29,598 bases of DNA from Calothrix sp. NIES-2098 (lineage in GTDB: Bacteria > Cyanobacteriota > Cyanobacteriia > Cyanobacteriales > Nostocaceae), in assembly GCA_002368175.1 (NCBI GenBank), contig AP018172.1, positions 1 through 29,598 of the forward strand, in the 5' to 3' direction. Positions 1-29,598 of the stretch are shown one piece after another. A program made the position numbers and the translations under genes. How positions within the stretch are numbered: position 1 is the stretch's first letter; the number at the start of each line of letters is the position of its first letter. The notes below the pieces were generated by a model that was not told where the DNA came from, searched no databases, and was given only the letters and a program-made list of their open reading frames with translations.

Positions 1-2
1 AG

Positions 3-164
3 GCTTTAACTTCTAATGCAACCCCTGGTAAACAGAAGGCACCATTAATTATGCCTGCGACAGGTTGGGTATTTAATAACGGCGAAGTCACGTTGATATC
101 TCATACCCCGAAATCTTCTGCTGCTTGGGTGAATTCCTCTAACTGTGCTGCTAAAAGCCAATGA
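3..164 (+). CDS. 3' end of an upstream filamentous-haemagglutinin-type exoprotein paralog (5'-truncated by window edge)
   Basis: Frame-3 translation reads ...ALTSNATPGKQKAPLIMPATGWVFNNGEVTLISHTPKSSAAWVNSSNCAAKSQ* with a TGA stop at 162-164. Nucleotides 44-147 are ~97% identical to 3697-3800, the 3' end of the next gene. Seen directly in sequence. Confidence 0.6.
   Translation, partial: ALTSNATPGKQKAPLIMPATGWVFNNGEVTLISHTPKSSAAWVNSSNCAAKSQ
44..147. repeat. Direct repeat copy 1 (3' coding end of upstream paralog), ~104 nt, ~3 mismatches versus 3697..3800
   Basis: Seen in sequence: attaattatgcctgcgacaggttgggtatttaataacggcgaagtcacgttgatatctcatac... is present at both locations. Confidence 0.8.
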
Positions 165-325
165 CAGTAAGTAGTCAGGGCTAAAGTCTAATAAAAAATC
201 ACAATCCTCGCCATTTGCCCTAGGGATGAGTAGAATGTTGGATACTTTTTATCCAAAAAATTACTTAGTTTATAGATTAAGTTCGTATAAATAAGCCAAG
301 GTAAGACTTCCGTCACAATACTGAG

Positions 326-3300
326 ATGATTCGAGCTAATCGGCAAAAGTTATGGCACTTGAGATTGGTAATTATATTAGCAATGACTACCGCATTGACA
401 AATTCTGCACGCGCTCAAATTGTTCCAGATGGCACATTAGGAGCAGAAAGTACAATACTCACACCAAATACTAACGTTCAGGGATTACCTGCAAGCTTAA
501 TTGAAGGCGGTGCTACCAGAGGTGTCAATTTATTCCAGAGTTTTTTACAATTCAACGTTGGTGATGGACAAAGAGTTTACTTTGCTAATCCCGCAGGTAT
601 TGAAAACATCTTCACTCGCGTCACAGGTAGCGACCCCTCCAAGATTTTCGGGACTTTAGGTGTGGATGGGAGGGCAAATCTGTTCTTCCTCAATCCCAAT
701 GGTATTATTTTCGGTTCCAATGCCCGCTTAGATGTTGCAGGTTCGTTTCTGGCGACGACAGCCAATAGCTTTGTCTTTGACAATGGCTTGAAGTTTAGCG
801 CTACAAATCCTGAAACAGCCCCATTACTCACAGTCAGTTTGCGTCCGGGGTTGCAGTTTGGCGCAAGTCAGTCGGGAAGTATTAGCAATACCGGAGATTT
901 AAACGTTGGACAAGATTTGACTCTGGTAGGTAGCAATCTCGATTTACAAGGTAATTTACAGGCGGGTAGAGATGTAACTCTTGAATCTCCTGGTGATATT
1001 TATTTAAATAATATAAAAGTTTCTACTAATTCTAATAATAATGACTTTAGCCGCATCAGCATCAACTCTACTGGTGGTTCTGTCTACTTAAATGGCTCTA
1101 ATTTAAATATTAGTAATATTAGCTCCAGCTATGCAGGAGATATCACTATTAATGCACGTCAAGAAATCCGAATTGAGAATGCAAGCAAAATCTCTAGTGC
1201 CGGAAATCTTGGCGAAATATTTATTGGAACATCAGAATATGCAGATTTCTATCCTTCAAAAGTCACTATTGCCAACTCTCAAATAAACAATAGTAATTTT
1301 ATGGATGGTAATGATGTTGGCAATATAGTAGTTAAATCTCTGGGCGATTTATTGATAACTAACAGTAGTCTGGAAACTACAACTTACAGTTCAGGAAAGG
1401 GAGGAAACATTAATATTGAGGCTAGTTCCGTGTCTCTGAAAAATCAAAGTTCTCTATTAGCTAATACTCAAGGAACAGGAAAAGCAGGCAGTGTAACTGT
1501 TAACACAACTGGCGGTGCAGTTTCGCTTTCCGATAGTAGTATAAACACCGGTACTAATCAAATTAGCGTAGCTCTGCAAGATTTATCTAATCAAGAAGGT
1601 GCGGGTGGCGGTGATATTAATATTACAGCTGATTCGTTATTTTTAACAAACAACTCTATTTTAAATGCAAGTAGCTTGGGTTCAGGAGATAGCGGCAATG
1701 TCTCTATTACCGCAGCCAAAACAGTATCTTTTACAGACAATTCTATTTTAAATGCAAGAACTTATCTGCAAGGAAATGCAGGTAATGTCAATATCAAAGC
1801 TCAAGAACTTGCTTTTCATAATCAATCGCTAATCCAAGCCACAAGTTTTGGCAGTGGTAACGCAGGTAATTTGAATATAATTACTCAATCCTTATCTTTG
1901 AGTGACATATCAAGAATTGACGCTCAAACTTTTGGTAGTGGTCATGCAGGTAATATCAATATCAAAACGCAGTCTCTTTCCCTAACAGAGGGAGCGAGAA
2001 TTAATGCTGAAACTTTTGGTAGTGGTAAAGGTGGCAATATTACTATTAATCCTCTCAAAGATGAAGACCAAGCAACTGCTTCTGTTACTATCTCAGGTTC
2101 AGCACCTTTAATTCAAGTTTCCAGTGGATTCTCAGTGAATACTGAAAGCGAACAACCTGATGCTGGGACTGGTGGCAATATCTTGATTAAAACTGGAAAT
2201 CTAACTATTAGTGATGGTGGTGTTTTAAGCGCTCCTTCTAAAAGTAGCGGTAACGGTGGAAATATCAATATCAATGTCAATAATCTTGAGCTTACATCTG
2301 GGGGACAAATTATTACTAATGCTTATAGAAGTGGACAAGCAGGTAGTATCAAAATTAATGCAACCGATCGGATTACCATTACCGGACAAAATTATGAATA
2401 CGAGCAAAGGTTTAATAAACTGAAAAGCCAACTGGATATCCTGAAACCTATCTACGATGCTTTTCTAGTTACAAACAACCAAGAAACTAGACAAATACTC
2501 GACCCAATTACTAACTTGATTAATCACTTGAGTGCATTACTGAAAAGTCCTAGTTCCAATCAACTACTTGACGAACTGAAACAACGACTCGAACAATTTA
2601 AAAATAGCTATGATTTTATTCTAATTGCAAATAATCCACAAATTAGCTACATACTCGAACCAATTAAGAACTTAATTAATAACGTGAATGGGCTGGATCA
2701 AATTATAATTGCTGCGCAAGACCCTACTTACGCTCAACAACTCAATGAACTTAAAGCTCAACTCGATCGCCTAAGTAATAGCTACAATTTTGTTTTACCG
2801 CAAAATGATGCGGAAATTAGACGCATCCTCGGCCCGATTAATCAATATAGCGGACTGTTCGCCAACACCGAAGCAAATTCTACAGGTAATGGCGGTACGA
2901 TTGATGTTGCATCAGGGCAAGCCACAATTAAAGATAGTGCCAGAATCTCTGTAGATAGCCAAGGAACAGGTATAGCTGGAAGTATCAGCATTACATCCAA
3001 TCGTTTGACTCTGGACAATCAAGCAAAGATTACCGCCGACACCAATAGCGGTCAAGGTGGTAGCATCGCACTCAACTTGCAAGATTTATTGCTGTTTCGG
3101 CGCAAAAGTGTCGTTTCCACCACCGCAGGTAGACAAGGTGCAGGTGGCGATGGCGGTGCGATCGCAATTAACCTAGATACTAATCGCGGTTTTATTGTCT
3201 CCCCATCTGTGGAAAATAACGATATCTCTGCAAATGCGTTCTCAGGTAGCGGCGGAACTATCGAAATCAACGCCAAAGGCGTAATTGGGTTAGCAACGCT

Positions 3301-3817
3301 GACTAGACAAGAACTTGAGCAGAAATTAGGCACCACCGACCCGGAAAAACTCGACCCACAATTTCTCTCAACCAACGATATTACAGCGATTTCTCAAACC
3401 AACCCGCAGTTAAATGGCATAGTCAGCATCAGTTCGCCAGAGATTGACCCCAGCAAAGGAATAGTTTCGTTACCAATCAATGCCACCGACCCTTCGCAAC
3501 AGATAGCCCAAAGCTGTAGCGCGGTGAATGAAAAGGTTGCTAGTGCATTTGTTGATGCTGGACGTGGCGGTCTACCCCCCAAACCTGATGAATTTCTCAG
3601 CAGCGATACTGTTTGGGAAGATATCCGCATTCGGGCTAGCAATACACAGCAAACAGCTTTAACCTCTACTGTAACGCCCATTGAACGTAAGACTGCATTA
3701 ATTATGCCTGCGACAGGTTGGGTATTTAATAACGGCGAAGTCACGTTGATATCTCATACGCCCAAGTCTTCTGCTGCTTGGGTGAATTCCTCTAACTGTG
3801 TTGCTGGGAATAATTAA
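326..3817 (+). CDS. Filamentous haemagglutinin family exoprotein (TpsA-like, N-terminal TPS/haemagglutination-activity domain)
   Basis: N-terminal signal-like segment, then a TPS-domain hallmark (NPNGIIFG, GxxxR/ANLFFLNP). Long run of degenerate beta-helix repeats of the type GSGxAGNxNI / TxSL. Central region has three ~58-aa tandem repeats. C-terminal ~35 aa is shared with the upstream paralog. Family assignment from established knowledge of TpsA/FHA proteins. Confidence 0.85.
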   Translation: MIRANRQKLWHLRLVIILAMTTALTNSARAQIVPDGTLGAESTILTPNTNVQGLPASLIEGGATRGVNLFQSFLQFNVGDGQRVYFANPAGIENIFTRVTGSDPSKIFGTLGVDGRANLFFLNPNGIIFGSNARLDVAGSFLATTANSFVFDNGLKFSATNPETAPLLTVSLRPGLQFGASQSGSISNTGDLNVGQDLTLVGSNLDLQGNLQAGRDVTLESPGDIYLNNIKVSTNSNNNDFSRISINSTGGSVYLNGSNLNISNISSSYAGDITINARQEIRIENASKISSAGNLGEIFIGTSEYADFYPSKVTIANSQINNSNFMDGNDVGNIVVKSLGDLLITNSSLETTTYSSGKGGNINIEASSVSLKNQSSLLANTQGTGKAGSVTVNTTGGAVSLSDSSINTGTNQISVALQDLSNQEGAGGGDINITADSLFLTNNSILNASSLGSGDSGNVSITAAKTVSFTDNSILNARTYLQGNAGNVNIKAQELAFHNQSLIQATSFGSGNAGNLNIITQSLSLSDISRIDAQTFGSGHAGNINIKTQSLSLTEGARINAETFGSGKGGNITINPLKDEDQATASVTISGSAPLIQVSSGFSVNTESEQPDAGTGGNILIKTGNLTISDGGVLSAPSKSSGNGGNININVNNLELTSGGQIITNAYRSGQAGSIKINATDRITITGQNYEYEQRFNKLKSQLDILKPIYDAFLVTNNQETRQILDPITNLINHLSALLKSPSSNQLLDELKQRLEQFKNSYDFILIANNPQISYILEPIKNLINNVNGLDQIIIAAQDPTYAQQLNELKAQLDRLSNSYNFVLPQNDAEIRRILGPINQYSGLFANTEANSTGNGGTIDVASGQATIKDSARISVDSQGTGIAGSISITSNRLTLDNQAKITADTNSGQGGSIALNLQDLLLFRRKSVVSTTAGRQGAGGDGGAIAINLDTNRGFIVSPSVENNDISANAFSGSGGTIEINAKGVIGLATLTRQELEQKLGTTDPEKLDPQFLSTNDITAISQTNPQLNGIVSISSPEIDPSKGIVSLPINATDPSQQIAQSCSAVNEKVASAFVDAGRGGLPPKPDEFLSSDTVWEDIRIRASNTQQTALTSTVTPIERKTALIMPATGWVFNNGEVTLISHTPKSSAAWVNSSNCVAGNN
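2414..2870 (+). repeat. Three in-frame tandem ~58-aa coding repeats inside the TpsA-like gene (LKxQLDxL...Y[DN]F[IV]L...[EA]xRxILxPIxNLIN)
   Basis: Protein-level repeats start at nt 2414, 2576 and 2750, a period of ~174 nt. They are seen by eye in the translation. Their helix-like composition contrasts with the flanking Gly/Asn/Ser-rich beta-helix repeats. Confidence 0.6.
3697..3800. repeat. Direct repeat copy 2 (3' coding end of the 1163-aa exoprotein gene)
   Basis: Same ~104-nt segment as 44..147 at a constant offset of 3653 nt. Confidence 0.8.
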
Positions 3818-3937
3818 GGGTTTTAAACTAACCGCCAAGAATTATTTGCTCAGAATATCTAGCTGTGTTCTCTGCGCCTCTGCGTGAATTCCTTTTTTAA
3901 ATCTATATTCACGACTAAATAAAATAACTATATTTAT

Positions 3938-5770
3938 ATGTATTCGTCACTAAAAAACTCTACATTCCAAAGTCCCAAATTTAAAAAATCAAATTTTATA
4001 AGTTGGCTGATATTTACATTTTTTTTATTCAACTTTCTCGCCTTCAAGTCACTAGCGCAAACTCCAACTAACCCACCCGTACAAGATATAGACCGCCAAA
4101 TCGAACAACCTACTCCTCCAACGCCTACACTACCAAAACTGCCGAATCTCGACGAGTTATTTCCATCTCCACCTGTCACTACTCCCACACCTCCAACTGG
4201 CGAAACAGTTCCTAAAGATTTACCAAGAACAATTCAAGTAACTAGTTTTGATGTGATAGGTAGCACTGTATTTAATAAACAAGAATTAGATGCAGCACTC
4301 CAAGAATTTATCAATAAACCCATCTCTTTTGCTCAACTATTAGAAGCGGCAGATAAAATCACAGAACTATACGCTAAAGGTTGTCAAGCTGAAAAGAAAA
4401 ATTCCGATTTACCTTGTTACGTTAACTCCGGCGCCTACATTCCTTCAGACCAAACTTTTAAAGTCGAAGGTGGTATAGTCAAAATTCAAGTTGTAGAAGG
4501 TAGTTTAGAAAGTATTGAGATTCGCGGTACAAGAAGACTCAATCCTAACTATGTGCGAAGTCGCCTAGCTTTAGCTACAGATAAGCCTTTAAATTTAAAG
4601 AAATTACTGCAAGCTTTACAACTATTACAGTTAGATCCATTAATTAAAAATATCTCTGCGGAATTAGGTAATGGTGTTAATCCTGGTGCGAGTGTATTAT
4701 CCGTGCAAGTCGCGGAAGCAAAAACATTTAGCGCCCAAGTTAGTTTAGATAATAACCGTACACCAAGCATAGGTAGTTTTGAACGACAAATTCAACTTAA
4801 CCAAGCAAATTTATTGGGGTTGGGAGATGGATTAAGCATTGGTTATGCAAACACTGATGGAAGTAATAGTGTAGATGTCAGCTATAAATTACCCATCAAT
4901 CCTCGCAATGGCACTTTGCAATTTAATTATAGCTATGCATCCAGCAATGTAATTGAGGAACCTTTCAATATTTTAGATATTGAAGGTACTTCCCAAGAAT
5001 ACGGTGTTAGTTTTCGCCAACCATTAATACAAACTCCCACTACCGAATTTGCAGTTGGAATTAGTGCAACTCATCGAGATAGCGATGTCGGCTTTTTACA
5101 AGCACAGGTGGGAGAACGGCTTCCCTTTCCATCTGCGGGTGCAGATGCAAATGGAAAGACGAAAGCGACTATCTTGCGGTTGTTTCAAGACTGGACTCAG
5201 CGTAGTAGCAAACAAGTACTCGCGGCGCGATCGCAATTTAGTTTAGGTATAGATGCGTTAGATGCCACAATTAACGAAGATGCGCCCGATGGTCAATTTT
5301 TTACATGGCGCGGACAAGCGCAATGGGTGCGTCTGCTAGCACCAGAAACTTTATTTTTAGTACGTGCAGATATTCAATTAGCTGATAGACCCCTATTAGC
5401 CTCCGAACAGATGGGTTTGGGAGGACAAGCAACAGTTCGCGGTTATCGTCAAGACCAAATATTAGCAGATAATGGCTTTTTGGCAACTGCGGAATTGCGC
5501 TATCCAGTGTTGCGCGTACCAGAAATTCAAGGTTTACTACAAGTTACTCCATTTATTGATTTTGGTACAGCTTGGAATTTTTCCCAACCAGGGAGAACTA
5601 CTTTGAATCCTGATACTATCGCCTCAACTGGAATCGGATTGTTATGGCAACAGAACAATTTAACAGCGCGTTTTGATTGGGGTATTCCCCTCGGTATTGA
5701 TATTCCTAATAAAAATACTTGGCAAGAAAACGGACTCTATTTTTCTATTATTTATACTCAACCATTTTAG
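3938..5770 (+). CDS. ShlB/FhaC/HecB-family outer-membrane transporter (TpsB) with POTRA domain
   Basis: N-terminal signal peptide (LIFTFFLFNFLAFKSLAQ|T). Pro/Thr-rich linker (PTPPTPTLPKLP...PPVTTPTPPTGE). POTRA-like segment (IQVTSFDVIGSTVFNKQELDAAL...). C-terminal beta-barrel ending with aromatic Phe (YTQPF), typical of Omp85/TpsB. It starts 120 nt downstream of the TpsA-like gene. Confidence 0.85.
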   Translation: MYSSLKNSTFQSPKFKKSNFISWLIFTFFLFNFLAFKSLAQTPTNPPVQDIDRQIEQPTPPTPTLPKLPNLDELFPSPPVTTPTPPTGETVPKDLPRTIQVTSFDVIGSTVFNKQELDAALQEFINKPISFAQLLEAADKITELYAKGCQAEKKNSDLPCYVNSGAYIPSDQTFKVEGGIVKIQVVEGSLESIEIRGTRRLNPNYVRSRLALATDKPLNLKKLLQALQLLQLDPLIKNISAELGNGVNPGASVLSVQVAEAKTFSAQVSLDNNRTPSIGSFERQIQLNQANLLGLGDGLSIGYANTDGSNSVDVSYKLPINPRNGTLQFNYSYASSNVIEEPFNILDIEGTSQEYGVSFRQPLIQTPTTEFAVGISATHRDSDVGFLQAQVGERLPFPSAGADANGKTKATILRLFQDWTQRSSKQVLAARSQFSLGIDALDATINEDAPDGQFFTWRGQAQWVRLLAPETLFLVRADIQLADRPLLASEQMGLGGQATVRGYRQDQILADNGFLATAELRYPVLRVPEIQGLLQVTPFIDFGTAWNFSQPGRTTLNPDTIASTGIGLLWQQNNLTARFDWGIPLGIDIPNKNTWQENGLYFSIIYTQPF

Positions 5771-5814
5771 TTAATAGTCATTGTCTCCTGCCTTATCCAC
5801 CTACTTAATTATTT

Positions 5815-8538
5815 ATGTCTATAATTTTACTTCTCGCCACCTTATCTCTAAATCCTGCTGTCAATTTAATTAACCAAAGTTCTCCCTTAGTTGCAGCCAT
5901 TAACCCCCAGGTATCACAGACTCAAACTGCAAATGCTAAGGAATTATTAGATCGAGGTTTAATAGCATACCAAAAAGAACAATATTCTCCAGCACTCAAG
6001 ATTTTCCAACAGGCGAATGAATCGTTTCAAGCTACAGGAGATAAACTTAATCAAGCGCTGATATTGAATTATCTTTCCTTAACTTATCAACAGTTAGGAA
6101 AATTAGCTGATGCTCAACACGCTACAGAGCAAAGTTTGCAGTTATTAAATAGCAAAAGTAATAGCAAAGATTATTTATCGATTCGTGCCCAAGCACTTAA
6201 TACTCAAGGCCAGTTACAACTAGCAAGGGGAGAAACAGAAAAAGCTTTAAATAGCTGGCAAGAGGCAACAGCTACTTACAGTAAAATTGGTGATGAATCA
6301 GGTAAAATTGGTAGCAAAATCAATCAAGCTCAAGCACTACAAACATTAGGGCTTTACCGTCGCGCTACTAATATTTTAGAGGAAATTAAGCTGACTTTAG
6401 ATAAACAACCAGACTCTCTATTGAAAGTAACTGGATTTCTTAGTCTGGGTAATAGCTTACGTGTGGTTGGAGATGTCGATAAATCTCGGCAAATATTAGA
6501 GAAAAGTTGTCAGATACAAGCAAAAATATCGCAAGCTGAAGAAGTTTGTAATTTAAAGTTAAGTTTAGGTAACAAAGCCCAAGTAGAACCAAACATCGAA
6601 CAAGATAGATTAGGAGAAATTCTTTTAAGTTTGGGGAATACTGCCCAGGAACAGCAAAACATCGAAGAAGCAATACAGTTTTATGAACGCGCTGCTAGTA
6701 TTTCTCAAAAGCCAACAACACAGTTACCAGCACAATTAAATCAATTACGGCTATTAGTTCAGTCTTTATCAACAGAGTCAATAACGCCAGCTTTGTCACA
6801 AGATATTCTCTCTAAAATTGCCAATTTATCAACAAAGCTTGAGAGTTTACCTGCCAGCCGTAGTAGTGTTTATGCTCGAATTAACTTTGCCCAAACTCTA
6901 GTTAAGTTAACAAAAACAGGTGTGTTAGCAGAGGAAAATATTGCTCAAGATACCTGCACAGCTTCCAATTCTCTCTGTACGGCTGCTAAAGTTGTCGCTA
7001 CAGGTTTTCAGCAAGCTAAAAATCTCGAAGATGTACGCGCCCAAGCCTATGCTTTAGGTACTTTGGGAAGTTTGTACGAACAAACTCAACAATGGTCGGA
7101 AGCTCAAACTTTGACTCAACAAGCGCTAAAATTAGCAGAGGGTATTCAAGCACGAGATATAGCTTATCGTTGGCAATGGCAGTTAGGACGAATTCTCAGT
7201 GCGGATGGTAATACTCAAGGTAATGAGTTAGGTGCCATTGCAGCTTATGATAAAGCAGTCAAGAATTTAAAATCTATCCGTCGCGATTTAGTTACTGTTA
7301 ATCGCGATGCCCAATTTTCTTTTCGGGATGAAGTAGAACCAGTCTATCGAGAATATGTGAGTTTGCTATTACCAAAAACTGGGGAACCTACTACTGAAAA
7401 TTTAGATAAAGCTAGAAAAGTTATTGAATCGTTACAGTTAGCAGAATTAGATAACTTTTTTCGCAGAGCTTGTGTAGACGCTAAACCCGTACAAATTGAT
7501 GAAATCGATCGGCAGAAACAAACAGCTGTAATTTATCCTGTGGTTTTGAGCGATCGCTTATCTATTATTCTCTCATTACCGCATCAGCAAAACAATAAAT
7601 CCCTGAAATTACATACAGTTATTCTGCCTAAAAATGCATTTGAAGAAAAAATTAAAGAACTGCATAGAAAAATATTTTTTAGAAGTTCTCGTGACTTTCT
7701 AGAAACTTCACAGCAAGTATACGAATGGTTGATTCGCCCTATCGAATCAGATTTACAAAATAGCGGTGTGAAAAATATCGTCTTTGTTTTAGACGGAACA
7801 TTGCAGAGTATCCCAATTGCAGCACTTTACGATCGAGAGAAAAAAGAATATTTAATTGAGAAAAAATATAACATTGCTAACACACCAGGTTTAGAATTAT
7901 TACCTCCTCAGCCTTTAACAAACAAACGCTTACAAGCAGTAGTTGGTGGACTCAGTGAAGCCCGTGATAATTTTCCGGCATTACCGGGAGTAAAATATGA
8001 GCTTGAGCAAATCAAAGGTATATTTTCGACAGCCGGAAATTTTATAGATAACAATTTTACGATCAAAAAAATTGAAGAAGCTGTTAAGTCTTTTCCAGGG
8101 GGAATATTACACTTAGCAACTCATGGTAAGTTTAGTTCTAAAGCAGAAGACACGTTCATTTTGACTTGGAATCAACGGCTAAATGTTAACGATTTTAGTT
8201 CTGTATTAAAAACTCGCGAGACCAATCAACAAACTGCAATAGATTTACTTGTCTTAAGTGCTTGTGAAACAGCAGCAGGTGATAGCCGCGCTGCTTTAGG
8301 ATTAGCGGGAATTGCTGTACAGTCTGGCGCGCGCAGTACATTAGCAACTCTGTGGAGTGTGAATGATGAAGCAACTGCGGCTCTAATGATTCAGTTTTAC
8401 AAAGAAATTGCTCAGAATCAAAAAAAAGCTGAAGCTTTACGTAACGCCCAACTATTTCTACTTTCAGGACAGTTAAATCCTAAATTTAAACATCCCTATT
8501 ACTGGGCACCTTTTGTTTTAGTAGGTAATTGGCAGTAA
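5815..8538 (+). CDS. TPR-repeat protein with C-terminal CHAT (caspase-like) peptidase domain and N-terminal signal peptide
   Basis: N-terminus MSIILLLATLSLNPAVNLINQ is signal-peptide-like. TPR-like helical repeats lie at roughly aa 40-480 (YQQLGKLADA, LGLYRRA etc.). CHAT hallmarks: His in HLATHGKF (codon at 8122-8124) and Cys in LVLSACETAAG (codon at 8263-8265), then WSVNDEATAALM and a C-terminal HPYYWAPFVLVGNW. The gene starts 44 nt after the TpsB stop. Confidence 0.85.
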   Translation: MSIILLLATLSLNPAVNLINQSSPLVAAINPQVSQTQTANAKELLDRGLIAYQKEQYSPALKIFQQANESFQATGDKLNQALILNYLSLTYQQLGKLADAQHATEQSLQLLNSKSNSKDYLSIRAQALNTQGQLQLARGETEKALNSWQEATATYSKIGDESGKIGSKINQAQALQTLGLYRRATNILEEIKLTLDKQPDSLLKVTGFLSLGNSLRVVGDVDKSRQILEKSCQIQAKISQAEEVCNLKLSLGNKAQVEPNIEQDRLGEILLSLGNTAQEQQNIEEAIQFYERAASISQKPTTQLPAQLNQLRLLVQSLSTESITPALSQDILSKIANLSTKLESLPASRSSVYARINFAQTLVKLTKTGVLAEENIAQDTCTASNSLCTAAKVVATGFQQAKNLEDVRAQAYALGTLGSLYEQTQQWSEAQTLTQQALKLAEGIQARDIAYRWQWQLGRILSADGNTQGNELGAIAAYDKAVKNLKSIRRDLVTVNRDAQFSFRDEVEPVYREYVSLLLPKTGEPTTENLDKARKVIESLQLAELDNFFRRACVDAKPVQIDEIDRQKQTAVIYPVVLSDRLSIILSLPHQQNNKSLKLHTVILPKNAFEEKIKELHRKIFFRSSRDFLETSQQVYEWLIRPIESDLQNSGVKNIVFVLDGTLQSIPIAALYDREKKEYLIEKKYNIANTPGLELLPPQPLTNKRLQAVVGGLSEARDNFPALPGVKYELEQIKGIFSTAGNFIDNNFTIKKIEEAVKSFPGGILHLATHGKFSSKAEDTFILTWNQRLNVNDFSSVLKTRETNQQTAIDLLVLSACETAAGDSRAALGLAGIAVQSGARSTLATLWSVNDEATAALMIQFYKEIAQNQKKAEALRNAQLFLLSGQLNPKFKHPYYWAPFVLVGNWQ

Positions 8539-8601
8539 TACTAGATACGATCTCATTTAATATGGGAAAATAAACAGCATAATTGGGAGGAAGCAATCGG
8601 C

Positions 8602-9153
8602 ATGAGCGTTATTACTGCCAAGTGGACGATTGACGAATATCACCGCATGATTGACGCTGGCATTTTGAGTTCGCGCAAAGTTGAATTACTTAAAGGAGAA
8701 ATTGTCGAAATGTCGCCGGAAGGGGAACCTCATGCTTATTCTAGTGATGAAGCTGGTGAGTATTTAGCAAACTTATTGAGCGAGCGTGCTAAAATTCGTC
8801 ATGCTAAACCAATTACCCTACCTAACGACTCAGAACCAGAACCAGATATTGCCATTGTTCAACGTTTAGGACGCGAGTATCGAGAGCATCATCCTTATTC
8901 AGAAAATATTTTCTGGGTGATTGAATATGCTAACTCTAGTTTAGACAAAGATCTAGAGACAAAAAGTAAAATCTATGCAGAAGCAGGAATTTTAGAATAT
9001 TGGGTTGTCAATCTTAAAAAGTTACATCTAGTAGTGTTTAGAGACATCCTAGATGGAGAGTATGCAACCAAACAAACGTTAACTTCAGGAACAATTCAAC
9101 CACTTGCATTTCCAGATATTTCTGTTGAAGTAGAAAAAATTATTAATAGGTAA
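8602..9153 (+). CDS. Uma2-family (DUF820) putative PD-(D/E)XK endonuclease
   Basis: The N-terminus (WTIDEYHRMIDAGIL...VELLKGEIVEMSPEG..PHA) and C-terminal D...E.K-like segments (PDIAIV, VIEYANSS, ILEYWVVNL) match a family that is very abundant in cyanobacteria. Assignment from family knowledge. Confidence 0.75.
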   Translation: MSVITAKWTIDEYHRMIDAGILSSRKVELLKGEIVEMSPEGEPHAYSSDEAGEYLANLLSERAKIRHAKPITLPNDSEPEPDIAIVQRLGREYREHHPYSENIFWVIEYANSSLDKDLETKSKIYAEAGILEYWVVNLKKLHLVVFRDILDGEYATKQTLTSGTIQPLAFPDISVEVEKIINR

Positions 9154-9182
9154 TTACGAATTGCCAATTAGTAATTAATTTA

Positions 9183-9203
9183 GGACTTACGCAATTGGCA
9201 CAA
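9183..9203. repeat. IS terminal inverted repeat (one end)
   Basis: Seen in sequence; it pairs with 10408..10428. Confidence 0.55.
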
Positions 9204-9243
9204 ATAGCAGGCAGGGCAAAGCCCTGACACGCGACAATATAAA

Positions 9244-10257
9244 TCAAACCAAGCACATAAAAATACTTGGGCGCTTCAGTTGCTGAATTAAATAATTAGA
9301 AAGCAAGTTATGCTTGATTTGATAGATAGTTTTGCCAGTTCTATAGGCTAAATTCTTTAACCTAACCCAAACCAACATTGCACAAGCAATATGATTTCTT
9401 TGGAGTCTAGCTTTCCGACACTGGCAAGATTCAATGCCAGTTAGTTGTTTAATTTCCCTGTGAAACTCCTCTATTTTCCAACGAATTTTACACACCTGTT
9501 GTACAACATCCGTGGAACTTTGAGATAAATCGTTAGTGGCGACATAATCCGTTCTGTTGGTAGAAACAGTAACCCGGAATAGTTTCACTTTTTTATTAGC
9601 TGGGAATCCTTTAATTTTTATGATTTTACCACAGTCTAATTCTTCTTGGTTCCATTCTAATAATTCAATCCGTTTATATTTTTCTTGACCAAATGTATCA
9701 TCAACTAAACGATTATTTTTTAAAGGGCAATAATAAATTTTGTCTAAGCTATCAATATATAGCATTAAACTGTGTACCGCATACCATGTATCCATCAAAA
9801 CAGTATCAAATGGTAAAAGCTTATGATACACAAGGTTTTGGAGCATATCTTTCACATGGTCTATCTTGGTTTTCCCATCGACATCAGGATTAAAAATTCG
9901 ATAATCTATGACCCAAAATCTTTGAAGTGTAGGGTTGACATACACGCAGCTAACTACACCAATGCCTTTCAGGACACCATGCTCATTACCACTATATTGT
10001 CTTCTGACTATTTCTATTTCTTCAGAATACTTTTTATCTAAAACGCTATCATCAAATATGATGTAACCATTTTCATCAGACTCAACGACCTCTTTCACGT
10101 TATCCCATAGTAAACGAGGTGTTAATTTTTCGGTTTTCAAATAATAGTTAATTGCGTCATGACTAATACTCTCTAAATGCTCTGCCAAATTGGTAATTGT
10201 ATAATTAATTTGACTACTTAATAAATATTGGCAGTAATTAAGCTTAGTAAATCTCAT
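9244..10257 (-). CDS. DDE transposase (IS4/IS5/IS701 superfamily)
   Basis: 337 aa. The C-terminal motif CKIRWKIEEFHREIK has the R-x3-E-x6-K signature of the IS4/IS5/IS701 DDE transposase superfamily. Acidic residues are spaced consistently with a DDE triad. The ORF is flanked by the TIRs above. Confidence 0.75.
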   Translation of the reverse strand: MRFTKLNYCQYLLSSQINYTITNLAEHLESISHDAINYYLKTEKLTPRLLWDNVKEVVESDENGYIIFDDSVLDKKYSEEIEIVRRQYSGNEHGVLKGIGVVSCVYVNPTLQRFWVIDYRIFNPDVDGKTKIDHVKDMLQNLVYHKLLPFDTVLMDTWYAVHSLMLYIDSLDKIYYCPLKNNRLVDDTFGQEKYKRIELLEWNQEELDCGKIIKIKGFPANKKVKLFRVTVSTNRTDYVATNDLSQSSTDVVQQVCKIRWKIEEFHREIKQLTGIESCQCRKARLQRNHIACAMLVWVRLKNLAYRTGKTIYQIKHNLLSNYLIQQLKRPSIFMCLV

Positions 10258-10407
10258 TACCCTTAGCGAAATTTATCTAATATAACCTCTACCTATTTTC
10301 TCACGAATATTTCGATAGTACTTCCAAGACAGCGACTTCTATTACGAAGGCAAAGCTTTCAAAATCAGATTTAATTAATACATATGTACTATGAACTAAC
10401 GATCGCA

Positions 10408-10428
10408 TTGTGCCAGTTGCGTAAGTCC
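10408..10428. repeat. IS terminal inverted repeat (other end)
   Basis: Seen in sequence; reverse complement of 9183..9203 with 1 mismatch. Confidence 0.55.
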
Positions 10429-10433
10429 TGTAA

Positions 10434-11426
10434 TTATAAGGTTAATTTTACCAACTTAGCAGTATCGGGAAAATCACTAAAGACGCCATCAACGCCTAAG
10501 CTGAAAAATAGCTCGTATTCTTTTTGCGGATTACCTTGAAAATCGAGAGGTAAAAACAAATCTTCATTGCGGAAAGTCCAAGCATGAACTAGCAAACCAG
10601 CGTTATGAGCATCGGTGATTAATGATGTAGGCAATCGCAATTTACCATGACTATCTCTAGGCACAAGCAGATTTTTATGAACTCCAATCGCCTTTGCATA
10701 TTTAGCAATCTCTGTTAAACCTGATGCTGTCACCAAGTCTGCATAGGTGCGATCGCCTCCATTGACGATAAAATCATAAGGCTTTCCAGTATTATTAATT
10801 AATTGCACTAAAGGTAAATCAGTTTTTGTTGCTAAATATTTGAGGTTGCTAACTTCAAAAGACTGGATGAATACAGGTGCATTCGCTCCTTGATAACCGT
10901 TCGCCTGTAAACTTGCTAGTAAAGGTTCTTCTAGCGGTAATCCAATCGACTGGAAATAAGAAGGGTGCTTGGTTTCTGGATAAATACCAATGGTACGACC
11001 AACTGCGGTACTTTTAGCCTTGGCTAAATTGATGATTTCTTGCAGTGTGGGAATTTCAAATAGTCCATCATAGTTTGTATTTTGCGATCGCACTTCGGGA
11101 ATTCGCTCTTTTGCCCGTAGTGTTTTTAGTTCTGCCAGGGTAAAGTCTTCAGTAAACCAGCCTGTTTTGGTTTCTCCATCAATAATTTTGGTAGTTTGGC
11201 GTTGAGCAAATTCCGCATGGTTACCAACATCAGTCGTTTCCGAAATTTCATTTTCGTGACGAGCAATTAATACACCGTCTTTGCTAGCAACTAAATCTGG
11301 TTCAATATAATCAGCCCCTAAATCAATTGCTAATTCATAAGCAGCCAATGTATGTTCTGGACGATAGCCGCTAGCACCTCTATGTCCAATAATGATTGGG
11401 GGTGTACCTTGCAAAGTTTTAGTCAT
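10434..11426 (-). CDS. glpQ: Glycerophosphodiester phosphodiesterase (GDPD family, GlpQ/UgpQ-like)
   Basis: N-terminal IIIGHRGASGYRPEHTLAAYELAIDLGADYIEPDLVASKDGVLIARHENE is the canonical GDPD catalytic His/Arg/Glu/Asp arrangement. Confidence 0.85.
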   Translation of the reverse strand: MTKTLQGTPPIIIGHRGASGYRPEHTLAAYELAIDLGADYIEPDLVASKDGVLIARHENEISETTDVGNHAEFAQRQTTKIIDGETKTGWFTEDFTLAELKTLRAKERIPEVRSQNTNYDGLFEIPTLQEIINLAKAKSTAVGRTIGIYPETKHPSYFQSIGLPLEEPLLASLQANGYQGANAPVFIQSFEVSNLKYLATKTDLPLVQLINNTGKPYDFIVNGGDRTYADLVTASGLTEIAKYAKAIGVHKNLLVPRDSHGKLRLPTSLITDAHNAGLLVHAWTFRNEDLFLPLDFQGNPQKEYELFFSLGVDGVFSDFPDTAKLVKLTL

Positions 11427-11917
11427 TAACGCCCCTAAAATAAATCTATCTTGTGTTAGCGATTGGTTGGTGTCGGCTTAGAGGTATTATTTGTGCTAGG
11501 ATTGCCTTCTGTTTAATTACACAATCTTACATAAATTAGTAGCTGTGCGCACGAAAACTATAAAAGCAGCACTAGATATAGATGAAAGCTATCGTTAAAA
11601 AACAATGTAGTCAAGGCTACAAAATGCATCAGATATTTATTTGACAAGGTTAATTTTATTACCTCAAAATAGTTCATCCTATATACCATGAGACTGATGC
11701 TAATAAAAGGATTCAGAATCTTATCACAGTAATAAAATGTATTAATAAATTTTGCTATATTGATTGTATAATTTTTCTAACTGATTATGTGCGCAACCGG
11801 ACAGACTCAAGTTTACTTTTTCAGTAAGCTTAGAAGCAGTTAGTTAACAAAAATATTTTGAAAATTGTTTAAGTAAAGGTCATTTATATACCATTTTAAT
11901 CATATAAATTTTGAGAT

Positions 11918-11944
11918 TTTTTCTGCAATTTAATTGCAGAAAAA
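11918..11944. promoter_or_regulatory. Near-perfect AT-rich palindrome (13-bp arms, 1-nt spacer) inside an 809-bp AT-rich divergent intergenic region; candidate operator or weak terminator
   Basis: Sequence tttTTCTGCAATT t AATTGCAGAAaaa followed by TTTTTGCTGTTTTT on the + strand. Seen in sequence; the function is inferred. Confidence 0.3.
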
Positions 11945-12235
11945 TTTTTGCTGTTTTTCCATATAATTATTAATATATTGATAAAAAAATATAATACTTA
12001 AGAATTATTTGGAAATTGAATATTATACTTACTCAGGCAGATGAGAAAGGCAAAAAAGCACCAGTATTATTATCAATAATTCCACAAATTACTGATCGTA
12101 CCAATTCAATATAAAAATGCGCCAAACAAAGCTGAAAGCTTTAGTTTAAGGTGATTTAGGCGTTTCTTATAAAGAAAAGGTCTTAGAGATTGGCTAGCGA
12201 GAATTAATAAACATAAGGAATGAGAGTGAGCTTTT

Positions 12236-14677
12236 ATGCCCAGTGAAAAAGCTAAAGTCAAAAACAACGGTGTCAGTAATATTATTTCACCAAAGCAGAG
12301 CAATAGAAAGCGATCGCAGCTGGAAGAAACGCAATCATCAGGTACATCACTGCTGCATTCAAGTTCATCAAATAAAAAGATTCAACTAACGGAAACCTTT
12401 CAAGATACTCCTGATATCATCTGCTTATCTCATCTGCGTTGGAATTTTGTTTATCAACGACCACAACATCTTCTTAGCCGTTGCGCCCAAGGAAAACGAG
12501 TTTTCTTTATTGAGGAGCCAATTTTCTCCCCCGATCCCGTGGGCAGGTTAGAGATCGACGAAGATGCTAGTGGGGTAGTCGTGGTTGTACCACATCTACC
12601 AGAAGGAATGAGTGAAGAAGCTATCAACGCAGATTTACAAGTTTTAATTGATGGTTTGTTTGCCAAACATAAAATCGACAAATACATTTGTTGGTATTAC
12701 ACGCCAATAGCGATCGCATTTACTCGCCATTTGCAGCCTCAAGCCATAGTGTATGATTGCATGGATGAATTGTCTGCATTCAAAGGCGCATCACCCACGT
12801 TAAAGAATTACGAAGCCGAACTATTCCGCCTTGCAGACTTAGTATTTACAGGGGGACAAAGCCTTTACGAAAGTAAAGTCAACCAGCATCCCAACGTCTA
12901 TGCATTTCCTAGCAGTGTAGATGTGCCACACTTTGCCCAAGCCAGAAATATTCCAGAAGCAGCAGATCAAGCCCATATTCCCCATCCTCGCCTCGGATTT
13001 TTTGGCGTCATTGACGAACGGATGGATATTGAACTGCTGGCTGGTATTGCCGAAGCGCGTCCTGATTGGCATTTAGTAATTATTGGGCCAGTTGTCAAAA
13101 TCGATCCCGCAACTTTACCACAGCACGAGAATATACATTATCTCGGTGGCAGAGACTATAAACAACTACCTGCCTATTTAGCAGGGTGGGATTTGGCAAC
13201 ATTACCCTTTGCGCGTAATGAGTCAACACGCTTTATTAGTCCTACCAAAACTCCAGAGTATCTTGCCGCAGGTCGACCTGTAGTATCCACCTCAATTCGC
13301 GATGTGGTGCGTCCCTACGGCGAGTCGAAACTGGTGCGAATTGCAGACACAGTTTCGGATTTCGTCACCGCCGCCGAACAAGCAATGCAAGAAGACACCA
13401 GAACATCAGAATGGTTGAGTCGAGTAGATGCTTTCTTAGAAAAGATTTCTTGGGATCGGACTTGGGCATCAATGATGAAACTGATTGATTCTGCCATTGC
13501 TGCCCGCGATAGTGAAGACAAAGCTAACTCCAAAGGTGCAGCGAGTACACAAGCACCAAATATCATTACTAGAGAATTTGTCTTCGATTACTTGGTTGTC
13601 GGCGCTGGTTTTTCTGGCAGCGCGATCGCCGAACGTTTGGCAAGTCAGTCTGGTAAAAAAGTACTGATTGTAGACAAGCGCAATCACATCGGCGGCAATG
13701 CCTACGATCATTATGACGATCATGGCGTTCTCGTACACAGATACGGCCCGCATATCTTTCACACCAACTCCCGCGAAGTCTTTGAATACCTTTCGCGCTT
13801 CACTCAGTGGCGTTCTTACGAACATCGCGTTCTGGCAAGTGTAGACGGGCAACTTGTCCCGATTCCCATCAACCTCGACACCATCAACAAGTTGTATGGT
13901 ATGAATCTCAATTCATTCGAGGTGCAGGAGTTTTACAAATCACTCGCTGAACCAATAGAAAACATCCGCACTAGTGAGGATGTGGTGGTGAGCAAAGTTG
14001 GTCGAGAACTGTATGAAAAGTTTTTCCGGGGTTATACGCGCAAGCAATGGGGACTCGACCCATCAGAACTTGATAAATCAGTAATTGCCCGGATACCGAC
14101 CCGCACCAACCGCGACAATCGTTATTTTACCGATACTTACCAAGCAATGCCACTGCACGGCTTTACGCGGATGTTTGAGAATATGCTCAATCATCCGAAT
14201 ATCAAGATAATGCTGAACACAGATTATCGGGAAATTCAAAAAGCCATTCCTTGCCGTGAAATGGTTTACACAGGCCCAGTTGATGAATTTTTTGATTATC
14301 GCTATGGCAAGCTACCATATCGATCGCTCGATTTTAAGCATGAGACACACAACACAACTGTGTTTCAATCAGCACCAGTCATCAACTATCCTAACGAACA
14401 CCTTTATACCCGCGTGACGGAGTTTAAGTACTTAACTGGGCAGGAACACAATAAAACTAGTATTGTGTACGAATTTCCCAAAGCTGAGGGCGATCCTTAC
14501 TATCCTATACCGCGTCAAGAAAATAACGAAATGTACAAGCAGTATAAGGCGCTGTCTGATACGACACCAGGAGTATATTTTGTCGGCAGACTAGCAACCT
14601 ACAAGTACTACAACATGGATCAATGTGTTGCTCAGGCTCTCTCTGTGTACAAGCAAATTGCCGTTAAAGCCTCATAA
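12236..14677 (+). CDS. Bifunctional glycosyltransferase (N-terminal, GT-B-like) / UDP-galactopyranose mutase (C-terminal Glf domain) fusion protein
   Basis: C-terminal ~370 aa match UGM/Glf throughout: FAD motif VVGAGFSGSAIA, KRNHIGGNAY, YGPHIFHT, GYTRKQWG, RIPTRTNRDNRYF, YRSLDF, GDPYYPI, GRLATYKYYNMDQ. N-terminal ~440 aa resemble a GT-B fold glycosyltransferase (WNFVYQRPQHLL, FFIEEP). The first ~60 aa are Ser/Lys-rich low complexity, so the start is uncertain. Confidence 0.8.
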   Translation: MPSEKAKVKNNGVSNIISPKQSNRKRSQLEETQSSGTSLLHSSSSNKKIQLTETFQDTPDIICLSHLRWNFVYQRPQHLLSRCAQGKRVFFIEEPIFSPDPVGRLEIDEDASGVVVVVPHLPEGMSEEAINADLQVLIDGLFAKHKIDKYICWYYTPIAIAFTRHLQPQAIVYDCMDELSAFKGASPTLKNYEAELFRLADLVFTGGQSLYESKVNQHPNVYAFPSSVDVPHFAQARNIPEAADQAHIPHPRLGFFGVIDERMDIELLAGIAEARPDWHLVIIGPVVKIDPATLPQHENIHYLGGRDYKQLPAYLAGWDLATLPFARNESTRFISPTKTPEYLAAGRPVVSTSIRDVVRPYGESKLVRIADTVSDFVTAAEQAMQEDTRTSEWLSRVDAFLEKISWDRTWASMMKLIDSAIAARDSEDKANSKGAASTQAPNIITREFVFDYLVVGAGFSGSAIAERLASQSGKKVLIVDKRNHIGGNAYDHYDDHGVLVHRYGPHIFHTNSREVFEYLSRFTQWRSYEHRVLASVDGQLVPIPINLDTINKLYGMNLNSFEVQEFYKSLAEPIENIRTSEDVVVSKVGRELYEKFFRGYTRKQWGLDPSELDKSVIARIPTRTNRDNRYFTDTYQAMPLHGFTRMFENMLNHPNIKIMLNTDYREIQKAIPCREMVYTGPVDEFFDYRYGKLPYRSLDFKHETHNTTVFQSAPVINYPNEHLYTRVTEFKYLTGQEHNKTSIVYEFPKAEGDPYYPIPRQENNEMYKQYKALSDTTPGVYFVGRLATYKYYNMDQCVAQALSVYKQIAVKAS

Positions 14678-14694
14678 TTAGGGCTTTTTTGTAG

Positions 14695-14724
14695 GGTGCG
14701 TTAGGACATTAGTCCTAACGCACC
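14695..14724 (+). terminator. GC-rich hairpin (13-bp perfect stem, 4-nt loop) downstream of the GT/UGM gene; possible terminator or RNA structure
   Basis: Stem GGTGCGTTAGGAC-atta-GTCCTAACGCACC. The T6 run lies upstream of the stem rather than downstream, so this is not a canonical intrinsic terminator. Confidence 0.3.
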
Positions 14725-14882
14725 GAAAGTCTCGGATAGGGCTAAGAGAGGGGCATAACACACCCTAAAAATTACTGATGGTCAAGATTTTTACAGCCGT
14801 TTTCACGTATTTGAACCACATCTATCCAGCTAAAAATAGCTGTAATCCATCCAAAATCCAAAATTGGTATGAGTTGTAAATT

Positions 14883-17093
14883 ATGACTTCTGCTTTCAAC
14901 TCGACACTCAATACTACCAAATCACAACTTCCCCTAGAAGTGTGGGCTGGTCTAGAGTGTACGGTTAATCGTGTGGGTGACGAGTATTTCGATCAGTTAG
15001 AACGCAATGGTCATGCAACGCGTTTAGATGACCTAGATTTATTCGCTGAACTAGGTATACAAGCCATCCGCTATCCAGTGCTGTGGGAACGCATAGCACC
15101 GAATGGATTGGAGAATGCTGACTGGTCGTGGGCAGATGAACGATTAGAACGCTTGCACAAACTTGGTATCCGTCCGATTGTGGGATTAGTCCATCATGGC
15201 AGCGGCCCGCGTGATACAAGCTTGATAGATCCAGAATTTCCTGAGAAACTAGCGGTTTTTGCGCGGGCGGTGGCGAAACGCTACCCTTGGATAACACATT
15301 ACACACCTGTAAACGAACCACTGACAACAGCCCGATTTAGTGGGATGTACGGTCACTGGTATCCTCACGGTCAAGACGATTTAACTTTTGCCCGTGCTTT
15401 GTTGGGAGAATGTCGAGCGATCGCACTTTCAATGCAAGCCATCCGCGAAGTTAACCCCAATGCTCAACTCGTACAAACTGAAGATTTAGGAAAGATTTAC
15501 AGTACGCCAAAGCTGGCTTATCAAGCAGAATTTGAGAACGAGCGCCGCTGGTTGAGCTTTGATTTATTGTGTGGTCGAGTTACTCCAACTCATCCCATGT
15601 GGGGTTACTTGCGCCATTGTGGTGTCAGCGAGGCTGAAATAGAAGTATTTTTACAAAATCCCTGTCCGCCTGACATTATCGGCATTAACCACTATCTGAC
15701 GAGCGAGCGCTTTTTAGATGAGCATCTAGAAAATTATCCCGCTTGCACGCATGGCGGTAACGGGCGGGATAACTATGCAGATGTGGAGGCTGTACGAGTT
15801 TGTGCTGAAGGTTTGGCAGGGCCGCGAACTTTGCTCAAAGAGACATGGGAACGCTATCAACTGCCCCTAGCTGTGACTGAAGTTCACCTCAGTTGCACCC
15901 GTGAAGAACAGTTACGCTGGCTCCATGAAGTGTGGAACGCAGCTCAAGAATTACGAGAACAGGGTGCAGATGTGCGTGCTGTGACGGCTTGGGCACTGCT
16001 CGGCAGCTACGATTGGAATAGTTTACTAACTCGCTGTGTAGGATACTACGAGTCAGGGGTATTTGATTTGCGCTCATTACGTCCTCGTCCAACAGCGATC
16101 GCCAAAATGGTGCAAGATTTAGCCACTGGACGTCAACCCAATCACCCCATACTCGACACCCCAGGATGGTGGCATCGGCAAGAACGACTCTTATACCCAG
16201 CAGTCATTTGTGATAAGAACAGAGGGGAATTTCAATCTCTACTCTCCCCTGCTTCCTCTCGTCCGCTAGCAATAATTGGAGCCACAGGTACTTTAGGTAG
16301 GGCTTTCGCTCGCTTGTGCGAACTACGTGGCATCTCCTATCGCCTGCTCACACGGCAAGATATGGACATTGCCAATCCCGCTTCCGTTGATGCAGCCCTT
16401 ACCGAGTTACAACCTTGGGCAGTTGTGAATGCTGCGGGATACGTGCGAGTAGATGATGCAGAACGCGAACCTCATATTTGTTTAAAGATAAACGCTGAAG
16501 GCCCGGCAATTTTAGCTGCTGCTTGTGCTAAACATCATGTAGCGCTGCTGACTTTTTCATCAGATTTAGTATTTGATGGTGCTGTCTCTAATCCTTATAT
16601 CGAAACTGATAGCGTTGCTCCTCTGAATGTGTATGGGTGCAGCAAAGTTTTGGCAGAAAAGCTTGTATTACAGGCTTATCCAGCATCCTTAGTGATTCGT
16701 ACCAGTGCATTTTTCGGCCCTTGGGATGAGTACAACTTTGTCACCATCGCCCTGCGACAATTAGCAGCAGGTAATACTTTTGTAGCCGCAGAAGATGCGA
16801 TCGTCTCACCTACTTATGTACCCGATCTTGTTCATACCAGCCTTGATTTGCTAATTGATGGCGAGAACGGTTTATGGCACTTGGCAAATAAAGACGCTGT
16901 AGCTTGGGCTGACTTGGCACGATTAGCGGCGAAAAAAGCAGGTGTGAGTGTTAGCGGTTTAATTTCTGTGCCTACACAAGAACTAGGTTTCATCGCTCCT
17001 CGCCCAGCTTATAGCGTTCTCGGTAGCAGTCGCGGTGAATTAATGCCACACCTTGATAGTGCAATTTCTCGCTACTTGGAAGAGAGAGGCTAA
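14883..17093 (+). CDS. Fusion protein: N-terminal clan GH-A-like TIM-barrel glycoside-hydrolase-like domain + C-terminal RmlD-like (dTDP-4-dehydrorhamnose reductase family) domain
   Basis: N-terminal domain has the clan GH-A acid/base signature NEP (YTPVNEPLTT) and a nucleophile-like TE (LAVTEVHLS). C-terminal ~280 aa has the RmlD pattern: IIGATGTLG, VVNAAGYVRVDDAEREP, NAEGPAILA, SSDLVFDG, YGCSK (catalytic YxxxK). Confidence 0.7.
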   Translation: MTSAFNSTLNTTKSQLPLEVWAGLECTVNRVGDEYFDQLERNGHATRLDDLDLFAELGIQAIRYPVLWERIAPNGLENADWSWADERLERLHKLGIRPIVGLVHHGSGPRDTSLIDPEFPEKLAVFARAVAKRYPWITHYTPVNEPLTTARFSGMYGHWYPHGQDDLTFARALLGECRAIALSMQAIREVNPNAQLVQTEDLGKIYSTPKLAYQAEFENERRWLSFDLLCGRVTPTHPMWGYLRHCGVSEAEIEVFLQNPCPPDIIGINHYLTSERFLDEHLENYPACTHGGNGRDNYADVEAVRVCAEGLAGPRTLLKETWERYQLPLAVTEVHLSCTREEQLRWLHEVWNAAQELREQGADVRAVTAWALLGSYDWNSLLTRCVGYYESGVFDLRSLRPRPTAIAKMVQDLATGRQPNHPILDTPGWWHRQERLLYPAVICDKNRGEFQSLLSPASSRPLAIIGATGTLGRAFARLCELRGISYRLLTRQDMDIANPASVDAALTELQPWAVVNAAGYVRVDDAEREPHICLKINAEGPAILAAACAKHHVALLTFSSDLVFDGAVSNPYIETDSVAPLNVYGCSKVLAEKLVLQAYPASLVIRTSAFFGPWDEYNFVTIALRQLAAGNTFVAAEDAIVSPTYVPDLVHTSLDLLIDGENGLWHLANKDAVAWADLARLAAKKAGVSVSGLISVPTQELGFIAPRPAYSVLGSSRGELMPHLDSAISRYLEERG

Positions 17094-17110
17094 GACAAGA
17101 GGCAGGGGGG

Positions 17111-17137
17111 AGTGTGGGAAGTGTGGGGAGTGTGGGG
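17111..17137. repeat. Short tandem repeat, 3 x 9-mer AGTGTGGG(A/G)
   Basis: Seen in sequence (agtgtggga agtgtgggg agtgtgggg). It is followed by three spaced copies of AATGACAA up to the next start codon. Confidence 0.5.
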
Positions 17138-17176
17138 AGAAAAGACTTATGCTTAATGACAAATGACAAATAACCA

Positions 17177-17758
17177 ATGACAAAAACTATTTTAATTACG
17201 GGAGGAGCCGGATATATTGGCTCCCATGCAGTATTAGCTCTCAGAAATGCAGGTTATGAAGTAATTGTTTTAGATAACCTGTCGAATGGACATCGAGAAC
17301 TTGTAGAAGATGTTTTGCAGGTAAAGTTAATTGTTGGGGATATGAGCGATCGCTCTCTTCTCGCTCGCATATTCTCCACTCATAATATAGATGCAGTGAT
17401 GCATTTTGCAGCTTACATTGCTGTGGGTGTATCTGTTACTCATCCAGCCAAATATTACCAAAACAATGTTATCGGTACGCTGACACTTTTAAAAGCAATG
17501 CTCAAAGGCGGAGAAAGCGAAGTATTTAATTTAGGAAATGGTAGTGGTTTTTCAGTTAGAGAATTGATAGAAACTGCCAAGACAGTAACAGGAAGAAAAA
17601 TTAAAATCGAAGAGCGCGATCGCAGACCAGGCGATCCTCCTATTTTAGTTGGTAGTAGCTACAAAGCAAGACAACAATTGGGTTGGCAACCTCAATACCC
17701 AAACTTAGAAGAAATTATCAGTCACGCTTGGCAATGGCATCAGAAACGCCATATTTAA
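17177..17758 (+). CDS. UDP-glucose 4-epimerase (GalE)-like protein with in-frame internal deletion of the catalytic core (probably non-functional remnant)
   Basis: N-terminus ILITGGAGYIGSH...VLDNLSNG...DAVMHFAA..KYYQNNVIGTLTLLKAM is the GalE Rossmann part up to about residue 115. It joins directly to GalE C-terminal sequence (EVFNLGNGSGFSVRELIE...RRPGDPPILVGSSYKARQQLGWQP), which corresponds to residues ~245-330. The catalytic Ser and YxxxK region is absent. Confidence 0.6.
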   Translation: MTKTILITGGAGYIGSHAVLALRNAGYEVIVLDNLSNGHRELVEDVLQVKLIVGDMSDRSLLARIFSTHNIDAVMHFAAYIAVGVSVTHPAKYYQNNVIGTLTLLKAMLKGGESEVFNLGNGSGFSVRELIETAKTVTGRKIKIEERDRRPGDPPILVGSSYKARQQLGWQPQYPNLEEIISHAWQWHQKRHI

Positions 17759-18062
17759 ATTGAATTTGTCAATCATTTATAGTTTGGATTACATAGAGGA
17801 ATAGCATTGAATTTTCTATATATCTGTAGAGTGGGAATTGCCAAACATCCACTTAATTTTTACTGCTATATTTATCTTTCAGGTTATAAAGATTGTAGAT
17901 GAATTTTGCCTCTAAAGATAGAAACTAACCAAAATTTACCTCGATAAAATTAGAACATTAAATTAGATATTAATTTCAGTGGTTTTGCTGAAATATAACT
18001 TCGGCAAATAAGCACTATTTAATTTTCTAATTAAAAATATAACAAGGCAAAGAGGTATTGGT

Positions 18063-18836
18063 TTGAATATTTGCGAGCGACCACTTAGCTATTATATAAA
18101 AATTGAGCAATTCAGCGCTCAAGAAAATACTGTTTATGGGCTGGTAATTGCCATACTAATTATTAGCCTTTGGGTAGGTAGTTTGGCTTTGTTACTGAGC
18201 ATTAACTATGCCATAATGCCAGTTTGGTTAATACCGATTGCTATAGTTTGGCAAATGTTCCTCTATACAGGATTATTCATTACTGCGCATGATGCTATGC
18301 ATGGGTCGATTTTTCGCAAAAATCCGAAAATTAATAATTTTATCGGTTCGCTAGCTGTAACGCTTTACGCTGTGTTTCCATATCAACAGCTTTTAAAGAA
18401 ACATTGGTTACATCATCGTCATCCTGCTAGCGAACTTGACCCCGATTTTCATGATGGTAAAAGCGAAAATGCAATTTCCTGGTATTTCCGCTTCATGAAA
18501 GAATACTCTAATTGGCGACAATTAATAGTGCTAACTATCGTATTTAATTTGGCTAAATACTTTTTGCATATCTCAGAAATTAATCTCATCTTATTTTGGA
18601 GTATTCCACCAATTTTAAGTTCAATGCAACTGTTTTATTTCGGAACTTTTTTACCTCATCGAGAACCGGAATTAGGGTACATTTATCCCCATTGCAGCCA
18701 AACAATTGCCTTGCCAACTTTTTGGTCATTCATCGCTTGCTACCACTTTGGTTATCATGAAGAACATCATGAGTATCCCCATGTACCTTGGTGGCAACTT
18801 CCATCTATATATAGGCAGAGAGTCTTGAATAATTAA
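18063..18836 (+). CDS. crtW: Beta-carotene ketolase (CrtW family, membrane di-iron hydroxylase/desaturase fold)
   Basis: Histidine boxes HDAMHG, HHRHP and HEEHHEYPHVPW sit within a hydrophobic membrane protein and resemble cyanobacterial CrtW. The called start is a TTG; the true start may lie a few codons either side. Confidence 0.8.
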   Translation: MNICERPLSYYIKIEQFSAQENTVYGLVIAILIISLWVGSLALLLSINYAIMPVWLIPIAIVWQMFLYTGLFITAHDAMHGSIFRKNPKINNFIGSLAVTLYAVFPYQQLLKKHWLHHRHPASELDPDFHDGKSENAISWYFRFMKEYSNWRQLIVLTIVFNLAKYFLHISEINLILFWSIPPILSSMQLFYFGTFLPHREPELGYIYPHCSQTIALPTFWSFIACYHFGYHEEHHEYPHVPWWQLPSIYRQRVLNN

Positions 18837-18899
18837 GTTGAATTTTGAGTATTATTGCTGTTGATGTAGAGTTGAGCAGAAGCGAAAATCTCAAATGCA

Positions 18900-20174
18900 A
18901 TGACTCACTTTGGCATTATTTGCCCACCCTATCCCGGACATATAAACCCCCAAGCTGCTTTGGGACGAGAATTACAATTGCGCGGTCATCGGGTTACTTT
19001 TTTGCAAATTCCCGATTTGGAATTCAAGGTGCGATCGCAAGGAGTCAACTTTCATCCGATTGGCGAAGCGATTTATCAACCTGGTTCAATGGCTGAAACC
19101 TTTGCTCAATTGGGAAAGTTAAGTGCTGTAGAGGCGTTGCGTTACTCCCTGGATTTTTGCCAGCAAATGGTGGAAATCATCTGTCAAGATGCACCAAAAG
19201 CGATCGCCGCAACGGGAATTGAGGTTTTGCTAGTAGATCAACTCGAACCTGTGGGCGAAACAGTAGCAGAATATCTCAACCTTCCGTTTATCTGCATTTC
19301 TTGCGGCCAGGTAATTCACCGTCGCGCTGATGTTCCGCCTTTTTTTACTCCTTGGAATTATCAAAATACCCCGTGGGCAAAAATCCGCAATCAGGTAGCT
19401 TATTACTTTTTAGATCGCAATTGTCAACCAATTTTGCGAACGATTAATCGCTATCGCCAACAGTGGAAGTTGCCAAATTATCGCCATATCTACGCCTCCA
19501 ACGCCCGACTCGCCCATATTAGCCAACAACCTCCAACATTTGAATTTCCTATTCCCAACTTGCGATCGCACCTCCATTATGTAGGGCCTTTACGCAACGC
19601 TTCACCACAATTGATTGATTTTCCCTACGATAAACTGACTACACAGCCGATGATTTATGCTTCCTTGGGAAGCGTCCAAAACACTAAATATGAAGTATTT
19701 TGTTGCATTGCTGCTGCTTGTGCAGAACTAGATGTACAACTGGTAATTGCACATGGAGGTGGAATGAGTGCAGAAATGGAGCAATCTTTACCTGGTTGTC
19801 CATTAGTCGTCGAGTATGCACCTCAACCAGATGTCATGGCCAAAGCCAATCTGACGATTACCCATGCGGGGATGAATACAACATTGGATTCTCTCAGCTA
19901 CGGTGTACCTTTAGTAGCCATTCCCATCACCTTTGAACAACCGGGAACAGGCGCACGCATTCGTTCAACTGGTGTCGGAGAAGTGGTTTCTCTACCAGAA
20001 CTTAGCATTTCCAGATTGCGCTCAAAAATTGAGCAGGTATTAACGACAGATTCCTATAGAAAGAAAGCGCAAAAAATTCAGCAATCAATTCAACAAGCAG
20101 GCGGCGTAAAACAAGCAGCAAATATTATTGAGCAGGTTACTCAATACCAAAGTTCTCAAATTGTAGAGCCATGA
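18900..20174 (+). CDS. crtX: GT1-family carotenoid glycosyltransferase, CrtX (zeaxanthin glucosyltransferase)-like
   Basis: Recognisable similarity along the whole length to Pantoea CrtX: N-terminal MTHFGIICPPYPGHINP...RGHRVTF, LVDQLEPVGETVAEYLNLPF, IYASLGS, VQLVIAHGGG. The PSPG-like box is ANLTITHAGMNTTLDSLSYGVPLVAIPITFEQPGTGARI. It lies 63 nt after crtW. Confidence 0.75.
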   Translation: MTHFGIICPPYPGHINPQAALGRELQLRGHRVTFLQIPDLEFKVRSQGVNFHPIGEAIYQPGSMAETFAQLGKLSAVEALRYSLDFCQQMVEIICQDAPKAIAATGIEVLLVDQLEPVGETVAEYLNLPFICISCGQVIHRRADVPPFFTPWNYQNTPWAKIRNQVAYYFLDRNCQPILRTINRYRQQWKLPNYRHIYASNARLAHISQQPPTFEFPIPNLRSHLHYVGPLRNASPQLIDFPYDKLTTQPMIYASLGSVQNTKYEVFCCIAAACAELDVQLVIAHGGGMSAEMEQSLPGCPLVVEYAPQPDVMAKANLTITHAGMNTTLDSLSYGVPLVAIPITFEQPGTGARIRSTGVGEVVSLPELSISRLRSKIEQVLTTDSYRKKAQKIQQSIQQAGGVKQAANIIEQVTQYQSSQIVEP

Positions 20175-20327
20175 TAAATCTTATGTCGGTTGGTAGATTT
20201 AATTAAGATTTAATAGAGCTAATTATAAGTAAATAGACATAATATAAAACTCCTCTGTAGAGAATTTTGCCTGCTCATTTCCAAATAAAAAGACCGGACT
20301 CAAACAAGTTTCTCAACTGCCAGTATT

Positions 20328-22010
20328 ATGCAAAATATTTATGGCAATATTCAGGGAATAAAAGCCAGCCAAATCAAACGATTACAGCAGCTTTACGAGC
20401 AACGACAACCTGGAGATAGATTGATTACGCCAGAATTTGCTCAAGCTTTAGCGAGGATGAGTACAGACATCCATCAACCAATTTGTTGTTATATCAATCG
20501 ACGGGGGCAAATTATCCGAATTGCTGTGGGAACGCCAAATCAAACTCAAATTCCACCTGAAGAATTACCCCGTCGCAGTGCAGAACGCTTAAGCGGTATT
20601 CGTTGTATTACTACTCAATTTAAATCAGAACCACCTGATGAAGCTGCATTGGTTGCAATGATACGTCAGCGCTTAGATGCGCTAGTAGAATTAAATGTAG
20701 TTGATGGAAAAGTAAAAGATACTTTTTTAGCTTATCTTTTCCCCGATTCTGACAATCCTTGGGTTATTTCACCTCCTTTAAGTTTGAACGATCTAACCGA
20801 ACAAGAATTTGATGTTTTAGTTGCAGAATGGGAAGAAGAAATCGCTGACGCAGGCGTGGGAATATTTCAAGACATTGTATCTGATGAAGATAGGGTTTTG
20901 TTGGTAGGACTACAGACAGAAGATGTCTCTGCGCAACGCTTTGAAGATGGACTTGCTGAACTGGTGCGTTTGGTTGAAAGTGCTGGCGGAATTGTCCTAG
21001 ATACGATGCGACAAAAGCGAGAACGACCCCATCCGCAAACTGTTGTCGGTAAGGGAAAGGTTGAGGAAATTAAACTTTTAGCCCAAAAAGTTAGCGCTAA
21101 TTTGATTGTTTTTGACCGAGATATTTCTGCATCTCAAGCCCGCAATTTGGAACAAGAAATTGGCATTCGAGTTGTAGACCGCACAGAAGTAATTCTCGAT
21201 ATTTTCGCTCAACGCGCTCGTACTCAAGAGGGTAAATTACAAGTAGAATTGGCGCAACTCGAATATATGTTACCTCGGCTGCGCGGTCGCGGTCAGGAAA
21301 TGTCTCGATTAGGTGCAGGAATTGGGACGCGAGGGCCTGGTGAAACAAAACTAGAGACAGAACGGCGAGTAATTCAACGGCGAATTGCTCAACTACAGCA
21401 GGAAGTCAATCAATTACAAGCACATCGCGCCCGCATTAGACAACAACGACAACAGCAAGAAATTCCAGTTGTGGCATTAGTGGGTTACACCAATGCTGGT
21501 AAATCTACGTTGTTGAATGTGTTAACTAATGCAGAAGTTTACACCGCAGACCAACTCTTTGCCACCCTCGACCCGACAACGCGCAAAGTAGTAATTACAG
21601 ATCCAGAAACACAACAACGGCGGTCAATTCTGCTCACAGATACAGTAGGGTTTATCCACGAACTTCCACCACCGCTAATGGATGCATTTCGCGCCACATT
21701 GGAGGAAGTGATTGAGGCAGATGCGATGCTTCATATCGTAGATTTATCCCATCCAGCTTGGGAAAACCATATTGCGAGTGTAGAGGAAATTCTCCAAGAA
21801 ATGCCTGAGATTCCTGAAAAAAGTACGATCGCTTTTAACAAGATTGACCGCGTAGATAGCGAAACTTTGGCGGAAGCTCAACAAAAGTATCCCGAAGCTG
21901 TGTTTATTTCAGCAACTGAGCGCTTGGGTTTAGAGACTTTAAAAATGCGATCGCTCAAACTAATTGACGAACCTATAGAAGCGATCTCTGTCCCACAAAA
22001 TTCATACTAA
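20328..22010 (+). CDS. hflX: GTPase HflX
   Basis: HflX N-terminal domain, glycine-rich segment, then a GTP-binding domain with a P-loop (VALVGYTNAGKSTLLN) and DTVGF (G3). Confidence 0.85.
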   Translation: MQNIYGNIQGIKASQIKRLQQLYEQRQPGDRLITPEFAQALARMSTDIHQPICCYINRRGQIIRIAVGTPNQTQIPPEELPRRSAERLSGIRCITTQFKSEPPDEAALVAMIRQRLDALVELNVVDGKVKDTFLAYLFPDSDNPWVISPPLSLNDLTEQEFDVLVAEWEEEIADAGVGIFQDIVSDEDRVLLVGLQTEDVSAQRFEDGLAELVRLVESAGGIVLDTMRQKRERPHPQTVVGKGKVEEIKLLAQKVSANLIVFDRDISASQARNLEQEIGIRVVDRTEVILDIFAQRARTQEGKLQVELAQLEYMLPRLRGRGQEMSRLGAGIGTRGPGETKLETERRVIQRRIAQLQQEVNQLQAHRARIRQQRQQQEIPVVALVGYTNAGKSTLLNVLTNAEVYTADQLFATLDPTTRKVVITDPETQQRRSILLTDTVGFIHELPPPLMDAFRATLEEVIEADAMLHIVDLSHPAWENHIASVEEILQEMPEIPEKSTIAFNKIDRVDSETLAEAQQKYPEAVFISATERLGLETLKMRSLKLIDEPIEAISVPQNSY

Positions 22011-22024
22011 TTAAAGGAAATTCT

Positions 22025-22897
22025 ATGATACCAACCATTATTGTTCACGGTGGGGCAAAAACCATCAAGGAAGAAAAAGTTGCAGCTAACAAAGCAGGCT
22101 GTACCGCAGCAGCTGAAGCCGGTTGGGCAGTGTTACTCGGTGGAGGTAGTGCCGCAGAAGCCGTGGAAGCAGCCATCCGCGTGTTGGAAAGTGACCCGAC
22201 ATTTAACGCCAGTTTAGGTGCAACTCTCAACAGCGACGGAGAAGTGGAACTAGACGCGGCGATTATGGAAGGTACTTTAAGTTGGGGAGCAGTTGCAGCA
22301 GTTCAAGGTATCCGTCATCCAATCTCCGTTGCACGCAAAATTATGGATGACAAACCCAGGTTACTAGTCGCGAGAGGCGCAGAACGCTTCGCTGCCGATT
22401 GCGGAGCCGAAATGTGTAAAAAAGAAGACTTAATAGCCGAGGAGCAGTGGCAGCAGTGGAAGGAAGAACAGGAAGTTATAGATCGCCCTAATACCGTAGG
22501 TTGCGTAGCTTTGGATGCTAGCGGCATCTTAGTTGCCGGCACTTCAACTGGCGGGACTACGAAACAGCAACAAGGTCGCGTTGGTGATACTGCGGTTGTC
22601 GGCTCTGGCTTGTACGCTGATAATAAGCTCGGCGCTTGCTCAACAACAGGTGATGGCGAGTCCATTATTCCAGTGGTTTTGGCTAAAACTGCGATCGATT
22701 TCTTAACTGGAGACAGACATCCAGACGAAGCCGCACAGATGGCGATTAAGGCTTTGAAATCGAAAGTTAAAGGTGAAGCCGGTTGCATCCTTTTAGACCG
22801 CCAAGGCCGGGTAGGCTGGGCGTATAACTCATCACACATGGCTTGCGCTTATATAACCGCAGGACAAGATAAGGTAGCTTTCTTTACTCAGAAGTAG
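22025..22897 (+). CDS. iaaA: Isoaspartyl dipeptidase / plant-type L-asparaginase (Ntn-hydrolase, Asparaginase_2 family)
   Basis: Family motifs include HGGAG-like TIIVHGGA, the autoproteolytic/catalytic Thr in RPNTVGCVALD, GTSTGG and TGDGE. It starts 14 nt after hflX, so the two are probably co-transcribed. Confidence 0.8.
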   Translation: MIPTIIVHGGAKTIKEEKVAANKAGCTAAAEAGWAVLLGGGSAAEAVEAAIRVLESDPTFNASLGATLNSDGEVELDAAIMEGTLSWGAVAAVQGIRHPISVARKIMDDKPRLLVARGAERFAADCGAEMCKKEDLIAEEQWQQWKEEQEVIDRPNTVGCVALDASGILVAGTSTGGTTKQQQGRVGDTAVVGSGLYADNKLGACSTTGDGESIIPVVLAKTAIDFLTGDRHPDEAAQMAIKALKSKVKGEAGCILLDRQGRVGWAYNSSHMACAYITAGQDKVAFFTQK

Positions 22898-23161
22898 TCT
22901 ACATATTTGTTAACGACCGCATCCTTTTCTGGGTGCGGTGTCTTAGAGACGCGAATCATGTTCAAGTGAGTTATTTTTTCTGTTTGCTCAAGACAACACA
23001 GAGGCATCTAAATTAGATTTCTAATGAATTTTTTTAGAGCTAATTGTAGCCAAGGTCACAATTAATATTTACATATTTCACTTCATATTATAGATGACAA
23101 ATATATAAGGATAGATGTTATTTATAGATTTATTTAAATGCATTTAATTAGGAGAATAAAT

Positions 23162-23374
23162 ATGCAATTTCAAATAGAATGCAATACAGAAAAAAGCAGC
23201 CAAGTATGTTTAATTTGCCATCAAACTTTTCAGATGTTGGCAGCGAGATTAATTGTATGCAATGACCAAGGCGACGGCTATGGAGATATTTGTCCCCAAT
23301 GTACAGCTAGGGGTGGTAATTGGGTTCAACTACAACTTCAAGAATTTAGCAATAAGCTAGTAGCTCTAAAATGA
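23162..23374 (+). CDS. Small hypothetical zinc-ribbon-like protein (2 x CxxC)
   Basis: A strong Shine-Dalgarno AGGAGA lies 6 nt upstream of the ATG at 23162. The ORF track extends the frame to 23138. It encodes CLIC...CPQC, i.e. two CxxC pairs. No family was recognised. Confidence 0.4.
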   Translation: MQFQIECNTEKSSQVCLICHQTFQMLAARLIVCNDQGDGYGDICPQCTARGGNWVQLQLQEFSNKLVALK

Positions 23375-23424
23375 GCAAGAGAAATTTCTGATAAAAACTA
23401 TTCTGGCGTTGTGTGCAATTATGA

Positions 23425-24169
23425 ATGGGTAAACTGCAAATCGGTACTAGTGGCTGGGTTTATAAACATTGGATGGAAATTTTCTATCCGCCACATTTAC
23501 CTAGCGAACAGCAACTATCATTTTACGCTCAACACTTTTCTACTGTAGAAATTAATTTTTCTTTTTATCGTTTACCAGAGCGTTCTGTGTTTGAAACTTG
23601 GCGCGAGCAAACCCCATCTAAGTTTCTGTTTGCTGTGAAAGGTAGCCGCTATCTCACGCACATGAAAAAGTTAAAAGATCCGATAGAGCCGCTATCTCGT
23701 TTGATGGAACGCGCATCAGGATTACAAGAAAAACTAGGGCCGATTTTATTTCAGTTTCCTCATACTTGGCACATTAATATTGAGCGTCTTCAACCATTTT
23801 TAGAATTACTACAAAATTATTCAGACCAAAGATTTACATTTGAATTTCGTCATTCAAGTTGGCTAATTCCTCAAGTTTATCAACTCCTAGAAAATGCAGG
23901 TGTCGCCCTTTGTTTACCTGTTAGCCCAACCAACAGTTCCGCTTGATATTTGTTTAACTACTTCTTGGACTTATATTCGGATGCACAACGGGCAATGGAA
24001 TGTTGGTTATAGCGATGAAGAATTATATATATGGGCTGAACATATTCATTCATTTCTAAAGCAAGATATTGACGTATATGTGTACTTCAATAACGACCCC
24101 GATGGTCATGCAATTCGTGATGCTCAGAGATTATCTATTTTACTTGATTTAGGCTGGGAAAACAAGTAA
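23425..24169 (+). pseudogene. DUF72 (YecE-like) family gene disrupted by a frameshift near 23920-23946
   Basis: ORF 23425..23946 (IGTSGWVYKHW...FYRLP...FAVKGSRYLTH...LGPILFQFP) and the overlapping ORF 23894..24169 in another frame (TYIRMHNG...YSDEELYIWAE...DVYVYFNNDPDGHAIRDA) together reconstruct one DUF72 protein. Confidence 0.65.
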
Positions 24170-24236
24170 GGTAGACACTGCCTAGAGCGTTAACTCTGTG
24201 CCTTTTTAGAGGGTGATAATTCACGCAAAGTATTAT

Positions 24237-24294
24237 GTCATTGCGAGCGAAGCGAAGCAAACGCCTGGGATTGCTTCGCTTCGCTCGCAATGAC
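24237..24294. repeat. 58-nt perfect palindrome / hairpin (24-bp stem, 10-nt loop) between convergent genes
   Basis: GTCATTGCGAGCGAAGCGAAGCAA-acgcctggga-TTGCTTCGCTTCGCTCGCAATGAC; seen in sequence. No U-tract follows on either strand. Confidence 0.6.
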
Positions 24295-24451
24295 TAGAAG
24301 AAGACTTTGCACACAAAAACAGCATAACCAGATTCAAACTCACAAACTCTTTTAGAATCTGGGTTTCCTAATTTTTAATTAATTTAATTTAATTCACTAT
24401 GCCGCTGATTTGTGACAGATCAGCGGATATGAATTGTCTAAAAATTGAATA

Positions 24452-24476
24452 AGCGCATCTCCTAAAGGATGCGCCT
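24452..24476 (-). terminator. Candidate intrinsic terminator for the minus-strand GH2–galT operon
   Basis: On the minus strand, a hairpin GGCGCATCC-tttagg-AGATGCGC is followed by TTATTCAATTTTTAG, about 45 nt after the galT stop. A second stem CCGCTGAT...ATCAGCGG lies at ~24400-24424. Confidence 0.35.
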
Positions 24477-24518
24477 GTTTGAGTTTACCGATTTCTTCTT
24501 TATGCGGAAATCGGCATT

Positions 24519-25601
24519 TCAATGATTTACAGCTACTGCCTCTAACTCTTTGGCCTTCTCCTCTGGTAAGGCATCGTTGGCAAACATTCCGGCGGCGAGT
24601 TCGGTTCCTGCTAAATACTTTAGCCTGTCGCTGGTGCGATAGGGTGGATAAAACTGGGCGTGTAAATGTGCTTCTGGATGAGGTTTGCCGTCTGTAGGCG
24701 CACCAAACCAAGCCATGAGGTAAGGAAATGGACGATTCCACAAACCGTCATATTTGAGTGTGACGGTTTTTAATGCCCTGGCTAATCCCTGACGTTGCTT
24801 TGCACTCAGATCGTAAAAGCTGGCTACTGGTTGTATAGGCGCAATCCAAACTTCGTAGGGGTAACGCGCACATACGGGAACGAAGGCGATCGCTTCCTCA
24901 TCCTGATAAATTATTCTTTGGTTGTCAGCTATCTCTTTTTGAATTAAATCCGCTAACAAACCCCGCTGATTTTTCTCATAAAATTGCTGCTGCATCTCCA
25001 ACATTCTTGCTGGGACGGGCGGTATAAAAGGATAAGCATAAATTTGCCCGTGGGGATGGTGTAAAGTTACGCCTACCTCTACACCTTTATTTTCAAAGGG
25101 CAGCACGTACTGAATTTGGGGATTTGCGCCGAGTTCGCGAGTGCGATCGCCCCACACTTGCAACAGTAATTCAAGATGAGCTAATTCTAAGGAACTCAGG
25201 GAAGCATGGGGGTCTTGAGTAAAAACTACTACCTCACACGCACCATTAGCGGGTAAAGTTTCCACAATGCTAGCTGGTGGATCGTGCGCCGTTACTTTCA
25301 TAGAAGGAAAGCGGTTATCGAACACAGCTATGTCATACTTCCCTTGGGGTAGTTCTGTGGGAAACTCCCGATTGCTGGTGGGTGCGAGGGGGTTATATTC
25401 TGGAGGCGGCATGAAAGTCCGCCCCTGACGGTGACTGGCGTAAGCTACCCATTCGCCCCGTAAGGGGTGCCAGCGCAGGTGGGGATTTGCTTGCACTGGC
25501 TCATTACTAGGGCTAGGCGCTGTAATGTCTTGTGGAATTGGATAGCGGCTATATAAAGTCAGTTGGCGGCCATCTGGCTTTAACAACTTGTGGGAGTACA
25601 T
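24519..25601 (-). CDS. galT: Galactose-1-phosphate uridylyltransferase (GalT/HIT-superfamily branch)
   Basis: Active-site motif HHPHGQ (VTLHHPHGQIYAYPF) matches GalT His-Pro-His-Gly-Gln. An N-terminal zinc-site-like region is present. The 5' end overlaps the upstream GH2 gene by 22 nt. Confidence 0.75.
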   Translation of the reverse strand: MYSHKLLKPDGRQLTLYSRYPIPQDITAPSPSNEPVQANPHLRWHPLRGEWVAYASHRQGRTFMPPPEYNPLAPTSNREFPTELPQGKYDIAVFDNRFPSMKVTAHDPPASIVETLPANGACEVVVFTQDPHASLSSLELAHLELLLQVWGDRTRELGANPQIQYVLPFENKGVEVGVTLHHPHGQIYAYPFIPPVPARMLEMQQQFYEKNQRGLLADLIQKEIADNQRIIYQDEEAIAFVPVCARYPYEVWIAPIQPVASFYDLSAKQRQGLARALKTVTLKYDGLWNRPFPYLMAWFGAPTDGKPHPEAHLHAQFYPPYRTSDRLKYLAGTELAAGMFANDALPEEKAKELEAVAVNH

Positions 25602-27463
25602 AATCCTCCAGAAAGGGTGGCAGCGCGTATCGTCTCCAGTGGAATTTTCGGTGTGCGATCGCCGTACAATAACCCGTTAGCTTCTTGGAAGGTATCGGTC
25701 AATTGTGTGTAACAAAAACCGCTGAACATATCGATGTTATTCACACTTTCCAGCAAAGCAGTGTATTTAATTTCTAATTCCGAGAGATTCCAGCAACGCT
25801 CGTATCCCCAGGCTTTGTTAGCATCAGGCTGTTCTTCTGGCGCATAGGCAATTCCACCAAACTCGGTCAGCATTACTGGTTGTCCCTGATGAGGAAAGTT
25901 GTCCAAAGTGAGGATTCGCCCTCCGGGACGCTGACGATTAAATAAATCTGATAGCTGTACTTCTGGCCCATAGCGATGAGCTAAATGCAGGGGATTGGTG
26001 TCATAGTCATGGATGGCAAGAATATCAGTATCCGTACTTTCCCAGCCATCGTTACCAATCACTGGGCGAGTTGGGTCAAGGGTCTTGGTTAAGTGATACA
26101 TAGCCAAAACATAGTTCCGGTGAGCCTGTGTCTCAACTAGATTTGGCACTCCCCAAGACTCATTAAATGGCACCCAAGCTACAATACACGGGTGATTGGC
26201 ATCACGCTTGATAACTTCCGTCCACTCATGGGTCATGCGTTCCACTGCTTTCGGGGAGAAGCGATAAGCGCTTGGCATCTCCTCCCATACTAACAATCCC
26301 AGCACGTCTGCCCAATATAAAAAGCGCGGGTCTTCAATTTTTTGGTGCTTGCGGACTCCGTTGAAACCCATTGCTTTTGTCAGTTCTACATCTCGCCGCA
26401 ACGCCAAATCGTCGGGTGCAGTCATCAGGCTATCAGGCCAGTAGCCTTGGTCGAGAACTAGGCGCAAATAGTAGGGGCGACCGTTGAGCATAAAGCGATC
26501 GCGCTGAATACTCACTGTGCGTAATGCAGTATAAGATATTACTTCATCTAATATTTGCCCGTTATACGACAACTGAATATAAGCATTAATTAACGTCGGT
26601 CTCTCCGGACTCCATAACAATTCATTACGGTAGTCATCGATACCTGGGTCTGAAAGCGAAATCCGGCGGTTAATCTCGCCGTTGAATACTTCATAGGTAT
26701 CATTAGCCAACACGCGATCGCCCACAGTCAATTTCATCTTCATTTGGATACCCTCAGTCGGAGTATCACCAGCGAGCGCTGCATAACAACCAATTTCCCA
26801 GCGTTCAAAGTCGGGAGTCCAGCGGATATGATCTATATAAGTCGTCCCTACACGTTCCACCCAGACTGTCTGCCAAATTCCACTGGTGCGAGGATACCAA
26901 ATACTATGGGGTTCTAACTGCCAATCCTGCTTACCGCGAGGCTTGGCGAGGTCGTGCGGATCGTCCTGCGCCCAGACTGTGACTTTTGTCATCCCGCTGT
27001 CATTTAAGACAGCAGTAATATCCATAGTGAAATTGGTGTGTCCGCCTTCATGCTCGCCAACATATAGATCGTTCACCCACACACGAGCGCGATAATCTAC
27101 AGCGCCAAAGTGCAGTAATAATCTACCCTCACCTGGAGGCGTGGCAAATTCTCGCTCATACCAGCAATTGGTGTGAAAGCCAGTGTCACCAATCCCACTT
27201 TTGATAGATTCGGGGGCATAGGGAACTTCTATATCATGAGTCCATTGCTTCAGGTTGCTGGGTTGAGTGCATTTGCCTTCGTCATCAAATGCGAACTTCC
27301 ACAGACCGTTGAGACTTTGCCACTGGGAGCGAGTAGCATCTCTCGTAGAAATCCGTCGCAACTGCGGACGCGGATAAGCCACGTCAATTAACTCTAGACT
27401 TGGCTTATTATCGACATGAGGTTTTAAATCAACTGCGTTATTCGTTAGCTCCAACAAATTCAT
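25580..27463 (-). CDS. Glycoside hydrolase family 2 protein (beta-glucuronidase/beta-galactosidase-like, short form)
   Basis: GH2 sugar-binding N-domain, then a TIM barrel with an acid/base-type motif WVPFNESWG (LacZ has WSLGNESG) and nucleophile-region conservation. At 627 aa it lacks the C-terminal LacZ domains. Confidence 0.8.
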   Translation of the reverse strand: MNLLELTNNAVDLKPHVDNKPSLELIDVAYPRPQLRRISTRDATRSQWQSLNGLWKFAFDDEGKCTQPSNLKQWTHDIEVPYAPESIKSGIGDTGFHTNCWYEREFATPPGEGRLLLHFGAVDYRARVWVNDLYVGEHEGGHTNFTMDITAVLNDSGMTKVTVWAQDDPHDLAKPRGKQDWQLEPHSIWYPRTSGIWQTVWVERVGTTYIDHIRWTPDFERWEIGCYAALAGDTPTEGIQMKMKLTVGDRVLANDTYEVFNGEINRRISLSDPGIDDYRNELLWSPERPTLINAYIQLSYNGQILDEVISYTALRTVSIQRDRFMLNGRPYYLRLVLDQGYWPDSLMTAPDDLALRRDVELTKAMGFNGVRKHQKIEDPRFLYWADVLGLLVWEEMPSAYRFSPKAVERMTHEWTEVIKRDANHPCIVAWVPFNESWGVPNLVETQAHRNYVLAMYHLTKTLDPTRPVIGNDGWESTDTDILAIHDYDTNPLHLAHRYGPEVQLSDLFNRQRPGGRILTLDNFPHQGQPVMLTEFGGIAYAPEEQPDANKAWGYERCWNLSELEIKYTALLESVNNIDMFSGFCYTQLTDTFQEANGLLYGDRTPKIPLETIRAATLSGGLCTPTSC

Positions 27464-28426
27464 CGCTATCTATTCCTAAATTAGCTATAGAACAAATATT
27501 GAAAAACTTGCCTCTTGCTCAATATTTCAAGAGTCGATATGTACAAATACTTAAGACTCTTTGCTAATTTCTAATCAAGCTCTACCCTAGTAATAAATAA
27601 CTAATTGCAGAGCTTGCTTATTAGCAAATGAGCAATTTACCCCTATGGTAGTTAGAGGCATCTAAATAGGTATTACCTTTCGGCTCGTGCCATTATGGCA
27701 TATTTGAGACAAAAGTTAATAATGAATTTTTACTAAAATCTAAAATACATTTTTTTACTGCTTAATATCAGAATCACAGCCTTATATTAATTATTTTAAT
27801 GTCAGATACCTGGAGATGATTTGGCGGGAATTTTCTATAAAATCATCTGGCATGGTTCTTAAAAGAGTAATTGCCTAACAATCTATTTTTAAGGGCTGAA
27901 AATGCCTAAAATTGCCAATTATTCCTGCAATCCCAAACTATTGGTCAAAACTCATAATTTTTCTGAAAATCTGCTCTCTTAGGTGGTGTGCGATAGGCTG
28001 TTTTATATCAGTAACTAGCCGATGGAAAAGCGATCGCCTAACGGGGAACGCCGCTACCTGAGTGGGATAATCCTAGCCAGAGTCTTTGTTATTACTTATA
28101 TCTTTTAAATCTCTCACTTCGTTTTTATCCCACTTTGGCATCAATTCCAAAGCTAAAGAAAGCGGGAGATTCAATTAAATCTGCGTACACATCTGTCTTT
28201 AGAGGCGAAGAAAACTAAGTTAAGTAGGCGCAATTCAAGCCAACTATGTAAAGTTTTTTAGGGTGAAAGCGAAAGGTTTTTTTCCTTTTCCCCTGCCGAA
28301 ACCCAGTAATTTGGCAGACTATTAGATGAGATATTTCCTCTGACGCTTTCAGACTCTCCAAAAGACAGAGAACTGCAACCGTAGGAGTTACTAACATTTG
28401 GGTGTAGTAAATTTATAGAGGAAAAT

Positions 28427-28987
28427 ATGATAACTAAAGACACGACACACGCCTTAGGAGTGTTTGCCAATTCTCAAAAAGTAGAGCAGGCAATTAATGA
28501 ATTGAAAGCTGCAAACTTTCCTATGGAAAAAGTCTCTATCATTGCTAAAGATGTAGAGAAGGGCGATCGCATAGGTGAAGCGCAGATGAGCGATCGCATC
28601 GGTACTCAAGATGTAAATGCAACAGGCGCGGTAGCAGATACACTGACAGCAACTACTTGGGGTAGCGTGTTAGTTGGTCTGAGCAGCCTGGCACTTCCTG
28701 GCTTAGGTGCGGTGCTGGCGGCTGGTTCTGTAGGTGTAGCATTAGTCAGCAGTGTAGCAGGCGTTGCTGTAGGAGCAGCAGCAAATCAGAATTTGGTGAA
28801 AGCACTAGGCGATCTAGGTATTCCCGAAGAACGCGCGCGAGTTTATAGCGATCGCCTTCAACAAAGTTATTATCTGCTCATACTTGATGGCACAGAAGCA
28901 GAAATTCACCGTGCTGAACCAATATTACGCGATAGAGGTATTGAATATTGGGGTATTTATCATAATTCTCAATCTCAAAATGTCTAG
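28427..28987 (+). CDS. General stress protein 17M-like (YflT domain) membrane-associated protein
   Basis: N-terminal ALGVFANSQKVEQAINELKAANFPMEKVSIIAKD matches the YflT/GSP17M-like domain pattern. The central part is a Gly/Ala/Val-rich hydrophobic segment. The C-terminus has a second related half (LGIPEERARVYSDRLQQSYYLLIL). Confidence 0.65.
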   Translation: MITKDTTHALGVFANSQKVEQAINELKAANFPMEKVSIIAKDVEKGDRIGEAQMSDRIGTQDVNATGAVADTLTATTWGSVLVGLSSLALPGLGAVLAAGSVGVALVSSVAGVAVGAAANQNLVKALGDLGIPEERARVYSDRLQQSYYLLILDGTEAEIHRAEPILRDRGIEYWGIYHNSQSQNV

Positions 28988-29379
28988 TTAGTAGACTGGC
29001 ATCACACTGAGTTTGGATGTTTACTCGATTGTGTATCCCCTGCTCCCTCTGCTGCCTATGTGTACAATATTAAAGTGAAACGGTATTAGTTGCTGCATCC
29101 GTGAAGGCAGGCGCACGTAGTAATTGATTAGAGCGATCGCCTGTATACGCCAACGGGATTCACCAGATCGTTTTTAGGAATCTAACCACATCAGTACAAT
29201 CACTGCCAATTGTTAGTTACAGTTACTAAAACTGTAACAGCGATAAAATCCCAGGTTACTCAAGATTATTCTAATTAATTAGAAACTTCAAATGTCAGCA
29301 ACCCCGTTTAACTACACAGGGCTTCCACACATCCCATGAGGTTTTGAGCCGATACACGAATTAGTGTGAGAATTGAGTC

Positions 29380-29598
29380 ATGTCTTACCCGATTCCATCC
29401 AAACTCTGGCAGCGAATCAGTATTGCAGCAATGTTGTTATTGATACCGTCAGTAGGAATTGCAATTTTACGTCAGTCTGCTACGGTTGCGATTCCAGCCA
29501 ATCAAACTCCTCAAAGTTCGACCCCAGCCAACCCCATTCCACCCAATCACCCTGACTACCAATCACTTCAGGCATTGGTACAAAAGTATAGTTGTGTC
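29380..29598 (+). CDS. 5' end of a putative secreted/membrane protein (open to window end)
   Basis: The ATG at 29380 opens a frame with no stop before the window end: MSYPIPSKLWQRISIAAMLLLIPSVGIAILRQSATVAIPANQTPQSS... This is a signal-peptide-like hydrophobic stretch followed by a Pro/Thr-rich segment. It is an alternative to the TTG-initiated 60-aa ORF at 29373 in the track. Confidence 0.35.
   Translation, partial: MSYPIPSKLWQRISIAAMLLLIPSVGIAILRQSATVAIPANQTPQSSTPANPIPPNHPDYQSLQALVQKYSCV

Follow-up and report, generated by a model that had tools for sequence, protein, structure and literature searches.

Putative gene conversion at the ends of two tandem TpsA genes of Calothrix sp. NIES-2098, and a family-wide two-cysteine C-terminal domain as a candidate periplasmic anchor

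The DNA analyzed here (the window, 29,598 nucleotides of Calothrix sp. NIES-2098) opens inside the 3' end of a gene, g1, and continues in the order g1-g2-tpsB-TPR/CHAT; a DUF928 gene lies 5' of g1 in relatives. The features referred to below are the following.

1..164, + strand: 3' end of g1, a TpsA paralog, in frame 3 with the stop codon TGA at 162-164; it continues the protein P0013
3..42, + strand: divergent patch, g1 copy; end of the hypervariable linker, apparently unconverted, of the g1 ortholog type and almost identical to the linker of L001_g1
43..146, + strand: Block 2, copy 1; beta-hairpin ATGWVFNNGEVTL and terminal Cys codon (144-146)
326..3817, + strand: g2, TpsA paralog of 1163 aa, BAY06891.1; RefSeq start at Met20, window position 383
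398..880, + strand: putative 5' homogenized tract, TPS secretion domain, approximately aa 25-185; near-identical to g1 at the protein level
2765..3653, + strand: putative 3' conversion tract A, approximately aa 814-1110; C-terminal beta-helix segment and Block 1, 284/285 aa versus g1
3440..3814, + strand: family-wide C-terminal domain of approximately 125 aa, made up of Block 1, hypervariable linker, and Block 2
3654..3695, + strand: divergent linker patch, g2 copy, of the g2 ortholog type
3696..3799, + strand: Block 2, copy 2; 101/104 nt versus 43-146; carries a derived one-codon deletion in the hairpin turn
3938..5770, + strand: TpsB transporter of the ShlB/FhaC type; POTRA_2 and Omp85 barrel (PF03865, 1.2e-31; PF08479, 2.4e-11)
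5815..8538, + strand: TPR-CHAT protein with a signal-peptide-like N-terminus

The TPS domain, the adjoining TpsB, and the beta-helical passenger identify g2 as the TpsA of a two-partner (type Vb) system. Its layout is a signal peptide (legible in the sequence as MIRANRQKLWHLRLVIILAMTTALTNSARA/QIVPDG), the TPS domain (PF05860, 5e-45 over aa 30-293; TIGR01901, 9.6e-26), a beta-helix, a helical insert, a second beta-helix segment, and a disordered two-Cys C-terminal domain. In the full-length AF2 model, beta-helix was predicted for aa 185-690 and 840-1040 with pLDDT around 90, and the best PDB fold matches of the model were EtpA, HxuA, and HMW1 (the last as its secretion domain), all of which are TpsA proteins.

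The upstream gene had been proposed in the earlier note to be a haemagglutinin-type paralog, and this was borne out. P0013 (WP_339376483.1, annotated as 'partial') comes from the same 8.66-Mb replicon of Calothrix sp. NIES-2098, carries PF05860, ends 1 nt 5' of the window, and is in frame with the window tail. Its terminus, ...NTQ, and the split codon cAG (Q) followed by ALTS... give the reading of the ortholog L001_g1. The reconstructed g1 has 1563 aa and is 85% identical over its full length to L001_g1 (1566 aa), the syntenic gene, which in turn matches PF05860 at 3.4e-48. Three relatives, L001, L002, and L007, share the synteny of a long and a short TpsA followed by TpsB and CHAT, with DUF928 upstream. 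The further proposal that a tandem array extends upstream was overstated, as the syntenic relatives have exactly one further TpsA, with the DUF928 gene before it. Both paralogs, g1 and g2, share a single TpsB.

The near-identical 3' ends of the two genes, from which the earlier note started, are real. Positions 43-146 and 3696-3799 are the same at 101 of 104 nt (97.1%) with an offset of 3653, on which alignment, pattern search, and a repeat finder agreed, and they include an exact run of 62 nt (45-106 = 3698-3759) of a kind that none of 100 shuffles gave. The three mismatches, at window positions 109, 112, and 115, are in third codon positions and are all synonymous (Thr-Pro-Lys codons). Translation of positions 3-161 in frame 3 gives ALTSNATPGKQKAPLIMPATGWVFNNGEVTLISHTPKSSAAWVNSSNCAAKSQ, followed by the stop codon, and the 1163-aa ORF ends in ...ALIMPATGWVFNNGEVTLISHTPKSSAAWVNSSNCVAGNN, likewise followed by the stop. 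Pattern search and the repeat finder counted two copies in the window, both coding and each in frame at the end of a TpsA gene; a dispersed non-coding repeat was thereby ruled out, as was the widespread intergenic repeat that the earlier note had held up against its own reading. Tandem Repeats Finder reported no repeats in window positions 1-4000.

The 5' flanks of the repeat (1-42 versus 3654-3695) are approximately 64% identical, and 3' of the Cys codon the two copies are unrelated in sequence. The observation that the copies diverge on both sides thus holds within the window; upstream, however, the divergence spans only about 14 codons, and near-identity resumes past the window edge. It was also wrong to regard the identity as restricted to the 3' module. 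Over the approximately 285 residues before the linker patch, P0013 and g2 are identical at 284 of 285 aa, an identity at the protein level, the long tract of NIES-2098 having been compared via P0013, and their N-terminal secretion domains show a single difference (E/D) over alignment positions 27-184. The patch of about 14 codons is the only break between two identical stretches of g1 and g2, and it forms the end of a linker whose sequence is hypervariable throughout the family.

We compared orthologues and paralogs in L001, L002, and L007, the three relatives with the long-plus-short pair. The results showed that: (i) the middle region groups by orthology, with a nucleotide identity of 87-96% between orthologues and approximately 79% between paralogs, and (ii) the 3' region (approximately 0.8-1 kb) groups by genome, with 92-96.5% between paralogs and 86-90% between orthologues. 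At four-fold sites within aa 835-1110, paralogs differ by 10.6-18.3% and orthologues by 30-41%, while the amino-acid divergence is similar. In all four genomes compared, the middle regions group by orthology, which ruled out a recent duplication; since the central passenger regions of g1 and g2 go with their orthologues in other genera, the event that gave rise to the two genes is judged to be old. A deletion of one codon in the hairpin turn (GWVFNN-GEV) is common to both window copies; 236 of 239 homologues lack it and have a turn of length 5. The orthologous copies of the 104-nt block in other genera are 86-94% identical, and the within-genome pair (97.1%) is above every orthologous pair. 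The gene conversion suggested in the earlier note was thus upheld by the paralog/ortholog identity matrices, the four-fold sites, and the shared deletion, and the pattern argues for an old duplication whose gene ends were later homogenized, repeatedly and within each genome, by gene conversion.

Purifying selection alone would require that the 104-nt block is an unconverted, constrained motif in slowly diverging paralogs. The motif is kept across the whole family, and the block is well conserved between orthologues in other genera, as given above; moreover, in Block 2 alone the four-fold-site divergence of the L001 and L002 paralogs (25-33%) is not below the ortholog level, which argues that much of the conservation of Block 2 is due to purifying selection. 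The block itself has too few four-fold sites to decide on synonymous divergence alone. However, selection on its own is an improbable explanation of the repeat when the within-genome pair is closer than any orthologous pair, both window copies share a deletion that no other homologue gene shows, and the neighboring 3' kilobase is in concerted evolution in three other genomes. The repeat might also be sought in the assembly, which is a 'nearly complete' short-read one in which repeats could have been collapsed or cross-filled. The partial P0013 stops at the window edge, the boundary of the long identical tract, as is typical of an assembly break at the end of a repeat; its 'partial' label hints at a gap in the assembly at the edge of the repeat, and a collapsed assembly could inflate the identity. 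Such an origin is nonetheless very unlikely, given that three synonymous sites distinguish the window copies, that their linkers and tails are different and in each case match those of the respective orthologue in genomes assembled independently, and that the same mosaic is found in L001, L002, and L007. Least credible of all is a block conserved as an RNA or regulatory element and not for the protein. It folds somewhat better than its shuffled versions (7 of 200 were as good; z = -2.08), but all differences between the copies are synonymous third-position changes, and the protein motif is kept in homologues at 30% identity with diverged DNA. A terminator/promoter search over the block found no convincing overlap, and the RNA reading was rejected.

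The earlier note had described a conserved Cys-containing C-terminal module of 35 aa. Its selective conservation and its Cys stood up to the analysis; the 35 aa are not self-contained, however, but form the last block of a domain of approximately 125 aa, with a second invariant Cys about 95 aa upstream of the terminal one. The domain begins with Block 1, of the pattern DPSxG..LP..VD.S..IAQxC..F..GRGGLP, and ends with Block 2, the terminal beta-hairpin and Cys. The only cysteines of g2 are Cys1064 (3515-3517) and Cys1158 (3797-3799), which are approximately 95 aa apart, and both positions are invariant in alignments A2 and A3. Of 120 homologues, 113 have the two-Cys arrangement, as do all 142 new representatives. 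A profile of the domain matched 7,859 cluster representatives (at 50% identity), with the best 150 of the 7,859 all matching at the extreme C-terminus, and it matched every TpsA ORF in 21 loci. Judged by these profile matches, essentially every cyanobacterial TpsA protein of the g1/g2 type carries the domain. Stand-alone small proteins with the domain were considered and rejected, the short matches being fragments on contigs of 1-4 kb. Pfam and NCBIfam scans of the domain with E up to 1 gave no family match, a PDB profile search gave chance-level matches only (E >= 0.9), and a literature search on the two-Cys domain found no description. AF2 predicted the last approximately 120 aa to be disordered save for the hairpin, and the 125-aa domain modeled alone had a mean pLDDT of 60. 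A membrane sorting signal (PEP-CTERM, LPXTG, GlyGly-CTERM, and similar) was rejected for want of a hydrophobic segment: over the last 125 aa, the Kyte-Doolittle hydropathy of 15-aa stretches peaks at 0.61, and the tail after the last Cys consists of only 1-15 polar residues.

HMW1/HMW2 and HxuA of Haemophilus influenzae offer the closest parallel, as they, like g2, are TpsA proteins with an N-terminal TPS domain, a beta-helix, and an adjoining TpsB; HMW1 and HMW2 are, like g1 and g2, a pair of paralogs. In HMW1 and HxuA, too, cysteines are very few and a conserved pair lies in the non-helical extreme C-terminus. The Cys loop of HMW1 is short, much below approximately 95 aa, whereas the Cys pair of the present family is approximately 95-120 aa apart and encloses the hypervariable linker and the beta-hairpin. 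The accessory genes also differ, being TPR-CHAT and DUF928 here and a glycosyltransferase or TonB receptor in the HMW1 and HxuA systems. The disulfide-containing C-terminal anchor of HMW1 and HxuA stays periplasmic (reviewed in PMC5422565 and PMC8151025, summarizing Buscher et al. 2006), and the solved HxuA structure is without the last 66 residues (PMC5422565).

In g2, the conserved Cys pair is located in a non-helical segment at the extreme C-terminus, with no further Cys in the protein. The most likely function of the two-Cys domain is that of a periplasmic anchor closed by a disulfide, as in HMW1 and HxuA; the likeness lies in the arrangement of parts, and the domain has no detectable sequence similarity to either protein. 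We infer that the two cysteines would form a disulfide in the periplasm, and the disulfide-closed loop would then be unable to pass the TpsB pore behind the rest of the protein, so that the exoprotein would stay tethered to the cell surface, as do HMW1 and HxuA. The parts that appear to have been converted in NIES-2098 are the TPS secretion domain, the 3' tract of approximately 0.9 kb, and the 104-nt block, with conversion stopping at the terminal Cys codon. These 'constant' ends may be the parts that have to match the one TpsB common to both paralogs, and perhaps also the exported CHAT protease; such a constraint would explain why the ends stay alike as the middle diversifies. We give the whole explanation, that is, an old duplication, converted ends, and the two-Cys domain as a tether, a probability of roughly 0.7.

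Gene conversion that drives concerted evolution of tandem or dispersed surface-protein paralogs is a general phenomenon, and the g1/g2 mosaic conforms to it in that the ends are alike within each genome while the middle follows orthology, that the tracts have fewer synonymous differences, and that a derived indel is common to the paralogs. What sets g1/g2 apart is that conversion appears to have affected the constant ends, which face the secretion machinery, and that in three of four genomes a short island of hypervariable linker has escaped it.

The C-terminal module, or the linker before it, could in addition be a recognition or cleavage site at which TPR-CHAT matures or releases the exoprotein; a CHAT recognition site in the module had been suggested in the earlier note. 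CHAT genes adjoin TpsA or TpsA-TpsB in 12 of 20 related loci, the CHAT proteins have signal-peptide-like N-termini (clear in L014, L015, and L021), and the predicted disorder of the C-terminal approximately 120 aa would make them accessible to a protease. The same module is, however, present in TpsA genes without CHAT within 10 kb (L003-L005, L009, L013, L016, and L017), and a literature search on cyanobacterial TPS with CHAT or DUF928 found no account of the system; we consider a CHAT site possible but unlikely. Such a site would be compatible with the anchor, and the two do not exclude each other.

FhaB/FHA of Bordetella provides a second point of comparison, as its C-terminal prodomain is held in the periplasm and removed by proteases. 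The proposals made here resemble it in a periplasmic C-terminal segment that would control release, possibly with an accessory protease. The FhaB prodomain comprises approximately 1,200 aa versus the approximately 125-aa domain here, and the proteases of FhaB are encoded outside the operon, whereas the candidate protease CHAT is encoded inside it. More speculatively still, and doubtful in our judgment, the two-Cys domain might be the signature of an uncharacterized cyanobacterial elaboration of type Vb secretion (DUF928, one or more TpsA, TpsB, and exported TPR-CHAT), in which the loop, closed by a disulfide and largely disordered, would plug or tether the exoprotein at TpsB and a periplasmic, caspase-like CHAT would cut within the hypervariable linker for release or activation. 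If true, this would amount to a regulated switch for release, of a kind not described from the TPS systems of proteobacteria.

Taken by itself, the repeat is a case of ordinary concerted evolution of adhesin-like paralogs in tandem, and it points to a probable repeat-induced gap in the assembly of NIES-2098. Following it up exposed a very large family of cyanobacterial TPS exoproteins that end in a two-Cys domain, and it yields a hypothesis, concrete enough to be tested, on the substrate of the many CHAT proteases associated with TPS operons. A family member is mutated in a phage-resistant Nostoc strain (PMC10811720). If the domain is a disulfide anchor, these abundant exoproteins would be cell-surface structures and not released toxins, which would be relevant to adhesion, to the biology of filaments and biofilms, and to phage reception in cyanobacteria.

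Alignment of the two 3' ends in the window showed that bases 43–146 and 3696–3799 are identical at 101 of 104 positions, with all three mismatches synonymous and at third codon positions. The match includes an exact 62-nt run, which a pattern search found twice in the window and not at all in shuffled sequence. On its 5' side the block is preceded by approximately 41 nt at about 64% identity, and 3' of the Cys codon the copies are unrelated. The earlier note had thus described the repeat accurately as far as the window content goes, including the divergence on both sides. The first copy lies in a coding region that is already open at the window start (frame 3, window 3–161, stop 162–164; translation ALTSNATPGKQKAPLIMPATGWVFNNGEVTLISHTPKSSAAWVNSSNCAAKSQ*). 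The second copy closes the 1163-aa TpsA gene g2, whose product ends in ...TALTSTVTPIERKTALIMPATGWVFNNGEVTLISHTPKSSAAWVNSSNCVAGNN*. This gene and those following it are:

326–3817 (+), g2, TpsA with a TPS secretion domain (PF05860, 5e-45; TIGR01901)
3938–5770, 3' of g2, TpsB of the ShlB/FhaC type
5815–8538, 3' of TpsB, TPR-CHAT protein

The g2 product is 100% identical to Calothrix sp. NIES-2098 protein P0001/BAY06891.1. The RefSeq start at Met20 (1144 aa) removes most of the signal peptide (window 326–382); the GenBank start (1163 aa) gives an ordinary signal peptide, with ...SARA/QIVPDG at its end. The only two cysteines of TpsB (3938–5770) are Cys149 and Cys160, located just past the first POTRA match; they could form a periplasmic disulfide, possibly, though not necessarily, one with a bearing on the Cys pair of TpsA.

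The same 8.66-Mb replicon encodes a second TpsA, P0013 (WP_339376483.1; 1508 aa, annotated 'partial'), which ends in ...DIRIRASNTQ. In L001_g1, the syntenic protein of Nostoc sp. 106C, the sequence there reads ...NTQ-Q-ALTSNATPGKQKAA..., and the window opens with the last two bases of this codon, after which it reads ALTSNATPGKQKAP. Since the window start continues the L001_g1-type reading, P0013 ends 1 nt before the window, in frame. The reconstructed upstream paralog g1 (P0013 plus the window tail) comprises 1563 aa; aligned to the 1566 aa of L001_g1, it shows 85% identity and just 5 gap columns. The end of P0013 coincides with that of a long tract identical in g1 and g2, and the left edge of the window looks like a repeat-caused assembly gap in the 'nearly complete' NIES-2098 genome.

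The proposal that identity is limited to the 3' module was contradicted when g1 was aligned to g2 at the protein level. The TPS domain (residues ~25–185) is almost identical in the two proteins, the central part shows about 70% identity with large indels, and 284 of 285 residues agree in the stretch before a divergent patch of ~12–14 residues, after which come 36 identical residues and 4–5 differing terminal ones. In the same alignment, three tandem ~45-aa helical repeats (...LKxQLDxLKxxYDFxLxxNxxExRxILxPIxN...) at g2 aa ~692–835 (window ~2400–2830) correspond to one in g1; in the AlphaFold2 (AF2) model this region forms an alpha-helical insert that separates two beta-helix segments. The G+C content is 48% at window 3001–3600, inside the 3' tract, as against 36–41% elsewhere in the operon, which could reflect GC-biased gene conversion or merely the Gly/Ala-rich composition of the beta-helix.

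The explanation of this near-identity was examined in three related genomes (L001, L002, and L007), which have the same order of long TpsA, short TpsA, TpsB, and CHAT.

Nucleotide identity and four-fold-site differences of TpsA paralogs and orthologues
Central region, identity: paralogs within a genome ~79%; orthologues 87–90% (g2–g2) and 96% (g1–g1)
3' region, identity: paralogs within a genome 92.1%, 96.5%, and 96.0%; orthologues 86–90%
3' region, four-fold-site differences: paralogs within a genome 10.6–18.3%; orthologues between genomes 30–41%

Because the central region follows orthology, the duplication is older than these genera, and since paralogs resemble each other more than orthologues do in the 3' region at similar amino-acid divergence, this region has been homogenised beyond what constraint alone would give. 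For the 104-nt block alone, the NIES-2098 pair is 97.1% identical as against 86–94% for orthologous pairs; in L001 and L002 the paralogs are no more alike than the orthologues over this block, where the numbers are small. A one-codon deletion in the hairpin turn (GWVFNN-GEV) is, moreover, common to both NIES-2098 copies. The longer turn is present in 236 of the 239 homologues with a detectable motif and the deletion is confined to this gene, so one of the two paralogs, g1 or g2, must have passed this derived character to the other. The boundaries of the tract are marked by the linker patch and the few terminal codons, which retain the g1-type or g2-type sequence of their orthologues.

The gene conversion put forward in the earlier note is thus borne out by the 3' identities, the four-fold sites, and the shared deletion, and what is seen here is concerted evolution of an ordinary kind. 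The view that purifying selection alone accounts for the near-identity is weakened by the deletion common to both copies. An assembly artefact is likewise weakened, as the copies differ at synonymous sites, their linkers and tails are copy-specific and each match their own orthologue, and the same mosaic recurs in three other assemblies. An RNA element was rejected, as the fold is weak (z = -2.08) and conservation is at the protein level across diverged DNA. Two further loci, L014 (2–10966) and L020 (2598–14553), contain triple tandem TpsA arrays with near-identical C-terminal ~45 residues within each array, which suggests concerted evolution there too.

The conserved Cys-containing C-terminal element noted from the window proved to be part of a family-wide domain. 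In 113 of the 120 best homologues one Cys lies 1–15 residues from the C-terminus and a second 80–125 residues further upstream, and most of these proteins are otherwise Cys-free outside the signal-peptide region. Forty-five diverse members, aligned over their last ~125 aa, gave the following layout:

Block 1: DPSxGLxxLPxxxVDxSxxIAQxC...SxFxxTGRGGLPPxP
Linker, between Blocks 1 and 2: hypervariable in both length and sequence
Block 2: IVEAQGWVxxxxGxVxLxAxxP...C

The element first noticed corresponds to Block 2 and the divergent patch to the end of the linker. When searched as a profile, the domain matched 7,859 cluster representatives at E <= 1e-3 and 5,554 at E <= 1e-10. Among those listed, the match was at the extreme C-terminus in 150/150, and all 142 new representatives had the two-Cys arrangement; the named members inspected were cyanobacterial, and short matches were fragments. 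The profile also matched every TpsA ORF in 21 loci; in L018 and L020, which have a variant terminal Block 2 (...EPTGVYRLNNGQLLLSRECS), only Block 1 was matched. No match to the domain was found in Pfam, NCBIfam, or PDB sequences. Both alone and as part of the full-length model, the last ~120 aa were predicted by AF2 to be disordered, the exception being a beta-hairpin at GWVFNNGEVTL; the beta-helix segments N-terminal to the domain were confident, and the whole model was structurally closest to EtpA, HxuA, and HMW1, all TpsA proteins. The TPS domain (g2 aa 1–182) had pLDDT below 50 in the full-length model despite its strong Pfam match, which is probably a problem of the 3,856-column alignment and no real feature.

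Beyond the CHAT gene, the window holds a Uma2-family putative endonuclease gene directly 3' (8602–9153) and then a DDE transposase gene (9244–10257, minus strand); in L001 and L002 the ORFs at this position differ in size and placement. Two unusual fusion ORFs lie in window 12236–17093, one joining glycosyltransferase group 1 to UDP-galactopyranose mutase (813 aa) and the other glycoside hydrolase family 1 to an RmlD-like reductase (736 aa). In 17177–18836 and 23425–24169, several genes seem to be cut short or broken up. Dehydratase/epimerase profiles are matched by a 193-aa ORF over no more than their first ~115 positions; an ORF of 257 aa covers just the C-terminal half of a fatty-acid desaturase profile; and a DUF72 ORF, overlapped by another ORF, ends at profile position 139/217.

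According to two reviews, a C-terminal domain of HMW1 and HxuA stays periplasmic (PMC5422565, PMC8151025). The cyanobacterial domain resembles theirs in being non-helical, at the extreme C-terminus, and provided with an invariant Cys pair in an otherwise Cys-free protein, although it differs in sequence and loop size. Because of this common logic we favour the view that it would serve as a disulfide-closed tether, which would fit constant ends staying alike while the passenger middle diverges. A membrane sorting signal was rejected, as the C-terminal region is without a hydrophobic segment. The TPR-CHAT proteins of these loci, including that of the window (5815–5900), have signal-peptide-like N-termini, clear in L014, L015, and L021 (for example, MKRIKRFVVLMAIALLLSMTSPGLAQ in L021), which implies export of CHAT to the periplasm. 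Given these N-termini, a putative periplasmic CHAT protease could have the retained, disordered C-terminus as its substrate, in line with the proposal of the earlier note; the module is also present in TpsA genes without an adjacent CHAT gene.

A member of the family is mutated in a phage-resistant Nostoc strain (PMC10811720), which hints that these proteins are surface-exposed. As the syntenic relatives have a DUF928 gene (L001 1195–2109, L002 1231–2169) directly 5' of their two tandem TpsA genes, the conserved cluster is DUF928-TpsA-TpsA-TpsB-CHAT. The under-described two-Cys domain, together with this operon context (DUF928, two TpsA, TpsB, and CHAT), is the more interesting by-product of the analysis.

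Follow-up and report, generated by a model that had tools for sequence, protein, structure and literature searches.

Analysis of 29,598 nucleotides of DNA from Calothrix sp. NIES-2098 (hereafter the window, meaning this entire 29.6-kb stretch) reveals three co-directional genes, encoding an exoprotein of the two-partner secretion (TPS) type, TpsA, an outer membrane transporter, TpsB, and a TPR-CHAT cysteine protease with an intact His/Cys dyad. We tentatively interpret the locus, at slightly under an even chance, as a cyanobacterial type Vb (two-partner) secretion operon composed of two tandem TpsA genes, TpsB, and a dedicated extracytoplasmic TPR-CHAT protease. The original prediction, made from this DNA alone, had offered two roles for the protease, either maturation or release of TpsA or export as an effector with or by the TPS pair. 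The former is favoured here, in that a periplasmic TPR-CHAT protease may process or release TpsA through a conserved module at the C-terminus of the exoprotein, an explanation that we consider to have nearly, if not quite, an even chance of being correct.

Two-partner secretion is regarded as a minimal pathway of two proteins. Here, a gene for a protease of the caspase fold is built into a TPS operon, beside a very large exoprotein family with an undescribed C-terminal tail; the standard review of TPS systems places the genes of maturation proteases outside TPS operons (PMC5422565). Were the protease to process the TpsA tail, the latter would represent a hitherto unrecognized signal by which type Vb exoproteins are sorted or released, and the reaction would be among the very few physiological roles known for bacterial CHAT proteases. 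Linkage of the protease gene to DUF928 and CHASE2 genes would in that case offer a testable handle on what CHASE2 sensors detect. The question bears on the manner in which cyanobacteria control surface adhesins, with consequences for biofilms, mats, symbiosis, and possibly phage adsorption. The literature searched contained no paper connecting CHAT with TPS, DUF928 or CHASE2, or describing the present system, in line with the earlier statement that the TPS-CHAT linkage is functionally uncharacterised.

Organization of the locus

The three open reading frames have exactly the coordinates that had been given for them, and lie on one strand, separated by 120 nt and 44 nt (Table 1). The domains that had been recognized by eye (TPS, POTRA/ShlB, TPR, and CHAT) were all recovered as Pfam profile matches. 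In TpsA, the TPS domain spans aa 30-293 (E 5e-45, 154.8 bits, cut-off 33.5), the NCBIfam model adhes_NPXG (TIGR01901) also matches (E 1e-25, 89.5 bits), and TPS motifs occur at aa 88 (NPAGI) and aa 123 (NPNGI). TpsB matches ShlB (1e-31, 110.8 bits), Omp85 (4e-16, 59.8 bits) and POTRA_2 (2e-11, 43.7 bits), all above the cut-off, and has 5,074 homologues at E<=1e-20. By inspection, the N-termini of both proteins display a basic n-region, a hydrophobic core and an A-x-A site, that of TpsA having the appearance of a Sec-type signal peptide (MIRANRQKLWHLRLVIILAMTTALTNSARA, with the site before Q).

Table 1. Features of the TPS-CHAT locus, in window coordinates.
Feature	Position	Strand	Residues	Remarks
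Upstream tandem TpsA paralogue, 3' end	1..161	+	last 53 codons	from translation; cut by window edge
tpsA	326..3817	+	1163 aa	putative signal peptide, TPS domain, beta-helix body, conserved C-terminal module
TpsA C-terminal module	3374..3814	+	~150 aa (aa ~1017-1163)	from alignment of 69 CHAT-linked TpsA tails
Cys1064 of module	3515-3517	+	aa 1064
GRGGLP of module	3560-3577	+	aa 1079-1084
MPATGW of module	3704-3721	+	at aa 1127	beyond variable linker
Cys1158 of module	3797-3799	+	aa 1158
tpsB, Omp85/TpsB outer-membrane transporter	3938..5770	+	610 aa	putative signal peptide, Pro-rich linker, POTRA domains, barrel
TpsB loop-6 VRGY	5435-5446	+	aa 500
TpsB FIDFG	5552-5566	+	aa 539
TPR-CHAT cysteine protease	5815..8538	+	907 aa	Pfam CHAT and TPR families
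Hydrophobic N-terminal segment	5815-5898	+	aa 1-28
TPR superhelix	5935-7458	+	aa 41-548
CHAT domain	7702-8529	+	aa 630-905	Pfam PF12770
Putative catalytic His770	8122..8124	+	HLATHG, codon CAT	follows strand 764-768 in AF2 model
Putative catalytic Cys817	8263..8265	+	LVLSACET, codon TGT	follows strand 811-815 in AF2 model

A second, tandem TpsA, which had gone unremarked in the original prediction, is present at the left edge of the window. The product of this fragment includes the final part of the conserved C-terminal module (...IMPATGWVFNNGEVTLISH...C) and is identical to the C-terminus of the complete TpsA in 44 of 50 aligned residues. A syntenic locus of Aulosira (L083) has two TpsA genes, and window positions 17-188 align with the end of the first. 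The upstream context was taken from this 88%-identical Aulosira locus, where a DUF928 gene lies just upstream of the first TpsA gene, in a region whose counterpart falls outside the window. Within the 29.6 kb, neither Pfam nor tblastn detected a DUF928 or CHASE2 gene, and Tandem Repeats Finder detected no tandem repeats in positions 1-9000. In a scan for promoters and terminators, promoter-like sites were at shuffle expectation and terminator-like sites were in slight excess (11, as compared to 7.2 ± 3.0 expected), figures that say nothing on operon structure.

The order of substrate before transporter had been read as a reversal of the classical arrangement, a view that does not hold. This order is not unusual, since cyanobacterial TpsB proteins group in the Hmw1B subgroup (PMC4104836), the hmw1abc operon is likewise ordered A-B-C (PMC5422565), and both orders occur among relatives of the present locus, A-then-B being common in related loci.

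Dyad and fold of the TPR-CHAT protein

The CHAT domain is matched along virtually its whole profile (positions 2-289 of 289; E 3e-60, 204.5 bits, cut-off 24). The intact His/Cys dyad reported for it is substantiated: both codons are as expected, His770 and Cys817 are invariant across 74 homologues, and in an AF2 model (pLDDT 82, pTM 0.81) the two residues follow the two central strands, at the positions known from the caspase fold. Likewise, among 81 CHAT open reading frames of related loci, the His motif is found in 79 and the Cys motif in 75. Searches of PDB sequences with the full-length profile or with the CHAT domain returned TPR proteins at most, or nothing, and a fold search was needed; the TPR-CHAT fold matches Csx29, separase and gingipain, and Foldseek matched it to DdvA (1e-12), the identity to separase and Csx29 being 11-14%.

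The C-terminal module of TpsA

The module that closes nearly every CHAT-linked TpsA is not covered by any model of Pfam or NCBIfam. When its 147 aa were used as the query of a word-indexed search, just 11 short fragments were recovered, and an exhaustive profile search was hence employed; the latter matched at least 8,591 representative proteins (clusters), 1,569 of them at E<=1e-30, and in every one of the best 150 matches listed the module lies at or near the C-terminus. The TGRGGLP motif is present in 140 of 147 sequences, and the flanking Cys residues in 138-140 of 147. That the C-terminal module of TpsA is conserved had been proposed previously and is confirmed, its conservation (0.48 bits per residue) equalling that of the TPS domain (0.46), whereas the passenger body reaches only 0.13. 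Since the module is conserved like the TPS domain and the body is not, the pattern fits a sorting or processing tag. The module is a candidate for the part of TpsA that the CHAT protease cleaves or uses as a handle. An AF2 prediction of the isolated module, calculated from a 12-sequence alignment, had a pLDDT of 37 and is uninformative with regard to the fold, a disulfide, or the exposure of GRGG.

Gly/Arg/Pro motifs look alike in the module and in DUF928 but do not indicate homology, as an hhalign comparison of the DUF928 alignment with the module found no relationship (probability 0.2%). A TpsA of the CDI or polymorphic toxin type was considered and rejected, in that the C-terminus is conserved and the gene after it is tpsB or CHAT and not a small immunity gene.

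According to the favoured explanation, TpsA would cross the inner membrane by Sec and would subsequently be threaded N-to-C through TpsB, with the C-terminal module being the last part to leave the periplasm, where it could serve as a handle for retention and processing. The module comprises two Cys flanking the near-invariant TGRGGLP, a presumably flexible linker, and a putative strand pair with the pattern IVEAxGW..G.V.L. The TPR-CHAT protein, having entered the periplasm through its N-terminal hydrophobic segment, would bind the module by means of its TPR superhelix and cleave it, possibly after the invariant Arg of GRGG. Such cleavage would either mature the exoprotein or free TpsA from the cell surface.

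Linkage of CHAT, TPS, DUF928 and CHASE2 genes in cyanobacteria

The loci compared are the 80 closest relatives out of at least 590, and percentages derived from them hold for this CHAT subfamily only. In 51 of the 64 related loci with at least 3 kb of upstream sequence, a TpsA or TpsB gene lies within 10 kb of the CHAT gene, and in 35 the gene that immediately precedes CHAT in the same orientation is a TPS gene (27 TpsA, 8 TpsB). The CHAT gene adjoins TpsA more often than TpsB, and in most relatives it comes after TpsA with no TpsB nearby. When TpsB homologues were chosen independently of CHAT (57-92% identity), a TPR-CHAT gene was immediately downstream in four out of five. The TPS-CHAT pairing is conserved in filamentous and other cyanobacteria, and the recurrence that had been claimed for it is thus upheld by both counts. 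The closest relatives, Aulosira and Calothrix NIES-2100, have the arrangement TpsA-TpsA-TpsB-CHAT. The remaining 13 of the 64 loci have a CHAT gene without a TPS gene within 10 kb, which implies that the protease does not strictly need an adjacent TpsA; DUF928, CHASE2 or both are present in 8 of these 13.

A recurrent linkage to DUF928 and CHASE2, absent from the original prediction, emerged from the same loci. A gene for a secreted DUF928 protein is found near the CHAT gene in 43 of the 80 loci and a gene for a CHASE2 membrane sensor in 37, with both in 35, and the canonical order of the neighbourhood is CHAT>DUF928>CHASE2. The DUF928 proteins carry classic signal peptides; the CHASE2 proteins are transmembrane sensors with an extracytoplasmic CHASE2 domain and a kinase or GGDEF-EAL output. 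As DUF928 and CHASE2 flank the protease gene in most relatives, proteolysis is probably coupled to transmembrane signalling.

This linkage lends weight to the suggestion that the TPR-CHAT protein works chiefly in a periplasmic sensory pathway with DUF928 and CHASE2, in which TpsA proteins would be outputs or antennae and CHAT would either respond to a signal or produce one, as has been proposed for the periplasmic TPR-CHAT of DdvA, its structural precedent in signalling. It is of note that in several loci (for example L015, L026, L065 and L069) the CHAT-DUF928-CHASE2 trio occurs without any TPS gene, and that a fusion of a metacaspase to CHASE2 is on record in Trichodesmium (PMC2853523). However, neither the cluster in the window nor those of Aulosira and Calothrix NIES-2100 show CHASE2 in the visible sequence, and a sensory role alone would leave the common C-terminal module of thousands of TpsA proteins unexplained; we thus regard it as unlikely, albeit with a real share of the probability. 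Signalling by the protease and processing of TpsA are compatible with each other and not exclusive. More broadly, TpsA, TpsB, TPR-CHAT, DUF928 and CHASE2 could form one envelope system throughout cyanobacteria, acting as a protease-gated circuit for surface sensing or adhesin release, a proposal that we judge improbable as a whole. In such a circuit, a periplasmic caspase-like protease would cut surface beta-helix proteins in the C-terminal module that they retain, and CHASE2 receptors would read the cleavage state or product, either directly or via DUF928, and drive kinases or c-di-GMP enzymes. Were this the case, it would provide the first known function and ligand for CHASE2, DUF928 and the TpsA tail.

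Fate of the TpsA tail and location of the protease

Removal of the module need not be a simple hydrolysis. The clan-CD enzymes PorU, GPI8 and legumain catalyse transpeptidation, PorU acting in this manner on the C-terminal domains of T9SS substrates and GPI8 in the attachment of GPI anchors. A sortase-like reaction, in which the clan-CD protease would remove the module and covalently attach TpsA to an envelope component, would be in keeping with the existence of many paralogous substrates that have a common C-terminal tag beside a dedicated enzyme of this clan. Nevertheless, there is no sign of an acceptor molecule or of attachment, separase and craspase, the CHAT enzymes that have been characterised to date, are hydrolases, and the module is devoid of the terminal hydrophobic segment that is typical of classical sorting signals, which together make such a reaction quite improbable.

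Processing of TpsA in the periplasm, the favoured explanation, presupposes export of the protease. The N-terminus of the TPR-CHAT protein had been described as signal-peptide-like, wording that is fair insofar as the segment is hydrophobic; it is nonetheless atypical, given that MSIILLLATLSLNPAVNL... is without Lys or Arg, and its hydrophobic core is followed by a long Asn/Pro-containing stretch. A longer N-terminus is ruled out by a TAA stop 9 nt upstream. Residues 1-38 are disordered in the AF2 model, as expected for a signal peptide and linker. The start of the protein is hydrophobic in 64 of 74 CHAT homologues, 34 of which have a basic residue ahead of the segment, and many homologues of the latter kind have AxA-like sites (such as MSRLILLAAIAQIAVATSPLVAA, with the site before D). 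We infer that the TPR-CHAT protease is exported.

The absence of a basic residue could alternatively indicate a cytoplasmic CHAT protein, either a regulator resembling HetF or an effector of a conflict system, whose gene would lie beside TPS genes on account of co-regulation or island structure. Csx29 and separase, the TPR-CHAT proteins that have been characterised best, are indeed cytoplasmic, and a Uma2 gene and an IS element adjoin the locus. Comparison with the syntenic locus of Aulosira shows, however, that these last two have been inserted, and neither cas genes nor a gene for an ECF sigma factor are found nearby; PADLOC matched neither TpsA nor TpsB to a defence system, and gave for the CHAT protein only a weak TPR match (E 3.8e-6). 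In addition, the conserved partners of CHAT (TpsA, TpsB, DUF928 and CHASE2 sensors) are all envelope proteins, and the hydrophobic start seen in most homologues often has canonical signal-peptide features. A cytoplasmic location is consequently very unlikely. Finally, the second role in the original prediction, in which the neighbouring TpsB would export TPR-CHAT, either as cargo in its own right or together with TpsA, is suggested only by the position of the gene, 44 nt after tpsB, and by the hydrophobic start of the protein, and is rendered scarcely credible by the fact that the CHAT gene mostly follows TpsA without a nearby TpsB in relatives, that the first 500 residues fold into an alpha-helical TPR solenoid in the AF2 model and not into a beta-helix, and that Pfam detects no TPS domain in the protein, which is hence not TPS cargo, this domain being required for recognition by TpsB (PMC5422565).

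Comparison with characterised systems

In Pseudomonas aeruginosa, the TpsA adhesin CdrA is exported by the TpsB protein CdrB, and is subject to a protease under the control of a receptor that resides in the inner membrane and has a periplasmic domain (PMC5422565, PMC4694147). The present locus resembles this LapG/LapD-CdrA system in having a TpsA with a conserved C-terminal module and a putatively periplasmic cysteine protease, and many relatives add a CHASE2 membrane sensor with a periplasmic domain and a kinase or GGDEF-EAL output. The parts themselves are unrelated: LapG belongs to the transglutaminase-like (BTLCP) proteases and LapD is a receptor of the degenerate GGDEF-EAL type, whereas here a clan-CD TPR-CHAT protein is encoded in the TPS operon, and no open reading frame of the window contains a BTLCP (LapG) or LapD domain. 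Moreover, the candidate site is TGRGGLP here and a di-alanine motif in the Lap system, and DUF928 has no Lap counterpart. The likeness is one of functional analogy only, the function of the present proteins being presumed. FhaB/FhaC of Bordetella, with maturation by SphB1 and in periplasmic steps, offers a further parallel, in that this TpsA loses its C-terminal region in the course of secretion or afterwards and its release depends on a dedicated protease; SphB1, however, is an autotransporter of the subtilisin type whose gene lies outside the fha locus, while the protease gene here lies in the operon and belongs to another clan.

With regard to the protease, DdvA of Myxococcus xanthus is the only characterised extracytoplasmic TPR-CHAT protein, and it has its fold in common with the window protein. 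It is a transmembrane anti-sigma factor with a periplasmic TPR-CHAT region and a conserved His-Cys dyad, for which a role in envelope signal transduction has been proposed (PMC11506125). DdvA is dimeric, begins with a zinc anti-sigma domain, has a TM helix, and works with an ECF sigma factor that controls CBASS and CRISPR; the window protein, in contrast, begins with only a short hydrophobic segment and has no sigma factor as a partner, its partners being TPS, DUF928 and CHASE2 proteins. An anti-sigma factor of the DdvA type was rejected as an identity for it, as only 38 disordered or hydrophobic residues precede the TPR domain, with no ZASD or TM helix, and the window holds no sigma gene. Csx29/craspase and separase differ in being cytoplasmic or nuclear and regulated by Cas7-11/RNA or by securin, and a type III-E craspase (Csx29) was likewise rejected, no cas genes being present in the window or in the listed neighbourhoods. 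In terms of gene order, the closest likeness is to HMW1A/B/C of Haemophilus influenzae, where an accessory gene follows A and B and whose Hmw1B subgroup holds the cyanobacterial TpsB proteins; the accessory protein HMW1C is a cytoplasmic glycosyltransferase, whereas the third gene of the present locus encodes a CHAT protease.

The TPS-CHAT cluster and its limits

In Calothrix sp. NIES-2098, a genuine two-partner secretion (TPS) pair with tandem substrates, comprising the exoprotein TpsA and its outer-membrane transporter TpsB, is encoded together with an intact TPR protein that ends in a caspase-fold (CHAT) protease domain, and both this linkage and a C-terminal module of TpsA are conserved. 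The intergenic gaps are short (120 nt between tpsA and tpsB, 44 nt between tpsB and the CHAT gene), and since the three ORFs are long and their family matches strong, they are not chance reading frames. TpsA displays, by inspection, a classical signal peptide and NPAGI and NPNGI motifs, while TpsB carries the loop-6 VRGY and FIDFG motifs; the CHAT ORF is 100% identical to a Calothrix sp. NIES-2098 protein. A check of ORFs and family matches found the gene boundaries and gaps of the original prediction to be exact, and its dyad codons, 8122-8124 and 8263-8265, indeed encode His770 (HLATHG) and Cys817 (LSACET).

Features of the window (nucleotide positions unless marked aa)
Feature	Position	Strand or orientation	Description
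tpsA	326-3817	co-directional with tpsB and CHAT gene	1163 aa; Pfam TPS 5e-45 (aa 30-293), NCBIfam adhes_NPXG 1e-25
TpsA helical repeats	2393-2875 (aa ~690-850)		three ~52-aa repeats (...QLLDELKQRLEQFKNSYDFILIANNPQISYILEPIKNLIN...) interrupting the beta-helix
TpsA C-terminal module	aa		Cys1064; GRGGLP 1079-1084; MPATGW 1127; Cys1158
tpsB	3938-5770	co-directional with tpsA and CHAT gene	610 aa; ShlB 1e-31, Omp85 4e-16, POTRA_2 2e-11
TpsB proline-rich linker	4061-4222 (aa ~42-95)		TPTNPPVQ...PTPPTPTLPKLP...PPVTTPTPPTGETVP, between signal peptide and first POTRA
TPR-CHAT gene	5815-8538	co-directional with tpsA and tpsB	907 aa; TPR repeats, then full-length CHAT domain 3e-60
Uma2-family gene	8602-9153	+	between CHAT and GDPD genes; matches PADLOC candidate-defence models PDC-S03 (E 6e-16)
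DDE transposase	9244-10257	-	between CHAT and GDPD genes
Fusion ORFs	12236-14677; 14883-17093		in sugar-metabolism cluster
193-aa ORF	17177-17758		N-terminal third only of GDP-mannose dehydratase/epimerase profile
257-aa ORF, TTG start	18063-18836		C-terminal part only of fatty-acid desaturase profile
DUF72, two overlapping ORFs	23425-24169		profile positions 1-139 and 142-215

The limits of the cluster emerge from comparison with Aulosira sp. ZfuVER01, whose order is DUF928-TpsA-TpsA-TpsB-CHAT followed by a GDPD gene, and with which positions 203-8547 are collinear at 87.7% nucleotide identity. Because positions 17-188 align with the last part of the first of the two Aulosira TpsA genes, bases 1-161 are the 3' tail of a tandem TpsA paralogue, and by synteny the true cluster probably begins further upstream, outside the window, with a DUF928 gene. 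Downstream, positions 10456-11428 match the Aulosira GDPD gene, which in that locus comes immediately after CHAT; the intervening stretch (8548-10455), with its Uma2 and transposase genes, is thus an insertion that marks the edge of the cluster.

Linkage across cyanobacteria

With each species represented by one genome, a scan yielded at least 590 relatives, of which the 80 closest loci were kept (40-77% identical; identifiable sources are all cyanobacterial, some being labelled only ‘uncultured bacterium’), and their six-frame ORFs were searched by jackhmmer with the window proteins as queries. A TpsA-like or TpsB gene lies within 10 kb of CHAT in 51 of the 64 loci whose upstream sequence is 3 kb or longer (80%), and in 35 loci a TPS gene is directly upstream on the same strand (TpsA in 27, TpsB in 8). 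TPS genes probably number in the tens in a typical Nostocales genome of about 7,000 genes, so that chance adjacency should be well under 1%. Moreover, when five TpsB homologues (57-92% identity) were picked without regard to CHAT, four were immediately followed by a TPR-CHAT gene, the remaining one being an orphan TpsB. Tandem TpsA genes, two or three, are common. Synteny is kept among close relatives, Calothrix NIES-2100 having TpsA-TpsA-TpsB-CHAT and Nodularia CHAT-TpsA-TpsB-CHAT with a CHASE2 kinase close by. The association of CHAT with TPS pairs thus recurs well beyond this genome. The original prediction had also considered the substrate-before-transporter order as a reversal of the classical one; however, both orders occur among the relatives, the hmw1 operon itself is ordered A-B-C (PMC5422565), and cyanobacterial TpsB proteins fall within the Hmw1B subgroup (PMC4104836).

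Some loci depart from this layout. Some (L030, L082 and L089) hold two CHAT genes (672-3308 and 10001-12853 in L089; 22-2940 and 3024-4511 in L082, the second lacking the TPR region), and in Nodularia the two flank the TpsA-TpsB pair. Two TpsB-CHAT loci without an adjacent TpsA carry a gene for a stand-alone TPR protein (~235 aa) just upstream of TpsB (L085 8978-9691, L087 8711-9418).

Loci devoid of TPS genes led to two further partners. In 43/80 loci there is a gene for a secreted DUF928 protein, whose signal peptide is of the classical type and which bears the conserved motif F.PPG.GAP...GGASR...C. A CHASE2 sensor, a membrane protein that exposes this domain outside the cytoplasm and is a hybrid histidine kinase, a Ser/Thr kinase or a GGDEF-EAL protein, is encoded in 37/80; both partners are present in 35. 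The most frequent order is TpsA>(TpsA>)CHAT>DUF928>CHASE2>, and 68 of the 80 loci contain one or more of the four kinds of partner. Pfam and tblastn searches detected neither DUF928 nor CHASE2 within the window, and hhalign found no homology between DUF928 and the TpsA module.

A common C-terminal module in TpsA

Nearly all CHAT-linked TpsA proteins share a C-terminal module of ~150 residues, over which profile searches of the window ORFs placed no Pfam or NCBIfam model. It opens with ...SDITA...DP..GLV.LP..., a Cys, and F..TGRGGLP..P...W.D, continues through a variable low-complexity linker (about 40-45 residues from GRGG to IVEA.GW, median 44), and closes with IVEA.GW..N..G.V.L.A and a final Cys ~5-10 residues from the end. 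An exhaustive search of 1.84 billion representative proteins with the module profile yielded 8,591 matches at E<=1e-3, 6,049 at E<=1e-10 and 1,569 at E<=1e-30; among the best 150 listed, the module is at or near the C-terminus in every match. G[RK]GG, mostly TGRGGLPP, occurs in 140 of 147 top matches and both flanking cysteines in 138-140, and 7 of 10 sampled matches possess an N-terminal TPS domain.

Within CHAT-linked TpsA proteins, the module (0.48 bits per residue) equals the TPS domain (0.46) in conservation, the passenger body being far less conserved (0.13). Strong conservation at both ends with a variable middle is the pattern expected where one terminus carries a secretion signal and the opposite one a tag for sorting or processing, and it rules out a polymorphic-toxin (CDI) TpsA.

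Two ORFs directly upstream of CHAT, of 110 and 113 aa (L061 9439-9768, L072 9453-9791), consist of the module only, lack a TPS domain, and may represent relics of genes or free-standing modules. The helical repeats in the TpsA body, which Tandem Repeats Finder did not detect at the DNA level, look like a coiled-coil insert, and the TpsB linker is similar to the Pro-rich stretches at the N-termini of cyanobacterial Omp85 proteins.

Fold and export of the TPR-CHAT protein

A confident AF2 model built on 74 homologues (pLDDT 82, pTM 0.81) places a TPR superhelix (residues 41-548) after a disordered N-terminus (1-38) and before an alpha/beta CHAT domain, in which His770 and Cys817 directly follow strands 764-768 and 811-815. 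Neither residue varies among the 74 homologues, and of the 81 CHAT ORFs in related loci, 79 have the His motif and 75 the Cys motif. Foldseek matched the model to DdvA (1e-12); sequence-only PDB searches recovered none of the fold-search matches such as this one. In DdvA, an anti-sigma factor of Myxococcus, the periplasmic region of ~900 residues is a TPR-CHAT, and the authors of its study describe it as the sole characterised anti-sigma factor bearing this domain (PMC11506125).

In the N-terminus, MSIILLLATLSLNPAVNLINQSSPLVAA, ten residues form a strongly hydrophobic core and Lys and Arg are absent; a longer version is excluded by a TAA stop 9 nt 5' of the ATG. A hydrophobic N-terminal segment is present in 64 of 74 homologues, preceded in 34 of these by a basic residue, often together with A-x-A-like sites (e.g. 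MSRLILLAAIAQIAVATSPLVAA/DRG); another group displays long Arg-rich leaders before the hydrophobic stretch. As hydrophobic, often signal-peptide-like N-termini recur in this manner, extracytoplasmic targeting looks like a family trait of which the window protein is an atypical member. We infer that this protein is exported as well, the more so since the conserved partners of the CHAT gene are exclusively envelope-associated.

Potential roles of the protease

These observations suggest a scheme in which TpsA is threaded through TpsB from N- to C-terminus, so that its module would be the last part to remain in the periplasm. There, the exported protease could bind the module through its TPR superhelix and cut it; the cut may fall just behind the invariant Arg of GRGG, and it would lead to maturation or release of the exoprotein. 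The localisation, substrate and mechanism of the protease are deduced from genomic association, and we hold this scheme tentatively, at slightly less than an even chance. Its closest working analogue is Pseudomonas CdrA/CdrB. The C-terminal cysteines of CdrA have reportedly been proposed to help hold it in CdrB, which would parallel the two conserved cysteines of the module. The proteins are unrelated, however: the protease is a CHAT here and a BTLCP (LapG) there, and the sensors are CHASE2 proteins here and LapD there, the membrane receptor that controls LapG (PMC5422565; PMC4694147). In addition, the known proteases that mature TPS exoproteins have their genes elsewhere than in the TPS operon (PMC5422565), whereas here the gene lies inside.

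A role chiefly in signalling, with DUF928 and CHASE2 and by analogy to DdvA, is compatible with TpsA processing, and as the main function it seems rather unlikely. A sortase-like transpeptidase, modelled on PorU and GPI8, is improbable. Marginally more so is a cytoplasmic regulator or conflict protein, a notion opposed by the envelope partners and the conserved N-terminus. The original suggestion that the protease is itself exported with or by the TPS pair is very hard to sustain, given its alpha-helical N-terminal half and lack of a TPS domain.

All components belong to known, routinely auto-annotated families. What appears to be undescribed is the combination of a caspase-fold protease encoded within a TPS operon, a very large family of TpsA proteins that share one C-terminal module, and the recurrent DUF928 and CHASE2 linkage. 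In full-text searches of open-access papers and bioRxiv (subscription journals lying outside their scope), no paper was found for ‘CHAT domain’ with ‘two-partner secretion’ or with hemagglutinin and cyanobacteria, nor any functional study of cyanobacterial TPS; DUF928 returned a single, unrelated paper, and CHASE2 with CHAT only a 2010 metacaspase survey that notes a metacaspase-CHASE2 fusion in Trichodesmium (PMC2853523). The system makes two open questions testable, namely the roles of CHASE2 and DUF928 and the maturation or release of cyanobacterial surface exoproteins. If the proteins of PMC10811720 belong to the families described here, they would provide the first phenotype for a TPS-CHAT system.

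Other genes of the window

In the sugar-metabolism cluster, two unusual ORFs are fusions: a group-1 glycosyltransferase with a UDP-galactopyranose mutase (813 aa), and a glycosyl hydrolase family 1 domain with an RmlD-like reductase (736 aa). The partial dehydratase/epimerase and desaturase ORFs may be truncated genes, and the split of DUF72 suggests a frameshift or pseudogene.

Follow-up and report, generated by a model that had tools for sequence, protein, structure and literature searches.

Two adjacent fusion genes of Calothrix sp. NIES-2098, ORF A and ORF B, form a module that is widespread in cyanobacteria and biochemically uncharacterised. We propose that this conserved pair acts in the cytoplasm to couple the synthesis of UDP-galactofuranose (UDP-Galf) to its transfer, yielding a Galf glycoconjugate, and assign this reading a probability of roughly 0.55. 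A literature search turned up neither biochemical nor genetic work on the two fusions, and what is said below about donor, acceptor and product is therefore predicted. The window referred to below is the whole 29,598-nt stretch of DNA that was analysed.

Results

An earlier note on this DNA had described three co-directional genes, and all three are present on the forward strand. ORF A (12236–14677; 813 aa; an exact match to the database protein BAY06897.1) is a glycosyltransferase–UDP-galactopyranose mutase (GT–UGM) fusion. It is followed after a 205-bp gap by ORF B (14883–17093; 736 aa; BAY06898.1), a GH1-like/RmlD-like fusion, and then by ORF C (17177–17758; 193 aa; BAY06899.1), a remnant of galE. 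The description of the fusions as unusual did not survive comparison, as both architectures are highly conserved across cyanobacterial genomes. Full-length homologues of the two fusions, at 73–94% identity, make up more than 100 cyanobacterial clusters (for ORF A, 120 clusters at 79–94%). In a comparison of 80 cyanobacterial species genomes, 75 of the 76 testable loci carry ORF A as one unbroken frame directly upstream of B, and ORF B is likewise unbroken in 79 of 80, showing that the fusions are not assembly chimeras. The domain junctions, previously placed near 13500 and 16230, agree with the HMM boundaries (~nt 13510–13570 in ORF A and ~nt 16200–16260 in ORF B).

The C-terminal half of ORF A (13568–14665, aa ~445–810) carries the complete UGM (Glf) domain that the earlier note had recognised. 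Pfam NAD_binding_8 and GLF (PF03275) match aa 454–791, GLF over positions 1–203 of 203, and the UDP-galactopyranose mutase model TIGR00031 reaches 400.6 bits (cut-off 303.75), spanning model positions 2–376 of 378. Residues 441–808 align with the solved Deinococcus radiodurans UGM (3HDQ) over its whole length (634 bits), and tblastn gives 73% identity between this half and the D. radiodurans glf product. Such strong homology predicts a UGM that interconverts UDP-Galp and UDP-Galf. Unlike the fused ORF A, the D. radiodurans UGM is a stand-alone protein; its gene is preceded and overlapped by a separate gene of the same GT subfamily, whose product shares 53.5% identity with the N-terminal half of ORF A. 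No GH1–RmlD gene was present in the 15-kb region examined around D. radiodurans glf, and our literature search found no role for Galf in Deinococcus.

ORF A opens with a Ser/Lys/Gln-rich extension (12236–12406, aa 1–57) that is loosely conserved in the Nostocales consensus and has very low pLDDT in the AF2 model of the protein; non-cyanobacterial homologues align only from ~aa 52–61 onward. The assignment of the remaining N-terminal half to a glycosyltransferase stood up to domain searches. This predicted GT-B domain (12407–13510, aa ~58–425; GT4-like, TuaH-like) matches Pfam Glyco_trans_1_4 at aa 269–385 with 39.7 bits, above the gathering threshold of 27, and Glyco_trans_1_2, while Glycos_transf_1 scores 18.7 bits, below its threshold of 26.4. 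The NCBIfam TuaH-like match covers aa 133–416 (83.9 bits). Four motifs, VYDCMDEL, FTGG, FPSS and ISPTKTPEYLA, are invariant across phyla. A PDB profile search with the domain gave a single weak relative, the GT4 enzyme PimB' (E=0.012), and the AF2 model of ORF A is of low confidence (pLDDT 38.7). We infer from its fusion to or adjacency with UGM that the domain is a putative galactofuranosyltransferase using UDP-Galf as donor.

This partnership recurs well beyond cyanobacteria. Members of the GT subfamily lie beside or are fused to glf in Deinococcus, Azospirillum, Sinorhizobium, sphingomonads and Caballeronia, with single-polypeptide fusions in Azospirillum argentinense, Sinorhizobium meliloti and Sphingomonas hankookensis. 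Among the 33 plasmid records from other phyla that list coordinates for both GT and glf, at least 31 have the two genes directly adjacent or fused. These recurrent arrangements support the idea, already put forward for this locus, that UDP-Galf synthesis may be coupled directly to a transferase. Pairs of glf with a galactofuranosyltransferase gene are known from mycobacteria (glf–glfT1/glfT2), Klebsiella (glf–wbbO) and E. coli K-12 (glf–wbbI) (PMC7278926). As in such cell-wall and O-antigen loci, a FAD-type UGM is here genetically coupled to a GT expected to use UDP-Galf, with UDP-Gal supplied by GalE. The cyanobacterial system differs in four respects: both activities reside on one polypeptide (as in several proteobacteria); the GT belongs to a distinct, probably GT-B, TuaH-like subfamily without a characterised member; polysaccharide export or polymerase genes are not found alongside in cyanobacteria; and the constant partner is the GH1–RmlD protein in place of further O-antigen enzymes. 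GlfT1 and GlfT2 are members of CAZy family GT2.

The AF2 model of ORF B is of higher quality (pLDDT 78, pTM 0.81). Its N-terminal part (14931–16202, aa ~17–440) is a GH1-like (beta/alpha)8 barrel matching PF00232 at aa 49–380 with 47 bits (cut-off 22.6), which bears out and sharpens the earlier proposal of a GH-A-like barrel with NEP and TE signatures. The VNEP motif aligns with FNEP of solved beta-glucosidases and VTEVH with ITENG, placing the acid/base at Glu145 (nt 15315–15317) and the nucleophile at Glu333 (nt 15879–15881). Both glutamates are invariant in nine homologues from different phyla and in 38 cyanobacterial homologues, and the GH1-type retaining active site is apparently competent. 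The beta-glucosidase equivalog TIGR03356 scores 65.4 bits, far below its cut-off of 478.5, and identity to GH1 beta-glycosidases such as Pyrococcus horikoshii BGPh (1VFF) and Clostridium BglA (3AHX) is only 12–19%. By these comparisons the barrel belongs to a divergent GH1-like subfamily and is no orthologue of the beta-glucosidases. In beta-glucosidases, the Glu before Trp in DNLEW/DNFEW binds the glycone; the corresponding position varies as D, E or G among ORF B homologues, which points to a different glycone. Unlike these enzymes, the ORF B barrel is fused to a reductase.

That reductase (16260–17087, aa ~460–735) is an RmlD-like NAD(P)-dependent SDR domain with an RmlD fold, matching RmlD_sub_bind at aa 463–717 (202 bits). 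It contains GATGTLG, an SSD motif and the intact YGCSK reported previously (Y584 to K588, nt 16632–16646), and so has the GxxGxxG, catalytic S/T and YxxxK of the family. The Tyr and Lys are invariant in the 38 cyanobacterial homologues, and YxxxK and GxxG are kept in eight of nine distant homologues. It departs from RmlD (3SC6, 1VL0, 1KBZ) in its fusion to a GH1-like domain, in its score against the rmlD equivalog TIGR01214, a near miss at 209.6 bits against 224.05, and in its surroundings, with rmlA, rmlB and rmlC absent from the 29.6-kb window and from the annotated neighbourhoods examined. The earlier note had suggested that this half takes part in 6-deoxyhexose nucleotide formation, a tentative candidate function in view of that score and those surroundings. 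The Caballeronia homologue has lost both catalytic motifs. This loss, together with the score below cut-off, suggests that the reductase half may be regulatory in some lineages.

A nucleotide-sugar 4-reductase-like domain strictly co-located with a pyranose mutase also brings to mind D-fucofuranose (6-deoxy-galactofuranose), for which the Fcf1/Fcf2 pair of E. coli O52 is the comparison system. The reductase would then act as a 4-ketoreductase yielding dTDP-D-fucopyranose and the UGM-like domain as a fucopyranose mutase, and a score slightly below the rmlD cut-off fits that idea. We consider it very unlikely, given that the mutase half scores above the UGM equivalog threshold and shares 73% identity with a solved UGM, that the neighbourhood has no 4,6-dehydratase or thymidylyltransferase gene, and that the commonest third gene is GalE, a source of UDP-Gal, which in intact form follows B in 48 of 75 cyanobacterial loci.

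GH1–RmlD proteins often accompany this GT subfamily. In annotated regions, GT/glf adjoins GH1–RmlD in Caballeronia, Azospirillum thermophilum, Runella, Sphingomonas and Gloeothece, and in Mesorhizobium 113-3-3 the match coordinates of GT, glf and GH1–RmlD lie side by side. The Runella plasmid has GT next to GH1–RmlD with no glf annotated within the region fetched, and in A. thermophilum glf is found at a distance of 14 kb. Many replicons carry GT and glf without a GH1–RmlD match (134 versus 48 records), so B is not obligatory for the GT.

ORF C had been described as a GalE missing its catalytic core, and alignment confirms this. The 328-aa GalE encoded at the same genomic position in Nostoc punctiforme aligns with it at both ends (85% identity across the N-terminal Rossmann part plus the C-terminal 85 residues) around a clean internal gap of 136 residues. 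The gap removes the catalytic Ser and YxxxK, in the SSTCALYG...YAISK region, and TIGR01179 (GalE) matches in two stretches totalling 233.8 bits, below its cut-off of 262.3. The deletion is 408 bp long and in frame, with its junction at ~nt 17498–17509; in the DNA alignment, intact relatives carry imperfect direct repeats (ATGCTAAAAGCG / CTGCTCAAAGGCG) at its ends. The protein is the only member of its database cluster and unique to NIES-2098. Judged from the alignment, it cannot function as an epimerase and is a recent strain-specific pseudogene, predicted to have arisen by slippage or recombination between the short direct repeats.

Collapse of the assembly might in principle mimic a deletion between short repeats, and mis-assembly or missed frameshifts might be suspected behind the short galE and the two fusions alike. 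For the fusions nothing points that way, since they are uninterrupted in 75–79 independent genomes, several of them complete. As for galE, an imperfect repeat of 12 bp is not long enough to make an assembly collapse, the window matches a protein set from an 8,656,060-bp contig, consistent with a finished chromosome, and Nostoc sp. WHI has an independent deletion of the galE core with different end points. An artefact is thus hardly credible.

Two further genes of interest lie on the reverse strand ~7 kb downstream of the A–B–galE block: galT (24519–25601; Pfam GalP_UDP_transf and GalP_UDP_tr_C) and, overlapping it by 22 nt, a GH2 glycosidase gene (25580–27463; Pfam GH2 domains). Since ~10 further cyanobacterial loci, as well as the Gloeothece plasmid, also have galT within 8 kb of the pair, it may represent an alternative UDP-galactose supply that recurs near A–B. 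In PDB searches the GH2 gene product matches 7XYR with 310 bits and 9J6N ('Beta-D-galactofuranosidase 2') with 231 bits, against only ~56–81 bits for LacZ and GUS, and thus appears closest to a GH2 branch with a solved beta-D-galactofuranosidase among its members.

These genes raise the question of whether the locus is instead a catabolic or salvage island through which galactosides from the environment or from plants are taken up and degraded. B would then act through its GH1-like domain as a cytoplasmic glycosidase, as would the GH2 enzyme (and GH43 in N. punctiforme), GalK and GalT would feed galactose into UDP-Gal, and UGM and GT would divert part of the pool. Besides galT and GH2 in the NIES-2098 window, this is consistent with galK, galT, GH2 and an MFS transporter gene flanking the pair in Gloeothece, galK and GH43 nearby in N. 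punctiforme, and MFS transporters beside it in Sphingomonas and A. thermophilum. The N. punctiforme cluster has itself been named a 'galactose/polysaccharide metabolism' cluster and is eroded in the Azolla symbiont (Ran et al. 2010, PMC2900214). However, the strictly conserved unit is A plus B (75/76 loci), with Leloir and GH2 genes within 8 kb in only ~10 of 80. Both UGM and a GT acting on nucleotide sugars belong to biosynthesis, fusing them is meaningful only if UDP-Galf is consumed, and the Leloir pathway has no role for an RmlD-like reductase. We regard catabolism as an unlikely primary role that still deserves consideration.

The earlier note had also linked the block to crtW–crtX immediately downstream. 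The crtW assignment stands (NF045690, 439.4 bits, cut-off 350); the putative crtX gave only generic GT1/MGT-family matches, all below curated cut-offs (TIGR01426, 180.7 versus 260). Under a carotenoid hypothesis, the block would supply a Galf or 6-deoxyhexose donor that the GT1 enzyme attaches to the CrtW ketocarotenoid. Both genes lie on the same strand as the block, and Nostoc sp. T09 and Nostoc sp. 106C share the gene order. Synteny argues against a functional link, however: crtW follows the pair in 6 of 71 loci and the GT1 gene in 3 of 71, all in the closest relatives, so the juxtaposition of crtW is lineage-specific. Other genomes have galE or hflX directly after the pair, most of them in the order A–B, galE, hflX. 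The gap between galE and crtW is ~300 bp, and the module also occurs without crtW in non-photosynthetic Deinococcus, rhizobia and sphingomonads. We therefore find a carotenoid role highly improbable; the crtW and GT1 genes are an unrelated insertion between the A–B module and hflX.

Discussion

In the Galf glycoconjugate reading that we favour, UDP-galactose would come from the adjacent GalE in most relatives and, in NIES-2098, either from that galT some 7 kb further along or from an epimerase encoded at some other place on the genome. By strong homology, the UGM half of ORF A would convert UDP-galactopyranose to the thermodynamically disfavoured UDP-Galf, and the fused glycosyltransferase domain, to judge from its recurrent fusion or adjacency, would use it at once to transfer Galf to a putative acceptor. 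For ORF B, the strict gene pairing points to trimming, transglycosylation or reduction of the sugar portion, in the product or in its acceptor, as the likeliest role. The galactose genes near the pair (galK, galT and GH2 across Gloeothece, N. punctiforme and the NIES-2098 window) and the kinship of the GH2 enzyme with a galactofuranosidase branch also fit this reading.

The A–B module has no signal peptide, and no Wzx/Wzy or ABC export genes lie beside it in cyanobacteria, which makes a small glycoside, glycolipid or early lipid-linked intermediate likelier than a complete polysaccharide. More speculatively, and with the odds clearly against it in this full form, A and B may make an undescribed cytoplasmic Galf small molecule or glycolipid common to cyanobacteria, Deinococcus, rhizobia and sphingomonads, many of which live in soil and tolerate desiccation or radiation. 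The GT would then represent a new galactofuranosyltransferase family, and the GH1-like domain would be a transglycosylase, not a hydrolase, coupled to NAD(P)H-dependent sugar reduction.

Two fusion genes conserved as a pair across cyanobacteria

Three co-directional ORFs lie on the plus strand of the window, each an exact protein match: ORF A (12236-14677, 813 aa, BAY06897.1), a glycosyltransferase (GT) fused to UDP-galactopyranose mutase (UGM, or Glf); ORF B (14883-17093, 736 aa, BAY06898.1), a GH1-like/RmlD-like fusion; and ORF C (17177-17758, 193 aa, BAY06899.1), a galE remnant. An earlier note had placed the three at exactly these coordinates, and its domain assignments for both fusions were confirmed by Pfam and NCBIfam scores. 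In ORF A, a low-complexity N-terminal extension precedes a glycosyltransferase domain of predicted GT-B type, which scored 39.7 bits against Pfam Glyco_trans_1_4 (cut-off 27), with residues 133-416 giving a TuaH-like NCBIfam match. The C-terminal half contains a complete GLF domain and scored 400.6 bits against TIGR00031 (cut-off 303.75). This half was matched over its whole length by the solved UGM of Deinococcus radiodurans (3HDQ, 634 bits) and shared 73% identity with that species' glf product; the strong homology indicates a complete UDP-galactopyranose mutase.

We mapped the window proteins onto 80 species-level cyanobacterial loci. ORF B was a single uninterrupted ORF in 79 of these, and ORF A was one uninterrupted ORF immediately 5' of it in 75 of the 76 loci with sufficient flank, excluding an artefact origin of the fusions as assembly chimeras, which the earlier note had named as what would refute it. 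Its description of the fusions as unusual did not hold, as both architectures occur in more than 100 cyanobacterial protein clusters with full-length homologues, from Nostocales and other cyanobacteria (79-94% identity for A, 73-91% for B).

Several further scans were negative: Rfam gave no match in the whole window, PADLOC defence models gave none for A or B, and promoter and terminator counts between window positions 11400 and 20400 were not above those of shuffled sequence. Upstream of the A-B pair (hereafter the module), window positions 326-8538 encode a set for two-partner secretion, with a TPS-domain exoprotein of 1163 aa and a transporter of the ShlB/FhaC type, and after it a TPR-CHAT protein of 907 aa. 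Genes for a Uma2-family endonuclease and an IS transposase of the DDE type come next (8602-10257), and beyond them an AT-rich intergenic region of 800 bp (~31% GC) precedes ORF A.

A divergent GH1 domain in ORF B

The N-terminal half of ORF B scored 47 bits against PF00232 (GH1; 22.6 required) and the C-terminal half 202 bits against PF04321 (RmlD-like), with a score against TIGR01214 (209.6 bits) slightly below the cut-off of 224.05. In residue-level alignment with solved GH1 beta-glucosidases, VNEP of ORF B aligned with the acid/base motif FNEP and VTEVH with the nucleophile motif ITENG. Neither glutamate varied among nine homologues (from cyanobacteria, Deinococcus, alpha- and beta-proteobacteria and Bacteroidota) or among 38 cyanobacterial sequences. 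Because of this alignment and invariance, the "clan GH-A-like" barrel proposed earlier can be sharpened to a divergent GH1 domain. In the aligned beta-glucosidases, a glycone-binding Glu stands before the Trp of DNLEW/DNFEW; the homologues of B carry D, E or G there, pointing to a different glycone for B.

At E<1e-30 the GH1-like domain family had 655 representatives (clusters at 50% identity); the length of most, 700-750 aa, is that of the RmlD-fused form. A homologue on a plasmid of Caballeronia sp. Lep1P3 (locus L086, 7989-10214) keeps the GH1 catalytic glutamates and has lost YxxxK and GxxG from its reductase half, so the SDR domain may be non-catalytic in some lineages. Candidates for a direct A-B link were rejected. 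P0304, a library representative of 1151 aa with a GH1-like part at residues 431-845 that was considered as a Rosetta-stone protein, had no similarity to the GT or UGM domains and is probably an over-extended ORF; in another representative, P0352, the fusion partner is an aminotransferase, not GT/UGM. The "beta-glucosidase" downstream of the GT-UGM fusion in Azospirillum argentinense had no detectable relation to the GH1-like domain of B.

Decay of galE and of the module

An intact galE follows B in 48 of 75 loci. In ORF C, both ends align with the 328-aa Nostoc punctiforme GalE from the same genomic position (85% identity), and the 136 residues in between are missing, among them the catalytic Ser and YxxxK; the earlier reading of a GalE without its catalytic core was thus correct. 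The deletion spans 408 bp in the DNA alignment and is in frame, and in intact relatives the segment is flanked by imperfect direct repeats (ATGCTAAAAGCG and CTGCTCAAAGGCG); an artefact origin of the short gene is very unlikely. Since the 193-aa remnant forms a single-member protein cluster, it is a recent, strain-specific pseudogene. ORF B and the remnant are 83 bp apart, and this spacer holds about three copies of a G-rich tandem repeat, AGTGTGGGG (17100-17140).

Both galE and the A orthologue are damaged in Nostoc sp. WHI (locus L033, NZ_WBKM01000320.1; 10282-10797 and 6029-6729). Its GalE has independently lost the catalytic core in frame, at a different junction (...NNVVG|NGSGF...), and the GT domain of its A orthologue is broken, with residues 67-270 missing and the frame shifted. 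The module therefore decays repeatedly, with a parallel in the Azolla symbiont, where an N. punctiforme-type cluster is broken by transposases, one of them inside the UGM gene (Ran et al. 2010, PMC2900214).

Carotenoid neighbours are a lineage-specific insertion

Downstream of the remnant stand crtW and a GT1/MGT-family glycosyltransferase gene, the "crtX" of the earlier note, which scored below all curated cut-offs (18063-20174); it could be a carotenoid glycosyltransferase. The crtW-GT1 pair is shared with only two other loci, those of Nostoc sp. T09 and Nostoc sp. 106C. Among 71 loci, crtW followed B in six and a GT1 gene in three, all from the closest relatives of Calothrix sp. NIES-2098. 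In the other loci, the genes after A-B are galE and/or hflX plus an asparaginase gene; in the window, these stand beyond crtW and GT1. The crtW and GT1 genes are thus a lineage-specific insertion, and the suggestion that the cluster supplies a sugar donor for a carotenoid glycoside is unsupported.

The module beyond cyanobacteria

A single-protein scan of genome contigs returned cyanobacteria only, and a third, profile-based homologue search returned mostly cyanobacteria and one Pyrinomonadaceae match; the wider breadth comes from plasmid records and an unannotated representative library. By tblastn against annotated plasmids, B orthologues (50-63% identity) were found in Deinococcus, Azospirillum, Caballeronia, Microvirga, sphingomonads, Ensifer, Mesorhizobium and Runella. 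Homologues of the ORF A GT domain (47-58% identity) occurred in 134 plasmid or chromid records, and of the 33 cases with both coordinates listed, at least 31 had the GT adjoining glf or in the same ORF. The two are fused in A. argentinense (767 aa), Sinorhizobium meliloti M162 and Sphingomonas hankookensis; in D. radiodurans they are separate genes, the GT gene running into the start of the UGM gene. Altogether, hundreds of genomes from at least four phyla have this GT subfamily fused to UGM or next to it.

GH1-RmlD lies beside GT and/or glf in annotated regions of Caballeronia, A. thermophilum, Runella, Sphingomonas and Gloeothece, the match coordinates of all three are side by side in Mesorhizobium 113-3-3, and in D. 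ficus and D. deserti it is on the same replicon but farther off. GT and UGM are thus the core; GH1-RmlD often accompanies them, constantly so in cyanobacteria. A plasmid of A. thermophilum (locus L085) carries two GH1-RmlD paralogues within 6 kb (7992-10274 and 13382-15688), one adjoining the GT, with MFS transporter and ABC ATPase genes between them and glf 14 kb off.

Proposed function of the module

The coupling of UDP-galactofuranose (UDP-Galf) synthesis to a transferase, proposed in the earlier note, was borne out by the recurrent GT-UGM fusion or adjacency. This recurrence suggests that UDP-Gal, supplied by GalE where intact and otherwise by GalT or another epimerase, would be converted to UDP-Galf and consumed by the GT half of A. 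The pyranose-to-furanose equilibrium of UGM is unfavourable, and the fusion would pull it. The GT domain is a strong candidate for a new galactofuranosyltransferase (GalfT) family; its profile had a sole, weak match in the PDB, the GT4 enzyme PimB' (E=0.012), and AF2 modelling of ORF A with 35 homologues reached a pLDDT of 38.7, too low for a fold search with this domain. The UGM equivalog score and the GalE association make a D-fucofuranose route less likely.

Strict pairing and intact catalytic motifs suggest that B would act on the same glycoside or its acceptor, by retaining GH1-type chemistry (hydrolysis or transglycosylation) and NAD(P)H-dependent reduction. The product we favour is a small glycoside, a glycolipid or an early lipid-linked intermediate, because no export or polymerase genes stand beside the pair in cyanobacteria and neither A nor B has a signal peptide. 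In S. meliloti, two large GTs lie 3' of the GT-UGM fusion, so the module may feed polysaccharides too.

Galactose genes also occur nearby. On the minus strand, 7 kb downstream of the module, galT and a GH2 gene overlap by 22 nt (24519-27463). The GH2 protein matched 7XYR (310 bits) and 9J6N, a "Beta-D-galactofuranosidase 2" (231 bits), against only about 56-81 bits for LacZ or GUS. A galT-GH2 pair lies within 8 kb of A-B in ~10 other cyanobacterial loci; galK, galT, GH2 and an MFS transporter gene adjoin A-B in Gloeothece, and N. punctiforme has galK and GH43 near it, in a cluster described as "galactose/polysaccharide metabolism" (Ran et al. 2010, PMC2900214). A purely catabolic role of the locus is weakened, since UGM and the GT are biosynthetic and the Leloir and GH2 genes are far less conserved than the pair.

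Implications

The biology of the window is itself ordinary, a conserved locus with one strain-specific pseudogene. From its sequence, the locus appears to be a widespread, conserved Galf module for which we found no biochemical characterisation, an architectural variant of the known Glf-plus-galactofuranosyltransferase theme that has GH1-RmlD as an added partner. Galf is, to our knowledge, absent from animals. Well-characterised prokaryotic GalfTs are few, with GlfT1, GlfT2, WbbI and WbbO as examples (PMC7278926). Beyond this general Galf enzyme review and the mention in PMC2900214, our literature searches brought up nothing on what either fusion does or on Galf in Nostoc, Deinococcus or Sinorhizobium. 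The module is hidden by the database names "UDP-galactopyranose mutase", "family 1 glycosylhydrolase" and "dTDP-4-dehydrorhamnose reductase", each of which covers only half of a protein. The A-B pairing, constant in cyanobacteria, would predict a further glycoside-processing step, and the candidate GalfT family would give biological context to the structurally well-studied D. radiodurans UGM. The module is thus a good, testable starting point for finding a new GalfT family and the role of Galf in cyanobacteria and Deinococcus.
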